Made by a program: the position numbers and the translations under genes
Assembly (NCBI GenBank): GCA_000002435.2
Contig: CM018793.1
Length of the DNA stretch: 64,000 bases
Source: Giardia intestinalis
Taxonomy: Eukaryota
Reading direction: 5' to 3' (one strand)
Part shown: positions 1 to 64,000 of the stretch, piece by piece
Layout of the letters: every line of letters begins with the position of its first letter
Position numbering within the stretch: the first letter of the stretch is position 1
The notes under the pieces: model-generated
Told to the model about the DNA's origin: nothing
Seen by the model: the letters and a program-made list of their open reading frames with translations, nothing else
Database searches by the model: none

Positions 1-3000
1 NNNNNNNNNNNNNNNNNNNNNNNNNNNNNNNNNNNNNNNNNNNNNNNNNNNNNNNNNNNNNNNNNNNNNNNNNNNNNNNNNNNNNNNNNNNNNNNNNNNN
101 NNNNNNNNNNNNNNNNNNNNNNNNNNNNNNNNNNNNNNNNNNNNNNNNNNNNNNNNNNNNNNNNNNNNNNNNNNNNNNNNNNNNNNNNNNNNNNNNNNNN
201 NNNNNNNNNNNNNNNNNNNNNNNNNNNNNNNNNNNNNNNNNNNNNNNNNNNNNNNNNNNNNNNNNNNNNNNNNNNNNNNNNNNNNNNNNNNNNNNNNNNN
301 NNNNNNNNNNNNNNNNNNNNNNNNNNNNNNNNNNNNNNNNNNNNNNNNNNNNNNNNNNNNNNNNNNNNNNNNNNNNNNNNNNNNNNNNNNNNNNNNNNNN
401 NNNNNNNNNNNNNNNNNNNNNNNNNNNNNNNNNNNNNNNNNNNNNNNNNNNNNNNNNNNNNNNNNNNNNNNNNNNNNNNNNNNNNNNNNNNNNNNNNNNN
501 NNNNNNNNNNNNNNNNNNNNNNNNNNNNNNNNNNNNNNNNNNNNNNNNNNNNNNNNNNNNNNNNNNNNNNNNNNNNNNNNNNNNNNNNNNNNNNNNNNNN
601 NNNNNNNNNNNNNNNNNNNNNNNNNNNNNNNNNNNNNNNNNNNNNNNNNNNNNNNNNNNNNNNNNNNNNNNNNNNNNNNNNNNNNNNNNNNNNNNNNNNN
701 NNNNNNNNNNNNNNNNNNNNNNNNNNNNNNNNNNNNNNNNNNNNNNNNNNNNNNNNNNNNNNNNNNNNNNNNNNNNNNNNNNNNNNNNNNNNNNNNNNNN
801 NNNNNNNNNNNNNNNNNNNNNNNNNNNNNNNNNNNNNNNNNNNNNNNNNNNNNNNNNNNNNNNNNNNNNNNNNNNNNNNNNNNNNNNNNNNNNNNNNNNN
901 NNNNNNNNNNNNNNNNNNNNNNNNNNNNNNNNNNNNNNNNNNNNNNNNNNNNNNNNNNNNNNNNNNNNNNNNNNNNNNNNNNNNNNNNNNNNNNNNNNNN
1001 NNNNNNNNNNNNNNNNNNNNNNNNNNNNNNNNNNNNNNNNNNNNNNNNNNNNNNNNNNNNNNNNNNNNNNNNNNNNNNNNNNNNNNNNNNNNNNNNNNNN
1101 NNNNNNNNNNNNNNNNNNNNNNNNNNNNNNNNNNNNNNNNNNNNNNNNNNNNNNNNNNNNNNNNNNNNNNNNNNNNNNNNNNNNNNNNNNNNNNNNNNNN
1201 NNNNNNNNNNNNNNNNNNNNNNNNNNNNNNNNNNNNNNNNNNNNNNNNNNNNNNNNNNNNNNNNNNNNNNNNNNNNNNNNNNNNNNNNNNNNNNNNNNNN
1301 NNNNNNNNNNNNNNNNNNNNNNNNNNNNNNNNNNNNNNNNNNNNNNNNNNNNNNNNNNNNNNNNNNNNNNNNNNNNNNNNNNNNNNNNNNNNNNNNNNNN
1401 NNNNNNNNNNNNNNNNNNNNNNNNNNNNNNNNNNNNNNNNNNNNNNNNNNNNNNNNNNNNNNNNNNNNNNNNNNNNNNNNNNNNNNNNNNNNNNNNNNNN
1501 NNNNNNNNNNNNNNNNNNNNNNNNNNNNNNNNNNNNNNNNNNNNNNNNNNNNNNNNNNNNNNNNNNNNNNNNNNNNNNNNNNNNNNNNNNNNNNNNNNNN
1601 NNNNNNNNNNNNNNNNNNNNNNNNNNNNNNNNNNNNNNNNNNNNNNNNNNNNNNNNNNNNNNNNNNNNNNNNNNNNNNNNNNNNNNNNNNNNNNNNNNNN
1701 NNNNNNNNNNNNNNNNNNNNNNNNNNNNNNNNNNNNNNNNNNNNNNNNNNNNNNNNNNNNNNNNNNNNNNNNNNNNNNNNNNNNNNNNNNNNNNNNNNNN
1801 NNNNNNNNNNNNNNNNNNNNNNNNNNNNNNNNNNNNNNNNNNNNNNNNNNNNNNNNNNNNNNNNNNNNNNNNNNNNNNNNNNNNNNNNNNNNNNNNNNNN
1901 NNNNNNNNNNNNNNNNNNNNNNNNNNNNNNNNNNNNNNNNNNNNNNNNNNNNNNNNNNNNNNNNNNNNNNNNNNNNNNNNNNNNNNNNNNNNNNNNNNNN
2001 NNNNNNNNNNNNNNNNNNNNNNNNNNNNNNNNNNNNNNNNNNNNNNNNNNNNNNNNNNNNNNNNNNNNNNNNNNNNNNNNNNNNNNNNNNNNNNNNNNNN
2101 NNNNNNNNNNNNNNNNNNNNNNNNNNNNNNNNNNNNNNNNNNNNNNNNNNNNNNNNNNNNNNNNNNNNNNNNNNNNNNNNNNNNNNNNNNNNNNNNNNNN
2201 NNNNNNNNNNNNNNNNNNNNNNNNNNNNNNNNNNNNNNNNNNNNNNNNNNNNNNNNNNNNNNNNNNNNNNNNNNNNNNNNNNNNNNNNNNNNNNNNNNNN
2301 NNNNNNNNNNNNNNNNNNNNNNNNNNNNNNNNNNNNNNNNNNNNNNNNNNNNNNNNNNNNNNNNNNNNNNNNNNNNNNNNNNNNNNNNNNNNNNNNNNNN
2401 NNNNNNNNNNNNNNNNNNNNNNNNNNNNNNNNNNNNNNNNNNNNNNNNNNNNNNNNNNNNNNNNNNNNNNNNNNNNNNNNNNNNNNNNNNNNNNNNNNNN
2501 NNNNNNNNNNNNNNNNNNNNNNNNNNNNNNNNNNNNNNNNNNNNNNNNNNNNNNNNNNNNNNNNNNNNNNNNNNNNNNNNNNNNNNNNNNNNNNNNNNNN
2601 NNNNNNNNNNNNNNNNNNNNNNNNNNNNNNNNNNNNNNNNNNNNNNNNNNNNNNNNNNNNNNNNNNNNNNNNNNNNNNNNNNNNNNNNNNNNNNNNNNNN
2701 NNNNNNNNNNNNNNNNNNNNNNNNNNNNNNNNNNNNNNNNNNNNNNNNNNNNNNNNNNNNNNNNNNNNNNNNNNNNNNNNNNNNNNNNNNNNNNNNNNNN
2801 NNNNNNNNNNNNNNNNNNNNNNNNNNNNNNNNNNNNNNNNNNNNNNNNNNNNNNNNNNNNNNNNNNNNNNNNNNNNNNNNNNNNNNNNNNNNNNNNNNNN
2901 NNNNNNNNNNNNNNNNNNNNNNNNNNNNNNNNNNNNNNNNNNNNNNNNNNNNNNNNNNNNNNNNNNNNNNNNNNNNNNNNNNNNNNNNNNNNNNNNNNNN

Positions 3001-6000
3001 NNNNNNNNNNNNNNNNNNNNNNNNNNNNNNNNNNNNNNNNNNNNNNNNNNNNNNNNNNNNNNNNNNNNNNNNNNNNNNNNNNNNNNNNNNNNNNNNNNNN
3101 NNNNNNNNNNNNNNNNNNNNNNNNNNNNNNNNNNNNNNNNNNNNNNNNNNNNNNNNNNNNNNNNNNNNNNNNNNNNNNNNNNNNNNNNNNNNNNNNNNNN
3201 NNNNNNNNNNNNNNNNNNNNNNNNNNNNNNNNNNNNNNNNNNNNNNNNNNNNNNNNNNNNNNNNNNNNNNNNNNNNNNNNNNNNNNNNNNNNNNNNNNNN
3301 NNNNNNNNNNNNNNNNNNNNNNNNNNNNNNNNNNNNNNNNNNNNNNNNNNNNNNNNNNNNNNNNNNNNNNNNNNNNNNNNNNNNNNNNNNNNNNNNNNNN
3401 NNNNNNNNNNNNNNNNNNNNNNNNNNNNNNNNNNNNNNNNNNNNNNNNNNNNNNNNNNNNNNNNNNNNNNNNNNNNNNNNNNNNNNNNNNNNNNNNNNNN
3501 NNNNNNNNNNNNNNNNNNNNNNNNNNNNNNNNNNNNNNNNNNNNNNNNNNNNNNNNNNNNNNNNNNNNNNNNNNNNNNNNNNNNNNNNNNNNNNNNNNNN
3601 NNNNNNNNNNNNNNNNNNNNNNNNNNNNNNNNNNNNNNNNNNNNNNNNNNNNNNNNNNNNNNNNNNNNNNNNNNNNNNNNNNNNNNNNNNNNNNNNNNNN
3701 NNNNNNNNNNNNNNNNNNNNNNNNNNNNNNNNNNNNNNNNNNNNNNNNNNNNNNNNNNNNNNNNNNNNNNNNNNNNNNNNNNNNNNNNNNNNNNNNNNNN
3801 NNNNNNNNNNNNNNNNNNNNNNNNNNNNNNNNNNNNNNNNNNNNNNNNNNNNNNNNNNNNNNNNNNNNNNNNNNNNNNNNNNNNNNNNNNNNNNNNNNNN
3901 NNNNNNNNNNNNNNNNNNNNNNNNNNNNNNNNNNNNNNNNNNNNNNNNNNNNNNNNNNNNNNNNNNNNNNNNNNNNNNNNNNNNNNNNNNNNNNNNNNNN
4001 NNNNNNNNNNNNNNNNNNNNNNNNNNNNNNNNNNNNNNNNNNNNNNNNNNNNNNNNNNNNNNNNNNNNNNNNNNNNNNNNNNNNNNNNNNNNNNNNNNNN
4101 NNNNNNNNNNNNNNNNNNNNNNNNNNNNNNNNNNNNNNNNNNNNNNNNNNNNNNNNNNNNNNNNNNNNNNNNNNNNNNNNNNNNNNNNNNNNNNNNNNNN
4201 NNNNNNNNNNNNNNNNNNNNNNNNNNNNNNNNNNNNNNNNNNNNNNNNNNNNNNNNNNNNNNNNNNNNNNNNNNNNNNNNNNNNNNNNNNNNNNNNNNNN
4301 NNNNNNNNNNNNNNNNNNNNNNNNNNNNNNNNNNNNNNNNNNNNNNNNNNNNNNNNNNNNNNNNNNNNNNNNNNNNNNNNNNNNNNNNNNNNNNNNNNNN
4401 NNNNNNNNNNNNNNNNNNNNNNNNNNNNNNNNNNNNNNNNNNNNNNNNNNNNNNNNNNNNNNNNNNNNNNNNNNNNNNNNNNNNNNNNNNNNNNNNNNNN
4501 NNNNNNNNNNNNNNNNNNNNNNNNNNNNNNNNNNNNNNNNNNNNNNNNNNNNNNNNNNNNNNNNNNNNNNNNNNNNNNNNNNNNNNNNNNNNNNNNNNNN
4601 NNNNNNNNNNNNNNNNNNNNNNNNNNNNNNNNNNNNNNNNNNNNNNNNNNNNNNNNNNNNNNNNNNNNNNNNNNNNNNNNNNNNNNNNNNNNNNNNNNNN
4701 NNNNNNNNNNNNNNNNNNNNNNNNNNNNNNNNNNNNNNNNNNNNNNNNNNNNNNNNNNNNNNNNNNNNNNNNNNNNNNNNNNNNNNNNNNNNNNNNNNNN
4801 NNNNNNNNNNNNNNNNNNNNNNNNNNNNNNNNNNNNNNNNNNNNNNNNNNNNNNNNNNNNNNNNNNNNNNNNNNNNNNNNNNNNNNNNNNNNNNNNNNNN
4901 NNNNNNNNNNNNNNNNNNNNNNNNNNNNNNNNNNNNNNNNNNNNNNNNNNNNNNNNNNNNNNNNNNNNNNNNNNNNNNNNNNNNNNNNNNNNNNNNNNNN
5001 NNNNNNNNNNNNNNNNNNNNNNNNNNNNNNNNNNNNNNNNNNNNNNNNNNNNNNNNNNNNNNNNNNNNNNNNNNNNNNNNNNNNNNNNNNNNNNNNNNNN
5101 NNNNNNNNNNNNNNNNNNNNNNNNNNNNNNNNNNNNNNNNNNNNNNNNNNNNNNNNNNNNNNNNNNNNNNNNNNNNNNNNNNNNNNNNNNNNNNNNNNNN
5201 NNNNNNNNNNNNNNNNNNNNNNNNNNNNNNNNNNNNNNNNNNNNNNNNNNNNNNNNNNNNNNNNNNNNNNNNNNNNNNNNNNNNNNNNNNNNNNNNNNNN
5301 NNNNNNNNNNNNNNNNNNNNNNNNNNNNNNNNNNNNNNNNNNNNNNNNNNNNNNNNNNNNNNNNNNNNNNNNNNNNNNNNNNNNNNNNNNNNNNNNNNNN
5401 NNNNNNNNNNNNNNNNNNNNNNNNNNNNNNNNNNNNNNNNNNNNNNNNNNNNNNNNNNNNNNNNNNNNNNNNNNNNNNNNNNNNNNNNNNNNNNNNNNNN
5501 NNNNNNNNNNNNNNNNNNNNNNNNNNNNNNNNNNNNNNNNNNNNNNNNNNNNNNNNNNNNNNNNNNNNNNNNNNNNNNNNNNNNNNNNNNNNNNNNNNNN
5601 NNNNNNNNNNNNNNNNNNNNNNNNNNNNNNNNNNNNNNNNNNNNNNNNNNNNNNNNNNNNNNNNNNNNNNNNNNNNNNNNNNNNNNNNNNNNNNNNNNNN
5701 NNNNNNNNNNNNNNNNNNNNNNNNNNNNNNNNNNNNNNNNNNNNNNNNNNNNNNNNNNNNNNNNNNNNNNNNNNNNNNNNNNNNNNNNNNNNNNNNNNNN
5801 NNNNNNNNNNNNNNNNNNNNNNNNNNNNNNNNNNNNNNNNNNNNNNNNNNNNNNNNNNNNNNNNNNNNNNNNNNNNNNNNNNNNNNNNNNNNNNNNNNNN
5901 NNNNNNNNNNNNNNNNNNNNNNNNNNNNNNNNNNNNNNNNNNNNNNNNNNNNNNNNNNNNNNNNNNNNNNNNNNNNNNNNNNNNNNNNNNNNNNNNNNNN

Positions 6001-9000
6001 NNNNNNNNNNNNNNNNNNNNNNNNNNNNNNNNNNNNNNNNNNNNNNNNNNNNNNNNNNNNNNNNNNNNNNNNNNNNNNNNNNNNNNNNNNNNNNNNNNNN
6101 NNNNNNNNNNNNNNNNNNNNNNNNNNNNNNNNNNNNNNNNNNNNNNNNNNNNNNNNNNNNNNNNNNNNNNNNNNNNNNNNNNNNNNNNNNNNNNNNNNNN
6201 NNNNNNNNNNNNNNNNNNNNNNNNNNNNNNNNNNNNNNNNNNNNNNNNNNNNNNNNNNNNNNNNNNNNNNNNNNNNNNNNNNNNNNNNNNNNNNNNNNNN
6301 NNNNNNNNNNNNNNNNNNNNNNNNNNNNNNNNNNNNNNNNNNNNNNNNNNNNNNNNNNNNNNNNNNNNNNNNNNNNNNNNNNNNNNNNNNNNNNNNNNNN
6401 NNNNNNNNNNNNNNNNNNNNNNNNNNNNNNNNNNNNNNNNNNNNNNNNNNNNNNNNNNNNNNNNNNNNNNNNNNNNNNNNNNNNNNNNNNNNNNNNNNNN
6501 NNNNNNNNNNNNNNNNNNNNNNNNNNNNNNNNNNNNNNNNNNNNNNNNNNNNNNNNNNNNNNNNNNNNNNNNNNNNNNNNNNNNNNNNNNNNNNNNNNNN
6601 NNNNNNNNNNNNNNNNNNNNNNNNNNNNNNNNNNNNNNNNNNNNNNNNNNNNNNNNNNNNNNNNNNNNNNNNNNNNNNNNNNNNNNNNNNNNNNNNNNNN
6701 NNNNNNNNNNNNNNNNNNNNNNNNNNNNNNNNNNNNNNNNNNNNNNNNNNNNNNNNNNNNNNNNNNNNNNNNNNNNNNNNNNNNNNNNNNNNNNNNNNNN
6801 NNNNNNNNNNNNNNNNNNNNNNNNNNNNNNNNNNNNNNNNNNNNNNNNNNNNNNNNNNNNNNNNNNNNNNNNNNNNNNNNNNNNNNNNNNNNNNNNNNNN
6901 NNNNNNNNNNNNNNNNNNNNNNNNNNNNNNNNNNNNNNNNNNNNNNNNNNNNNNNNNNNNNNNNNNNNNNNNNNNNNNNNNNNNNNNNNNNNNNNNNNNN
7001 NNNNNNNNNNNNNNNNNNNNNNNNNNNNNNNNNNNNNNNNNNNNNNNNNNNNNNNNNNNNNNNNNNNNNNNNNNNNNNNNNNNNNNNNNNNNNNNNNNNN
7101 NNNNNNNNNNNNNNNNNNNNNNNNNNNNNNNNNNNNNNNNNNNNNNNNNNNNNNNNNNNNNNNNNNNNNNNNNNNNNNNNNNNNNNNNNNNNNNNNNNNN
7201 NNNNNNNNNNNNNNNNNNNNNNNNNNNNNNNNNNNNNNNNNNNNNNNNNNNNNNNNNNNNNNNNNNNNNNNNNNNNNNNNNNNNNNNNNNNNNNNNNNNN
7301 NNNNNNNNNNNNNNNNNNNNNNNNNNNNNNNNNNNNNNNNNNNNNNNNNNNNNNNNNNNNNNNNNNNNNNNNNNNNNNNNNNNNNNNNNNNNNNNNNNNN
7401 NNNNNNNNNNNNNNNNNNNNNNNNNNNNNNNNNNNNNNNNNNNNNNNNNNNNNNNNNNNNNNNNNNNNNNNNNNNNNNNNNNNNNNNNNNNNNNNNNNNN
7501 NNNNNNNNNNNNNNNNNNNNNNNNNNNNNNNNNNNNNNNNNNNNNNNNNNNNNNNNNNNNNNNNNNNNNNNNNNNNNNNNNNNNNNNNNNNNNNNNNNNN
7601 NNNNNNNNNNNNNNNNNNNNNNNNNNNNNNNNNNNNNNNNNNNNNNNNNNNNNNNNNNNNNNNNNNNNNNNNNNNNNNNNNNNNNNNNNNNNNNNNNNNN
7701 NNNNNNNNNNNNNNNNNNNNNNNNNNNNNNNNNNNNNNNNNNNNNNNNNNNNNNNNNNNNNNNNNNNNNNNNNNNNNNNNNNNNNNNNNNNNNNNNNNNN
7801 NNNNNNNNNNNNNNNNNNNNNNNNNNNNNNNNNNNNNNNNNNNNNNNNNNNNNNNNNNNNNNNNNNNNNNNNNNNNNNNNNNNNNNNNNNNNNNNNNNNN
7901 NNNNNNNNNNNNNNNNNNNNNNNNNNNNNNNNNNNNNNNNNNNNNNNNNNNNNNNNNNNNNNNNNNNNNNNNNNNNNNNNNNNNNNNNNNNNNNNNNNNN
8001 NNNNNNNNNNNNNNNNNNNNNNNNNNNNNNNNNNNNNNNNNNNNNNNNNNNNNNNNNNNNNNNNNNNNNNNNNNNNNNNNNNNNNNNNNNNNNNNNNNNN
8101 NNNNNNNNNNNNNNNNNNNNNNNNNNNNNNNNNNNNNNNNNNNNNNNNNNNNNNNNNNNNNNNNNNNNNNNNNNNNNNNNNNNNNNNNNNNNNNNNNNNN
8201 NNNNNNNNNNNNNNNNNNNNNNNNNNNNNNNNNNNNNNNNNNNNNNNNNNNNNNNNNNNNNNNNNNNNNNNNNNNNNNNNNNNNNNNNNNNNNNNNNNNN
8301 NNNNNNNNNNNNNNNNNNNNNNNNNNNNNNNNNNNNNNNNNNNNNNNNNNNNNNNNNNNNNNNNNNNNNNNNNNNNNNNNNNNNNNNNNNNNNNNNNNNN
8401 NNNNNNNNNNNNNNNNNNNNNNNNNNNNNNNNNNNNNNNNNNNNNNNNNNNNNNNNNNNNNNNNNNNNNNNNNNNNNNNNNNNNNNNNNNNNNNNNNNNN
8501 NNNNNNNNNNNNNNNNNNNNNNNNNNNNNNNNNNNNNNNNNNNNNNNNNNNNNNNNNNNNNNNNNNNNNNNNNNNNNNNNNNNNNNNNNNNNNNNNNNNN
8601 NNNNNNNNNNNNNNNNNNNNNNNNNNNNNNNNNNNNNNNNNNNNNNNNNNNNNNNNNNNNNNNNNNNNNNNNNNNNNNNNNNNNNNNNNNNNNNNNNNNN
8701 NNNNNNNNNNNNNNNNNNNNNNNNNNNNNNNNNNNNNNNNNNNNNNNNNNNNNNNNNNNNNNNNNNNNNNNNNNNNNNNNNNNNNNNNNNNNNNNNNNNN
8801 NNNNNNNNNNNNNNNNNNNNNNNNNNNNNNNNNNNNNNNNNNNNNNNNNNNNNNNNNNNNNNNNNNNNNNNNNNNNNNNNNNNNNNNNNNNNNNNNNNNN
8901 NNNNNNNNNNNNNNNNNNNNNNNNNNNNNNNNNNNNNNNNNNNNNNNNNNNNNNNNNNNNNNNNNNNNNNNNNNNNNNNNNNNNNNNNNNNNNNNNNNNN

Positions 9001-12000
9001 NNNNNNNNNNNNNNNNNNNNNNNNNNNNNNNNNNNNNNNNNNNNNNNNNNNNNNNNNNNNNNNNNNNNNNNNNNNNNNNNNNNNNNNNNNNNNNNNNNNN
9101 NNNNNNNNNNNNNNNNNNNNNNNNNNNNNNNNNNNNNNNNNNNNNNNNNNNNNNNNNNNNNNNNNNNNNNNNNNNNNNNNNNNNNNNNNNNNNNNNNNNN
9201 NNNNNNNNNNNNNNNNNNNNNNNNNNNNNNNNNNNNNNNNNNNNNNNNNNNNNNNNNNNNNNNNNNNNNNNNNNNNNNNNNNNNNNNNNNNNNNNNNNNN
9301 NNNNNNNNNNNNNNNNNNNNNNNNNNNNNNNNNNNNNNNNNNNNNNNNNNNNNNNNNNNNNNNNNNNNNNNNNNNNNNNNNNNNNNNNNNNNNNNNNNNN
9401 NNNNNNNNNNNNNNNNNNNNNNNNNNNNNNNNNNNNNNNNNNNNNNNNNNNNNNNNNNNNNNNNNNNNNNNNNNNNNNNNNNNNNNNNNNNNNNNNNNNN
9501 NNNNNNNNNNNNNNNNNNNNNNNNNNNNNNNNNNNNNNNNNNNNNNNNNNNNNNNNNNNNNNNNNNNNNNNNNNNNNNNNNNNNNNNNNNNNNNNNNNNN
9601 NNNNNNNNNNNNNNNNNNNNNNNNNNNNNNNNNNNNNNNNNNNNNNNNNNNNNNNNNNNNNNNNNNNNNNNNNNNNNNNNNNNNNNNNNNNNNNNNNNNN
9701 NNNNNNNNNNNNNNNNNNNNNNNNNNNNNNNNNNNNNNNNNNNNNNNNNNNNNNNNNNNNNNNNNNNNNNNNNNNNNNNNNNNNNNNNNNNNNNNNNNNN
9801 NNNNNNNNNNNNNNNNNNNNNNNNNNNNNNNNNNNNNNNNNNNNNNNNNNNNNNNNNNNNNNNNNNNNNNNNNNNNNNNNNNNNNNNNNNNNNNNNNNNN
9901 NNNNNNNNNNNNNNNNNNNNNNNNNNNNNNNNNNNNNNNNNNNNNNNNNNNNNNNNNNNNNNNNNNNNNNNNNNNNNNNNNNNNNNNNNNNNNNNNNNNN
10001 NNNNNNNNNNNNNNNNNNNNNNNNNNNNNNNNNNNNNNNNNNNNNNNNNNNNNNNNNNNNNNNNNNNNNNNNNNNNNNNNNNNNNNNNNNNNNNNNNNNN
10101 NNNNNNNNNNNNNNNNNNNNNNNNNNNNNNNNNNNNNNNNNNNNNNNNNNNNNNNNNNNNNNNNNNNNNNNNNNNNNNNNNNNNNNNNNNNNNNNNNNNN
10201 NNNNNNNNNNNNNNNNNNNNNNNNNNNNNNNNNNNNNNNNNNNNNNNNNNNNNNNNNNNNNNNNNNNNNNNNNNNNNNNNNNNNNNNNNNNNNNNNNNNN
10301 NNNNNNNNNNNNNNNNNNNNNNNNNNNNNNNNNNNNNNNNNNNNNNNNNNNNNNNNNNNNNNNNNNNNNNNNNNNNNNNNNNNNNNNNNNNNNNNNNNNN
10401 NNNNNNNNNNNNNNNNNNNNNNNNNNNNNNNNNNNNNNNNNNNNNNNNNNNNNNNNNNNNNNNNNNNNNNNNNNNNNNNNNNNNNNNNNNNNNNNNNNNN
10501 NNNNNNNNNNNNNNNNNNNNNNNNNNNNNNNNNNNNNNNNNNNNNNNNNNNNNNNNNNNNNNNNNNNNNNNNNNNNNNNNNNNNNNNNNNNNNNNNNNNN
10601 NNNNNNNNNNNNNNNNNNNNNNNNNNNNNNNNNNNNNNNNNNNNNNNNNNNNNNNNNNNNNNNNNNNNNNNNNNNNNNNNNNNNNNNNNNNNNNNNNNNN
10701 NNNNNNNNNNNNNNNNNNNNNNNNNNNNNNNNNNNNNNNNNNNNNNNNNNNNNNNNNNNNNNNNNNNNNNNNNNNNNNNNNNNNNNNNNNNNNNNNNNNN
10801 NNNNNNNNNNNNNNNNNNNNNNNNNNNNNNNNNNNNNNNNNNNNNNNNNNNNNNNNNNNNNNNNNNNNNNNNNNNNNNNNNNNNNNNNNNNNNNNNNNNN
10901 NNNNNNNNNNNNNNNNNNNNNNNNNNNNNNNNNNNNNNNNNNNNNNNNNNNNNNNNNNNNNNNNNNNNNNNNNNNNNNNNNNNNNNNNNNNNNNNNNNNN
11001 NNNNNNNNNNNNNNNNNNNNNNNNNNNNNNNNNNNNNNNNNNNNNNNNNNNNNNNNNNNNNNNNNNNNNNNNNNNNNNNNNNNNNNNNNNNNNNNNNNNN
11101 NNNNNNNNNNNNNNNNNNNNNNNNNNNNNNNNNNNNNNNNNNNNNNNNNNNNNNNNNNNNNNNNNNNNNNNNNNNNNNNNNNNNNNNNNNNNNNNNNNNN
11201 NNNNNNNNNNNNNNNNNNNNNNNNNNNNNNNNNNNNNNNNNNNNNNNNNNNNNNNNNNNNNNNNNNNNNNNNNNNNNNNNNNNNNNNNNNNNNNNNNNNN
11301 NNNNNNNNNNNNNNNNNNNNNNNNNNNNNNNNNNNNNNNNNNNNNNNNNNNNNNNNNNNNNNNNNNNNNNNNNNNNNNNNNNNNNNNNNNNNNNNNNNNN
11401 NNNNNNNNNNNNNNNNNNNNNNNNNNNNNNNNNNNNNNNNNNNNNNNNNNNNNNNNNNNNNNNNNNNNNNNNNNNNNNNNNNNNNNNNNNNNNNNNNNNN
11501 NNNNNNNNNNNNNNNNNNNNNNNNNNNNNNNNNNNNNNNNNNNNNNNNNNNNNNNNNNNNNNNNNNNNNNNNNNNNNNNNNNNNNNNNNNNNNNNNNNNN
11601 NNNNNNNNNNNNNNNNNNNNNNNNNNNNNNNNNNNNNNNNNNNNNNNNNNNNNNNNNNNNNNNNNNNNNNNNNNNNNNNNNNNNNNNNNNNNNNNNNNNN
11701 NNNNNNNNNNNNNNNNNNNNNNNNNNNNNNNNNNNNNNNNNNNNNNNNNNNNNNNNNNNNNNNNNNNNNNNNNNNNNNNNNNNNNNNNNNNNNNNNNNNN
11801 NNNNNNNNNNNNNNNNNNNNNNNNNNNNNNNNNNNNNNNNNNNNNNNNNNNNNNNNNNNNNNNNNNNNNNNNNNNNNNNNNNNNNNNNNNNNNNNNNNNN
11901 NNNNNNNNNNNNNNNNNNNNNNNNNNNNNNNNNNNNNNNNNNNNNNNNNNNNNNNNNNNNNNNNNNNNNNNNNNNNNNNNNNNNNNNNNNNNNNNNNNNN

Positions 12001-23438: not shown

Positions 23439-25772
23439 CTACTCTGAGAGGATGGCTAGTATCTCGCTATTGCCCTCGGCTATGTCCAAGAGCTTCCTCC
23501 TGTTTATGTTCTTCTCCTTCTCTGCGAGGAGTCTCACACACTCTATCTGGCTGCAGGATACTGCCCACATGAGGGCGGTCCATCCGTCACTATCCTGCAT
23601 CCCACCCTCCTTCTCCAAGAGCAGCGCGACGTGGGCAGAGTGACCTTCCTTTGCTGCAGCCATAAGAGCTGTCTGTCCATTGTTACTTCTCATACTTCCT
23701 TCCTTTTCTAGTAGGAGCTTAAAACAGTCTGTGCTACCATACCTTGCTGCAAGCATAAGGGCTGTTTCGCCATCCTCATTCCGCATCCCGCCCTCCTTCT
23801 CTAGCAATATTCTAGTGCAGCCTGCGTGGCCACTCTCTGCTGCCCTTATGAGGGCTGTCCATCCAAAAATATCCTGCATGCCTGCCTCTTCCTCTAGGAG
23901 CAGCTCCACTATCTCTGCGTGGCCACGTGCTGCTGCCAGCGTGAGGGCTGTCTCGCTACTATCACTCTTCATCCCGCCCTCCTTCTCTAGTAGGAGCCTG
24001 ACGCACTCTGGGTGGCCACTCTCTGCCGCCCCCATGAGGGCGGTCCGTCCAAACCCATCCTGTACCCCGCCCTCCCTCTTTAGCAATAGTCTAACACAGT
24101 CTCCGTGACCTCCCTCTGCTGCAAACACAAGGGCGGTCCGTCCATAGCTGTCTTGTACCCCGCCCTCCTTCTCCAAGAGTATGTCCACTATCTCTCCATG
24201 GCCCTCCTCTGCTGCCCGCATGAGGGCGGTATCGCCAGCAGCAAGTAAATACGTCATCACCCTCCGTTCCTCCAGCATACTCCGTTCCACGAGCCCTTTC
24301 GTGATCGCCATGTCCACTTTCATGCCCCCCTCTTTCTCCAGTAATAGCTTGACGCACTCTGGGTGGCCCCTCTCTGCCGCCCGCATGAGGGCGGTCCATC
24401 CGTCACGATCCTTCATCCCCGCCTCCTGAAGGCTACTCCTCACTGCATCAGCATCTCCAATGTAAGCAGCATACATAAGGCTCGTCCAGCCCGAGGCAGC
24501 ACGCTCACGGTCGTTTCCCACCAGTAGCTTAACACAGTCTTGCTTGTCATTCTGCTCTGCTGTCACGAGGGCTGTCACCCCATCACTAGTCTGCATCCCG
24601 CCCTCCCTCTCCAGGAGCAGCGCGACACATTCTCTGTGGCCTTCTTTTGCTGCAAGCACGAGGGCAGTCTGGCCGTCACTATCCTTCATGCCCGCCTCCT
24701 TCTCCACGAGCAGCTCCACTATCTCTGCGTGGCCTTCCTCTGCCGTCCTTATGAGAGCGGTCTCGCCATACCTATCCCGCATCCCGCCCTCCTTCTTTAC
24801 TAGTAGTCTAACACAATCTGAATGGTTTCTCTCTGCTGCCAGCATGAGGGCGGTTTCGCCATCCTCATTCTGCACGCCTCCCTCCTTCTCCAGGAGCAGC
24901 TCCACTATCTCTGCGTGGCCACGGACTGCTGCCCTCATAAGGGCTGTTCCCTCGCTGATGGCCCAGCAGCCCATCGCGACATCCCCCGTCGCCTTCTGTC
25001 CCCCCTGGAGAGGAAGGAGGGCCTTCACAGTATCTACATCATTTCTGTCAACAGCTCGCATGAGGGCAGTGACGCCATTCTCATCTGTGGGATCGAGGAG
25101 CTCCACGACGTCCTTGTGCCTCGCTCTGGCAGCAATCATCAGTGCGGTATTGCCGTCATTGTTCCTCTTGTCCTTGTCTGAGAGGTGTTCCTTGACTGTT
25201 GTGACGTCCCCCGTGAAGGACGCGCACATGAGAGGGGTCCACGAGGGGGCCTCATGCTCGCGAAGAAGCAGAGCTATGTCTGTGTGCTTGTTCCTGAGGG
25301 CGTGCACGAAGGCCGTGTTACCGTCCTTGTCCTTCAGCCCCTTCTCATGGTCAAGAAGGAGCTTTACTACTTCAAGGCTCCCCTGCTGTGCGGCGATCAT
25401 CAGGGCGGTGCGACCGTTATTGTCTTCTTTTCTATGCTCATGAGGGACGAGGATCCTAGCTGCCTCGGGATGGTTCCTATGTGCGGCGTGCATGAGCGCG
25501 GTCCAGCCGTTCTTGTCCCTGAGACCCTTCTCCTTCTCAACAAGCAGCTCAACGGGGCCAGTGTGCCCCTGCTGGGCTGCATGCATGAGGGCTGTCATTC
25601 CCTGCTTATCACGCTGGCCGGTGACTCCCTCTTCAAGTAGCACCCGGACGGTCTCTGTGTCATTCGTGTGTGCAGCACGGACCAGCTTGGGTAGCAGGTG
25701 AGCCTCAGGTTGAAGGGTAATCGTAGCTGCTGCGCCACTGAGTTGCATAACCTGACCTTCTCGTGCCTGCAT
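23439..25772 (-). CDS. Ankyrin-repeat protein with about 23 tandem 33-aa ANK units (Giardia 21.1-like); probably the C-terminal part of a NEK-kinase/ankyrin gene, see findings
   Basis: The 777-aa ORF repeats the motif DxxGxTALMxAAxxGHxExVxLLLEKEGGM throughout. It starts with ATG at 25772 and stops with TAG at 23439-23441. An AGTAAAC motif on the coding strand lies at about 23425-23431, just after the stop. Confidence 0.85.
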   Translation of the reverse strand: MQAREGQVMQLSGAAATITLQPEAHLLPKLVRAAHTNDTETVRVLLEEGVTGQRDKQGMTALMHAAQQGHTGPVELLVEKEKGLRDKNGWTALMHAAHRNHPEAARILVPHEHRKEDNNGRTALMIAAQQGSLEVVKLLLDHEKGLKDKDGNTAFVHALRNKHTDIALLLREHEAPSWTPLMCASFTGDVTTVKEHLSDKDKRNNDGNTALMIAARARHKDVVELLDPTDENGVTALMRAVDRNDVDTVKALLPLQGGQKATGDVAMGCWAISEGTALMRAAVRGHAEIVELLLEKEGGVQNEDGETALMLAAERNHSDCVRLLVKKEGGMRDRYGETALIRTAEEGHAEIVELLVEKEAGMKDSDGQTALVLAAKEGHRECVALLLEREGGMQTSDGVTALVTAEQNDKQDCVKLLVGNDRERAASGWTSLMYAAYIGDADAVRSSLQEAGMKDRDGWTALMRAAERGHPECVKLLLEKEGGMKVDMAITKGLVERSMLEERRVMTYLLAAGDTALMRAAEEGHGEIVDILLEKEGGVQDSYGRTALVFAAEGGHGDCVRLLLKREGGVQDGFGRTALMGAAESGHPECVRLLLEKEGGMKSDSSETALTLAAARGHAEIVELLLEEEAGMQDIFGWTALIRAAESGHAGCTRILLEKEGGMRNEDGETALMLAARYGSTDCFKLLLEKEGSMRSNNGQTALMAAAKEGHSAHVALLLEKEGGMQDSDGWTALMWAVSCSQIECVRLLAEKEKNINRRKLLDIAEGNSEILAILSE
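23480..25650. repeat. DNA-level homogenised tandem repeats of about 99 bp (ankyrin-coding units)
   Basis: Identical stretches of 23-30 nt recur in different units. CATGAGGGCGGTCCATCCGTCAC occurs at 23568 and 24383. GAGCAGCTCCACTATCTCTGCGTGGCC occurs at about 23898, 24708 and 24896 (plus-strand reading). Confidence 0.7.
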
Positions 25773-26887
25773 TGTGGATAAGTATTTTTTGTCCGGCCTT
25801 CAAGAGCGTCAATCCCAGGGGTCTTGAGTCGAGGCTCCTGTCCTAGGGAGCTGGTCTTGCTTGGCCTGTTCTCGAGGGCTGCCTCAAGAGCAGTGACCTT
25901 ATCCGACTCGACCTTGAGCTCGTCCTTCAGAAGCACGATATTAGCATTAGCGCCATTCAGCGCAGCCTCCAAAACGCTGCACTTGTCCTCTAGTGCCACA
26001 CACCGATGTCCCAGCTCACTAACTGGGATGTCGAATGTGGCGAGCGTCTCGTGCAGCTCCCTGGCTGTCGGCCTCCTCTCTGGCTCCAGCACGAATATCC
26101 GCTCCAGAACACTCTTTATGAAGCCGTCGGTGACACCGCTCAGGTCCGGCCTCCACCCGTCGACGAAGACGTCTTTTGGGTCTTTACCTTCTAGGAAGTC
26201 CGGTCTCCTCAGAGTTACTAATTCATAAATGATGACCCCGAGGCTCCATACGTCGGAGGCGGGGCTGGCCTCGTTGTGGAGGAGCACCTCGGGGGCCACG
26301 TATACTGCCGTGCTTACAATGGTGCTCCCGCATCTCAGGGCGTCCTTGCAGAGGCCGAGGCCAGCGATGACGAAGTACTCACCATCTGCGCTGATGAGGA
26401 CGTTGGCAGGCCTGAGGTCGCGGTGGACAAATCCATTAACACTTACCCCATTGACGCCGTGGAGGTAGGCGAGGGCGGCAGCGATCTGCCTCAGGACGGA
26501 GAGGACCACGCCGGCAGACATGGGGATCTTCCTTCGCTTGTGCTCAGTGAGGAGGCGCTCGAGGGTCTTGTCGTGGCGATTCATGACGACGTAGATGAGG
26601 CCCTCGCCTTCGACTACTTGATGGTGCTTGAGAACCCCCGGGTTGGAGAGGTCAAGAAGAGCGGCCAGCTCGAGCCTGATGGCGCCTAAATCCCTCTTAT
26701 CCGGGCCATCGAGGAGGATCTCCTTCACAGCGAGGCTCGGATGGCCCCTAAGGGAGTAGACTGTCCCCATGGTGCTTTCATTAAGCACACTGCCCAACCG
26801 CCTGTGGAGCTTCTTACGAGTGAATTGTGGGATGGCGGGGGCTGCTGCAGGGGGGCTGGCTGCCGTCGGCCATGAAGTTTGTTTCAA
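25595..26887 (-). CDS. NEK-like Ser/Thr protein kinase domain plus coiled coil, with degenerate catalytic motifs (probable pseudokinase); the frame is disrupted at both ends
   Basis: The kinase fold is recognisable from VAIK-like SLAVKEI, HRDLRPANVL, APE (VAPEVL) and DVWSLGVIIYEL. The motifs are degenerate. The Gly loop reads LGSVLNESTMGTVY, the HRDLKPxN lysine is replaced by Arg, and DFG is replaced by GLG (VIAGLGLCK). A heptad-like coiled coil follows the kinase (LEDKCSVLEAALNGANANIVLLKDELKVESDKVTALEAALEN). The annotated start is TTG. The nearest A/T-rich initiator plus ATG (minus-strand 26873) is out of frame by one base across a G6 run (26850-26855). The 3' end runs 177 nt into the ankyrin ORF in a different frame. 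Confidence 0.7.
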   Translation of the reverse strand: MKQTSWPTAASPPAAAPAIPQFTRKKLHRRLGSVLNESTMGTVYSLRGHPSLAVKEILLDGPDKRDLGAIRLELAALLDLSNPGVLKHHQVVEGEGLIYVVMNRHDKTLERLLTEHKRRKIPMSAGVVLSVLRQIAAALAYLHGVNGVSVNGFVHRDLRPANVLISADGEYFVIAGLGLCKDALRCGSTIVSTAVYVAPEVLLHNEASPASDVWSLGVIIYELVTLRRPDFLEGKDPKDVFVDGWRPDLSGVTDGFIKSVLERIFVLEPERRPTARELHETLATFDIPVSELGHRCVALEDKCSVLEAALNGANANIVLLKDELKVESDKVTALEAALENRPSKTSSLGQEPRLKTPGIDALEGRTKNTYPQCRHEKVRLCNSVAQQLRLPFNLRLTCYPSWSVLHTRMTQRPSGCYLKRESPASVISRE

Positions 26888-27548
26888 AAATCGTTCACTC
26901 TGCCCACTAGTACTTGCAAGGCTATGTTATAGGGCCCTCTGCGGGTGTAGTCGAGGCGCACACAAGCATGGCTGCCTCTTCAGAGACAGGGGTGTCGCCC
27001 TTCAAGGCCGGGGTTCTTCATCAATGCTCCACACTGGCGTCAGCATGCTGCTGGAATCTCTGGGCTGTTCCTGTCCAGTCGATGCGTGCGTGCCAGAACG
27101 CTTGGTTTCCATCCTTTCCGCCGCGCTAGAGTCACGCTGGCCTTGATCGGCCGCTCTCTCCTCAATTGGTCTCATCTGCTTGGCAAGGACCACAGAGGTT
27201 GGCTGGAAGCGTCGCTTGGAAGGAATCGAGTGGCCGGCTCTCGAGCGTCACCCGACGAGCTTCGTTGGGCATTCGTTTCCGAGCCGGCAACATTGACGGC
27301 CGCAGAGCTCCTGGGCGTTCCTCGATCAGGGATGGGCCGAGCTGCTCGGTTCGTGGCCTCTTGTCCATTCCTCGTTATCGGGCACAGTTAGCCACCAAGC
27401 GGTCTACATATGCTGTTCGAGCCACACCTACAACAAGCCAGCGGCACAGCGCTAGAGCAGCCGTTAAGTCGAGCGAATCACCCCAAGCAGATGCTCAGAT
27501 CTGTCCCGCGCTCAGAGGTCAGTGTCCCTCCACCTCTTGCCCATTATT

Positions 27549-30500
27549 TCATTGGGGTCCTGCACTCCGTCCAAGGGGCTGCTGCGCCGCGCGAAGCTTC
27601 ATGGCCCGAACCGTCCACGAGTCCCCCTTCCGCTCAAGCAGGCGACCCGTGAGGCCTGTGGCTTTGAGGAGGGTTCCAGGATCGCCCTGGGACGTAGGCG
27701 CAATGACTGGCCGCCGCGATGCCAGAAGCTGGCGGGTCACACCGAGCAGGTCCGCCTCTTCCACACTGTTACCCAGCGTCCCTGTCTGCTGCATGCTTTG
27801 AAGAATGACTGTGTCTACGCGATCCCCTGCAGAGCTCTCCGGCGCATATGTCCACGGGTATGCGCACGCAGGCGGGGCCTCAAGACGCATAGGTGGAGGG
27901 GGGTCCTGGAAGACTTGACTGGGCACTTCTTCGAGGTCTTCGATGGACAGCCTGGCTGTGTCTGCCAGTCCACTCTCTGAGGACTTTTGCCCGGAGCGTG
28001 CGGTAAGAGGCACGCCGAAAAGAGAGTCCCATCCCTTCGGAGGCGGGTCAAGATTGACTCTCTGAACAATGCCGAGGAGCTGGGCCCCGTCCAAGCCCCA
28101 CAGAGCTACTCGTTTGTCCCCGCCTATCGAAATGTATGCCTGGCTGTTGGAAGCAGCCGGAGAAAGCAGGCTAATGGGGGCGGCGTGAGCACGGTGGACG
28201 TACCGTACCCGGAGATACGAAGACGGAACGATTGGCGACGTCTTCCCAGAGCTCGGGGTATGAAGAAGACCCTTAGGGAGCTGCTGCGTGTCGAGACTGC
28301 GTGTGATCCCCAGAGCAGCTATCAGATTCTGAATCTTGTAGAGGGTCACAAAGCCTGCGTCGTCCCCGACCAGGATAGAGTGGGCGCCGTCCACAAAGCA
28401 GACAGCTGTCGGCATGGTGCGAGCAGAGAGAGCAAGAACGGACTCCTTCCGGACTGGCACTCTCACCTTGGTTCTGTCCCTGAAGACGTATTGATAGAGA
28501 ATGCCGTTTTCCTCTGCTTCCACGTCCTCCATCCCGGGCCGCGTCACAGCGGACCCCATCATGGTGCCATAAAGAGACGCATGGGCGTCTGCGTATTGCG
28601 CAGCCGCCGGACTCTCCACGTCAACGCCGGACGTCTTAAAGCGCGACTTAGAAAAGTCCTCGATCACCTTGCTGGACTTGTCGGAGAGCTTCACCGCTCC
28701 CTGAGGCACTTTGCGGCGAGAGGCGGCCTGCCTTGGCTGACTGGTGCCCAGCGGAACAGGAAGGAAGTCAACGTAGACCCTCCGAGGAGCAGCTAAGAAG
28801 CGCGTGAAGTAGAAAGAAACAAGCATTATCACCTGAGCAGCAGCCCGAATCTTCATAAGCGTTCTGCGCCGACGGGCTTGAAGGCCTCGGAAGTTCTGGG
28901 AAATGGGGACGTATCGGCGAAGGAGTGCCATTGTTGCAGAGACAATCTCTTGGTAAGACGGACCCGGCATTCTGGTGTGCGCACGCTCTGACCTTTCTTC
29001 CAAGTCGTCCTGTACACCGACGGTCTCCTGCTGGAGATGGCACAGAGATTGGCCTTCTTCAGTAGCCGCTGTGGATTCTTGGACCGTGATGTACGCATAG
29101 CGGTTGGAAACAGTATGCCTCTCAAACATCGATGGAGGCTGGACTGTTCCGGAAGCGGCCTCTCCCTCCCTATCGGTTGTCATCGAGGCGTCCATGGAGG
29201 GCGTTGCAGTCGACGCCTGGAGGTCTCCGACTCGCGCCCCGTAGGCCGTTTTCGTGGAAAGCAGACGATTGGCACGGAACTCCCCGTCAATCGACCGCAG
29301 AGCCTCGTCCCCGGGCACAGGGCCCTTACGTTCGGGGCAGTACTTTGTGTGGAGGAGATCTGGAGAAAAGTTTTCTATCAGGTAGCGAACCACGTCCTCG
29401 TATCTACTCCCATACAACTGGACGTCTGAATTGAAATCAGAGAGGGGCAGAAGGGCGTGCTTCAAGAATCCAGCTGTCTGGACCCAGCCGGCCTGAAAGT
29501 CTGCATTCAGTGGATAGCCCAGGGGATGGTAGCTTCCGTGGTAAAAGGCGCAGACGAGCGAAAAGTTCGGGTACAGCGGGCGGACCGCGTGGATGTAGCA
29601 GATGCCAGAGGCCGACGCCGAAAACAGAAGGGGCCACTGTCCCAGGAAGCAGAGGGCCGTTATGGGGGAGCCAACAGACGGGATTGTCGGGGGCTGGATC
29701 ACCCCCTGCTGCAGCAGCTTGACAGACATCGTGTCGTGGACGAGAATCCGGCCGTCAGAGGTGCCTATGGCCAGCAGAGACAGCTCCTCCGAGGCGTCAA
29801 TGCACGTCACGTACGAGTCACTTCGAGCCTTCTTTGCATGCCCGGTGTAGAGAACGTCGCAGAGCAGTTTCTGGATCGGAGACGGCGCCTGATTCGGCTG
29901 TCCTGCTGAAGAGACATCTCGGGCCCACAGGAACTCGGGGCAAAAGCGTCTTACAACCTCCGGCTTTGAAGAGAGGTCGTCTGCGCCTACAAACACGGGC
30001 TTCGACGAAAAGAACGCCGTGAGCTGCTGCCGTGCCCTTGCAAAGTGGTCTGCTCCTCCTGCAAAAAAGATGTCGAAGGTCGTCAGCTGCCTCGACAGCC
30101 CTATCTTGTTCACGTACTCGTGGCTCGGCTTCATGTCTATGGCGCGCACAATTTGCGGGTTGAGGTTGTCGCAGAGGAAGAGAAGGCCGCGCGCTCTGTC
30201 GGTGGCCAAGATTTGTGCGCGCATTATCGACTTGTCGGAAAGCAGCTGTCTCACAAAGGCTGCGTTGTTGGCCTTGACGATGATCTGAGACAGATTGAGC
30301 CCCAGGCTGTACGAGGAAGCTCCGGACGACATGTGCGAGTCGGCCCCTGCAGAAGGCTCCCTCTGTGCGTCGCCCAGTCTTTGGCCATCAAACGGGTTGT
30401 CGACGATGTCAATGTCGTCTTCGCATGTCCTCCGGCCGGTAATCCCAACGTTGGATATGTCGAAGAGAGAGCCGGTCTTCCAGTAAAGTGTCACTGCACC

Positions 30501-33269
30501 GTGAGTTCCTATGACGTAAAGAACGCGTCCCTTGCTGTCGACGGCGAGGGACAGAATCCGCCGCCCGAGGGCGTCGAGCAGAGACTGGGGGGCGTCGGGG
30601 GCGCTGGGGATCTGGCTGAGGATCTGCGGTGGCTTGTGGAGCGTCCTATATCGGGCTTCGTCGTCTGGAGTGGAAAAGTGGAGATCGGCCTCCGTCACCT
30701 CGCTCTGGCCCTCTGCGTAGAATTTCGAGAGGTCGCACGTCTCGATGCTTGCATACTCCGAACCCAGTACGGCATCCTGTGCGTCATCGCCACCGCTGCC
30801 TGTGCCGTCTCGGCCCTCCAGAAGCGTCTTGGAGATCCTTGCAATGTCGTAGATCCTGGACGGCCGGCCGGTAAGAAGCGAGAAGATCGTCACTTCCCCA
30901 GGGCCTGTGACGGCGCCAAGCTCGTTCATGCGCTGGTTGACGACAACGCCGGCGCACTCCTTGCTGATAGACCCCAGGGGAAGATGCTCGGGCGCGTGCT
31001 TGATCAGCTCCTTCGGCCTGCGCTTGCCCAGTGCCCGCTGCTCCTCCTCGCGCTTCGCGTCCTCAAAGTCCCAGACCACCTGCTCCTTGGCCAGCTCCTC
31101 GTTGGCAACCACCTTGAGGACGAACAGCCGGCGCCCGAAGGGGATGTAGCCGAAGTCGTGCTTGCGGCTATAGACCCCGGTGCCGACCTTGACTCCGTGC
31201 AGGTTGATGGCGATGTCGATCCGCGTGATGTGCGCACCCGTCAGTGCATGGATGAGGGTCACCACGTTGTCGTGGTCAATAACGCCAACAACGTTCCCGA
31301 AAGCGAACGACGCCAGAATAGGCTTGCCCGGCCTGGGCGGCTGGACAAGGGTGATCAGGTGCGCGGACTTCACGAGGTTGGCCTTCACGAGCCTCTTGTC
31401 AGAAACCTGCACGGCCTCGCGCCTCCTCTTCCCGCGCCTATCGTCCTCGCCGTCCACCCGGGCGGGGTCGTCCTCGAGCTCCTCCTTTGTCACGGCCATC
31501 CCCAAGTGGCAGGAGCGGACCGCCTCCGGGCCAATCTGGTAGACGTTGCTGAAGCCAATGGTTGTGATGTGATCGCTGACGACGTAGCACCGCATGATCC
31601 CCTCCGGGTGCAAGTCCGAGAACGTGCAGACGACCCCCAGGTCCTCGTCCAGAATGACGAGCGCGGCATCGGAGCCCACGACGGCTAGCCGGAACAGGCC
31701 GTCTGCCATGGCCTCCTCCCACTGGCCGCGCCCGGCGTCCATGCACCTGACGCTCCCCGCGACCACATACTTGGTGGTGACAAACTCGGCCCGGATCGTC
31801 AGATGCACGCCCCCGTGGCGCTTCTCGTGCGTTGCCGCGGCGACGGGGTCTGGGGCCACGGTCGCCTTGACAAAGGCCAGGGGGTCGTCGGCGATGAGCT
31901 GCGTCTCCTTGATTCCGTGGCTGAGAAGTGTGCTCTGCCCGGCGTCAAAGATCTGCGATGTGATGAGGCTCACGACCTCAAGGTCTTCGGAGGCCATGGC
32001 GATGAGCTGCTTGGACTTCCCTCGGAGCCGCTCCTTCTCCTGGGAGGACCTCTGCAGCGCCTCCGCGGTGCTCTTGGAGACGTCTATCAACGACGACCGG
32101 AGCTCCGGGTACACCTTCAAGAGCTCCTCCCGCGTCAGCGAGTCGAAGGAGCGGCCCTTTCCGAGGATCTGCATGGCAGCATCTACGGTGGTGCTGGCCA
32201 GAGAGGGCTGCCTGGAGTTCCCCGTGTTGCTGGGGTCTTCTGAAAGGTTTATCCCGCCAGCAAACTGTGGGGCGTCTGGGTCCCTTTCGTAGGCCAGCGC
32301 GTAAATGCTAACATTGCCAGATGCGTGGCCTATGTAGAGCCGGGACCGTGCTTCGTGCCAGAACAGACACGTCCCAGGGGACTGGAGCCGGAAGGGATCG
32401 GAGATGGCCATGTTTCCGGTGAGCGAAAAGACGATGAAGAGGGGCTCTCGCGTGCAAAGGACGATAAGCGGGAGAGGGGACATCCTGACAGAACACGTTA
32501 TGGTGCTGGAGCTCGTTATCCGCTTGTTCTGCATGTCCTGGAGAATTGCTCGGCGGCTCGTGGGGGCGGCATCAGGCACGGCAGACAGGAGCGACTGCTC
32601 TCTGACTGCATTTGCGTCTATGCCCATGGACTCGAGCCGCTTGTAGGCCTTCGCTTCAAGTCTTTCCTGCGCCCGCTGGTCCAACTGCACTTTGAAGAGC
32701 TCCTCCGGGTTCCCCGCCAAGACAGAGGCCTTGGGCTCGAAGATGAGGCGCGGATACATAAACTGGGAATCCGCCATGTAAACACCAAGGTCTGTGACAA
32801 GATAGTAGGCGTCCCCTATGATATACATGTTGAGGATGATGGACCCCTTCACGTCTGTGAGCTCGGCGTTATTTGGTATAGCCGACTCCACGGAGACTAA
32901 AGACGTCTTCCCAGAAACACCTGTCGCTGTTCGCATCAGTGACTGGAAAATGCTCTTATCTGTGAAGTCCTTATGCTGTTCGACATCCAAGTGGGCGCTC
33001 GAGACCTCGGAATAAAACCCGATAAAGTCGTACCACGTAACGAAACCGTCAAGATCCGTGTCTAGCTCCTCGAAAAGATCTATCAGCGCCTTGGAGATCC
33101 CTTCGAGCGAGACCTGATTGCCTGTGTAGGAGCGCGGCACAAAAGTCTGAATGGTTCTGGAGAGAAAGTCGAGCGTCACCTTGCGCCCATAGAAGAGCTT
33201 GCGAATGGTCTCCAGGTCTGCGGGATCGATTAGCTTGACGAGGTCAAGGGCCGTCTCGACAAGTGCCAT
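27549..33269 (-). CDS. Giant 1906-aa protein with an N-terminal EF-hand-like loop and WD40/beta-propeller-like segments; function unknown (possibly axonemal or Ca-regulated)
   Basis: The long intron-free ORF has an ATG start. The EF-hand loop is DTDLDGFVTWYDF near the N-terminus. WD-like strands include LLAIGTSDGRILVHD, LLFSASASGICYIHAV and IGHASGNVSIYAL. The antisense ORF 30045..31688 is a shadow. Confidence 0.75.
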   Translation of the reverse strand: MALVETALDLVKLIDPADLETIRKLFYGRKVTLDFLSRTIQTFVPRSYTGNQVSLEGISKALIDLFEELDTDLDGFVTWYDFIGFYSEVSSAHLDVEQHKDFTDKSIFQSLMRTATGVSGKTSLVSVESAIPNNAELTDVKGSIILNMYIIGDAYYLVTDLGVYMADSQFMYPRLIFEPKASVLAGNPEELFKVQLDQRAQERLEAKAYKRLESMGIDANAVREQSLLSAVPDAAPTSRRAILQDMQNKRITSSSTITCSVRMSPLPLIVLCTREPLFIVFSLTGNMAISDPFRLQSPGTCLFWHEARSRLYIGHASGNVSIYALAYERDPDAPQFAGGINLSEDPSNTGNSRQPSLASTTVDAAMQILGKGRSFDSLTREELLKVYPELRSSLIDVSKSTAEALQRSSQEKERLRGKSKQLIAMASEDLEVVSLITSQIFDAGQSTLLSHGIKETQLIADDPLAFVKATVAPDPVAAATHEKRHGGVHLTIRAEFVTTKYVVAGSVRCMDAGRGQWEEAMADGLFRLAVVGSDAALVILDEDLGVVCTFSDLHPEGIMRCYVVSDHITTIGFSNVYQIGPEAVRSCHLGMAVTKEELEDDPARVDGEDDRRGKRRREAVQVSDKRLVKANLVKSAHLITLVQPPRPGKPILASFAFGNVVGVIDHDNVVTLIHALTGAHITRIDIAINLHGVKVGTGVYSRKHDFGYIPFGRRLFVLKVVANEELAKEQVVWDFEDAKREEEQRALGKRRPKELIKHAPEHLPLGSISKECAGVVVNQRMNELGAVTGPGEVTIFSLLTGRPSRIYDIARISKTLLEGRDGTGSGGDDAQDAVLGSEYASIETCDLSKFYAEGQSEVTEADLHFSTPDDEARYRTLHKPPQILSQIPSAPDAPQSLLDALGRRILSLAVDSKGRVLYVIGTHGAVTLYWKTGSLFDISNVGITGRRTCEDDIDIVDNPFDGQRLGDAQREPSAGADSHMSSGASSYSLGLNLSQIIVKANNAAFVRQLLSDKSIMRAQILATDRARGLLFLCDNLNPQIVRAIDMKPSHEYVNKIGLSRQLTTFDIFFAGGADHFARARQQLTAFFSSKPVFVGADDLSSKPEVVRRFCPEFLWARDVSSAGQPNQAPSPIQKLLCDVLYTGHAKKARSDSYVTCIDASEELSLLAIGTSDGRILVHDTMSVKLLQQGVIQPPTIPSVGSPITALCFLGQWPLLFSASASGICYIHAVRPLYPNFSLVCAFYHGSYHPLGYPLNADFQAGWVQTAGFLKHALLPLSDFNSDVQLYGSRYEDVVRYLIENFSPDLLHTKYCPERKGPVPGDEALRSIDGEFRANRLLSTKTAYGARVGDLQASTATPSMDASMTTDREGEAASGTVQPPSMFERHTVSNRYAYITVQESTAATEEGQSLCHLQQETVGVQDDLEERSERAHTRMPGPSYQEIVSATMALLRRYVPISQNFRGLQARRRRTLMKIRAAAQVIMLVSFYFTRFLAAPRRVYVDFLPVPLGTSQPRQAASRRKVPQGAVKLSDKSSKVIEDFSKSRFKTSGVDVESPAAAQYADAHASLYGTMMGSAVTRPGMEDVEAEENGILYQYVFRDRTKVRVPVRKESVLALSARTMPTAVCFVDGAHSILVGDDAGFVTLYKIQNLIAALGITRSLDTQQLPKGLLHTPSSGKTSPIVPSSYLRVRYVHRAHAAPISLLSPAASNSQAYISIGGDKRVALWGLDGAQLLGIVQRVNLDPPPKGWDSLFGVPLTARSGQKSSESGLADTARLSIEDLEEVPSQVFQDPPPPMRLEAPPACAYPWTYAPESSAGDRVDTVILQSMQQTGTLGNSVEEADLLGVTRQLLASRRPVIAPTSQGDPGTLLKATGLTGRLLERKGDSWTVRAMKLRAAQQPLGRSAGPQ

Positions 33270-33643
33270 CGATTATGCACCCGGCTTTGCAAAGGGTTCC
33301 GATTTTGGAATAATTGCACATTTTTCTTCATTGAGCACTGAACCCAGGTCTCAAACGCGGCTTGGTGGGTAGATTGCCGCGCAGACTCGGATACCTGGCA
33401 GGGCTGTGACGTGCGTCTACTGCTAAACCGAGGCTACCATCGTAGTCCTCGATTTTCTTTGTGCAAAACTTTATGAATCATCCGAGCCCTAAATCTACAA
33501 AATAAATTATACGATTGTAAACGTCGGCCCCGCACTGAATGTGAGCTATTTCGCTATTTGTACTACTTTGGATGAATTTTAGAAAATACCTTTTTTCGAC
33601 GTTTACTAACTGTCTTGGCTTTTTATGACCTGGAAAAAATAAT
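33270..33643. promoter_or_regulatory. Divergent A/T-rich promoter region between the giant WD gene and the PQ-loop gene
   Basis: This 374-bp A/T-rich spacer lies between two divergently oriented ATG starts. AAAAAATAATATG sits immediately upstream of the plus-strand ATG (33644), which is a Giardia-style initiator. Confidence 0.5.
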
Positions 33644-34600
33644 ATGCCCTGCTACTGTGAAGATAATGGGGGGATGCCCCCTGACTACATTATTGCGGCT
33701 GCGTTTGGAGAGTGCAAGTATGGGAAGGGTGAAATAACTTCTGTGGTCTTCGGTTGGTTTTCAATCATATGCTGGATTATAGCGACGTATCCACAGATGC
33801 GTATGTCTTTTCTTCTTAAACGGTGTGAGGCTATATCGATTGCTTTCCTGATTCTCTGGTTCATCGGAGATCTTCTAAACCTCATCTCCCTTATCGTTAT
33901 AGACGGACTGCTTACGCAGATCGTTCTCGGAGCCCTTTGGCTTGCCATGGATTTCATCCTGAACGGACAGTACTTTTATTACCAGCACAAGAACAAGGGG
34001 AAGGATCTTCCGGACCAGGACGTCAAGGCGATCACGCGCTACCGCGTCCCAGAGATAGTTATCTACACGGTTCTTTCTGCGGCTGTAGTCACAAGCTTTC
34101 TGTGCTATGCAATCCCTGCTGGTAACTATGTGCGAGTAGCAAGGACGCTGAGCAACCACGACGGCCTTGGAAACTGCAGTGCCGGCTCATCTGTCAAGGC
34201 GTATGACGTTCGCTGGTGGGTAGGATCGGTGATGGCGTACTGTACCATCCCCTTGTATTGCTTCAATCGCGTCCTTCAGGTGATCAAGAATTGCAAGAAG
34301 AAGGAAGTGGACGATCTCAGCATGGGGCTCTTCATCCTGATTATGTGTGCAAATATCTTCCAGTCTATCTCGATCGTAGTTGCAGACCCAACAGCTTCGG
34401 GGTTAAAGTCGCAGGCCCCGTATCTCTTTGGGGCCGTCTTCCCAGTCGTGATGGACGCCCTGATCCTCAGTCAGATCCTTTACTACAATAAAAAGAATAG
34501 CAAGCAGAAGAACGGGGGAAAGCCTGATGCTACTGATCCCCCTAGCTCAGTAGAGATGTCTCCGGCCACCGGTACTCTTTCAATTCCTACCATTCAATAG
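33644..34600 (+). CDS. PQ-loop repeat membrane protein (cystinosin/lysosomal amino-acid transporter family)
   Basis: The 318-aa ORF has about 7 hydrophobic helices. The first PQ-loop signature reads WFSIICWIIATYPQM...FLILWFIGDLLNLI. A second half-repeat is DDLSMGLFILIMCANIFQSISIV. The start is ATG and the gene ends in TGTAAAC. Confidence 0.65.
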   Translation: MPCYCEDNGGMPPDYIIAAAFGECKYGKGEITSVVFGWFSIICWIIATYPQMRMSFLLKRCEAISIAFLILWFIGDLLNLISLIVIDGLLTQIVLGALWLAMDFILNGQYFYYQHKNKGKDLPDQDVKAITRYRVPEIVIYTVLSAAVVTSFLCYAIPAGNYVRVARTLSNHDGLGNCSAGSSVKAYDVRWWVGSVMAYCTIPLYCFNRVLQVIKNCKKKEVDDLSMGLFILIMCANIFQSISIVVADPTASGLKSQAPYLFGAVFPVVMDALILSQILYYNKKNSKQKNGGKPDATDPPSSVEMSPATGTLSIPTIQ

Positions 34601-34618
34601 AGCGCGTGTAAACAGTGT

Positions 34619-36364
34619 TTACTGTTCATCCTCGTTGGGCAGCGCAGGGGGTCGGAGATCCACGCCCATGGCCACCTTTGCCTTTTCCAGCTCGATGGTG
34701 TGCCGCAGCTCGTCGCGTCTGCGTTCGAGCTCTTGTCTGCGCCTCGCGATCTCCTCGTTCTCCTTGACCATTCGATCGTAGATGCGGGCCTTCGTTGCAT
34801 TGAGCATCGCCCGGCGCATCCGGGTCTCCTCGGAAAGCCTCTCTGCGTCCAGCGTCCGGGTGTCCTTGCGATAGAAGTCATCTGGGTTGATTTCTGAAGA
34901 CTCTGACTCGCTGGCCTCCTGCTCGTCGCAACCGAGGTTGAGCTCCTCTCTGAGGCTCGTTGCATGGGCCTTCGCTAGTTGCGTTGCCAGGCTGTCGACT
35001 GAGGACACCTTGGCGGCAGCCTCGTCCTTCGCCTCCAAAAGCCCGTGCTCCTGCAGTCCCTTCACCGCAGCGACAGAAAGAGTCGTGATATCGACCATAT
35101 TGTTTTTCTCGCGCACAAGCTGGTCGAGCTCCTTGACCCTGTCCGGCACGTATCCGTCTGCGTCAGCGGAGTCGTCATAAAAGGGAGAGACGTGGGGAGG
35201 CAGCACGGCCCCGGGCGCATACTCAGCGTGCGGAAGCGTGGTCCCCCAGTTGAGCGAGTCAAAGCACCACTGCGGTTGGAGGTACGCACAGCCATCTATT
35301 CGCGCGCCCACGACACCCTCTATGTTATGCGGCGGCCGATCTACTATAATATGCGTGGCCCCGTGAGGGGGACTTGAGTAAGTGAATACGTCTGCCCCGC
35401 CACTAAGAAGCACTAGTTCGAGGGGCTCGCGGGGAACCTCTCGGGAAATGGCGTGCTTCTGCCCAATAAAGGGCTTGACAGATGCCGGATTCAAGTTTCT
35501 AACCCCACCGTTCTTGTCACACGGTTCATCGCAGCCGTTGGGCCCGTAGATAAGAGAAAGGTCGACTTCGCTGGCAGTTGCATGTGCCCGAATATTCCCT
35601 ACGAGTCTGAGAATGTAATCTGCTTCTTCCTGGACAGCAGGGGGGTACTGGTACCCGTTGAGAAGGACGCTGTAGAGACGGTATAGGACGAAGCCAGCAA
35701 AAGTCTGATAGAACTCTACGAAGCTCTTAAGAACCTTGAAATCGACAACGTCTGGGACGTCGAGCTGGAAACGGTGGGGGACGAGCCACGTGACCTTCAC
35801 GCCCTGGACGACCGCTTGGTAGTAGTAACCCTTTGTCGAGACGAAGGCACGGACAAGACACCCTGTGGCTGCGATAAACGCATCCCACTCCCTGCAGAGA
35901 CGCTTGCAGTTGTCGATTATCTTTTGGGGTGCGTGTTCTGAGGACAACCTGGAGAACATGAAGAGGAGGCAAAGGGCGTCGTCGAAGTCGGAAAGAGCGT
36001 CCTTGAAGGTGGGATAGCGTTCCAGCACAACGTGATCCAAACTGATAATCGGCATCTGGGCCTGCAAGAGCTTTGCCTCGAGGACATTTGCTCGGGCCTT
36101 CATCCGCTTGATACGCTTGAGCTGCGCAGCAATCTCGCGAATCTTAGGAATGATGGGATCGTGGAATAAGTGGACGATATCCTTGCGCAGAAAGTATGAC
36201 GTGTCCCCTGCGAACTTCTTCGGAGGCACCTGAGGATAGATGCCCTTTATGATACAGACTCGGCGGAACTCCCCGAGGGTGAGCTGCAGCTTTCGACACG
36301 CCTTGTTGCGCGGCATGAACCGCATCTCCATGCTGTTGGGATCCTTACGCCTAACAAGCGGCAT
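34619..36364 (-). CDS. PES1: Pescadillo (Nop7/PES1) ribosome-biogenesis factor with a BRCT domain
   Basis: The N-terminus reads FMPRNKACRKLQLTLGEFRRVCIIKGIYP...YFLRKDIVHLFHDPII, which is the pescadillo N-domain. The BRCT-domain signature is FIGQKHAISREVPREPLELVLLSGGADV...THIIVDRP...YLQPQWCFDSLNWGTTLPHAEYAPGAVLPPHVSPF. A C-terminal coiled coil and acidic tail follow. The start is ATG behind an A/T-rich upstream element. Confidence 0.9.
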   Translation of the reverse strand: MPLVRRKDPNSMEMRFMPRNKACRKLQLTLGEFRRVCIIKGIYPQVPPKKFAGDTSYFLRKDIVHLFHDPIIPKIREIAAQLKRIKRMKARANVLEAKLLQAQMPIISLDHVVLERYPTFKDALSDFDDALCLLFMFSRLSSEHAPQKIIDNCKRLCREWDAFIAATGCLVRAFVSTKGYYYQAVVQGVKVTWLVPHRFQLDVPDVVDFKVLKSFVEFYQTFAGFVLYRLYSVLLNGYQYPPAVQEEADYILRLVGNIRAHATASEVDLSLIYGPNGCDEPCDKNGGVRNLNPASVKPFIGQKHAISREVPREPLELVLLSGGADVFTYSSPPHGATHIIVDRPPHNIEGVVGARIDGCAYLQPQWCFDSLNWGTTLPHAEYAPGAVLPPHVSPFYDDSADADGYVPDRVKELDQLVREKNNMVDITTLSVAAVKGLQEHGLLEAKDEAAAKVSSVDSLATQLAKAHATSLREELNLGCDEQEASESESSEINPDDFYRKDTRTLDAERLSEETRMRRAMLNATKARIYDRMVKENEEIARRRQELERRRDELRHTIELEKAKVAMGVDLRPPALPNEDEQ

Positions 36365-36440
36365 GCCCCTCAGACTGCAATTATTTAACCGAAGCCGAAT
36401 CAGTGCGAGTTCGTTTACATTAAAGATGCTCTAAACGGAT

Positions 36441-38159
36441 TCACACACATCTACCATCGCGACAGGCGCCAGTTCCGTAGCAGACCTTCCCATCATCTGT
36501 CAGGCACTCCGGAGAGACGCAGTCGTTCCCGATCAGGGTTCCGTCCCTGCGGCACTCACAGACGTGTGCGTTGCCCTTCTTGACGCATCTTCCGTAGCCG
36601 CTGCAAACGCGCCGCTTCCCGTCCTCGTATTCGGTGACGCACTCATCAGGCATGCAGCCCCAGCTTAGAACGTAGGTCTCTCCGCTCGGGCAGTCGTAAT
36701 CTCCACAAAAATCGCCGTGGAAACCCTTGTTGCACTTGCACTCGCCGTCCTGGCACACTCCGTTCCCATTGCACTCCTTGAAGGCGACGTCGTCGCTTAT
36801 GCAAGTATCGCTCACGCAGGTGGAAGAGTCCAACTGGGTATACCCGAACTTGCACTGGCAGATGTAAGTCACGTCTGCAGGGTCGCTGGACTCCCTGTAG
36901 GCCGTGCACGTCCCATGGTCGCTGCAGACAACAGACTTTCCATCAGGCCCCGTGGAGATGCAGTTGAGAGAGACGCAGCTGCCGTCCTCCATGGCCAAGG
37001 CGTCCTCGCTGCACTTCTGGCAATACGTTCCGCCGTAGAGTGGATTGCAGACGCAGCGCCTCTTGTCCATGTCGCAAGTGCCCTTGTTGGAGCAGAGCTC
37101 AGGGTAGCCGTAGTCAAACGTCGCGCTGATGCAGGAGTTGGGAATGCACTTATTCTCGAAGGCGGTGTACTCTGCATCACACTTGCAGTACGATTGGTTC
37201 ATGAAGACCGTGCACTCTCCATGAGGGCAAACTTCTCCGCCAACAAGACAAACCGCGGGCGTGCACTCAGCGGTGCCAATAAGCACATAACCAGGATCGC
37301 AGACGCAGGACTCAGTCTTGCACGAGCCGTGCTTGGCGCAAACGTGTCCATCCTGTGCAACGCACGTGTCCTTGACACACTGGCCCTCAGAATAGACGTA
37401 GCCATCCTCGCACTCGAAGACCTTGTACTGACAAACGTCTCCGTCATAGCCGTCATCACAGATGCACTTGCGCGTTTCGTCACAGTATCCGTGGCTAGAA
37501 CAAAAGACGTTCGGATTCTCGGCAGACATGCACGTAGCGGGTATACAGAGAAGGTCGACGTTGACTGTCCCAAAGTCACAAAGGCACGCGCTCTCATCAC
37601 CGAGTGGCGGAAGCCCATAGCAGAGCCCGAAGCCACCGCACTCGACAAGTTTGCCGTCGGAGCGCTCCGACAGACACTCGTTGGGGACGCAGCGGCCTTC
37701 ATACTCGGTTGCAATGTCGGAGCATTTCTCGCAGTGCTCTCCGGTTGCCACCTTGTCGCATCGGCAGTGAGGCTGGTCGTTCTCATCATAGACGCAGTCG
37801 CCGTAGTAGCTGCAGACGCTGTAGTCAACCATGCAGAAGGGGTGTATGCAATCGCTTCCAAGATTAATGTAGCCGTCCATGCAGTCACAGGAGTAGAGCT
37901 CTCCCTTCAGGGTGCAGGATCCGTGACGCCCACAGACATATTGTGTGCGTCTATCTGAGCAACCACTAGGGTAGCACCCAAGCTCCGTCAGCAAATAGTC
38001 ATCCTCGCAGTTGCACGTGCCCTCTCTACACGAGCCATGACCGTTGCAGACGGCGTCCTCAAAGACGCAAGTCTCCGGATAACAGGTTCCGTTTACATCC
38101 ACCTCGCCATCAGGGCAGACTATAGCTAAGGAAAAGCAGAGAAAGGCCGCGGCTATCAT
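36441..38159 (-). CDS. Secreted cysteine-rich protein built from about 11 EGF-like/CXC modules (Giardia high-cysteine or tenascin-like family); no TM anchor and no CRGKA tail
   Basis: The signal peptide is MIAAAFLCFSLAIVC. Modules of the form C-x-C-x2-G-Y-x5-7-C-x3-6-C recur, for example CECRRDGTLIGNDCVSPEC, CKCNKGFHGDFCGDYDC, CVCDPGYVLIGTAECTPAVC and CDCMDGYINLGSDCIHPFC. The protein ends ...CRDGRCV with no hydrophobic anchor. An A/T-rich initiator precedes the ATG. Coordinates are +/-1. Confidence 0.8.
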   Translation of the reverse strand: MIAAAFLCFSLAIVCPDGEVDVNGTCYPETCVFEDAVCNGHGSCREGTCNCEDDYLLTELGCYPSGCSDRRTQYVCGRHGSCTLKGELYSCDCMDGYINLGSDCIHPFCMVDYSVCSYYGDCVYDENDQPHCRCDKVATGEHCEKCSDIATEYEGRCVPNECLSERSDGKLVECGGFGLCYGLPPLGDESACLCDFGTVNVDLLCIPATCMSAENPNVFCSSHGYCDETRKCICDDGYDGDVCQYKVFECEDGYVYSEGQCVKDTCVAQDGHVCAKHGSCKTESCVCDPGYVLIGTAECTPAVCLVGGEVCPHGECTVFMNQSYCKCDAEYTAFENKCIPNSCISATFDYGYPELCSNKGTCDMDKRRCVCNPLYGGTYCQKCSEDALAMEDGSCVSLNCISTGPDGKSVVCSDHGTCTAYRESSDPADVTYICQCKFGYTQLDSSTCVSDTCISDDVAFKECNGNGVCQDGECKCNKGFHGDFCGDYDCPSGETYVLSWGCMPDECVTEYEDGKRRVCSGYGRCVKKGNAHVCECRRDGTLIGNDCVSPECLTDDGKVCYGTGACRDGRCV

Positions 38160-38370
38160 TTTATATTCAAATTGTTAATTTTTTTAGACTGAGTATAGGG
38201 GCAAGCTCTACTCTCCATACAAATTCACCGGTACTGCGTTAGGAGGACTGGTAGCTTGCCTTCTAAGACGTCTTTTCCAACTCGCAATACCTACTTCAAA
38301 GTGACACCCCTTTGAATGCTTAGTTGTAAAGACACAAAGGGATCAAATTTACGCAGAGCCATCAGTGCGC

Positions 38371-39636
38371 TCATATGAAGAAGCTAACTGAAAATTTCCA
38401 GATTCCGTCGTTGGGACTATAGCTGATAAGCTGTGCGTCTCTCTTCTGGGTCTCGTTCTTTATGATGGCTGTGAACTTCTGCACGCTTGGAAGGTCGTAC
38501 ACTCGTTCTCCTCTGTTGACTGGAAATATGTTGTAGAGGGTGATGATGGCCTCCTTGTTGAGCTTCTCGCCGCGGCGGTGTCTGTCCTTATAGGGAAGGG
38601 TATTGGGATACACGGTGGCGCTCTTGTGTCCAATGTCGACAATTCTATCTATATCTACGTCGGTAAGATCTGTCTCTCCAGGCCACAGAATCTCTCCGTT
38701 TGCCTCCGAGATGACCCGGAAATCTTTGATGGCTTGAAGCTCGTCGATTGACATGGCCTGCAGCTCAGAGATCGAAGGGACGGTGTGATAGTCGGTGCGT
38801 GTAAGGACAGGTTTGTGCGCAGAAGCCAAAGGGTAGTGAATTCCAGGGTTCGCTTCGCTTGCGCTCTCGTCCTCTTCCCGATAGCTTGGTATGTTGCATG
38901 CGGGTACTTCATCTTTGCCTATGCGGATAACTGTTGGATTTGCGAAGGGCGCAAACTGGTGCTGCGCTGACTCAGATGACTCTCTGGAGCCCCGCGGAAG
39001 CAAACCGACGGCTGCAGCTCTGGCTGCTGCTGCGCCAAAGGAGGATGTGCCGGACAGACCGAACCTGTTGTGGGCCTGGTCGTCCAAGAGCCGCAGGCTC
39101 TCCTGGGGGATGCCGGGCCTCCTCGTTGCAGCAGAGAGACGCACGGAGGCAGAGGCGGACGAAGTATTGGTTAAGATCTTCGAAAGGCTGGTTTCCAGTG
39201 CGGACGCTTCTGTCGCCACCGATGCCACTGAGGGCTGCGCCGCTTGGGGCTCCGGGGTGTCTGCCACTTGCCGTTTGATCATGTCCCCAATGAGGCTGAC
39301 TAGCTGCTGCGTGTTTGCACCTTGAGGCGGATGCTGAGCCGAAGCAGCGGTGTTAAAGCCCCCAAAGGTCTGCTGCGGCTGGCTAACTCCCTGGCCGAAA
39401 GCTTGCTGGCCGAAGGGTTGTCCAAGCCCGCCACCGAAGGTGTTCGTATTTGACTGTCCGAACGAAAATCCCGACTGCGGCTTCTGCTGGGTATTGCCGA
39501 GTCCAAACCCTGAGCCAAACCCCACTCCGGGCCCAGAATTGCCCTTGAACGTGCTCAAACTGGAGAATTGGCTCCCCTTATTCATGGACAAGTACAGCTT
39601 CTCAAGAAATGACGTCGCATCTTGTGCTATGTTCAT
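38371..39636 (-). CDS. NUP98: FG nucleoporin of the Nup98/Nup100/Nup116 type: an N-terminal FG/GLFG-like repeat block plus a C-terminal domain homologous to the Nup98 autoproteolytic/NPC-targeting domain
   Basis: The FG-repeat block is GFGSGFGLGN...SGFSFGQ...FGGGLGQPFGQQAFGQG...TFGGFN. The C-terminal 150 aa align to the human Nup98 APD. YHTVPSISELQAMS matches YYTIPSMDDLAKIT, VDIDRIVDIGHKSATVY matches LNLDDIVHIRRKEVVVY, GEKLNKEAIITLYNIFP matches GEGLNRKAEVTLDGVWP, and SYSPNDGIWKFSVSFF matches EYRPETGSWVFKVSHF. The start is ATG. Confidence 0.75.
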   Translation of the reverse strand: MNIAQDATSFLEKLYLSMNKGSQFSSLSTFKGNSGPGVGFGSGFGLGNTQQKPQSGFSFGQSNTNTFGGGLGQPFGQQAFGQGVSQPQQTFGGFNTAASAQHPPQGANTQQLVSLIGDMIKRQVADTPEPQAAQPSVASVATEASALETSLSKILTNTSSASASVRLSAATRRPGIPQESLRLLDDQAHNRFGLSGTSSFGAAAARAAAVGLLPRGSRESSESAQHQFAPFANPTVIRIGKDEVPACNIPSYREEDESASEANPGIHYPLASAHKPVLTRTDYHTVPSISELQAMSIDELQAIKDFRVISEANGEILWPGETDLTDVDIDRIVDIGHKSATVYPNTLPYKDRHRRGEKLNKEAIITLYNIFPVNRGERVYDLPSVQKFTAIIKNETQKRDAQLISYSPNDGIWKFSVSFFI

Positions 39637-39697
39637 TCGAGACAGCAGTAGGGCGAATAGTGGGCGTGGTTGGTTTTTTATTCGGCCAATTTACTAG

Positions 39698-40624
39698 TTA
39701 AGGGTCAAAATCGTTGTGGGAGAAGTACGGGTGCTCGAGAGCGTTCTTCGCGCTAATGCGCTTGACGGGATCCATCTCGAGCATGGCAGTGAGGAGGTCG
39801 AGTCCTTCATCGTCAAGAAGAGCCCCCAAAACTCTCTTGAGAGTCTTCCCCCGGAACTTCGGGAAGCTCTGCTTCCAATCTGGGAGGGCCGTAACCCCAG
39901 GCCACGTTGTGTCGTCGGGGAGCCCGAGTACCTCAAATATCTTGAAAAGCTGGTCAATCTCACTGTCGCCGGGGAAGAGGGGTGTCTTCATCAGCATCTC
40001 GGCCCAGATGCATGCAATGGACCAAATGTCGACAGACGTGCTGTAGTGTCTGCTGCCAAGGAGGATCTCGGGCGGCCTGTACCAGAGTGTGATTATCTCG
40101 TGTGTGAACTGACGAATGGGAATGCCGAACGCTCTCGCCAGGCCAAAGTCCCCTATCTTCAAGACAGGGGTCTCGGACGCATCGCTGACGCTGAGGAGCA
40201 GATTCTGAGGTTTCAGGTCTCGGTGGAGGCAGCGTCTGCTGTGGCAGAAGTTGACTCCATTGATGAGCTGATACAAGAATGACTTGATCACGCGCATGCT
40301 TACATCAGGGTTCTTATCCATGTACTTCTTCAGGTCGTTCTCGGCATACTCGAAGATCAGATGGAGACGGTGATTGTGATGGATAACGGACTTGAGCTCG
40401 ATAATATTGCGGTGCTGGAGCTCCTTAAGGAGAGACACCTCCCGAATTGCAGTCCCTGGAACCCCCTCCTCTTCGTGCTCGAGCCGAATCCTTTTAATCG
40501 CCACGGTCTCATTCGTGACCGTATCAATCGCCTTGTAAACCTCTCCGTACGTGCCCTCCCCGAGCTTCGTAATCCGCCGATAGCGGTCGATTGAGGTAGC
40601 TGACGGGGCTGCAGACACGCTCAT
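39698..40624 (-). CDS. Cyclin-dependent kinase (cdc2/CDK1-2 class, PGTAIRE variant of the PSTAIRE helix)
   Basis: Diagnostic motifs are GEGTYGEVYKA, VAIKRIRL, EGVPGTAIREVSLLKEL, HRDLKPQNLLL and DFGLARAFGIPIRQFTHEIITLWYRPPEILLGS. The protein is 308 aa with an ATG start. Confidence 0.9.
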   Translation of the reverse strand: MSVSAAPSATSIDRYRRITKLGEGTYGEVYKAIDTVTNETVAIKRIRLEHEEEGVPGTAIREVSLLKELQHRNIIELKSVIHHNHRLHLIFEYAENDLKKYMDKNPDVSMRVIKSFLYQLINGVNFCHSRRCLHRDLKPQNLLLSVSDASETPVLKIGDFGLARAFGIPIRQFTHEIITLWYRPPEILLGSRHYSTSVDIWSIACIWAEMLMKTPLFPGDSEIDQLFKIFEVLGLPDDTTWPGVTALPDWKQSFPKFRGKTLKRVLGALLDDEGLDLLTAMLEMDPVKRISAKNALEHPYFSHNDFDP

Positions 40625-40675
40625 GTTTTTGAATTTTTGGAGGCCGGTCTCCAGTTTCCGAGATGTAGATACAAT

Positions 40676-43093
40676 TTATTCAAATTGGGCCATGCTCTCC
40701 GTCTTCTTTGAAACGCCTGCCATGCAAAAGTGCTGCAAGCAACTCGATAGCAGTGGAATATTCCATTCTTCTAACTCAGAAAGTTTGGAATGCAGAGGCA
40801 TATTGCTTCCAGCCAAGAGGAGCGCCAAAGAGCCCATCTCGATAGACAGTGGGATGGACTCTTCAAAGTGCCGCTGCAGCAGGGTCTGGGCCTCTTCCGC
40901 GTCTAGCTTGTATGTGTAATGGGGGTACAGTGCCCGGCAGACCAGAAGCTTCACTATGACGGCTCTGACCACGCGGCGCATGTGCGTCAGGGTGCTCACC
41001 TTGAAATTTTCGTAGCATCGCTTAATGATCGGGATGGTTTCCACGCCTACACACGGCTCCTCCGCCTCTCTGCTCACAAGGTGGCGATACTCTGGCTGTG
41101 TCCCCATGGTCAAACAAAGAAGCCTGATAACGAGTCGGCACTGCGAAATAGAGAGGTCTTGGAGGCGGCCACAGTATACTTCTATAACGTTAGTACAAAG
41201 AGCCGTCGTGGTAATCGTGCCGGAAAAGTATGTCTCTGTGATGCATAGGACTATTAAAAGCCATTCTTCGGGGGAGATCTCGACTGGTTTCCATTCGTAG
41301 GCCTTGTGGATGGAAGCTTGATAGGCCATCTCTCTACCCAGGTCTGTCAGGCACAAGCCATCGCCGGGGCCAAACCGCGTCACTGCTGCTGCGAGGGCAA
41401 GCGTGTCTAAGAGCTCCACATCCCCATAGAGCAGGGCTACCTTCTTTCTGGCCTCTTGGGAAAGCATCCCCGCGCCGACCACGTGTTCTGCCACTAGTCC
41501 TGTACTGTGGCCAATCCGTTTTGGGTGCACCGTTTTTCTAGAAAAGATGACGTCTAAGCCGTCGTAGAATCGTTGGAAGATGCCCTTTATGGTGCTGTAT
41601 ATGCTAGAATCGTTATAGAAGATCGTCACGTGTCTCAGCGCAGATCCTAGAGCATCTACTAAGACATGGAGTAATGACTCTGATGTAGCGCCGTTGAAGA
41701 GCAGCAAGCCCTCTGCAGCCGGAAGAAGCACCCTGTACTTCCGCATGTACAAGAGTATATCATTACTGCTTGAAAAGATGATGACCTTGTACTTGCACAA
41801 ATCGTCTTTAGCGCTAATCAAATCATGCAGCCTGTCCGGCCGGATGTGATAAAACTCATCTGCTGAAAGGACAGACAGTAGCACGTGTTGCAAGCTTTGT
41901 ACGTAAGAGCCTGTCAGACACGAAATATAGATGCAGCCGCTTGTGACTGTAACCAGGTTTCTGAAGTAGACTGTCATGGCTTGGTCAGATAACGGTGGAA
42001 CACAAAGCAGGGCAACCCGAGCCAATGGGGAAGAGACCGTCGAAAGAGGCACGGCGACGCTGCGCTTCCAGAGATAATAGTGATACGTAGATTCGTGAGT
42101 TGGTCGAAACAGCTGAGCTACCGCGCTTACTGAGAGGGAGCACGAGGCTGTATAGATGTTTATGCGCGTTAACCTTGTGCTTATATCTGCACTCATATCA
42201 TGATAAGCATACAGTAGCAAGAGTATGTCTGATGTGAATTCGGTCGGATTCGAACTAAGAGCACTTAAAGGGCTGAAGATAGGGTCAAAGAGTTGGAGTC
42301 TGGTGGGGCCCTGGCTCACGTTGAGGCATAGTTGCGCAGCGAGGGAATAGTACCCGAGGACAATCCTTAGAGCGCGTCCTTGCTTACGTGCACAATCAGC
42401 ATAATAATAAAGGTATGTGATAGAATCGACAGTGATAGAGCGGAACAGAGCCTCTAAGGAAGTTTGTTGGCTATGTGCAATGGGCGACGGAAGAGCAATC
42501 TCCATGGATTCGATACCGCCAGTATGCACAGCATCAATAAACCAGCGAGAGGAGAGCAACTTGAGATAGGTTTTTATCAAACGTGTACCCCGACGAGTCT
42601 GCGGAAACACAGCCAGAGTGCTTACTCTATGATCATTCCCCTCTAGCACGTCGTGTAGAAGTGCAGCTATTGCAGGAAACACAGGGTGTACACGGTTACC
42701 ATGATGGACCACTGAAACGTTGTCGCTTGCATGTAATGCTGTCAATTCCAGGACCTCATTGCTACACTCTTCTCCAAGGTCAATCAGTCCTGCTTCACAC
42801 ATGTCACTCAGAGCGCTGCACAGAGATGTATTGGCAAGCCATAAGTTCCGGGGGCAAGTATCTATATAACGATGGAGGGTGGCGGAGGGCCTATCTCCAT
42901 CAAGAAGCTTCAGTAAGATCTCCCACAAAGAGCAGTAATCCTTCAGAGCTTCCGTAACCAGGTTGGCCAGCGTTTGGTCGGACAAGGGCCAAGCTGTTAG
43001 GATGTCATGGAGAAGCCTCCTTCCTTTTCGAACAACCGCATAACTATAATTGTACCAGTCATCAATCAGTGCACTCCGAACGGCACCATCCAT
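40676..43093 (-). CDS. Hypothetical alpha-helical Leu-rich protein of about 805 aa with no recognisable domain
   Basis: The long ORF shows codon-level constraint. The ORF-track start at 43111 is TTG, and the first ATG gives MDGAVRSAL... (43093). It shares a spacer of under 90 bp with BOP1, which is transcribed divergently. Confidence 0.6.
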   Translation of the reverse strand: MDGAVRSALIDDWYNYSYAVVRKGRRLLHDILTAWPLSDQTLANLVTEALKDYCSLWEILLKLLDGDRPSATLHRYIDTCPRNLWLANTSLCSALSDMCEAGLIDLGEECSNEVLELTALHASDNVSVVHHGNRVHPVFPAIAALLHDVLEGNDHRVSTLAVFPQTRRGTRLIKTYLKLLSSRWFIDAVHTGGIESMEIALPSPIAHSQQTSLEALFRSITVDSITYLYYYADCARKQGRALRIVLGYYSLAAQLCLNVSQGPTRLQLFDPIFSPLSALSSNPTEFTSDILLLLYAYHDMSADISTRLTRINIYTASCSLSVSAVAQLFRPTHESTYHYYLWKRSVAVPLSTVSSPLARVALLCVPPLSDQAMTVYFRNLVTVTSGCIYISCLTGSYVQSLQHVLLSVLSADEFYHIRPDRLHDLISAKDDLCKYKVIIFSSSNDILLYMRKYRVLLPAAEGLLLFNGATSESLLHVLVDALGSALRHVTIFYNDSSIYSTIKGIFQRFYDGLDVIFSRKTVHPKRIGHSTGLVAEHVVGAGMLSQEARKKVALLYGDVELLDTLALAAAVTRFGPGDGLCLTDLGREMAYQASIHKAYEWKPVEISPEEWLLIVLCITETYFSGTITTTALCTNVIEVYCGRLQDLSISQCRLVIRLLCLTMGTQPEYRHLVSREAEEPCVGVETIPIIKRCYENFKVSTLTHMRRVVRAVIVKLLVCRALYPHYTYKLDAEEAQTLLQRHFEESIPLSIEMGSLALLLAGSNMPLHSKLSELEEWNIPLLSSCLQHFCMAGVSKKTESMAQFE

Positions 43094-43181
43094 CCCCGGG
43101 TAGAGTGTCAAGCCGCAGTGGGTGGATCCCGAGTCACTAAGAAAAGACGCGAATAAAAAACCAGAACAGCATTTAATTGGT
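43094..43181. promoter_or_regulatory. Bidirectional A/T-rich promoter spacer shared by the unknown 805-aa gene and BOP1
   Basis: It lies between the minus-strand ATG (43093) and the plus-strand ATG (43182). It contains AATAAAAAACCAGAACAGCATTTAATTGGT directly before the ATG of BOP1. Confidence 0.45.
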
Positions 43182-45449
43182 ATGTCTCAGGAGCCCAGTT
43201 CTAGCTTCTCGGATGGATTCATGGAGTCCGACTTTTCACAGGGAAGTTTTTCGGCATCTGACGACGCCGAGTTGAGTATCCCGTCTGAGTTTGCGGAGTC
43301 CGTGGACGAGCTTTCGTCTTCCTCTGACAATGGGGATCAGGGCCAACCTTTAACCGAGCCCAACAATATCCCGATCGACGAAGACACCGTTTATAATATA
43401 TGGGGCCAAGTGGTCGGAACACGCCGTAAGGACATTGGGCCCGATGGTTCCAGCCTGGACATGTTTCTAGAGCGGCACAAAGACACAAACGAATTCTTTA
43501 GGACAGTATACGACCCTGCTAAAGGTTACAAGAGGGCAAATCTAACGCCAGAAGAAGAGGAGATGATCCGCAATGTTATGGTGTCCAGGCCTTACAACGA
43601 CGCCCCTGGATTATCCCGGATGAACATCCAGTCTACTCTTGTCAATAAAAACATCATGAGGACAGCTCTTACGTCGGACATTGTGGGTCCTAAGGAAAAG
43701 TATGCATCGAAGGCCATTGTGCGCAAGATTGAAAAGCTTAGGGAGGGAATTGAGCGTGGAGAAATAGTCTATGATCCAAATCGTTATAAGGTAGATGAGA
43801 ACAGGGGACTGGTAGTGGGCAATCGAGATCTTTGGGCAGACGTGGACGAAACAGAAGACCCGTCCATGCGCATACCAAAGGGGCGCGGAGAGATGTACAT
43901 GAACCCCACAAAGCCAAAGCTTCCTGGGCATGCCCTGAGCTACAACCCGCCGCTGGAATACCTTAACATTGACGGCGATGGATCCCAACAAAAGCTCCAA
44001 AGCCTGCGACAGATCAAGACATACACTAACTTTGTTAAGGATCAGTTCGATCGCTGCGTTACTCTCTACTTGAATCCGCGTCAACGGCTCCGGAAAGAGG
44101 AGGACATGGACAGCATGCTACCAACTCTACCGAACAGGTCGCTCCTGACACCGTACCCAACATTCTGCGCCATGACCATCCGGACGGGAACAAGACGCAT
44201 AAACGGGCTCACGTTCTCCCCCAAGGGAATGTTCTTTGCTGTGGGAGGGCGCGACTGCATTTTGAGAGTTTTCGAAACCTACTCCGGACGCCAAGTCAGA
44301 GCCATCCCTGTTCTATCCACAAAGAAGCTGGAGAAGAAAAGCATCAACTTTCTCAATCTGGAAATCAACTGCTGCAAATGGTGTCCAAGGACTGATGTGA
44401 GCATCATTGCTGTGTGTGCAGGGGACGAACTCATTTTCGTTGACGCTGGGATCTGCGAAAGTGGGAATTACAACGAGGTCAGGGAGCGAACACGCTTTCT
44501 TCTGAATGCTCGGCCCGAAACCACTCAGCCGTGCCCCCACATGGCTTGGGAGATGCATGCAGGTGTGACTTCAGGCGGAAAAAGCTACGCCTCTGGGTTT
44601 GTCACGCAGGTGTCTAGCAATGCGTACAACGAGGGCTCTGAGGACGACGACGCGGCCGAGTCGGCCCGCTTTAACGAGGAGCGCCACCAAAGGGGACACG
44701 AGGGCCAAATCGATGCAGACGTCTACACCGTGTATACTCGTCTCAATCAGTTTGTTTTACTGAGAATCCACCACACACATCTTGTCAGCTTCTGCAACTG
44801 GCACTTTCAGGGTGATTACATCGTCACAGTATGCACCGATGATAAAAGTCGTGCAAAGGTGACCCTTCACCAACTCTCAAAATGGCACAGCCTGTCTCCT
44901 TTTAATAGACTCAAGTCAAAGATTATAGGAGCACACTTTCGAACAAAGAAATCCGAGCTTATCGTTGTGTCAGAGCGGTCGTCGCGCATATACAACCTGC
45001 TGACGGGTGACAAGTTGTCCACGCTCTACCCAGGAGTAAAGCAAGTGACAGCCAGTGGCATGGGTTATGGAGACAACTTCATCACGGGGAGTGCCGACTC
45101 CCAGTGTGCCCTGTTTGCCAACGCTGCTGGGCCCGAGCCCACTGCAAAGCTCTGCTACCACACTTCAACAATCCGGAACATCGACGTCCACCCTTGCGGA
45201 GGCCTAGTAGCTACGTGCTCGGATGACGGAATTGTGCAGATCAGCCGTATCGTAGATGCGTCTCTTGTGAAGATGCATCCGGGGCAATTTGACGAAAAGC
45301 TGTACAATAGGATGATTCCATGCGTCGTCCTAAATCGACGGCGACAGGCGGCAGACGGGTCTGTAGGTATCAGTAGGGTCACGTGGCACCCAAGACAGCC
45401 CTGGCTCCTCTGCAGCGGGACAGACGGGGTCCTGCGCCTCTTCAAATGA
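43182..45449 (+). CDS. BOP1: BOP1/Erb1 ribosome-biogenesis WD-repeat protein
   Basis: BOP1NT-domain signatures are present, including MNPTKPKLPGHALSYNPPLEYL (consensus hxxPKxKLPGHaESYNPPxEYL). C-terminal WD repeats end ...VTWHPRQPWLLCSGTDGVLRLFK, a typical BOP1 terminus. The ORF-track start (43122) is GTG, and the first ATG preceded by an A/T-rich element is at 43182 (MSQEPSS...). Confidence 0.85.
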   Translation: MSQEPSSSFSDGFMESDFSQGSFSASDDAELSIPSEFAESVDELSSSSDNGDQGQPLTEPNNIPIDEDTVYNIWGQVVGTRRKDIGPDGSSLDMFLERHKDTNEFFRTVYDPAKGYKRANLTPEEEEMIRNVMVSRPYNDAPGLSRMNIQSTLVNKNIMRTALTSDIVGPKEKYASKAIVRKIEKLREGIERGEIVYDPNRYKVDENRGLVVGNRDLWADVDETEDPSMRIPKGRGEMYMNPTKPKLPGHALSYNPPLEYLNIDGDGSQQKLQSLRQIKTYTNFVKDQFDRCVTLYLNPRQRLRKEEDMDSMLPTLPNRSLLTPYPTFCAMTIRTGTRRINGLTFSPKGMFFAVGGRDCILRVFETYSGRQVRAIPVLSTKKLEKKSINFLNLEINCCKWCPRTDVSIIAVCAGDELIFVDAGICESGNYNEVRERTRFLLNARPETTQPCPHMAWEMHAGVTSGGKSYASGFVTQVSSNAYNEGSEDDDAAESARFNEERHQRGHEGQIDADVYTVYTRLNQFVLLRIHHTHLVSFCNWHFQGDYIVTVCTDDKSRAKVTLHQLSKWHSLSPFNRLKSKIIGAHFRTKKSELIVVSERSSRIYNLLTGDKLSTLYPGVKQVTASGMGYGDNFITGSADSQCALFANAAGPEPTAKLCYHTSTIRNIDVHPCGGLVATCSDDGIVQISRIVDASLVKMHPGQFDEKLYNRMIPCVVLNRRRQAADGSVGISRVTWHPRQPWLLCSGTDGVLRLFK

Positions 45450-45516
45450 ATTCAAGACTAAAGTATATTAATTTGAATTCTCACTAAGCTGCAAAAAGCC
45501 AACAGAACTTGTCTTG

Positions 45517-45966
45517 ATGTCAGCTGCAGGAGAGCCCATGTATCCCAAGCAGGCGGGGAACCTGAAGAAGGGTGACTACATTGTCATGAAGGACGTTTTC
45601 CCCTGCAAGGTAACGGAGATTTCGACCTCCAAGACGGGCAAGCACGGTCACGCGAAGTGCTCCATCACCGCGGTCGACATCTTCACGGGAAAGAAGTACG
45701 AAGACTCGTGCCCCTCGTCCCACAACATCATGTGTCCGAACGTCTCCAGGACGGATTATCTGTTGATCAACATCGACGACGAGTACGCCTTCTACTTCGA
45801 CCAGAACGATGCAGAGCAGCAGGTTAGGCTCCCGCTGGAGAACGAGGAGCTGGTGGCAGACCTCCGCGCAGCCTTTGAGGCCGGGGACAAGACGATCATG
45901 ATCAACATCCAGAGGGCAATGAACACGGAGGGCATCGTTGCCTTTAAGACAGAGACGAATAAGTAA
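45517..45966 (+). CDS. EIF5A: Translation factor eIF-5A (hypusine-containing)
   Basis: The hypusine loop STSKTGKHGHAKC is present. Overall identity to eIF5A is strong (PMYPKQAGNLKKGDYIVMKDVFPCKV...). The track start at 45514 is TTG and the ATG is at 45517. AGTAAAC follows the stop at 45966-45972. Confidence 0.92.
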   Translation: MSAAGEPMYPKQAGNLKKGDYIVMKDVFPCKVTEISTSKTGKHGHAKCSITAVDIFTGKKYEDSCPSSHNIMCPNVSRTDYLLINIDDEYAFYFDQNDAEQQVRLPLENEELVADLRAAFEAGDKTIMINIQRAMNTEGIVAFKTETNK

Positions 45967-45972
45967 GTAAAC
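45966..45972 (+). terminator. Candidate Giardia polyadenylation signal AGTAAAC (AGTRAAY) for eIF5A
   Basis: The motif overlaps or follows the TAA stop directly. Confidence 0.45.
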
Positions 45973-45982
45973 AGTCACACCT

Positions 45983-48934
45983 TTACTGGTCTTGTAGGAG
46001 GGTGCTGCTGGTGTGCGCCACGTGTTCCGCCGCCCTACGAAGGACGGACGCTGTGCTCTGGGACGCCCTGTCTGTCGCTTCTGTGAGGAACTTGGATAGT
46101 GCAGCGCTTGATGCCTGGCGAAGCGCAACGGGCGTCCTTGTCAGCCCACAGTGGGCAACCGTTGCCACATCCGCCACAGCCTCAGGAGAAGCGTCCTTGA
46201 GGTCCTTCAGCGCAAGAAGAACCCTTCCTCCGAGCATATTTTGCAAAGCATGGAAGCGCCGGTTGGTCAAGTCCGCACCTGTTGCAGGCTGCTTTGGGAG
46301 TCTCTCGATAAGGAACCAAAGCTTGTGGCCCAGCATAGAGGAGGCATAGTCCGTGCACTTCTCTGGTTCTGTAGAGCGTAAGTTGGTGACGAAGTTGAGA
46401 AAAGCACGGATTGAGTAGGGATCCTTGTCGCAAAGAGCTTCAGGCTGCTCTTCAGCGTCCTTCTTTTCCATCTCTGAGTCTTTCTTTTCCTTAGACAATT
46501 CGTGATAGAAGATAACGCTCTTCCTGTACTTCTCAGTGAGCCCCTCTTCACAGGAGAGTATAACATCGCTAAGCCTCTTCATACGCTCGTCATCGAGCTT
46601 TAGGATGTATAGGACAAGCTCCAGTACAAAAAGTAACGCTTCTCTGGTGCTTGCTTGAGTCATGAGCTTCTTTTGGTAGTCCAGAAGTGCCCTCCAATAA
46701 GTAACAAGGTAGCCAACTCGTACTACATAATGGTGAAAGTCCAAGAGCTCGTAGTAGCTATCGAAGGCCAGCTCGGTCGTCGTAAGCGCGGCCTTAATTC
46801 TGGTGGCAAGCAACTCAACAGCATTTGACCCAGGCCTAGCGTCTATCTTTCCGTCGATGAAAGGGTCTACGAGCCTGGCAACCGAATCAGGATCCTGATA
46901 GTCTCGATACAGAAATCCCATGACCGAAACATCTTGAGTGTCTTGACAGACCAACCATGGGTCTGCCTGATAGATGAACTTTCCGTACATAGTATATGCC
47001 TCAGGAATGGCATTAACTTGCATGTGCATGTCCACAGCTATACGAGAGGCACTACGATCGCTGTTATCGATGATAGAAACCAGCTCAGACATGATAGAGG
47101 CTGAGCGCGGAAGACCCAAGATGTGGAGCATCTTTGCATAGAGGGTGAAGATGTCTGGATTAAGGCGTCCGGCAATTAGCTCTTCCGGACTCTTGAAGCG
47201 TAGTACGGTGAGACGGTCCGTTAGCTCTTGTGTGTACTCTTTCTTGAATGCATCAATCTGTTCTTGGGATGCATTATCATTCAGATAGCTTTTGCAGGCA
47301 CAGAGTTGCCTGGTGGAGTCCACGAGCGGTAGATTTGCGTCTTCAGTCTGGTTACAAGGCAAGAGCACCTTCTCTAGAATGCCACGGCATCGCAGAAGAT
47401 TACAGTCACCATCTCCGGGATTCAGCTGTGCAAAGGCATAGCTAAAGTATGCGTTGATGTAAGCGCTGTGCTGTACTGGGTAAGATCCACCAATCAAGTC
47501 CTCGTAGAGTTGAGATGCCACGTCCTTCTCTAGCTGGTTGACTAGCTTCGAGATATAGTGCAACAGCCCAGGAGATACACGCTTGCCGCTTAGAACAGTG
47601 TGTATCTCTGACTTGAAGGCTGTGTAATCTGAGGACATGAATGCCAGCTGTATGCAAAGAGTTCGGTCGAAGAAGGAGTTTCTGGAGGCATGACGCCCTT
47701 GCCGTGGTTTCTGTATTGGATCGAGAAGGTGGAAAAAGCACGCTGGAAGAGGCTTTGTACTACATGGGCACTCTATGGTTCCGGCGATAAATTGAGAGTA
47801 GGCGGAGTATAGGATGGCGTACTCGTTCGCTGTTGCCAAAACGCAGTCTCCTTCTGTCCGCCCTGTTAAGTTGACAACGCAAGTGATACCGTGGAGCTTC
47901 TCCAAGTAGAGCTCGAAAATCTTTTCATAGACGAATAAATCAAAAGGGGTGTAGCAGTATAGGCGGCGCAAAGTAAGCAGATACATGTCCTCGCAGGCCT
48001 TGTAGACAGTGAGACTTTGGCGCAATAGCTCTTCTCTATCATAGCGCTTTGTAGAACGGGTCTTTTTCAGTTGCACAGGAAACTCCTCCAGCTGCTGGTG
48101 GAACGCTTTAACGCTATTATTCTTGCCGCTTTCTGCTTTAAGTGCAAGGACACAATGCTCAGCTTGCAGGGCTTGCACATAGTCAAAGTAAAAACTCCTA
48201 TATAGAGACGCGTCACGGTGCGCTGAGCCGCCTTGGCTTACAGCCCCTGCTGCTGCCTTCTGAAGGATGCCCTTGAACTCCGCCGAGGAGGCCGCCGCAG
48301 CGTCCAGCCTGTTCTGGATCATGTTGCAGAGAAAGGACGTGAAAGCAAAGATTCGGGGCGCTTGAGAGGCCTTGGTAGATGACGCCATCGAAACAAAGGA
48401 CAAGAGCGACTGCTCACACTTCTTATAGTCCCCTGTATGCAAATATAGAATGGACAGCTCCTTATAGAAGAGAGAGTTGGACGGGGAGAGGGCAGAGGCC
48501 TTTTGCAAGTACTCTATGGCGGAGGCCTCAAGGTGCTCATGCCGCCTGATAATGCTTGCAATGTGGAATGGAATGTAGCTTTTCAACCCTTTCTCAGCTA
48601 CCTCGATTGCCTCATTGATTAGTCGCCAGCCCTCTGAACGCAGGAAGATGGGAATGCTGAGGCCCCCTATTTCCTCCGAAGAAAAGACTCCAGAAGCGTG
48701 CGAAATAGGAAGATAGTACGTTGCAGCGCCCTTCATTGCCATGATGTCTGGGTTGCTCGGAAGCCTGGCGATGAGGTCGTTACAAGTCGTAAAGCATTCC
48801 ACATACTTTCCGTTGTCAAAGTCTGTGTAGATGGTATTTATGGCTTTAGCGTCCTTTGGGCTAATGTCTGACGAGGCCTGGGTCGACTGTTTTTGGCCGT
48901 GACGCGCGTTTCCACGCCCTTTCTTGTACGACAT
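45983..48934 (-). CDS. NAA15: TPR-rich 983-aa protein, probably the NatA N-terminal acetyltransferase auxiliary subunit (NAA15/Nat1-like)
   Basis: The N-terminus RLPSNPDIMAMKGAA matches NAA15 ILSNPKFAEHGETLAMKG. The segment LDFHHYVVRVGYLVTYWRALLDYQKKL...ALLFVLELVLYILKLDD matches NAA15 [26 protein letters not shown]...AARIAIEIYLKLHD. A Lys/Glu-rich stretch follows. The start is ATG after an A/T-rich element. Confidence 0.55.
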   Translation of the reverse strand: MSYKKGRGNARHGQKQSTQASSDISPKDAKAINTIYTDFDNGKYVECFTTCNDLIARLPSNPDIMAMKGAATYYLPISHASGVFSSEEIGGLSIPIFLRSEGWRLINEAIEVAEKGLKSYIPFHIASIIRRHEHLEASAIEYLQKASALSPSNSLFYKELSILYLHTGDYKKCEQSLLSFVSMASSTKASQAPRIFAFTSFLCNMIQNRLDAAAASSAEFKGILQKAAAGAVSQGGSAHRDASLYRSFYFDYVQALQAEHCVLALKAESGKNNSVKAFHQQLEEFPVQLKKTRSTKRYDREELLRQSLTVYKACEDMYLLTLRRLYCYTPFDLFVYEKIFELYLEKLHGITCVVNLTGRTEGDCVLATANEYAILYSAYSQFIAGTIECPCSTKPLPACFFHLLDPIQKPRQGRHASRNSFFDRTLCIQLAFMSSDYTAFKSEIHTVLSGKRVSPGLLHYISKLVNQLEKDVASQLYEDLIGGSYPVQHSAYINAYFSYAFAQLNPGDGDCNLLRCRGILEKVLLPCNQTEDANLPLVDSTRQLCACKSYLNDNASQEQIDAFKKEYTQELTDRLTVLRFKSPEELIAGRLNPDIFTLYAKMLHILGLPRSASIMSELVSIIDNSDRSASRIAVDMHMQVNAIPEAYTMYGKFIYQADPWLVCQDTQDVSVMGFLYRDYQDPDSVARLVDPFIDGKIDARPGSNAVELLATRIKAALTTTELAFDSYYELLDFHHYVVRVGYLVTYWRALLDYQKKLMTQASTREALLFVLELVLYILKLDDERMKRLSDVILSCEEGLTEKYRKSVIFYHELSKEKKDSEMEKKDAEEQPEALCDKDPYSIRAFLNFVTNLRSTEPEKCTDYASSMLGHKLWFLIERLPKQPATGADLTNRRFHALQNMLGGRVLLALKDLKDASPEAVADVATVAHCGLTRTPVALRQASSAALSKFLTEATDRASQSTASVLRRAAEHVAHTSSTLLQDQ

Positions 48935-48954
48935 TTTTTGAAATATTAACTAAT

Positions 48955-49950
48955 TCACATAGAAATGACAGTTCCCACTCCGGCCTGAGAGGCTCTCAGG
49001 CAGATCTCGTGGCCTACTACGACGTCCTGAACAGCAGAACCTACGGTCTTGAAAACGATCACCTCGTCCTCGCTCTGGCGGCCACGGCAGCGGCCTGCAG
49101 CGACCTCGCCTATCTCTCCGATGACTCTGTCTGCACTAAAGACACCCTCTTCGATGGGTATTAAGAGGTCTCCAGCTTCGCTGAGTGCCCCGCTCCTAGT
49201 GTCTACGTAGACGGAGGCGTGCGCGATTAGATGCGAATCCACCTCGCGACAATTAGGAAGATATGCGCCTACACAGGAAACCAGGGCCCCCTTAGGCACT
49301 GCCTTGCCATCGAAGACGGGGACGCTGGAAGCAGTCGTAGTGACGATGATGTCTGCCCTGGCTGCTGCGGCAGTCCCCGCCTCGAACCCAGACCCTCCAT
49401 CGACGGTGGCGAGACCCAGCCTCTGAGAGGCCCAGGAAGCAATGGCATCGCGTGCCTCTTTAGTATTATCGACAAAGATGGCCTTCTCAATACTGGGGCG
49501 GGCAGCCTTGATTGCCTCCAGTGCGGCACGGCCTTGCATTCCACAACCGATAATCAGAACAGTCTTGGCGTTTGCTCGAGCAAGATGCTTGGCGGCAACT
49601 CCGGAGGCAGCGCCAGTGCGCAGGTAAGTCAGCGCAACTCCGTCGAGCAGGCCAGAAACAGCCCCTGTCGATGCGTCCACATCGCAATAAAGAGCAGGAA
49701 CCGTCGGCAAGCCGCGTGCTCGATTTCCCCCTCGAACAGACACGATTTTCACACCCACAGACTCGCCCGTAGAAGCAGGCATGAAGAGCGTTGAACCATG
49801 ATCTCCAACCTGGAGGCATGTACGTAGAGGTGTCTCGCACCCGCCCCGCGAGTATGCTACAAAAGCCGCCTCTGTGGCTTCGACGGCATCCTTCATCGGA
49901 TAGAGTCTGAATGCCTCGTCCTTCGAGATGACGCGCATAGAGCTGGCCAT
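48955..49950 (-). CDS. Ornithine cyclodeaminase / mu-crystallin family enzyme
   Basis: The 331-aa ORF has the OCD N-terminal signature (AFxLYPMKDAVEATEAAF...GGCETPLRT) and a Rossmann motif VLIIGCGMQGRAALEAI. The start is ATG after an A/T-rich element. Only about 20 bp separate its stop from the ATG of the upstream NAA15-like gene. Confidence 0.7.
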   Translation of the reverse strand: MASSMRVISKDEAFRLYPMKDAVEATEAAFVAYSRGGCETPLRTCLQVGDHGSTLFMPASTGESVGVKIVSVRGGNRARGLPTVPALYCDVDASTGAVSGLLDGVALTYLRTGAASGVAAKHLARANAKTVLIIGCGMQGRAALEAIKAARPSIEKAIFVDNTKEARDAIASWASQRLGLATVDGGSGFEAGTAAAARADIIVTTTASSVPVFDGKAVPKGALVSCVGAYLPNCREVDSHLIAHASVYVDTRSGALSEAGDLLIPIEEGVFSADRVIGEIGEVAAGRCRGRQSEDEVIVFKTVGSAVQDVVVGHEICLRASQAGVGTVISM

Positions 49951-50095
49951 GAGGCTGAAACTTAGTGTCTAATCTTTAAATTTTTGAAAGTCAGTGTTCT
50001 AGTCCCGAGCCAATTCTGAGGACTGTTTGGACCGTGATCGAGTCGTGGCAGCATAGCTTGTCGCAGCGTCCTTAGGCGTTTTGTATAATTAAAAA
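49951..50095. promoter_or_regulatory. Divergent A/T-rich promoter spacer between OCD and CBF5
   Basis: TTGTATAATTAAAAA sits immediately before the CBF5 ATG. TTTAAATTTTTGAAAGTC lies before the OCD ATG (reverse complement). Confidence 0.45.
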
Positions 50096-51361
50096 ATGAC
50101 ATCTCAGCACCTTTCGGACACTTCAGAGTTTAAGCTTTTGCTAGAGGGTTTTAACCAGCTGCATGTGCGATCTGCGTCTTACACCCCCACTCAGAACGGC
50201 TATAGCCCACTTCAGAGACCCATTAGAGAGCATCTCAAGTACGGAGTCATTAATCTCGACAAGACTGCAGGACCCTCATCTCATGAAGTTGTTGCCTGGA
50301 TCCGCCGCATTTTGGAGGTGGAGAAGACAGGCCATTCAGGCACACTCGATCCGGGCGTCACGGGTTGTCTGCTTGTTTGTCTGGACCGGGCCACCAGGCT
50401 GGTGAAGTCCCAACAGCTCATGGGGAAGGAATACGTCTGCGTGCTCCAGTTCAAGGACCTGGCCGCGCTTAAGGACGAGGACGCCCGCAAGGCCTTTTCG
50501 GCCTGCCTGCAGCAGGCTCTTGCGACACTCAGGTGCGCCCAGCTGCAGCTTCCCCCCAAGGAAGGCTGTGCTGTGAAGCGTCAGCTGCGCGTCAGGGAAA
50601 TATATACCTTGGATTTATTAGAGTTCAACTTCAAAACGGGGCAAGCAGTACTGAGGGCGTCATGCCAGGCAGGGACATATATGCGCACCCTTTGCGTTCA
50701 CATAGGGCTTCTCGTGGGTCACGAGGCATACATGCTAGAGCTTCGCCGCGTCAGGTCCGGTGAGCTAACCGAGAAGACCAACATGGTTACGCTGCACGAT
50801 GTCCTGGACAGCTTCTGGTGCTGGAAGAACCTGGGCGACGAAAGCTATCTCCGAAAGGTCGTGATGCCTCTCGAATACTTGCTGAAGTCGTACAAGCGGA
50901 TTTTCGTCAAGGATTCGTCCATCAATGCGCTGACCTATGGGGCTCCACTCCACATCCAGGGCGTCTTGCGCTACGACCCTCGCATCAGCATCGGAGACAC
51001 GGTTGTCCTGGTTTCCACGAAGGGCGAGGCCGTGGCCCTGGGGACGGCAACCATGGGGGCCCAGGACATCATGGGCGTGAGTCGCGGGATCGTAAGCAAA
51101 GTCAAGCGCGTCATCATGGACAGGGACCTCTACGACCGCCAGTGGGGCCTGGGGCCGACCGCCCTTCTGAAGAAGCAGCTTATCAAGAACGGCCAGCTGG
51201 ATAAGTATGGAGGCATCAACAAGGACACACCGAAGGAGTGGGTGGAGAGGTTCCAGAACACGGAGGAGTTTCTAAAAACAGCGGGGAATACCTGCGGAAA
51301 CAGCACCGAGGGTGCGAACACTAAAGATGCAGATGGGCGCCAGCGGGGGCTCAAGAAGTAG
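50096..51361 (+). CDS. CBF5: Cbf5/dyskerin H/ACA snoRNP pseudouridine synthase (TruB family plus PUA)
   Basis: The TruB catalytic region reads HSGTLDPGVTGCLLVCLDRATRLVKSQQ. The PUA region (VVLVSTKGEAVALGTATM) and a basic C-terminal tail are present. The start is ATG. Confidence 0.9.
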   Translation: MTSQHLSDTSEFKLLLEGFNQLHVRSASYTPTQNGYSPLQRPIREHLKYGVINLDKTAGPSSHEVVAWIRRILEVEKTGHSGTLDPGVTGCLLVCLDRATRLVKSQQLMGKEYVCVLQFKDLAALKDEDARKAFSACLQQALATLRCAQLQLPPKEGCAVKRQLRVREIYTLDLLEFNFKTGQAVLRASCQAGTYMRTLCVHIGLLVGHEAYMLELRRVRSGELTEKTNMVTLHDVLDSFWCWKNLGDESYLRKVVMPLEYLLKSYKRIFVKDSSINALTYGAPLHIQGVLRYDPRISIGDTVVLVSTKGEAVALGTATMGAQDIMGVSRGIVSKVKRVIMDRDLYDRQWGLGPTALLKKQLIKNGQLDKYGGINKDTPKEWVERFQNTEEFLKTAGNTCGNSTEGANTKDADGRQRGLKK

Positions 51362-51437
51362 TCCCTTGGCCAGGCTAACCAAAAAAGTATATTAAATTTA
51401 ATTTCATTTTCCCCACGGTCTAAAAAGGGGCCTCGAG

Positions 51438-51887
51438 ATGCCGACCAGAATCAGGAAGTCACGCAAGCGCCGCGGCCACCGCCAGATGGGTTACGGTAGA
51501 GTCGGCGGACACAGAAAGCACCCCAGCGGCCGAGGGAAGGCCGGCGGTCTGCAGCACAAGCGCACGAGCTTCGACAAGTACCATCCCGGTTACTTCGGGA
51601 AGCTTGGCATGAGGAACTACCATGTCCGTAGGAACATAGAATACAACCCCACAATTAATATCGACAAGATTTGGTCCCTAATTCCTGAGGAGCAGCGCGA
51701 CGGGTTCCTGCAGCGCAAATCGACAACAGAGGCGCCGGTCGTCGACGTGACCCGCTTCGGCTTCTTCAAGGTGCTCGGCCGCGGGTCTCTTCCTCAGTGC
51801 CCGATAATTATCAAGGCGAGGTACTTCAGCTCCGACGCCGAGAAGAAGCTCCGCGAGGTCGGCGGCGTCCCGCTTCTGGTGCCCTAG
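51438..51887 (+). CDS. RPL27A: Ribosomal protein L27a (uL15)
   Basis: The N-terminus is MPTRIRKSRKRRGHRQMGYGRVGGHRKHPSGRGKAGGLQHKRTSFDKYHPGYFGKLGMRNYH. AGTAAAC follows the stop at 51902-51908. Confidence 0.92.
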   Translation: MPTRIRKSRKRRGHRQMGYGRVGGHRKHPSGRGKAGGLQHKRTSFDKYHPGYFGKLGMRNYHVRRNIEYNPTINIDKIWSLIPEEQRDGFLQRKSTTEAPVVDVTRFGFFKVLGRGSLPQCPIIIKARYFSSDAEKKLREVGGVPLLVP

Positions 51888-51901
51888 ACACAGCGCCGAG
51901 C

Positions 51902-51908
51902 AGTAAAC
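51902..51908 (+). terminator. Candidate polyadenylation signal AGTAAAC for RPL27A
   Basis: An AGTRAAY motif lies 15 nt after the TAG stop. Confidence 0.4.
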
Positions 51909-51996
51909 TGGAATTGACCGTGCGCTGATGCACGCCCAGGCCCGAAATCACTCCGTGTTCACTTCGCTTATTCTACTGGCTCCTCTTGCCGTGCAG

Positions 51997-53070
51997 TCAC
52001 TTGAGGTTATCCTGGACCCACTTAACGAAGAGCTTCCTCAGGTCCTCCTCCTTGGCAAGGTACTTCTTGCAAAAGGGCAACTTGAGGAGCTGTGCGGCAG
52101 TCATGCGCTTTGAGGGGTCTTTCTCGAGCATGGCGTTGACAAGGTCGCAGAGCCCCGGGCTGTACCCAGCATCCTCCTTCAACAGAGGGGGGGCTCCGTT
52201 GACGATGACGTTCATAGCATCCCAGAAAGAGTTCACGTTATCGTATGGATAGGAACCCGTCAGAAGCTCGACATATGTCAGCCCCATGCTCCAGACATCT
52301 GAAACGTACGAGTAAGGCTGGTTCTGGATGCGCTCTGGGGACATGTAGGACAACGAACCAACAAACGTCTTCATGGCAGCCTCGTCGTCGTTCGGCAGCA
52401 CGGATGAAGCGACCCCGAAGTCGGCGAGCTTACAGTAGCCGTGCTCGTCGATGAGGATGTTGGCAGACTTTATATCTCTGTGGATGATCTTGCAATTGTC
52501 GTGAAGATACGCCAGGCCGCGGAGTGTATCAATAATGAAAACAGCAAGGGCGTTTTCAGTGAGCTTCCCCGTCTTGAGCTTCTTAAGCATATCCTGAGAA
52601 GACCCGTACTTACAAAACTCTAGCAATATGTGAAGGATGGACCCTGGATGGGAATATATGTTGTACGTCTTGACCATGTACGGGTTGCACGAAAGGCTGA
52701 TGCTGGCCTTGATCTCCCTGTAAATGTTCTTCTGAGTCTGCTCCTCGTCGCTAATGCGGATCTCTTTCATTGCACAGAGCTGCCCGGTGGTCTTGACTTT
52801 TACTAGGTTCACCGTCCCGAAGGCGCCGGCTCCGAGGGGCTTGACGACCTCGAGGTCGCTCTCCTGGACGTTGAGGATATGCTCGGGGCTGCTGGTCTTT
52901 GTGATGCCGTGCGCCGATATTTGAAGAGACTCGTGTAAAGTATTGAGGGACCCCGAGTCGGTTATCTTGATGTACTGCGTGCCGCTGCCTCCTTTCTGGA
53001 CATCCTCCACGCCACCATCTGCGGAGGCGGTCGAGGCATCGAGCGTAAGAGCCATCGGGCGTCGCTTCAT
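51997..53070 (-). CDS. Dual-specificity MAP kinase kinase (MEK/STE7-like)
   Basis: Motifs are LGAGAFGTVNLVK, CAMKEI, NPYMVKTYNIY, HRDIKSANILIDEHGYCKLADFGVAS...FVGSLSYMSPERI and VWSMGLTYVELLTGSYP, which fits the MAP2K activation segment S/T-x3-S/T pattern. The start is ATG after an A/T-rich element. AGTGAAC on the coding strand lies about 40 nt after the stop. Confidence 0.7.
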   Translation of the reverse strand: MKRRPMALTLDASTASADGGVEDVQKGGSGTQYIKITDSGSLNTLHESLQISAHGITKTSSPEHILNVQESDLEVVKPLGAGAFGTVNLVKVKTTGQLCAMKEIRISDEEQTQKNIYREIKASISLSCNPYMVKTYNIYSHPGSILHILLEFCKYGSSQDMLKKLKTGKLTENALAVFIIDTLRGLAYLHDNCKIIHRDIKSANILIDEHGYCKLADFGVASSVLPNDDEAAMKTFVGSLSYMSPERIQNQPYSYVSDVWSMGLTYVELLTGSYPYDNVNSFWDAMNVIVNGAPPLLKEDAGYSPGLCDLVNAMLEKDPSKRMTAAQLLKLPFCKKYLAKEEDLRKLFVKWVQDNLK

Positions 53071-53177
53071 GGATTTTTAATTTTGTAGGCCACCGGCGAT
53101 AAAGTGCCACGGGGCTTCATTTACATGGAAGAAAACCGGGTTAACGGTCGTGCCCGTAATCCACCAGCGGCGTCAGA

Positions 53178-54077
53178 CTAAAAGTTTGCAAACAGGAAGA
53201 TGCAGATTATGGCTGCAAAGAACCCGCCATGCACAATCCCGAACAGAAGACCCATGATCATAAGGTTCTTCTTTCCAACGTCCAGCTTCTTCAGGTACTT
53301 GATCAGCTGCACCACAAAAAATAACATGGCCCAGGCGCCCACAATTCCGAAGACGCCGCCCGCAATTATAGACCCTAGGTTTTCTGTTGCTGTGCCCTTT
53401 TCCCCGTCAGCAAGCCTGAAAAGGCCCAGCACTACGCAGAGGGGAACTAAAAGCGTGTAGGAGTAGCTATAAAGGCAGGAAATCACTGTGTATCTTAGCT
53501 CTGTAAATCCAATGCACTTGCACACGGCCCAAAAGATGAGCGGCACGAGACCTTGGTAGGCGGCGATCAATCCCGCGAGAGTAATAAAAGGGAGGGATCC
53601 TTGGAGAGATACGTTACCGTTTCCATTGATGTTGAAGACGATATCTATAGTCATTCCCAGAAAAAGAGCAAAGACCAATGTGATGGTGACCCAAATGGGG
53701 TACCAGAGGTCTACCGGCCCGTTGATAGCCTCGTTCAGAAAGTCTCCCTTGAAGATAAGAAGGCTTTGCCACACGCGCTTCATGATGTCGGACGTCTGAC
53801 ACGCAAACAAGGATCGATAAAACTCTATCTTGAAAACCTTCGTACACCCGGTAGGAATGCGGTCTCGTGCATACTGATAGGCCATCTGGCTCGTCATGTC
53901 GACGGTTGCGTTCGCTGCTTGCCTCTTCGTCTCCTCTATGTACGGATTGAAGGAGGGCGGAGGATCACTATTGGGTGAACGCCTGGCTTTCTTGCCCTCT
54001 GCTTTCCTTTCGTCCGGTGGCGGTGCCTGTTCTGTATTGATAGGCTGGGAGAATGGATCAAAGTTGAAGTCTGCCAT
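53178..54077 (-). CDS. Yip1-domain (YIPF/Yif1-like) Golgi membrane protein
   Basis: A Pro-rich N-terminus is followed by five hydrophobic helices. The Yip1 motif is GPVDLWYPIW (DLYGP-like). The track start at 54089 is GTG, and the first ATG, MADFNFDPF, at 54077 is preceded by an A/T-rich element. Confidence 0.55.
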   Translation of the reverse strand: MADFNFDPFSQPINTEQAPPPDERKAEGKKARRSPNSDPPPSFNPYIEETKRQAANATVDMTSQMAYQYARDRIPTGCTKVFKIEFYRSLFACQTSDIMKRVWQSLLIFKGDFLNEAINGPVDLWYPIWVTITLVFALFLGMTIDIVFNINGNGNVSLQGSLPFITLAGLIAAYQGLVPLIFWAVCKCIGFTELRYTVISCLYSYSYTLLVPLCVVLGLFRLADGEKGTATENLGSIIAGGVFGIVGAWAMLFFVVQLIKYLKKLDVGKKNLMIMGLLFGIVHGGFFAAIICIFLFANF

Positions 54078-54251
54078 GTTGGATCTCACAAGGCAAAGAG
54101 TTTTTACTCTGTTTTTTGATCTGATCCTTCAATCGTCGTTCGCACTCCAGGGCATCCTTCGTATCATTCCATGGAGACATTCGGGTTTTCTTATCTGCCC
54201 AATCAATGTCCTTTGCCCGGGTCCACCAAAGGTCGTTCAAAAAACTTGTAG
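54078..54251. promoter_or_regulatory. Divergent promoter spacer between the Yip1 gene and the RING-H2 gene
   Basis: It is 174 bp long. GTTCAAAAAACTTGTAG lies before the plus-strand ATG, and CAAAAAACAGAGTAAAAACTC lies before the minus-strand ATG. Confidence 0.4.
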
Positions 54252-57200
54252 ATGCTCTCTCTTTCCTTCGATGACTGGGCTACCCACGAGGTCCAGGTCA
54301 ATCCCCTTAATCCGCTTTCCTTACAAGACCCGCCCACCGATCGCACACGGCTGGCCTCTTTGTCTCGGTCTTTGATGTTTGGGCAGGAGCTCACAGACAG
54401 CGCCCTCCCCTCGCTATTCGTTTCCACAGATCTCCCCTTCTCCATGAAAAACACGCGCTTCGTGGCAATCTCAGCTGGCGTGGCTGCATATCTCGTCTGC
54501 GGATCCGAGAGCAATACCTTTATGCTGTATGACATTCAAACCGGTGAACTTGAGCTTGAAATGAACCCTGAGGTAGATGGCTTCCTTCTTGGTGGTATTG
54601 CATATGTAGTGAAGAAGAAAAGTGCTGCGCGAGTGGTCTTCATGGTTGCATATAGTGCTACGGCGCTTTGCTGCTATTACTACAAGGACAAGGTTCTTGA
54701 ACAGCAGAAGATCACTGCCTCCGTGCTTGGACTGAAGAACATTGCCACAGTCACGTGCCTGCCAATGGCGGATGCATCTTCAGAATCGTTGGACACTAGC
54801 AAAGGCACCATCAAAACCCACCAGCAGTTCTCCATTTTAGTCGCGGACACATCTGGAAACGTTGTACGCCTTACCATTTCTACTAAAACTGAGGCGTTCA
54901 AAACCACTATCATCCATGAAGCAGACACAGATGCTTCTTTCTTGCAATTGCACGCGGTAGCGGCTCCTCTTGCCATTGAGGGGCTTGACCTATATAAATC
55001 CAACGGCCCAGACTTCTCTGTTCTCATATTCATCGTTTTCAAAGACAAGGTAGTAATCAAGGCGTGCGGGACTATTCCGCAAACAGTCCTTTCGATGGGC
55101 GTGCTTGCTAGCCAATTCCTCCCTGAGGGGCTCTTGCTTAGTGCGATCACAGGGGTGGAAACGGGATCTACGGGCGGGTTTCAGACAGCATATAACCTCA
55201 GGATTCTTTTCACATCTGAGTCCGAACTGAGCGTTGCTTCGCTAGTGCCGTTTAGCTCGAAACATCAGGTTGCTCCAAGCGAAGTCAACTTTAAGCTGGA
55301 TCATAAGCAGAAGTATAGCCTTTTGGGCCTTCGTTCCGTCTGCTTTTTGGCGTCAGATATAGCAGTCTTCTTCTGCTCCAAAGCTTGGCATGCTGCATTT
55401 TTGATTACACCCATTGATGCTCTCGGCCATGAACCTGCTATCTCACATGTGCAGGAGATCGATTCTCACAGCTTGTCTGGGGATTTCAACATACTAGACA
55501 TTGATACCCCTTTCTTCACCACAGATCCCGTTTATGGGCCGCGCCTGCTTTGCACGCCAACAGCTCCAATTGCTAGTTGGCCTGCCAAAATCTTGACTAC
55601 AAAAACACTTGACTCCCTATGTACTGGGCACGCGGCTTCGCGTTCTCAACATCTCGCCTTACCACTAGTGTATAACTATGCTTACAGAGTTTTTGGTCTT
55701 GGACTACTAAAATCTGATATATTTGCGAATTCCCTCTCTGTCCCGTTTAACCCATTAGAGCTCTCGGCGTGCCTGTACATTCACGAAAGTAACCACAGAT
55801 CAACAGCCTGGACAAAGCATCTCGCCGGCTCCTTACAGGCTGCCCATCTTTCTAAGGATGGGCTCTCGACTGTTGATAAGCTGCTTAACTTAATAGTTAA
55901 GCTCTTCGAAGCACCTTTTCAGAACGATTCCCATGGCTACGTTGTGTCGGTCCATCTCTTGGCCCTTGCAGCTAGTCTCAACGCTCTTTCGGCGTTCTTA
56001 GGGTTGGCACTGAAGACTTTTGGCAGCAGTTATATCTCCGAAGCACCGCCGTACTTTCTTGCTGCCCTTGTCTTCCTAACACTTAACTTTCAGCTCGACC
56101 TTTCAATAGACGATCTTTCCGCGCTTTTGGATGTCCTTAAGACCCAATTGGCCTGCTCTAATACCTCTCACCAATTCACTTGTCCATTGATTCAAGAGCC
56201 CGAGTTCATTCTGCGCAGGGCCTTAGACCCAAACAAAGTCCTCGAAAACATCCAATCCATATGCTTACTGAACTCGTGCAACCGCCAGCAGTATGACGAT
56301 CTGCTGGCTGTGACTACAAATCGGAAACTAGAAGCTGCCCTTTTCTTCCTATATGTGCTTCGCGTCTTCGATGACTCTAAGGAGGGTGGCGAAGGCGTGC
56401 TTCGGTCAGATCCTTGGCCCGACTTTTTCAAAGAGATCAGAAGGCAACAAGATGCTGGCTCGCAGGAGGGTCTCTTTGCATACCATCAATTCCTACGACT
56501 TGTGCTCACTGACTTTACAGATGCAGCTACAACCATACGCACTGCTAATATTTGTCTCCGAACAACGTCGGGCCTTTCTCTACACTTGCCTGTCTACCTT
56601 GCTAACCAGGCCGTTGTCATTGACGCTTCTCGCGCGTCTTCGCTTTCATCCGGCTTTTACAAGACGCTACACAATAAAGTATTTACGGGCAATCCAAACG
56701 AGCTGGTCCTGGAGTGGATTAGCATAAGTTGTCGGGACTTCTGCCTAATCGCACTCTCCTCTGTAGCGGCAAAAGCAGCCGGCCTTGTGCGCAAGTCCAG
56801 CGGTTCCAACTCGAATTATCTCATGGAGTTCAATCACGTTCTTATTACCCTCCAGAATCTAGTCTTCGATACCTCATTTATCGAGAACCTGAAGAGCGTC
56901 GACTCGGTGGACAATCCACGGATCTTTAGGCGGAGCGTCACCACGGGAAGGCTGAACTTTGAGAGCCTGCTGTTGCTCAGTCACGTACTCTTTGATATTT
57001 CCATGATTGTCCTAGACATTATGAGGCACACTTCTCCTGGAACTCCCGTGCAGAACGAGGCGTTGAGGAAGCACGGCATTCTCCCGGAAATTGACAGGAT
57101 TGCTGCTTGCAAAATGTTATCGCGTCTTCCAGAGTGCTGCTGGATATACCTCCTACTTGTTCGCGCCATGGAAACACCAGAGCAACTCGAGGCGTGTCTG

Positions 57201-59201
57201 ACCACCGATACGGCTGACAACATATTCACAAAAGCATTCAGCTGCCAAAGTGCGCGGGAAATGTATGCGGATGCTGCGCTTCTTGTACACTTTCCTATGT
57301 TTTTTCTCCCAAAGTACCTGTCTGTTCGCTCGAGGCGCTTCTCATCCATATACACATTTCTACACTACGTTCCGTGGTATTTTCCGCTAGATCTTGCTAA
57401 GATCTACTGCTGCCTTACTGATCTTACCAGCGGGCATGAGGAATCGATCTCGCCCTTATCTAGATTTGACAGTGTGTCTGCTCAGCCTTTTGTTTCGACT
57501 GCCTCTCTCTTGATTACACCGCAGTATAGCCGACCCTTCCTATGCTCCACTCTCTTATCTGTGCTCCAAGATGGGCCGCTAGCCACTGTCGATGCTTTCG
57601 CGGCATCTGCTCTCACGCTCTTCTTTGCGACACCTCGTGGGCTAAATCTGTCGTTATTGTCGAGCCTGCAGCACCTCTTGCCTATTGATGCCGGTGCGCC
57701 TGTAGATGACTTAGTTTTTACATTAGCAAAAACCATCGACATTATCTTCTCTAACGTACTCCCTGGCATAGATGGCCTGGCTATTAATCCTGTTCAAGAG
57801 TCTTGCCATTTGACTAGGCTGCTTTCTGGAATAGACTACAAGAGTGTCCATGACTTTCTCAGTAACCCGTCGGAATTTGCAGCGACCATGCTTCGGATTT
57901 TCAGACACTCTCCGTACGACCTTTTAAGGGTGTACTTCTATAAACATTTCCCTGCCGCCCAGGCTCTTCCTGACGTGCCAGCAGAGAATAAACTATTAAA
58001 GGAAGCCTACATAAATACAGGAACGCGCTTTCTGTTCTCTATCCTCTTCCCAGATGATCTTCTTGATACTAAGGGCAATTCATCTCAACTAAACGGTCAG
58101 ATTAGGCGTGGCTGTTCGAAGATCTTGGGGACAGATATAGTGGGCCCGGAACTTTTGCTGTTTGGGCTCGACGATGACGGCCACCCCTCGCAGGACTGGA
58201 TTCACTTTACTAAGAAGAACTCCCTGACCCAAGAACAGAGAGGAATTGTTTTTTCCGTTAGTCAGTTTCTAATCATGAACTGCGCTGAGAATTCGTTGGT
58301 GAAGAAAGGCCAACGCGAGGCTTTGACATGGGTCTCTTATATCCTTCCCCTCATGGATGAGTCCATAGCCAAGAGGCTTGTCAGTGATGTCCTTGGTAAA
58401 AGTCCACTTGACGGGGAAGTGCAGTTCTTGCTCTCCTTGCAATTGGCGCAATTTTGCGACTCGGGGTCCATCTCGGTTCATTTTTATCAACGGTTCACAT
58501 ATCTTCTTCAGAACCACGAAGCTAAGCAAGCAGAGTTAGAATCCTTTATAGAAAAGACGCTTTCGCTTTATCTCTCACAACTTACTGGGGCAAACGGCGA
58601 GGTCGTCAAAGAGCTCTTTAAGGCCCTGTCGACTGTACAGGATGAACGCTCGTACTTTGACTATGCGCTAAAGACCCTTGCCACTCTCAGAGAAACGCTC
58701 TATGTAGATGCTGCAGATACTCTGGTTCTGCATCTAATGCAGCTTGGCGATACCTCACGGATATTGCAGCTAATTAAGCTCCTCTCCCGTCAGCTTAACT
58801 CCGATCTTATTACGCAGGATGCTATACTCAGCGCCGGGATTGCCGACCAGTCTCACTCTCTGAACATGCGCATTACCATGCTCAGACAGGGGACAACAAT
58901 TGGAGCGCTCAAATGCTTCATGTGTCAGCAGCCAGTTTACAAGGAGCCTGTCTATCCCAAATCGGTGATTACATCCATAGAGGCAGGAAAGAATGTCCAG
59001 CTCGAAAGGCAGATCTCTCCTTCAGAAGCAAAGACCACGCATGTCTTTTCATGTGGCCATGTATTTCATCATGCGTGCCTCAACGAGACTGAGGAAGGGC
59101 TGCAGAGGCGGGCTGACGTCCTTAACAGGTATCTTCTGGGGGAGATCACCACTTGTGAGTATCCAGCACACTACAAGATCGAATGCCCAGTGTGTAAATG
59201 A
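54252..59201 (+). CDS. 1649-aa protein with a beta-propeller-like N-terminal region, a long alpha-solenoid and a C-terminal RING-H2 finger; candidate HOPS/CORVET-class tethering subunit (Vps8/Vps41/Vps18/Vps11-like)
   Basis: The C-terminus is CFMCQQPV...(35 aa)...FSCGHVFHHACL...ECPVCK, a C-x2-C...C-x-H-x2-H-x2-C...C-x2-C RING-H2, as found at the C-termini of class C Vps proteins. The start is ATG after an A/T-rich element. The family assignment is tentative. Confidence 0.7.
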   Translation: MLSLSFDDWATHEVQVNPLNPLSLQDPPTDRTRLASLSRSLMFGQELTDSALPSLFVSTDLPFSMKNTRFVAISAGVAAYLVCGSESNTFMLYDIQTGELELEMNPEVDGFLLGGIAYVVKKKSAARVVFMVAYSATALCCYYYKDKVLEQQKITASVLGLKNIATVTCLPMADASSESLDTSKGTIKTHQQFSILVADTSGNVVRLTISTKTEAFKTTIIHEADTDASFLQLHAVAAPLAIEGLDLYKSNGPDFSVLIFIVFKDKVVIKACGTIPQTVLSMGVLASQFLPEGLLLSAITGVETGSTGGFQTAYNLRILFTSESELSVASLVPFSSKHQVAPSEVNFKLDHKQKYSLLGLRSVCFLASDIAVFFCSKAWHAAFLITPIDALGHEPAISHVQEIDSHSLSGDFNILDIDTPFFTTDPVYGPRLLCTPTAPIASWPAKILTTKTLDSLCTGHAASRSQHLALPLVYNYAYRVFGLGLLKSDIFANSLSVPFNPLELSACLYIHESNHRSTAWTKHLAGSLQAAHLSKDGLSTVDKLLNLIVKLFEAPFQNDSHGYVVSVHLLALAASLNALSAFLGLALKTFGSSYISEAPPYFLAALVFLTLNFQLDLSIDDLSALLDVLKTQLACSNTSHQFTCPLIQEPEFILRRALDPNKVLENIQSICLLNSCNRQQYDDLLAVTTNRKLEAALFFLYVLRVFDDSKEGGEGVLRSDPWPDFFKEIRRQQDAGSQEGLFAYHQFLRLVLTDFTDAATTIRTANICLRTTSGLSLHLPVYLANQAVVIDASRASSLSSGFYKTLHNKVFTGNPNELVLEWISISCRDFCLIALSSVAAKAAGLVRKSSGSNSNYLMEFNHVLITLQNLVFDTSFIENLKSVDSVDNPRIFRRSVTTGRLNFESLLLLSHVLFDISMIVLDIMRHTSPGTPVQNEALRKHGILPEIDRIAACKMLSRLPECCWIYLLLVRAMETPEQLEACLTTDTADNIFTKAFSCQSAREMYADAALLVHFPMFFLPKYLSVRSRRFSSIYTFLHYVPWYFPLDLAKIYCCLTDLTSGHEESISPLSRFDSVSAQPFVSTASLLITPQYSRPFLCSTLLSVLQDGPLATVDAFAASALTLFFATPRGLNLSLLSSLQHLLPIDAGAPVDDLVFTLAKTIDIIFSNVLPGIDGLAINPVQESCHLTRLLSGIDYKSVHDFLSNPSEFAATMLRIFRHSPYDLLRVYFYKHFPAAQALPDVPAENKLLKEAYINTGTRFLFSILFPDDLLDTKGNSSQLNGQIRRGCSKILGTDIVGPELLLFGLDDDGHPSQDWIHFTKKNSLTQEQRGIVFSVSQFLIMNCAENSLVKKGQREALTWVSYILPLMDESIAKRLVSDVLGKSPLDGEVQFLLSLQLAQFCDSGSISVHFYQRFTYLLQNHEAKQAELESFIEKTLSLYLSQLTGANGEVVKELFKALSTVQDERSYFDYALKTLATLRETLYVDAADTLVLHLMQLGDTSRILQLIKLLSRQLNSDLITQDAILSAGIADQSHSLNMRITMLRQGTTIGALKCFMCQQPVYKEPVYPKSVITSIEAGKNVQLERQISPSEAKTTHVFSCGHVFHHACLNETEEGLQRRADVLNRYLLGEITTCEYPAHYKIECPVCK

Positions 59202-59689
59202 TTAGTACACAATCACTGATCCTGGCGAGAAGCAGCTGCGCACTTGCATTGTTCGCCGTGTTCTGTAGTAAAGCATCGGGGAGATCAGACCGAAGAAAGC
59301 CACAAGCTAGTCTTTACCTCATAATATTGTCGGGCGCATTTCCGGTGGAACCCTTCTCTGCTCCTACCAATTTCTACGTAATAAGAACTGGCCCTGGCTC
59401 GTTTCTAATGCTATCCAATAATGTCTTAAGCTCAAAATATTCTTATCAGCGAGAGCAGAAGAGCACCGTTTTCATAGACTCCAAGCTTCAAAGAGGATAT
59501 GGAAACTGAGGCATCAGTATGGAAGAAGATCCAGGCCTGACCCTAGGGCCATTCTTGGGGCATGAGTAGTGTCTTTGACGTCTAGATTCTCGGACTATCA
59601 CACACGCTTGTAATTCTAAAAGACGAGCCTCGACCAGAGATGCCTTACCTGCTCATCATCAAACAAGCCCTCGCCGGACGGGCAGACGT

Positions 59690-60060
59690 GCGTGTTTTCC
59701 AATACCAAGAAGAGTGGCTCTGGCCTTTTCACTGGGGCCATCGCGGGCACCGCCGCGGCTGCCGTCGGGCTCCTCTGCAGAGGCGAGACGCAGACCTGGG
59801 CGGCAGACACGCGGCCGGACTGGCCCGGGTCTGGCGGACACCGCGCCTCCGGGGGGCTTTTTGAAAAGGCTGGCGATCCGACCGGCGCCCTGCCGCCCGA
59901 GGGTCTGCGCTCCACCCCGGGCCCCGCCCCACGGCGCCCTCTCCCGCGCGGACTGGCGCAGCGCGTCCCCGGAGGAGGGCATCTCGGCGTGTGCAGGCAG
60001 ACTCGGCCTTGTGGCGGATCGATTTGATCCCGCTATACGCGGCGTCTGAGGACGGCTCAG
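59690..60060. other. About 70% GC non-coding island inside a 958-bp intergenic spacer
   Basis: GC rises abruptly against 50% GC flanks. Only mutually overlapping, Arg/Ala/Pro-rich ORFs on both strands fall here, which is typical of non-coding GC-rich DNA. Short matches to the SSU 5' region (GACGGCTCAG...GCGGCGGTCC...TGCGCGCAAG) are visible. Confidence 0.5.
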
Positions 60061-60159
60061 CGGCGGTCCGCTCTTGTGCGCAAGCGACTGCCCCATGGAT
60101 TGCCCTTCTTATGTTTGCAACATACTGGCACATGACTGGCCCGGCCTTAAAATCACCGC

Positions 60160-63100
60160 ATGCTGATTCTCCTGTGTGCCGCTGCATGTCTCGCCGAGGC
60201 GTGCGGGACAGGACCTGCATGTGTTAACGGAGACTGCGCCTACGGGGACGGAGCACACTTCTGCCAGTGCAGGCGGGGCTGGGTGGGGGCTGCGTGTGAC
60301 GCCCCCCGCGCGGGGTTCCGCAAGATAACTACCAGTGGGCAGACACCCGCGGACAGGGCCGTCAACTACGCCTGCCTCGTGAACGGGACGGAGTGCACAG
60401 GGTCGAGCAAGTGCACCTACTACGCAGGGGCGTACTCGTGCGACCCCTGTCCTGCTGGCTTCGTGTCCTACGAGGGCGAGTGCCTGCCGAGGGGCTGCTT
60501 CAACACCGGCGATTACTCAGACCAGGAGGCAACGAAGGCCCCTTGCAACGGCCGCGGCCGCTGCCTCCTGAAGGACCCCGGGCTAGCAGGGATGGATGCT
60601 GACGACTACGCGTGCGACTGCTACCCGATCTACCGCGGGGGCCTCTGCCAGTCGTGCGACGACGCCAACGCGATCGCTGCGGGAAGCTCTTCGTCTGATG
60701 CCCTCCCTACGTGCAATGCGCGGGCCTGCCAGGACTCGGATGGCGTCGTGTGCTCAGGCCAGGGAACGTGCACCCTCGACGTGGGCCTCGATCGCGAATC
60801 ATATCACTATCGCTGCAAGTGCAATGATGGCTACACACGCGTTGGGCACAAGTGCGTCAGGACGGAGTGCGTGGCCACGATCGACGGGTCCCCGGTCGTC
60901 TGCGGGGGCTTTGGAGAGTGCACGGATAAAGATAGCCCCGGTACCTTCAAGTGCGTTTGCGATTCTAATGCAGTCCCGGTCGGTCAGTTTTGCACATATC
61001 CCGCGTGCACAGACAGCGCTGCTACTGAGATCTGTGGCGGAGTGGGCGCCTGTGTGCGTGACGGCGCTGGCTATAAGTGCGACTGCCGAGGGCTTGCCAC
61101 GGGCGACCTCTGTGATACTTGCACTCCTGGGAAATCCGCTCAGGTAGGCGACAAGTGCGTTCCAGTGGGGTGCCTCACCTCAAACAACCAGGAATCATGC
61201 AAGAACGGAGGAACATGCGTCAAGTCCGACGGCGAGTACCATTGCCGCTGCCCGGACATGCTCATTGCCGTCAGCGGAGAGTGCACGTCCCCCGCGTGCA
61301 TGGACGAGGAGCTGGGGAAAGTCTGCTCGGGACACGGCACGTGCAAAACGGACGACCCACAAGACATAAAGTGCACCTGTAGTTCTGAATACACGTACGT
61401 CGCCCCGGGGCGCTGCATCCTAACAGCCTTGATGGACGGCGACCGAATCTGCAGCGGCCACGGCCACGTTAGCATCGACACCTCGGATCCTCCCACGATG
61501 ACCTGCAGGTGCTCGTCGATCTACGAGGGGTCCAAGTGCGAGACCTGCAAGGCCTCTGTCGCCCAGGAGATCGAGGGCGAGTGCGTCCCAACCAAGTGCA
61601 TTGTGGCACCCCAGCCCGGATCGCGAGCCACCACTCCCAGGGTCTGCGACGACCACGGCCAATACACGAAGTTCGGCGACCCGAGCGACCCGTTTGCCAC
61701 GTGCACCCCCAAGGACCCCGACTCCGGGACCGTCTCCGCCTACAATGGCACCTTCCTTGCGAGGCCCGGGTGCGTGCATGTCAGCAAGGTAGACAGGACC
61801 AGGAGGTTTTACTGCGGATTCCTGCAGGGACTGACAGACAACTTGCAGGAAGGCGTGGTAACGTGCAATACACAGAACGAGGGATCTGTGTCTGTTGAGA
61901 CGTGCAATGGTTGCCCAGAGGGCTTTAAGCTTGTCCACTTCGGGGCAGAAGAGGGCTATAGAAAGACATGTATGCACGACAACTGCTACCACGGAACTGG
62001 CGCCAGCAGGATGTGGTACGACTACTGCGGCGGGACCGGCGACTGCATCAAAGAGGGTGACACGTACAGGTGCGACTGCGGCCCCAGTGCCACTTGGAAC
62101 GAGGGCCTGAAGGCGTGCGTCACCGAGGCGTGCAAGCTCAACAAAACGCTGGCCGGCCCAGAGGCGCCCGAGTACTGCGCAGCGCCATCTAGCCTTGCGC
62201 TCCACTGCACCGTCGGCCGGGACGCGGCCTGGCAGTGCGATTGCCCCCAGGGCGACTACCTCACGTACAACAGGACGTGCATCCTGAGGAGCAAGAGCGC
62301 CAGCCCCACGACCCACCGAGCAAGGGGGCTTTGCGGCGGCCCCGGGGCGGGCTTCCTGAGCGGCAGCGGGTCCTGCGTCTGCAACCCGGGCTTCCTCAAG
62401 ATCGACGACATGTGCTACAGCTATGACTGCCTGCCCGTGGGTGTGACGGCCGACACAAAGAGGTTGGACCTCAGCCCCCACGTCTGCTCCGGGAAGGGGG
62501 TCTGCGCGTACAACCAGCTGACCGGCCGATATGGCTGCGAGTGCGAAGCTGGTCTGGAGGCCTTCGGGGGCTACTGCACTCATCCCGGGTGCGCCGGGAA
62601 GGTGATCCACAACGGAGAGCTTAAATACGTTGAGTGCAAGGTCTACGACGGGTCCGTGGGCAGCTGCGTTCAGAGCGCAGACGGGGCCGCGTACTTCTGC
62701 GCCTGCAGCTTCCCGTACACATCTGTCGGCGGGCTCTGCGTCCATCAGCGCTGCGTGGTGAATGGCGAGTACTGCGGCGGCGACGCCCTGGCCTCGTGCG
62801 TGAGGGGCAGCGATAGCCTGTACGGCTGCGTCTGCTCCGAGGGCTACGAGCTGAGCGAGGAGCGGAGCGAGCACGGGAACAAGGCCAAGTGCGTCCCGAG
62901 CAGGTGCATGTACAGGCCGTCGGCAGGCGACCCCGCCATCGAGTGCAACGGGCTGGGCACGTGCGGCAATGGTGGCGGTGGGTCTCTGCTGAAGGACAAG
63001 AGGTGCGAGTGCAGCGGTGGAGCTCAGCTGCACACTCTTAGAGACGCAAGCGGGGAGCTGAGGGAGACGTGCATTCTGGACGCGTGCATCTCTAGCAAGG

Positions 63101-64000
63101 ACCAGGAGGTACCGGTGATCTGCGGGGGCTCCGGCAGGTGCGGGCCGAGCGGCTGCATCTGCAACCTGGGAACGAAGCTGTTTGGCAACGCCTGCGTCGG
63201 GATCAACTGCTTCATCAACGCCACGAATGACAGTGGAGGGGTTGCCGAGTCGGTGTGCGGGAGCGAGGCCGTCGGGGTGTGCACGAAGATAGCGTCCCAC
63301 GGCGACCGTCGAGATTACGCCTGCAAATGCGTGACGTCTCCCCCCGAGGGATACGAGGAGGTCGACGGGTTCTGCCTGCCAAAGTCCTGCGTATTCGCGG
63401 TTGGGACCCTCGACGGTCAGGACGCGAAGACGATGTGCGGCGGAAGCCACTTCGGGACCTGCGTGATCAGCACCAACCAGCAGACGAGCTCCTACTGCAG
63501 CTGCAAGAGCAGGCCCGACGTCGTTCAGCTCACGTCGGGGCAGTGCATGAAGCGGGACTGCGTCAGCGACGCCCTGCCCGGGAGCGCGTACCAGAGCATC
63601 GAGTGCTACGGCCACGGAAAGTGCAGGACGGGCGACGGCGTCACCTACGCGTGCAAGTGCGAGGAGGGATACAAGACGGTCAGGGGCGTGATCGGGACCT
63701 ACCTCTGCATCCCGCAGGCATGCGTCGTCTCGGAGACAGACACGGCCGCGGTCTGCAGCGGGCGGGGGACCTGCTCGGTGGACGAGAAGACATGCAAGTG
63801 CGGCACGGAGTATGCTGGCGAGAGGTGCGAGACCTGCGCGGCCGGCTACAAGGAGCACACGAACAGGCGGTGCTACCGCAGCAGCTGCCCGGAGGACGGG
63901 AATTGCGGCGTAGAGGACGGCGCCAGCCTGGGCAGCTGCCAGTTCGGCGGCAGTAGCTTCAGCTGCATCTGCGTCAACTCGAGCTTCGTCACCGACAGCG
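60160..64000 (+). CDS. Giant secreted cysteine-rich EGF-like/CXXC-module protein (more than 1280 aa, runs past the window end); a paralogue of the 36441..38159 gene
   Basis: The start is ATG at 60160, preceded by in-frame stops, and the signal peptide is MLILLCAAACLAEA. The frame stays open to position 64000. The same module recurs (CQCRRGWVGAACD, CDCYPIYRGGLCQSCD, CKCNDGYTRVGHKCVRTEC, CRCPDMLIAVSGECTSPAC), with CXXC pairs (CDPCP, CDTCT, CETCK, CNGCP). The antisense 812-aa ORF 61420..63858 is a shadow. Confidence 0.8.
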   Translation, partial: MLILLCAAACLAEACGTGPACVNGDCAYGDGAHFCQCRRGWVGAACDAPRAGFRKITTSGQTPADRAVNYACLVNGTECTGSSKCTYYAGAYSCDPCPAGFVSYEGECLPRGCFNTGDYSDQEATKAPCNGRGRCLLKDPGLAGMDADDYACDCYPIYRGGLCQSCDDANAIAAGSSSSDALPTCNARACQDSDGVVCSGQGTCTLDVGLDRESYHYRCKCNDGYTRVGHKCVRTECVATIDGSPVVCGGFGECTDKDSPGTFKCVCDSNAVPVGQFCTYPACTDSAATEICGGVGACVRDGAGYKCDCRGLATGDLCDTCTPGKSAQVGDKCVPVGCLTSNNQESCKNGGTCVKSDGEYHCRCPDMLIAVSGECTSPACMDEELGKVCSGHGTCKTDDPQDIKCTCSSEYTYVAPGRCILTALMDGDRICSGHGHVSIDTSDPPTMTCRCSSIYEGSKCETCKASVAQEIEGECVPTKCIVAPQPGSRATTPRVCDDHGQYTKFGDPSDPFATCTPKDPDSGTVSAYNGTFLARPGCVHVSKVDRTRRFYCGFLQGLTDNLQEGVVTCNTQNEGSVSVETCNGCPEGFKLVHFGAEEGYRKTCMHDNCYHGTGASRMWYDYCGGTGDCIKEGDTYRCDCGPSATWNEGLKACVTEACKLNKTLAGPEAPEYCAAPSSLALHCTVGRDAAWQCDCPQGDYLTYNRTCILRSKSASPTTHRARGLCGGPGAGFLSGSGSCVCNPGFLKIDDMCYSYDCLPVGVTADTKRLDLSPHVCSGKGVCAYNQLTGRYGCECEAGLEAFGGYCTHPGCAGKVIHNGELKYVECKVYDGSVGSCVQSADGAAYFCACSFPYTSVGGLCVHQRCVVNGEYCGGDALASCVRGSDSLYGCVCSEGYELSEERSEHGNKAKCVPSRCMYRPSAGDPAIECNGLGTCGNGGGGSLLKDKRCECSGGAQLHTLRDASGELRETCILDACISSKDQEVPVICGGSGRCGPSGCICNLGTKLFGNACVGINCFINATNDSGGVAESVCGSEAVGVCTKIASHGDRRDYACKCVTSPPEGYEEVDGFCLPKSCVFAVGTLDGQDAKTMCGGSHFGTCVISTNQQTSSYCSCKSRPDVVQLTSGQCMKRDCVSDALPGSAYQSIECYGHGKCRTGDGVTYACKCEEGYKTVRGVIGTYLCIPQACVVSETDTAAVCSGRGTCSVDEKTCKCGTEYAGERCETCAAGYKEHTNRRCYRSSCPEDGNCGVEDGASLGSCQFGGSSFSCICVNSSFVTDS

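Follow-up and report, generated by a model that had tools for sequence, protein, structure and literature searches.

A probable Nek-GL4 pseudogene broken by an 11-bp and a 1-bp deletion at a chromosome end of Giardia intestinalis

Kinase and ankyrin reading frames in the chromosome 5 subtelomere

In the 2020 assembly of Giardia intestinalis WB, the window (i.e., the whole stretch of 64,000 nucleotides that was analysed) forms the subtelomere at the 5' end of chromosome 5. The locus described here lies in this rDNA-proximal subtelomere, and a subtelomeric gene is what an earlier reading made from the letters alone (hereafter, the sequence-only reading) had supposed. Two ORFs, whose coordinates we recomputed and found as given in that reading, lie here in different frames and overlap by 178 nt. 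The features of the locus are as follows.

26881..26892, minus strand: AT-rich element GATTTTTGAAAC, just upstream of the ancestral start and conserved before the ATG in intact paralogues
25595..26887, minus strand: kinase ORF, 430 aa, from TTG
26859..26873, minus strand: ancestral start and first five codons, ATG GCC GAC GGC AGC (MADGS), now out of the kinase-ORF frame
26858..26859, minus strand: junction of an 11-bp deletion, where the paralogues' AACCACGCATT-type segment is absent (nucleotide alignment with L009, L010 and L011)
26850..26855, minus strand: C6 run (G6 on the plus strand), of native length and carrying no lesion
26768..26770, minus strand: internal ATG of the current model, the start of a 391-aa 'Kinase, NEK' (KAE8304594.1 / XP_037902123.1)
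26054..26767, minus strand: protein kinase domain (Pkinase, Pfam PF00069, E=1.7e-31)
25791..26053, minus strand: post-kinase linker, homologous by alignment to what is annotated as a coiled coil in other members of the family, and called a coiled coil in the sequence-only reading
25785..25790, minus strand: A6 run, site of the 1-nt loss that switches kinase frame to ankyrin frame (A_AAA_AAT in the kinase frame)
25595..25784, minus strand: kinase-ORF tail read out of frame (63 residues without homology, then the stop), overlapping the start of the ankyrin frame
23439..25784, minus strand: ankyrin-frame coding remnant, with linker, TALM-type ankyrin repeats (about 23) and the C-terminus typical of the family, ...INRRKLLDIAEGNSEILAILSE
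23439..25772, minus strand: ankyrin ORF, 777 aa
23428..23434, minus strand: poly(A) signal AGTAAAC, directly after the ankyrin stop, from a pattern scan

The best matches of the kinase part are all Giardia 'Kinase, NEK' proteins, and the Pkinase profile is entered at position 13 of 263. The catalytic motifs AVK and HRDLRPAN are retained, and GLG stands in the place of DFG; judged by this replacement, the domain is catalytically dead. About 70% of Giardia Neks lack catalytic K, D (HRD) or D (DFG) residues. The model-start ATG at 26770 falls inside kinase subdomain I and is not conserved, its position being occupied by T in isolate DH and by T or A in paralogues. The published kinome classes the locus as Nek-GL4 under G084/GK135 (Manning 2011, Additional file 1), with the entry 'Dead Nek - missing D184', and records coiled-coil regions in some family members.

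Downstream, the ankyrin frame is open from KYLST, with its first ATG at 25772, and the Pfam profile Ank_2 matches 13 stretches of it (E=3.5e-174). We counted 22 TALM-type repeat starts plus a leading partial repeat (i.e., about 23), in line with the 23 repeats counted previously. Over these 2.3 kb, the ankyrin frame contains 0 internal stops and the other two same-strand frames contain 40 and 46, so the length of the open frame is not an effect of composition. The AGTAAAC at 23428..23434 is the sole minus-strand match from 26893 to 23428 to AGTRAAY, the polyadenylation signal of Giardia, and the same scan found none after the kinase stop. The whole unit thus has one 3' end signal, placed after the ankyrin stop.

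Descent of both frames from one gene

Within the overlap, the ankyrin frame is collinear with the closest intact paralogue, P0001 (54% identity, E=1e-20), while the kinase-frame tail gave no real match to the same protein by BLASTP (best E=8.7); the claim that a true ankyrin repeat here faces a featureless kinase frame is thus confirmed. Deleting one C and adding one A yields an uninterrupted product of 1144 aa, with exactly the N-terminus and junction that the sequence-only reading had quoted, and there are intact paralogues with 1145-1157 aa. Alignment with the paralogues stays collinear through both breaks, and the two ORFs descend from one ancestral Nek kinase/linker/ankyrin gene, as had been proposed. 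A kinase followed by an ankyrin array is indeed, as that reading also held, the dominant architecture of Giardia Neks (67% of them; PMC3218828).

Two deletions, at the start and in the linker

At the 5' end, conservation of the AT-rich element was seen when the window and DH were aligned with the intact paralogue loci L009, L010 and L011. The element is probably the promoter or initiator region of the family, because Giardia genes have an A-rich start-codon context (PMC7000408). The minus-strand ATG at 26873 stands directly after ATTTTTGAAACAAACTTC, shifted by one base from the kinase-ORF frame, and the frame it opens meets a stop after 19 codons. Paralogue N-termini read MADG... or MTGS... 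and then ..PPAAAP.IPQFT, and this out-of-frame ATG is, as had been suggested, the family start codon. The sequence-only reading had placed the lesion itself in the adjacent run of six G (plus strand 26850-26855). The run is present, but the frameshift is an 11-bp deletion after codon 5 relative to the three intact paralogues, whose 11 extra nucleotides sit just upstream of the run, and the run itself aligns base for base. Its length is native, since the intact P15 paralogue L011 carries an identical CAGCCCCCC, coding T-S-P-P. Given the 11-nt gap against L009, L010 and L011, the 5' lesion is not a single-base change in this run. The 11-bp deletion is also present in isolate DH (A2; contig L008, AHGT01000084).

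The downstream frame switch, in contrast to this relocated lesion, stays at the A-run where it had first been placed (T6 at plus 25785-25790, found as described). Protein alignment with paralogues puts the switch between DALEGRTK and KYLSTMQARE, and at the nucleotide level the paralogues read AAG GAA/GAG CAT against AAA AA- TAC in the window. This lesion was located with L010 and L011, as L009 (P0007) has a 7-codon deletion of its own at the linker, and the DH contig is collinear only to window position 26696 and so informs the 5' site alone. The A6 homopolymer may be the product of the 1-nt deletion and not its cause (AAA GAA TAC -> AAAAAATAC).

Origin and probable decay of the locus

We propose that the locus is, with good confidence, a genuine and recently decayed Nek-GL4 pseudogene broken by these 11-bp and 1-bp deletions. 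The original gene was a single Nek-GL4 of about 1148 aa, with an N-terminal pseudokinase, a linker and about 23 TALM-ankyrin repeats, and two genuine germline mutations broke it. The 11-bp deletion after codon 5, which is older than the split of sub-assemblages A1 and A2, cuts the family start codon and promoter off from the kinase frame, and the 1-bp linker deletion (probably of the G of a Glu codon, making the A6 run) cuts off the ankyrin array. With one promoter-like element and one poly(A) signal retained, the locus probably gives rise to a single RNA at low abundance, from which translation starting at ATG 26873 would stop after 19 codons, and a full-length protein would not be made. We infer that the locus yields no functional products, to which the annotated start within the kinase domain and the loss of most of the locus in DH point indirectly, and that its decay is recent because the ankyrin frame is still free of stops.

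Several observations stand against decay. The ankyrin frame stays open for 777 codons against 40-46 stops elsewhere, which could mean continuing selection, and an A-rich stretch lies 8-20 nt upstream of ATG 25772, making independent expression conceivable. Contigs L001, L003 and L004 extend out of the upstream gene into the kinase ORF, and a low SAGE signal is listed for the locus (Manning 2011), so the region is not silent. In Manning 2011, as in the annotation now in use, the kinase part counts as a gene and not as a pseudogene. Among sequencing runs, SRR17933277 is RNA-seq according to its paper, and the type of SRR10063827 was taken from that of the neighbouring SRR10063826.

Alternative explanations

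A rather unlikely alternative is gene fission, in which one Nek gave rise to two expressed genes, namely a short dead kinase (from ATG 26770) and a stand-alone ankyrin protein of the Protein 21.1 / ARP-1 type (from ATG 25772), the latter transcribed from the A-rich stretch made by the 1-bp deletion. The ankyrin ORF is intact over 777 codons with its own ATG preceded by AAAAAATACTTAT, the kinase part is retained as a gene in both annotations, WB has both Neks that consist of a kinase alone (376-464 aa) and ankyrin-only ARP-1 genes (267 of them), and 20 Protein 21.1 genes carry a cryptic kinase remnant at the N-terminus (Manning 2011), so Nek-to-21.1 transitions do occur. However, a start at the non-conserved ATG 26770 removes the beginning of the kinase fold (Pfam entry at position 13), and the kinase ORF ends in 63 out-of-frame residues and lacks a separate poly(A) signal. 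In DH, other DNA stands in the place of most of the locus, which is therefore dispensable; the 777-aa ORF is absent from the protein collection by exact look-up and thus not annotated as a protein; and an open frame is expected in a young pseudogene. That the 1-bp deletion also made an initiator-like A-rich stretch 8-20 nt before ATG 25772, from which the 777-aa array is expressed as a newborn Protein 21.1 / ARP-1 gene, we likewise consider improbable. If true, fission would be a direct example of Neks seeding the large ankyrin-only family of Giardia.

Far less probable is that the PacBio reference has homopolymer length errors at one or both frameshifts and that the real gene is an intact ORF of about 1144 aa, a reading that is already largely refuted. 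Such an error would be easy to suspect, as both sites named in the sequence-only reading are 6-base homopolymers, PacBio RS II is prone to homopolymer indels, the authors of the assembly report such errors in their own draft (Xu 2020), and short-read polishing can fail in a subtelomeric, paralogue-rich region. Yet homopolymer indels in the 2020 PacBio assembly were corrected with 100x Illumina data (Xu 2020), and the 5' lesion lies outside the C6 run altogether. The C6 run and the deletion recur identically in three independently assembled short-read sets (Logan contigs L001, L003 and L004, from SRR10368409, SRR10368407 and SRR3602125) and in another isolate (DH contig AHGT01000084). The 2007 Sanger-based prediction G084/GK135 (Manning 2011) likewise shows the two frame states, reading ...SERFLKQTSWPTAASPPAAAP... 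and ...GRTKNTYPQCRHEKVRLCNSVAQ and keeping the same frame state at the A-run (...GRTKNTYPQCRHEK...), the length of this run outside the reference being taken indirectly, from the frame-preserving protein translation of the Sanger assembly. Assembly error, one of two origins that the sequence-only reading had offered, therefore fails at both sites, whereas the other, genuine decay, is upheld, the lesions being real in the genome. The lengths of the two runs as first read are largely confirmed against error, with C6 seen directly in the assemblies and DH, and A6 agreeing in frame with the Sanger-era prediction.

No intact version was found in any searched collection. Among 5.8 billion proteins there was no intact orthologue or near-identical copy, the only match of at least 90% identity being the 391-aa model and the best other match the 73% paralogue P0001. 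Variants with alternative starts or repaired frames cannot be in this collection, because cluster P0121 has 1 member and no match of at least 90%. A metagenome scan with a pattern tolerant of run length returned 0 matches.

We also reject programmed recoding, the least credible reading, by which a -1 ribosomal frameshift on the canonical slippery heptamer A_AAA_AAU joins kinase to ankyrin array (...GRTKNYLSTMQ...), perhaps together with +1 slippage at CCC_CCC_U close to the start codon. In its favour, the ankyrin frame is unbroken and the heptamer is correctly phased (ACA AAA AAT), such that a -1 shift enters the ankyrin frame exactly and restores a linker of paralogue length. However, no stable structure follows it (folding energy no better than that of shuffles, z=-0.38 for 133 nt and +0.47 for 84 nt), and intact paralogues read through this site in one frame, as AAG GAA/GAG CAT, so that the heptamer is a by-product of the deletion and no conserved signal. 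No orthologue carrying it was found in the protein collection, the DH contig or the metagenome scan, and the 5' end would still require an internal start or another, independent recoding event. To our knowledge, programmed frameshifting is not known from Giardia cellular genes.

Meaning for annotation

The value of a Nek-GL4 pseudogene at this locus lies mainly in annotation. The current protein KAE8304594.1 (391 aa) begins inside the kinase domain and ends with 63 out-of-frame residues, and the 2.3-kb ankyrin remnant downstream is without a protein entry. The locus would be better annotated as a single pseudogene, whose conceptual product has about 1144-1148 aa, and dropped from kinome counts, where it stands as a dead Nek (Manning 2011). 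In a family whose genes are known to die rapidly, such a pseudogene is nothing unusual. It adds one more case to the high rate of birth and death documented for GL4 Neks at the chromosome ends of Giardia, and implies no new biology unless the ankyrin ORF proves to be expressed. More generally, reading a frameshift as a homopolymer to be repaired can indicate the wrong lesion if the DNA of paralogues is left unconsulted.

Comparison with known systems

The intact relatives comprise P0001, a WB 'Kinase, NEK' of 985 aa on a 1.54-Mb contig with 73% identity to the window copy over the first 640 residues, and the P15 proteins P0003 (1157 aa) and P0006 (1145 aa), which are intact Nek-GL4-type paralogues. 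All three share with the locus the MADG/MTGS N-terminus, a pseudokinase or kinase domain, the linker and the TALM-ankyrin array, and the C-terminus ...INRxKLL..GN.EI.AILS and the AT-rich element before the ATG are likewise common to the locus and its intact paralogues. The three are uninterrupted ORFs, whereas the window copy bears its two deletions (11 nt after codon 5, 1 nt in the linker), and P0001 retains DFG (IADFG) where the window copy has AGLG. The GL4 domain order, kinase then TALM-ankyrin, is thus present in the DNA but split over two frames, with the start codon in a third register, so the locus qualifies only as a pseudogene of the GL4 family.

Taken alone, the 777-aa ORF resembles a typical Protein 21.1 / ARP-1 member with TALM-ankyrin repeats only, and some Protein 21.1 members carry cryptic kinase remnants and are therefore Nek-derived. 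The locus differs in that its kinase part is still fully recognisable directly upstream and shares strand and transcription unit with the ankyrin ORF.

WB has 30 Nek pseudogenes, 29 of them GL4, in a family of rampant duplication and pseudogenization (Manning 2011, Genome Biol 12:R66). The locus is outside these 30, having been entered as a 'dead Nek' of the kinome with its ankyrin repeats unrecorded, and the sources consulted describe neither its ankyrin half nor its two lesions. It nevertheless belongs to the same kinase subfamily and strain as the Nek-GL4 pseudogenes of WB (e.g., 114495_mod; Manning 2011), and shares with them ORFs that are broken by frame disruptions and extendable to longer conceptual proteins, in a common setting of rapid, strain-specific turnover.

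Two reading frames of one gene

As the sequence-only reading had described, two minus-strand ORFs in different frames, a kinase ORF (25595..26887; 430 aa from TTG) and an ankyrin ORF (23439..25772; 777 aa), share an overlap, measured here at 178 nt, and the homopolymers it named are present (T6 at 25785-25790 and G6 at 26850-26855). Pfam recognised a kinase domain at E=1.7e-31. It also matched a densely packed ankyrin array (Ank_2, E=3.5e-174), in which we counted 22 TALM-type repeat starts plus a leading partial repeat, in line with the 23 repeats reported earlier. The open ankyrin frame is not compositional, since the other two same-strand frames hold 40 and 46 stops across this 2.3-kb ORF. 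Exact protein look-up assigns the window to Giardia intestinalis WB (ATCC 50803), 2020 assembly: the annotated 391-aa "Kinase, NEK" (KAE8304594.1 / XP_037902123.1) corresponds to the kinase ORF translated from an internal ATG (26770), the neighbour at 27549-33269 (minus strand) is GL50803_0060028, and the 777-aa ankyrin ORF, whose N-terminus is EGQVMQLSGAAATITLQPEAHLLPK, has no entry in the protein collection.

The proposal that the ORFs form a single gene is upheld by paralogue architecture, by the alignments at both break points and by the match of the overlap to P0001, the closest intact WB paralogue ("Kinase, NEK", 985 aa). Many Giardia Neks of 1145-1157 aa share the exact kinase/linker/ankyrin architecture, and the proposed repair (minus one C, plus one A) does yield an unbroken 1144-aa product with the expected N-terminus and junction. 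In a 12-sequence alignment, Nek family N-termini read MADG/MTGS...(S)PPAAAP.IPQFT, which the window reproduces as MADGS in the frame of the ATG at 26873, then PPAAAPAIPQFT in the kinase frame; this ATG is preceded by GATTTTTGAAACAAACTTC, does not share the frame of the kinase ORF and meets a stop after 19 codons, and the AT-rich element 5' of the ATG is kept at paralogue loci. At the 3' break, the aligned paralogues read ...DALEDQCKEYSAMIKALE... and in the window the kinase frame encodes DALEGRTK and the ankyrin frame KYLSTMQARE; the frame therefore switches at the A-run, where the sequence-only reading had placed it. Within the overlap, the ankyrin frame is collinear with P0001 residues 381-443 (54% identity, E=1e-20), and the kinase-frame tail is without similarity to P0001 (E=8.7). 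AGTRAAY is the poly(A) signal in Giardia, and a minus-strand scan of the unit found it only at 26893-26899, just upstream of the promoter region, and at 23428-23434, directly past the ankyrin stop, with none past the kinase stop. Judged by these sequence comparisons, both ORFs are one gene.

Fission into a dead-kinase fragment and a newborn ankyrin-only gene of the Protein 21.1 / ARP-1 type is an improbable reading of the same locus: the ankyrin ORF is intact with an A-rich stretch ahead of it, and Manning et al. 2011 (PMC3218828) reported 20 Protein 21.1 genes with kinase remnants, but the annotated kinase start is unconserved and cuts into the domain (the Pfam profile is entered at position 13), and the kinase ORF carries a nonsense tail with no poly(A) signal. 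Recoding is very unlikely, for although the A-run in the kinase frame is a canonical -1 slippery heptamer (A_AAA_AAU) at which a -1 ribosomal frameshift would lead into the ankyrin frame, the RNA downstream folds no better than shuffles (z=-0.38 and +0.47), intact paralogues do not have the heptamer, and the 5' break would still require a separate solution.

Nature of the two lesions

We aligned the window DNA with three intact paralogue loci, from an ENA assembly (L009) and from the isolates DH (L010) and P15 (L011). At the 5' site, all three carry 11 additional nt between codon 5 and the CAG ahead of the C-run, the C-run itself aligns base for base, and the intact P15 gene has the identical CAGCCCCCC, coding T-S-P-P; the frameshift is thus an 11-bp deletion beside a C6 run of native length, and not the one-base change in G6/C6 that had been suspected. 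This deletion is common to WB and DH and therefore older than the A1/A2 split. At the 3' site, AAG GAA/GAG CAT in the paralogues against AAA AA- TAC in the window marks a one-nucleotide loss, and the closest paralogue has K-E-Y here. Losing the G of the Glu codon would itself make A6, so that the homopolymer may be the result of the deletion rather than its cause; alternatively, the site may reflect an A7-to-A6 slip. The otherwise intact paralogue P0007 (locus L009, ENA ERZ19219916, NODE_9801, ~position 1650) is without a 7-codon KEYSAMI-type linker segment, which sits exactly at the window copy's 1-nt deletion, and this short linker stretch seems indel-prone across the Nek family.

The lesions are present in the genome

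Assembly error and genuine decay had both been offered as origins, and it is decay that the data bear out, with the same state at the 5' site in independent assemblies and in DH, and at both sites in a Sanger-era prediction. Three independently assembled Logan contigs (SRR10368409, SRR10368407, SRR3602125) match the window base for base through 26850-26855, and in the DH contig (AHGT01000084; sub-assemblage A2) CAGCCCCCC recurs, with the ATG likewise out of frame. GiardiaDB release 2.3 is the Sanger shotgun assembly of 2007. That release is the prediction source of G084/GK135, the window's locus as listed by Manning et al. 2011 (PMC3218828, Additional file 1), where it is a Nek-GL4 member without GiardiaDB ID, labelled "Dead Nek - missing D184", and its sequence, HSLASTSGQSERFLKQTSWPTAASPPAAAPAIPQFT...GRTKNTYPQCRHEKVRLCNSVAQ..., has frame states equal to the window's at both sites. 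Illumina polishing also argues against assembly error: Xu et al. 2020 spotted PacBio homopolymer frameshifts and fixed 85 indels with 100x Illumina data. Together, the assemblies and the Sanger-era translation essentially refute the assembly-error reading, at A6 by way of the preserved frame state.

Chromosomal setting and transcription

N bases fill window positions 1-19888 (a 19,888-base gap), and at this 5' end of chromosome 5 the chromosome-unique DNA abruptly meets truncated rDNA. The rRNA genes beside the gap and the DH features past its breakpoint are as follows.

Features flanking the Nek locus in WB (window) and replacing it in DH (contig L008, AHGT01000084.1)
19889-21118, minus strand: SSU rRNA, extending into the N gap
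22296-23347, minus strand: LSU rRNA, 3' half (Rfam model positions 1891-3399), beginning 92 bp past the ankyrin stop
L008 16575-24853: unrelated DNA past the breakpoint
L008 18346-18891: reverse-transcriptase fragment (RVT_1, E=1.1e-12)
L008 23653-24852: VSP gene

The biggest piece absent from the assembly of Xu et al. 2020 lies at the 5' end of chromosome 5, so the locus is subtelomeric and rDNA-proximal, as had been supposed. Collinearity of DH with the window (97.4% identity) extends from 36000 no further than 26696, a point ~180 nt inside the kinase ORF, and WB-DH identity falls sharply across the last ~100 nt before the breakpoint. Most of the Nek locus is missing from DH, which suggests that it is dispensable; neither the protein collection nor the metagenome contigs held an intact or variant copy.

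GL50803_0060028 (1906 aa) has a >90%-identity paralogue, GL50803_00113673 (1649 aa), on a 1.54-Mb contig that also holds P0001, and DH has both forms (1906 aa and 1641 aa), suggesting that two chromosome ends share an old segmental duplication. Its RNA-derived contigs (L005, L006, L007) stop at ~26882-26898. L007, from the strand-specific WB RNA-seq run SRR17933277, stops at ~26895, and L005, from SRR10063827 (adjoining the run used by Xu et al. 2020), at ~26882, terminating in a poly(A) run directly after AGTGAACGATTTTTGAAA; the run directly follows AGTGAAC...TTTTTGAAA (window 26881-26899, minus strand). From these ends and the poly(A) run, the GL50803_0060028 mRNA appears to stop just ahead of the Nek start region. 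The implied 3' UTR of ~665 nt is very long for Giardia, and the poly(A) site abuts the conserved AT-rich start region of the Nek family.

Logan contigs L001, L003 and L004 run on into the kinase ORF, and the SAGE value of G084 is low (Manning et al. 2011, PMC3218828); the locus is probably weakly transcribed, which does not discriminate among the hypotheses. L003 and L004, from unrelated projects, both stop at exactly 26759, most likely at a de Bruijn graph branch from stretches common to paralogous Nek genes, illustrating why assemblies of short reads break up across this gene family.

Place among known Nek pseudogenes

Overall, the Nek locus is very likely an ordinary, genuinely decayed pseudogene of one gene. 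The sequence-only reading was right about the single gene, the decay and the position of the 3' site; paralogue DNA alignment and independent assemblies overturned its 5' lesion and its assembly-error alternative. Neither the fact that a single disrupted gene comprises both G084/GK135 (the 391-aa NEK) and the ankyrin ORF downstream of it, nor the nature of either lesion, appears to be recorded in Manning et al. 2011 and Xu et al. 2020, and the value of the locus is an annotation correction only. The annotation of Xu et al. 2020 lists 306 pseudogenes, and Manning et al. 2011 (PMC3218828) counted 30 pseudogenes among the WB Neks, with GL4 accounting for 29, and described this subfamily as one of "rampant gene duplication and pseudogenization". 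Compared with those GL4 pseudogenes, the window's locus adds another example of a kind already known.

Follow-up and report, generated by a model that had tools for sequence, protein, structure and literature searches.

The gene at 38371-39636 on the minus strand of the window (the whole 64,000-nt stretch of Giardia intestinalis DNA analyzed here) raises the question of how a Nup98-type nucleoporin is organized when its reading frame closes at the very point at which its relatives carry a self-cleavage site. The answer that we regard as very probable is that G. intestinalis (assemblage A, WB-type) has at this locus its only nucleoporin gene of the Nup98/Nup145N family, the product of which comprises an FG block, a linker, and a dead autoproteolytic domain (APD) with no Nup96.

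Identity of the gene and its surroundings

The open reading frame starts with ATG, ends with TGA, and encodes 421 amino acids; its limits were taken from the ORF list and from 100% identity (421/421) to XP_001704060.1 (GL50803_8038, A8BZA0) of G. intestinalis WB. All Giardia genome releases examined carry an annotation of the gene, under the database name "Nucleoporin" for GL50803_8038 and as "Nuclear pore complex protein Nup98" or "Nucleoporin autopeptidase-like protein/Nup98" in other isolates. Regarding the literature, Nup96-98 was marked as present in Giardia by Neumann et al. (2010), and a table in their supplement places GL50803_8038 beside Tb11.03.0140, the trypanosome protein called Nup96/98 in their main text; judged by this trypanosome entry, the table is the one for Nup96-98. 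A Giardia homologue without the catalytic residues was reported by DeGrasse et al. (2009; PMC2742445). We found no mention of GL50803_8038, XP_001704060, or A8BZA0 in the main texts of the papers, the identifier appearing only in the supplement of Neumann et al. (2010), and our literature search returned no tagging, imaging, or NPC proteomics paper on the residence of this protein in the Giardia pore.

Both the gene and the absence of its self-cleavage residues had appeared in print by 2009-2010, and nothing in either is new. The initial annotation had presented the locus as a useful anchor for a poorly defined pore; as a new one, it fails on the existing Nucleoporin/Nup98 annotations and on the two reports above. 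The observation is correct but ordinary, and carries little weight as a discovery. Few nucleoporins of Giardia can be assigned securely; GL50803_8038 is among them, and is for this reason well suited as a bait for affinity capture or proximity labeling in the poorly known diplomonad pore.

The nucleoporin gene is part of a tightly packed gene row, with a CDK-like kinase gene upstream at a gap of 61 nt and a gene for an EGF-like Cys-rich protein downstream beyond a 211-nt spacer. In the contigs of a relative with 74% identity, the genes for BOP1, an 808-aa protein, CDK, the nucleoporin, the EGF-like protein, Pescadillo, and a PQ-loop protein follow one another in the same order as in the window. 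The counterpart of the 808-aa protein (L001:1511-3937 in the relative) is an ORF of 811 aa (40676-43111, minus strand) that lies upstream of the nucleoporin gene as its second neighbor, is conserved at the same position, and has no Pfam match.

The C-terminal domain

The C-terminal ~145 residues of the protein are a clear homologue of the Nup98/Nup145N APD with a predicted beta-sandwich fold. The boundaries of the domain (residues ~276-421; 38374-38811, minus strand) were drawn from Pfam, phmmer, AlphaFold, and Foldseek. Residues 281-420 matched the Pfam family PF04096 (Nucleoporin2; Nup98-96 autopeptidase S59) with an E-value of 1.3e-29 and 103.7 bits (gathering score, 28.4), and the match covered profile positions 2-143 of 148. 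When the PDB was searched with the Giardia protein using phmmer, Nup98 APD chains (E=3e-19 to 5e-13), Nup145N domains (E ~1e-7 to 2e-6), and Nup116 domains (E ~5e-5 to 5e-4) were returned, and no domains were matched besides these three. When 1.84 billion representative proteins were scanned exhaustively with HMMER, 1771 relatives were recovered, the closest of which outside Giardia showed just 31-41% identity over the domain. An orthologue alignment showed that the APD is nearly invariant across Giardia assemblages, and two whole-database searches recovered only one PF04096 family in Giardia.

The full-length protein, run in AlphaFold with 5 close sequences from Giardia, yielded a model too poor to use (pLDDT 34), and this run was replaced by one on the APD alone, which was built on a 22-sequence alignment (A3) and reached a pLDDT of 90.9 and a pTM of 0.85. 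A Foldseek comparison of this model with the PDB yielded 22 matches at E<=1e-3, including 3pbp, 2aiv, and 3nf5, all of which were APDs of Nup98, Nup145N, or Nup116 with TM-scores of 0.59-0.83; the first match outside these 22 appeared at E=0.5. The initial annotation had assigned the domain to the Nup98 family and proposed a search with the APD profile and a superposition of the predicted fold on Nup98 APD structures; profile, PDB sequences, and predicted fold all agree with this assignment.

An unusual architecture was observed in the distant relatives P0029, P0038, and P0067, which have two APD-like domains per chain and no FG block. None of the three has HF at the end of its first copy, and P0029 and P0038 close their last copy with RF-stop.

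Loss of the cleavage site and the end of the chain

Three independent alignments placed the end of the Giardia protein, WKFSVSFF-I-stop, opposite the pattern W.F.V.HF followed by Ser/Thr, and the aligned stretch of solved Nup98 chains is WVFKVNHF. Phe419-Phe420-Ile421 and then the TGA stop codon (38371-38373, minus strand), one residue beyond the position of the scissile bond, stand at the His-Phe-Ser/Thr of the relatives. Since FF-I-stop is aligned to this site, neither the catalytic His nor the nucleophile is present; Phe replaces the former and Ile occupies the position of the latter, and, as judged from these residues, the APD is catalytically dead. The alignments with PDB chains and with relatives thus bear out the initial description of a His-to-Phe change and an absent Ser nucleophile. 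In the absence of the catalytic H-F/Y-S/T tripeptide, the protein would be classified as a non-peptidase homologue within the MEROPS S59 family.

In a survey of the cleavage site in the best 150 of the 1771 relatives, HF was followed by Ser in 81 domains and by Thr in 12, while a further 19 domains terminated exactly at HF. Approximately 20 domains of these best 150 relatives had a residue other than His (YF, GF, SF, CF, NF, or RF), most of them stopping 0-22 residues after the Phe, and FFI was limited to the Giardia lineage.

That most eukaryotic relatives are Nup98-96 fusions, with HF followed by Ser or Thr in 93 domains of this survey, is the sole prior for regarding the truncated end as an assembly or sequencing artefact, behind which the true gene would keep an intact HFS and continue as a Nup96-like region. 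This source of error, which the initial annotation itself had raised, is opposed by the same FFI-stop ending in all of the independent Giardia-lineage sequences examined (26/26), which represent several assemblages and derive from NCBI genomes as well as many read-archive assemblies. The ending is kept in orthologues of 99, 83, 77, and 74% identity, and conservation of the chain end in Giardia orthologues down to 74% identity argues against a sequencing error. Moreover, the 74%-identity relative has both an unchanged gene end and the EGF-like gene downstream, the 211-nt spacer contains stop codons in all three frames before the EGF-like gene, and the His-to-Phe change lies inside the ORF, independent of the stop. 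With the conserved FFI-stop, synteny, and spacer stops, an artefactual ending is effectively refuted, and we give it practically no chance.

Searches for Nup96 also spoke against such an artefact. A Nup96 profile (52 Nup96 moieties) run against 190 six-frame ORFs of the window gave nothing better than E=0.22, and the 811-aa ORF at 40676-43111 had no match to the profile at E<=10. Pfam scans detected no nucleoporin domains in the other large ORFs of the window, and Nup96 was absent downstream of the nucleoporin gene in the syntenic contigs of the 74%-identity relative. The locus does not have the layout of a Nup98-Nup96 (Nup145N-Nup145C) precursor: the stop codon comes one residue past the scissile position, and the next gene is the EGF-like one. 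The stop codon, the spacer stops, the synteny of the relative, and the profile search of the window all agree with the earlier statement that no Nup96 is attached.

The FG block and the linker

The N-terminal FG-repeat block (residues ~31-100; 39337-39546, minus strand) was delimited by FG counts and a shuffle test. Seven FG dipeptides fall in residues 40-92, against 2.4 expected from the composition (shuffle p ~0.001), and two isolated ones are located at 192 and 200; the initial annotation was right to call the block short, and its figure of about 8 FG in 90 aa is corrected by this count. Residues 31-100 contain 27% Gly and 3% D/E/R/K, which is in line with the Gly-rich, charge-poor FG regions of Nup98-type homologues described by DeGrasse et al. 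(2009; PMC2742445). FxFG occurs once in the nucleoporin, and the GLFG tetrapeptide, which marks the repeats of this family in opisthokonts, was present in none of the Giardia orthologues examined. Since the block is very short and has no GLFG, its contribution to the barrier may be small.

The unusual shortness of this block may also be taken to suggest that the APD was co-opted outside the pore and that the gene no longer encodes a nucleoporin, in which case the multi-APD relatives without an FG block (P0029 and P0038) would exemplify the use of the domain in other contexts, and the sparse pore inventory of Giardia (Neumann et al., 2010, Table 2) would be in keeping. However, the FG dipeptides are significantly enriched within a block of the composition expected of the family, the APD is strongly conserved across assemblages, and the order of FG block, linker, and APD is canonical. 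We consider co-option improbable, and retain the reading of the gene as a Nup98/Nup145N-family nucleoporin.

The linker (residues 101-264; 38845-39336, minus strand), which was examined using an orthologue alignment and a PDB sequence search, had no PDB sequence match and no Pfam domain. Two of its segments are conserved. Q105-V124 (QGANTQQLVSLIGDMIKRQV) is invariant across the Giardia orthologues, and a helix was placed at 109-124 in the low-confidence full-length model (pLDDT 34). P177-G193 (PQESLRLLDDQAHNRFG) is invariant except at two variable positions, and weakly resembles the GLEBS core KSfEELRlEDYqaGNKG, the core in 34 full-length relatives. GLEBS profiles derived from full-length relatives aligned residues 179-190 (ESLRLLDDQAHN) to EELRlEDYqagn; the scores of the segment, at -4.2 bits with the 68-column profile and -2.0 bits with the core profile, were not significant, and 68 of 3000 shuffles scored as well with the core profile (empirical p ~0.02). 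The segment P177-G193 as a putative GLEBS (Rae1-binding) motif is a weak lead and not a finding.

Comparison with other proteins of the Nup98 family

Human/vertebrate Nup98 is the closest protein in sequence, and yeast Nup100/Nup116 are the closest in architecture. Nup98 and the Giardia protein have the order of FG region, linker, and APD in common, and their APDs share 26-32% identity over ~150 residues with TM-scores of 0.75-0.83. The core residues of Nup98 kept in Giardia are L14, Y19, P23, F42, G50, Y79, G92, L95, N96, A99, W149, and F156 (A3 numbering). In contrast to Nup98, the Giardia protein has FF-I-stop in place of His-Phe-Ser, is not fused to Nup96, and has neither GLFG repeats nor a demonstrable GLEBS; its FG region spans ~60 residues as opposed to ~500, with 7 repeats in the block as opposed to dozens.

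Saccharomyces Nup116 and Nup100 are, like the Giardia protein, FG nucleoporins with a non-cleaving C-terminus of the APD fold and no Nup145C, and in these proteins the domain is a pore-targeting and docking module. On the basis of this shared architecture of FG block, non-cleaving APD, and no Nup96, the Giardia gene might be a true orthologue of fungal Nup100/Nup116, with a separate, cleaving Nup98-96 gene elsewhere in the genome. Nup100 and Nup116 are, however, fungal-lineage duplicates, paralogues of the cleaving Nup145, and the Giardia APD is much nearer in sequence to Nup98 (E ~1e-16) than to Nup116 (E=5e-5). Furthermore, whereas Nup100 and Nup116 have their cleaving sister gene, the Giardia gene appears to be single-copy, a single PF04096 family having been recovered in the two whole-database searches. 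The YF, GF, SF, CF, NF, and RF endings are scattered among relatives, and this variety suggests repeated independent losses of the site. Orthology to the fungal pair is highly improbable, and the "Nup100/Nup116 style" of the initial annotation holds as an architectural and functional analogy, while as a label of orthology it is disfavored by the pairwise scores, which are better for Nup98. Since Nup100 and Nup116 are fungal paralogues and the Giardia domain is closer to Nup98, the likeness is best read as convergent, probably arising from an independent loss of the cleavage site in a protein of the Nup98/Nup145N family.

TbNup158 (Tb11.03.0140) of Trypanosoma brucei, an excavate Nup98-96 homologue, has an APD without the catalytic residues and is not cleaved (DeGrasse et al., 2009; PMC2742445). 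A non-catalytic APD is common to TbNup158 and the Giardia protein; however, the former still has its Nup96-like alpha-solenoid fused in one 158-kDa chain, whereas in the latter the chain terminates together with its APD. When named metamonad homologues were sought with A3 as the profile, only short fragments came back, all of them from other lineages.

Possible roles in the pore

Pore residence and a docking role are suggested by homology. By analogy with Nup98, Nup145N, and Nup116, the protein would be translated directly in its "mature" form without self-cleavage, the dead APD would have docking to the pore scaffold as its only function, and the FG block would add to the permeability barrier and interact with transport receptors. 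Short linear motifs for binding to the scaffold or to Rae1 may reside in the conserved linker segments. The Giardia protein may offer a clean natural example of an APD retained purely for docking, the partner of which may be Nup96, Nup82/88, or another protein.

Since a Nup98-family protein appears to be made pre-cleaved with no recognizable Nup96, the scaffold partner onto which the dead APD docks may be specific to the lineage or highly diverged. Neumann et al. (2010) listed a Rae1 candidate in Giardia, GL50803_102890, and a more speculative scheme, which we regard as rather unlikely in its entirety, is that the sole, pre-cleaved Nup98-family protein has such a partner for its APD and recruits this Rae1 through PQESLRLLDDQAHNRFG as a degenerate, minimal GLEBS. 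If true, the pre-cleaved protein, the diverged partner, and the degenerate GLEBS would together amount to a Nup98 module pared to a minimum, within a reduced pore.

Other features of the window

Positions 1-19888 of the window consist entirely of N, an uninterrupted assembly gap, and only ~44 kb are real sequence. Ribosomal DNA with a GC content of 67-75% adjoins the gap at 19889-23347 on the minus strand, in which Rfam models placed a eukaryotic SSU rRNA (19500-21118, minus strand, 617 bits) that is cut at the gap and the 3' half of an LSU rRNA (22296-23347, minus strand, 813 bits); the ORF list has long entries at 20397-23365, which are spurious frames inside this rDNA. Such an arrangement would fit a Giardia rDNA unit that adjoins a gap at a chromosome end. 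At the right end of the window, an 812-aa ORF with a GTG start and no Pfam match (61420-63858, minus strand) lies in a stretch of 62-66% GC, and could be either a genuine gene or an ORF that arises from the base composition.

Two other large ORFs look like diverged tethering subunits of the HOPS/CORVET type or protocoatomer-like proteins. The 1906-aa ORF at 27549-33269 (minus strand) had only faint beta-propeller matches (PEP5/VPS11 N-terminus and HPS5), and the 1649-aa ORF at 54252-59201 (plus strand) had a weak C-terminal match to a Vps8/Vps41-type RING finger that falls just under the Pfam cut-offs.

Genes for ribosome biogenesis are located around the nucleoporin gene, namely those for Pescadillo, BOP1, and a dyskerin/Cbf5-like pseudouridine synthase at 34619-36364 (minus strand), 43122-45449 (plus strand), and 50096-51361 (plus strand), respectively. 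Pescadillo and BOP1, which are partners in the PeBoW complex in other eukaryotes, are encoded ~7 kb apart in the window.
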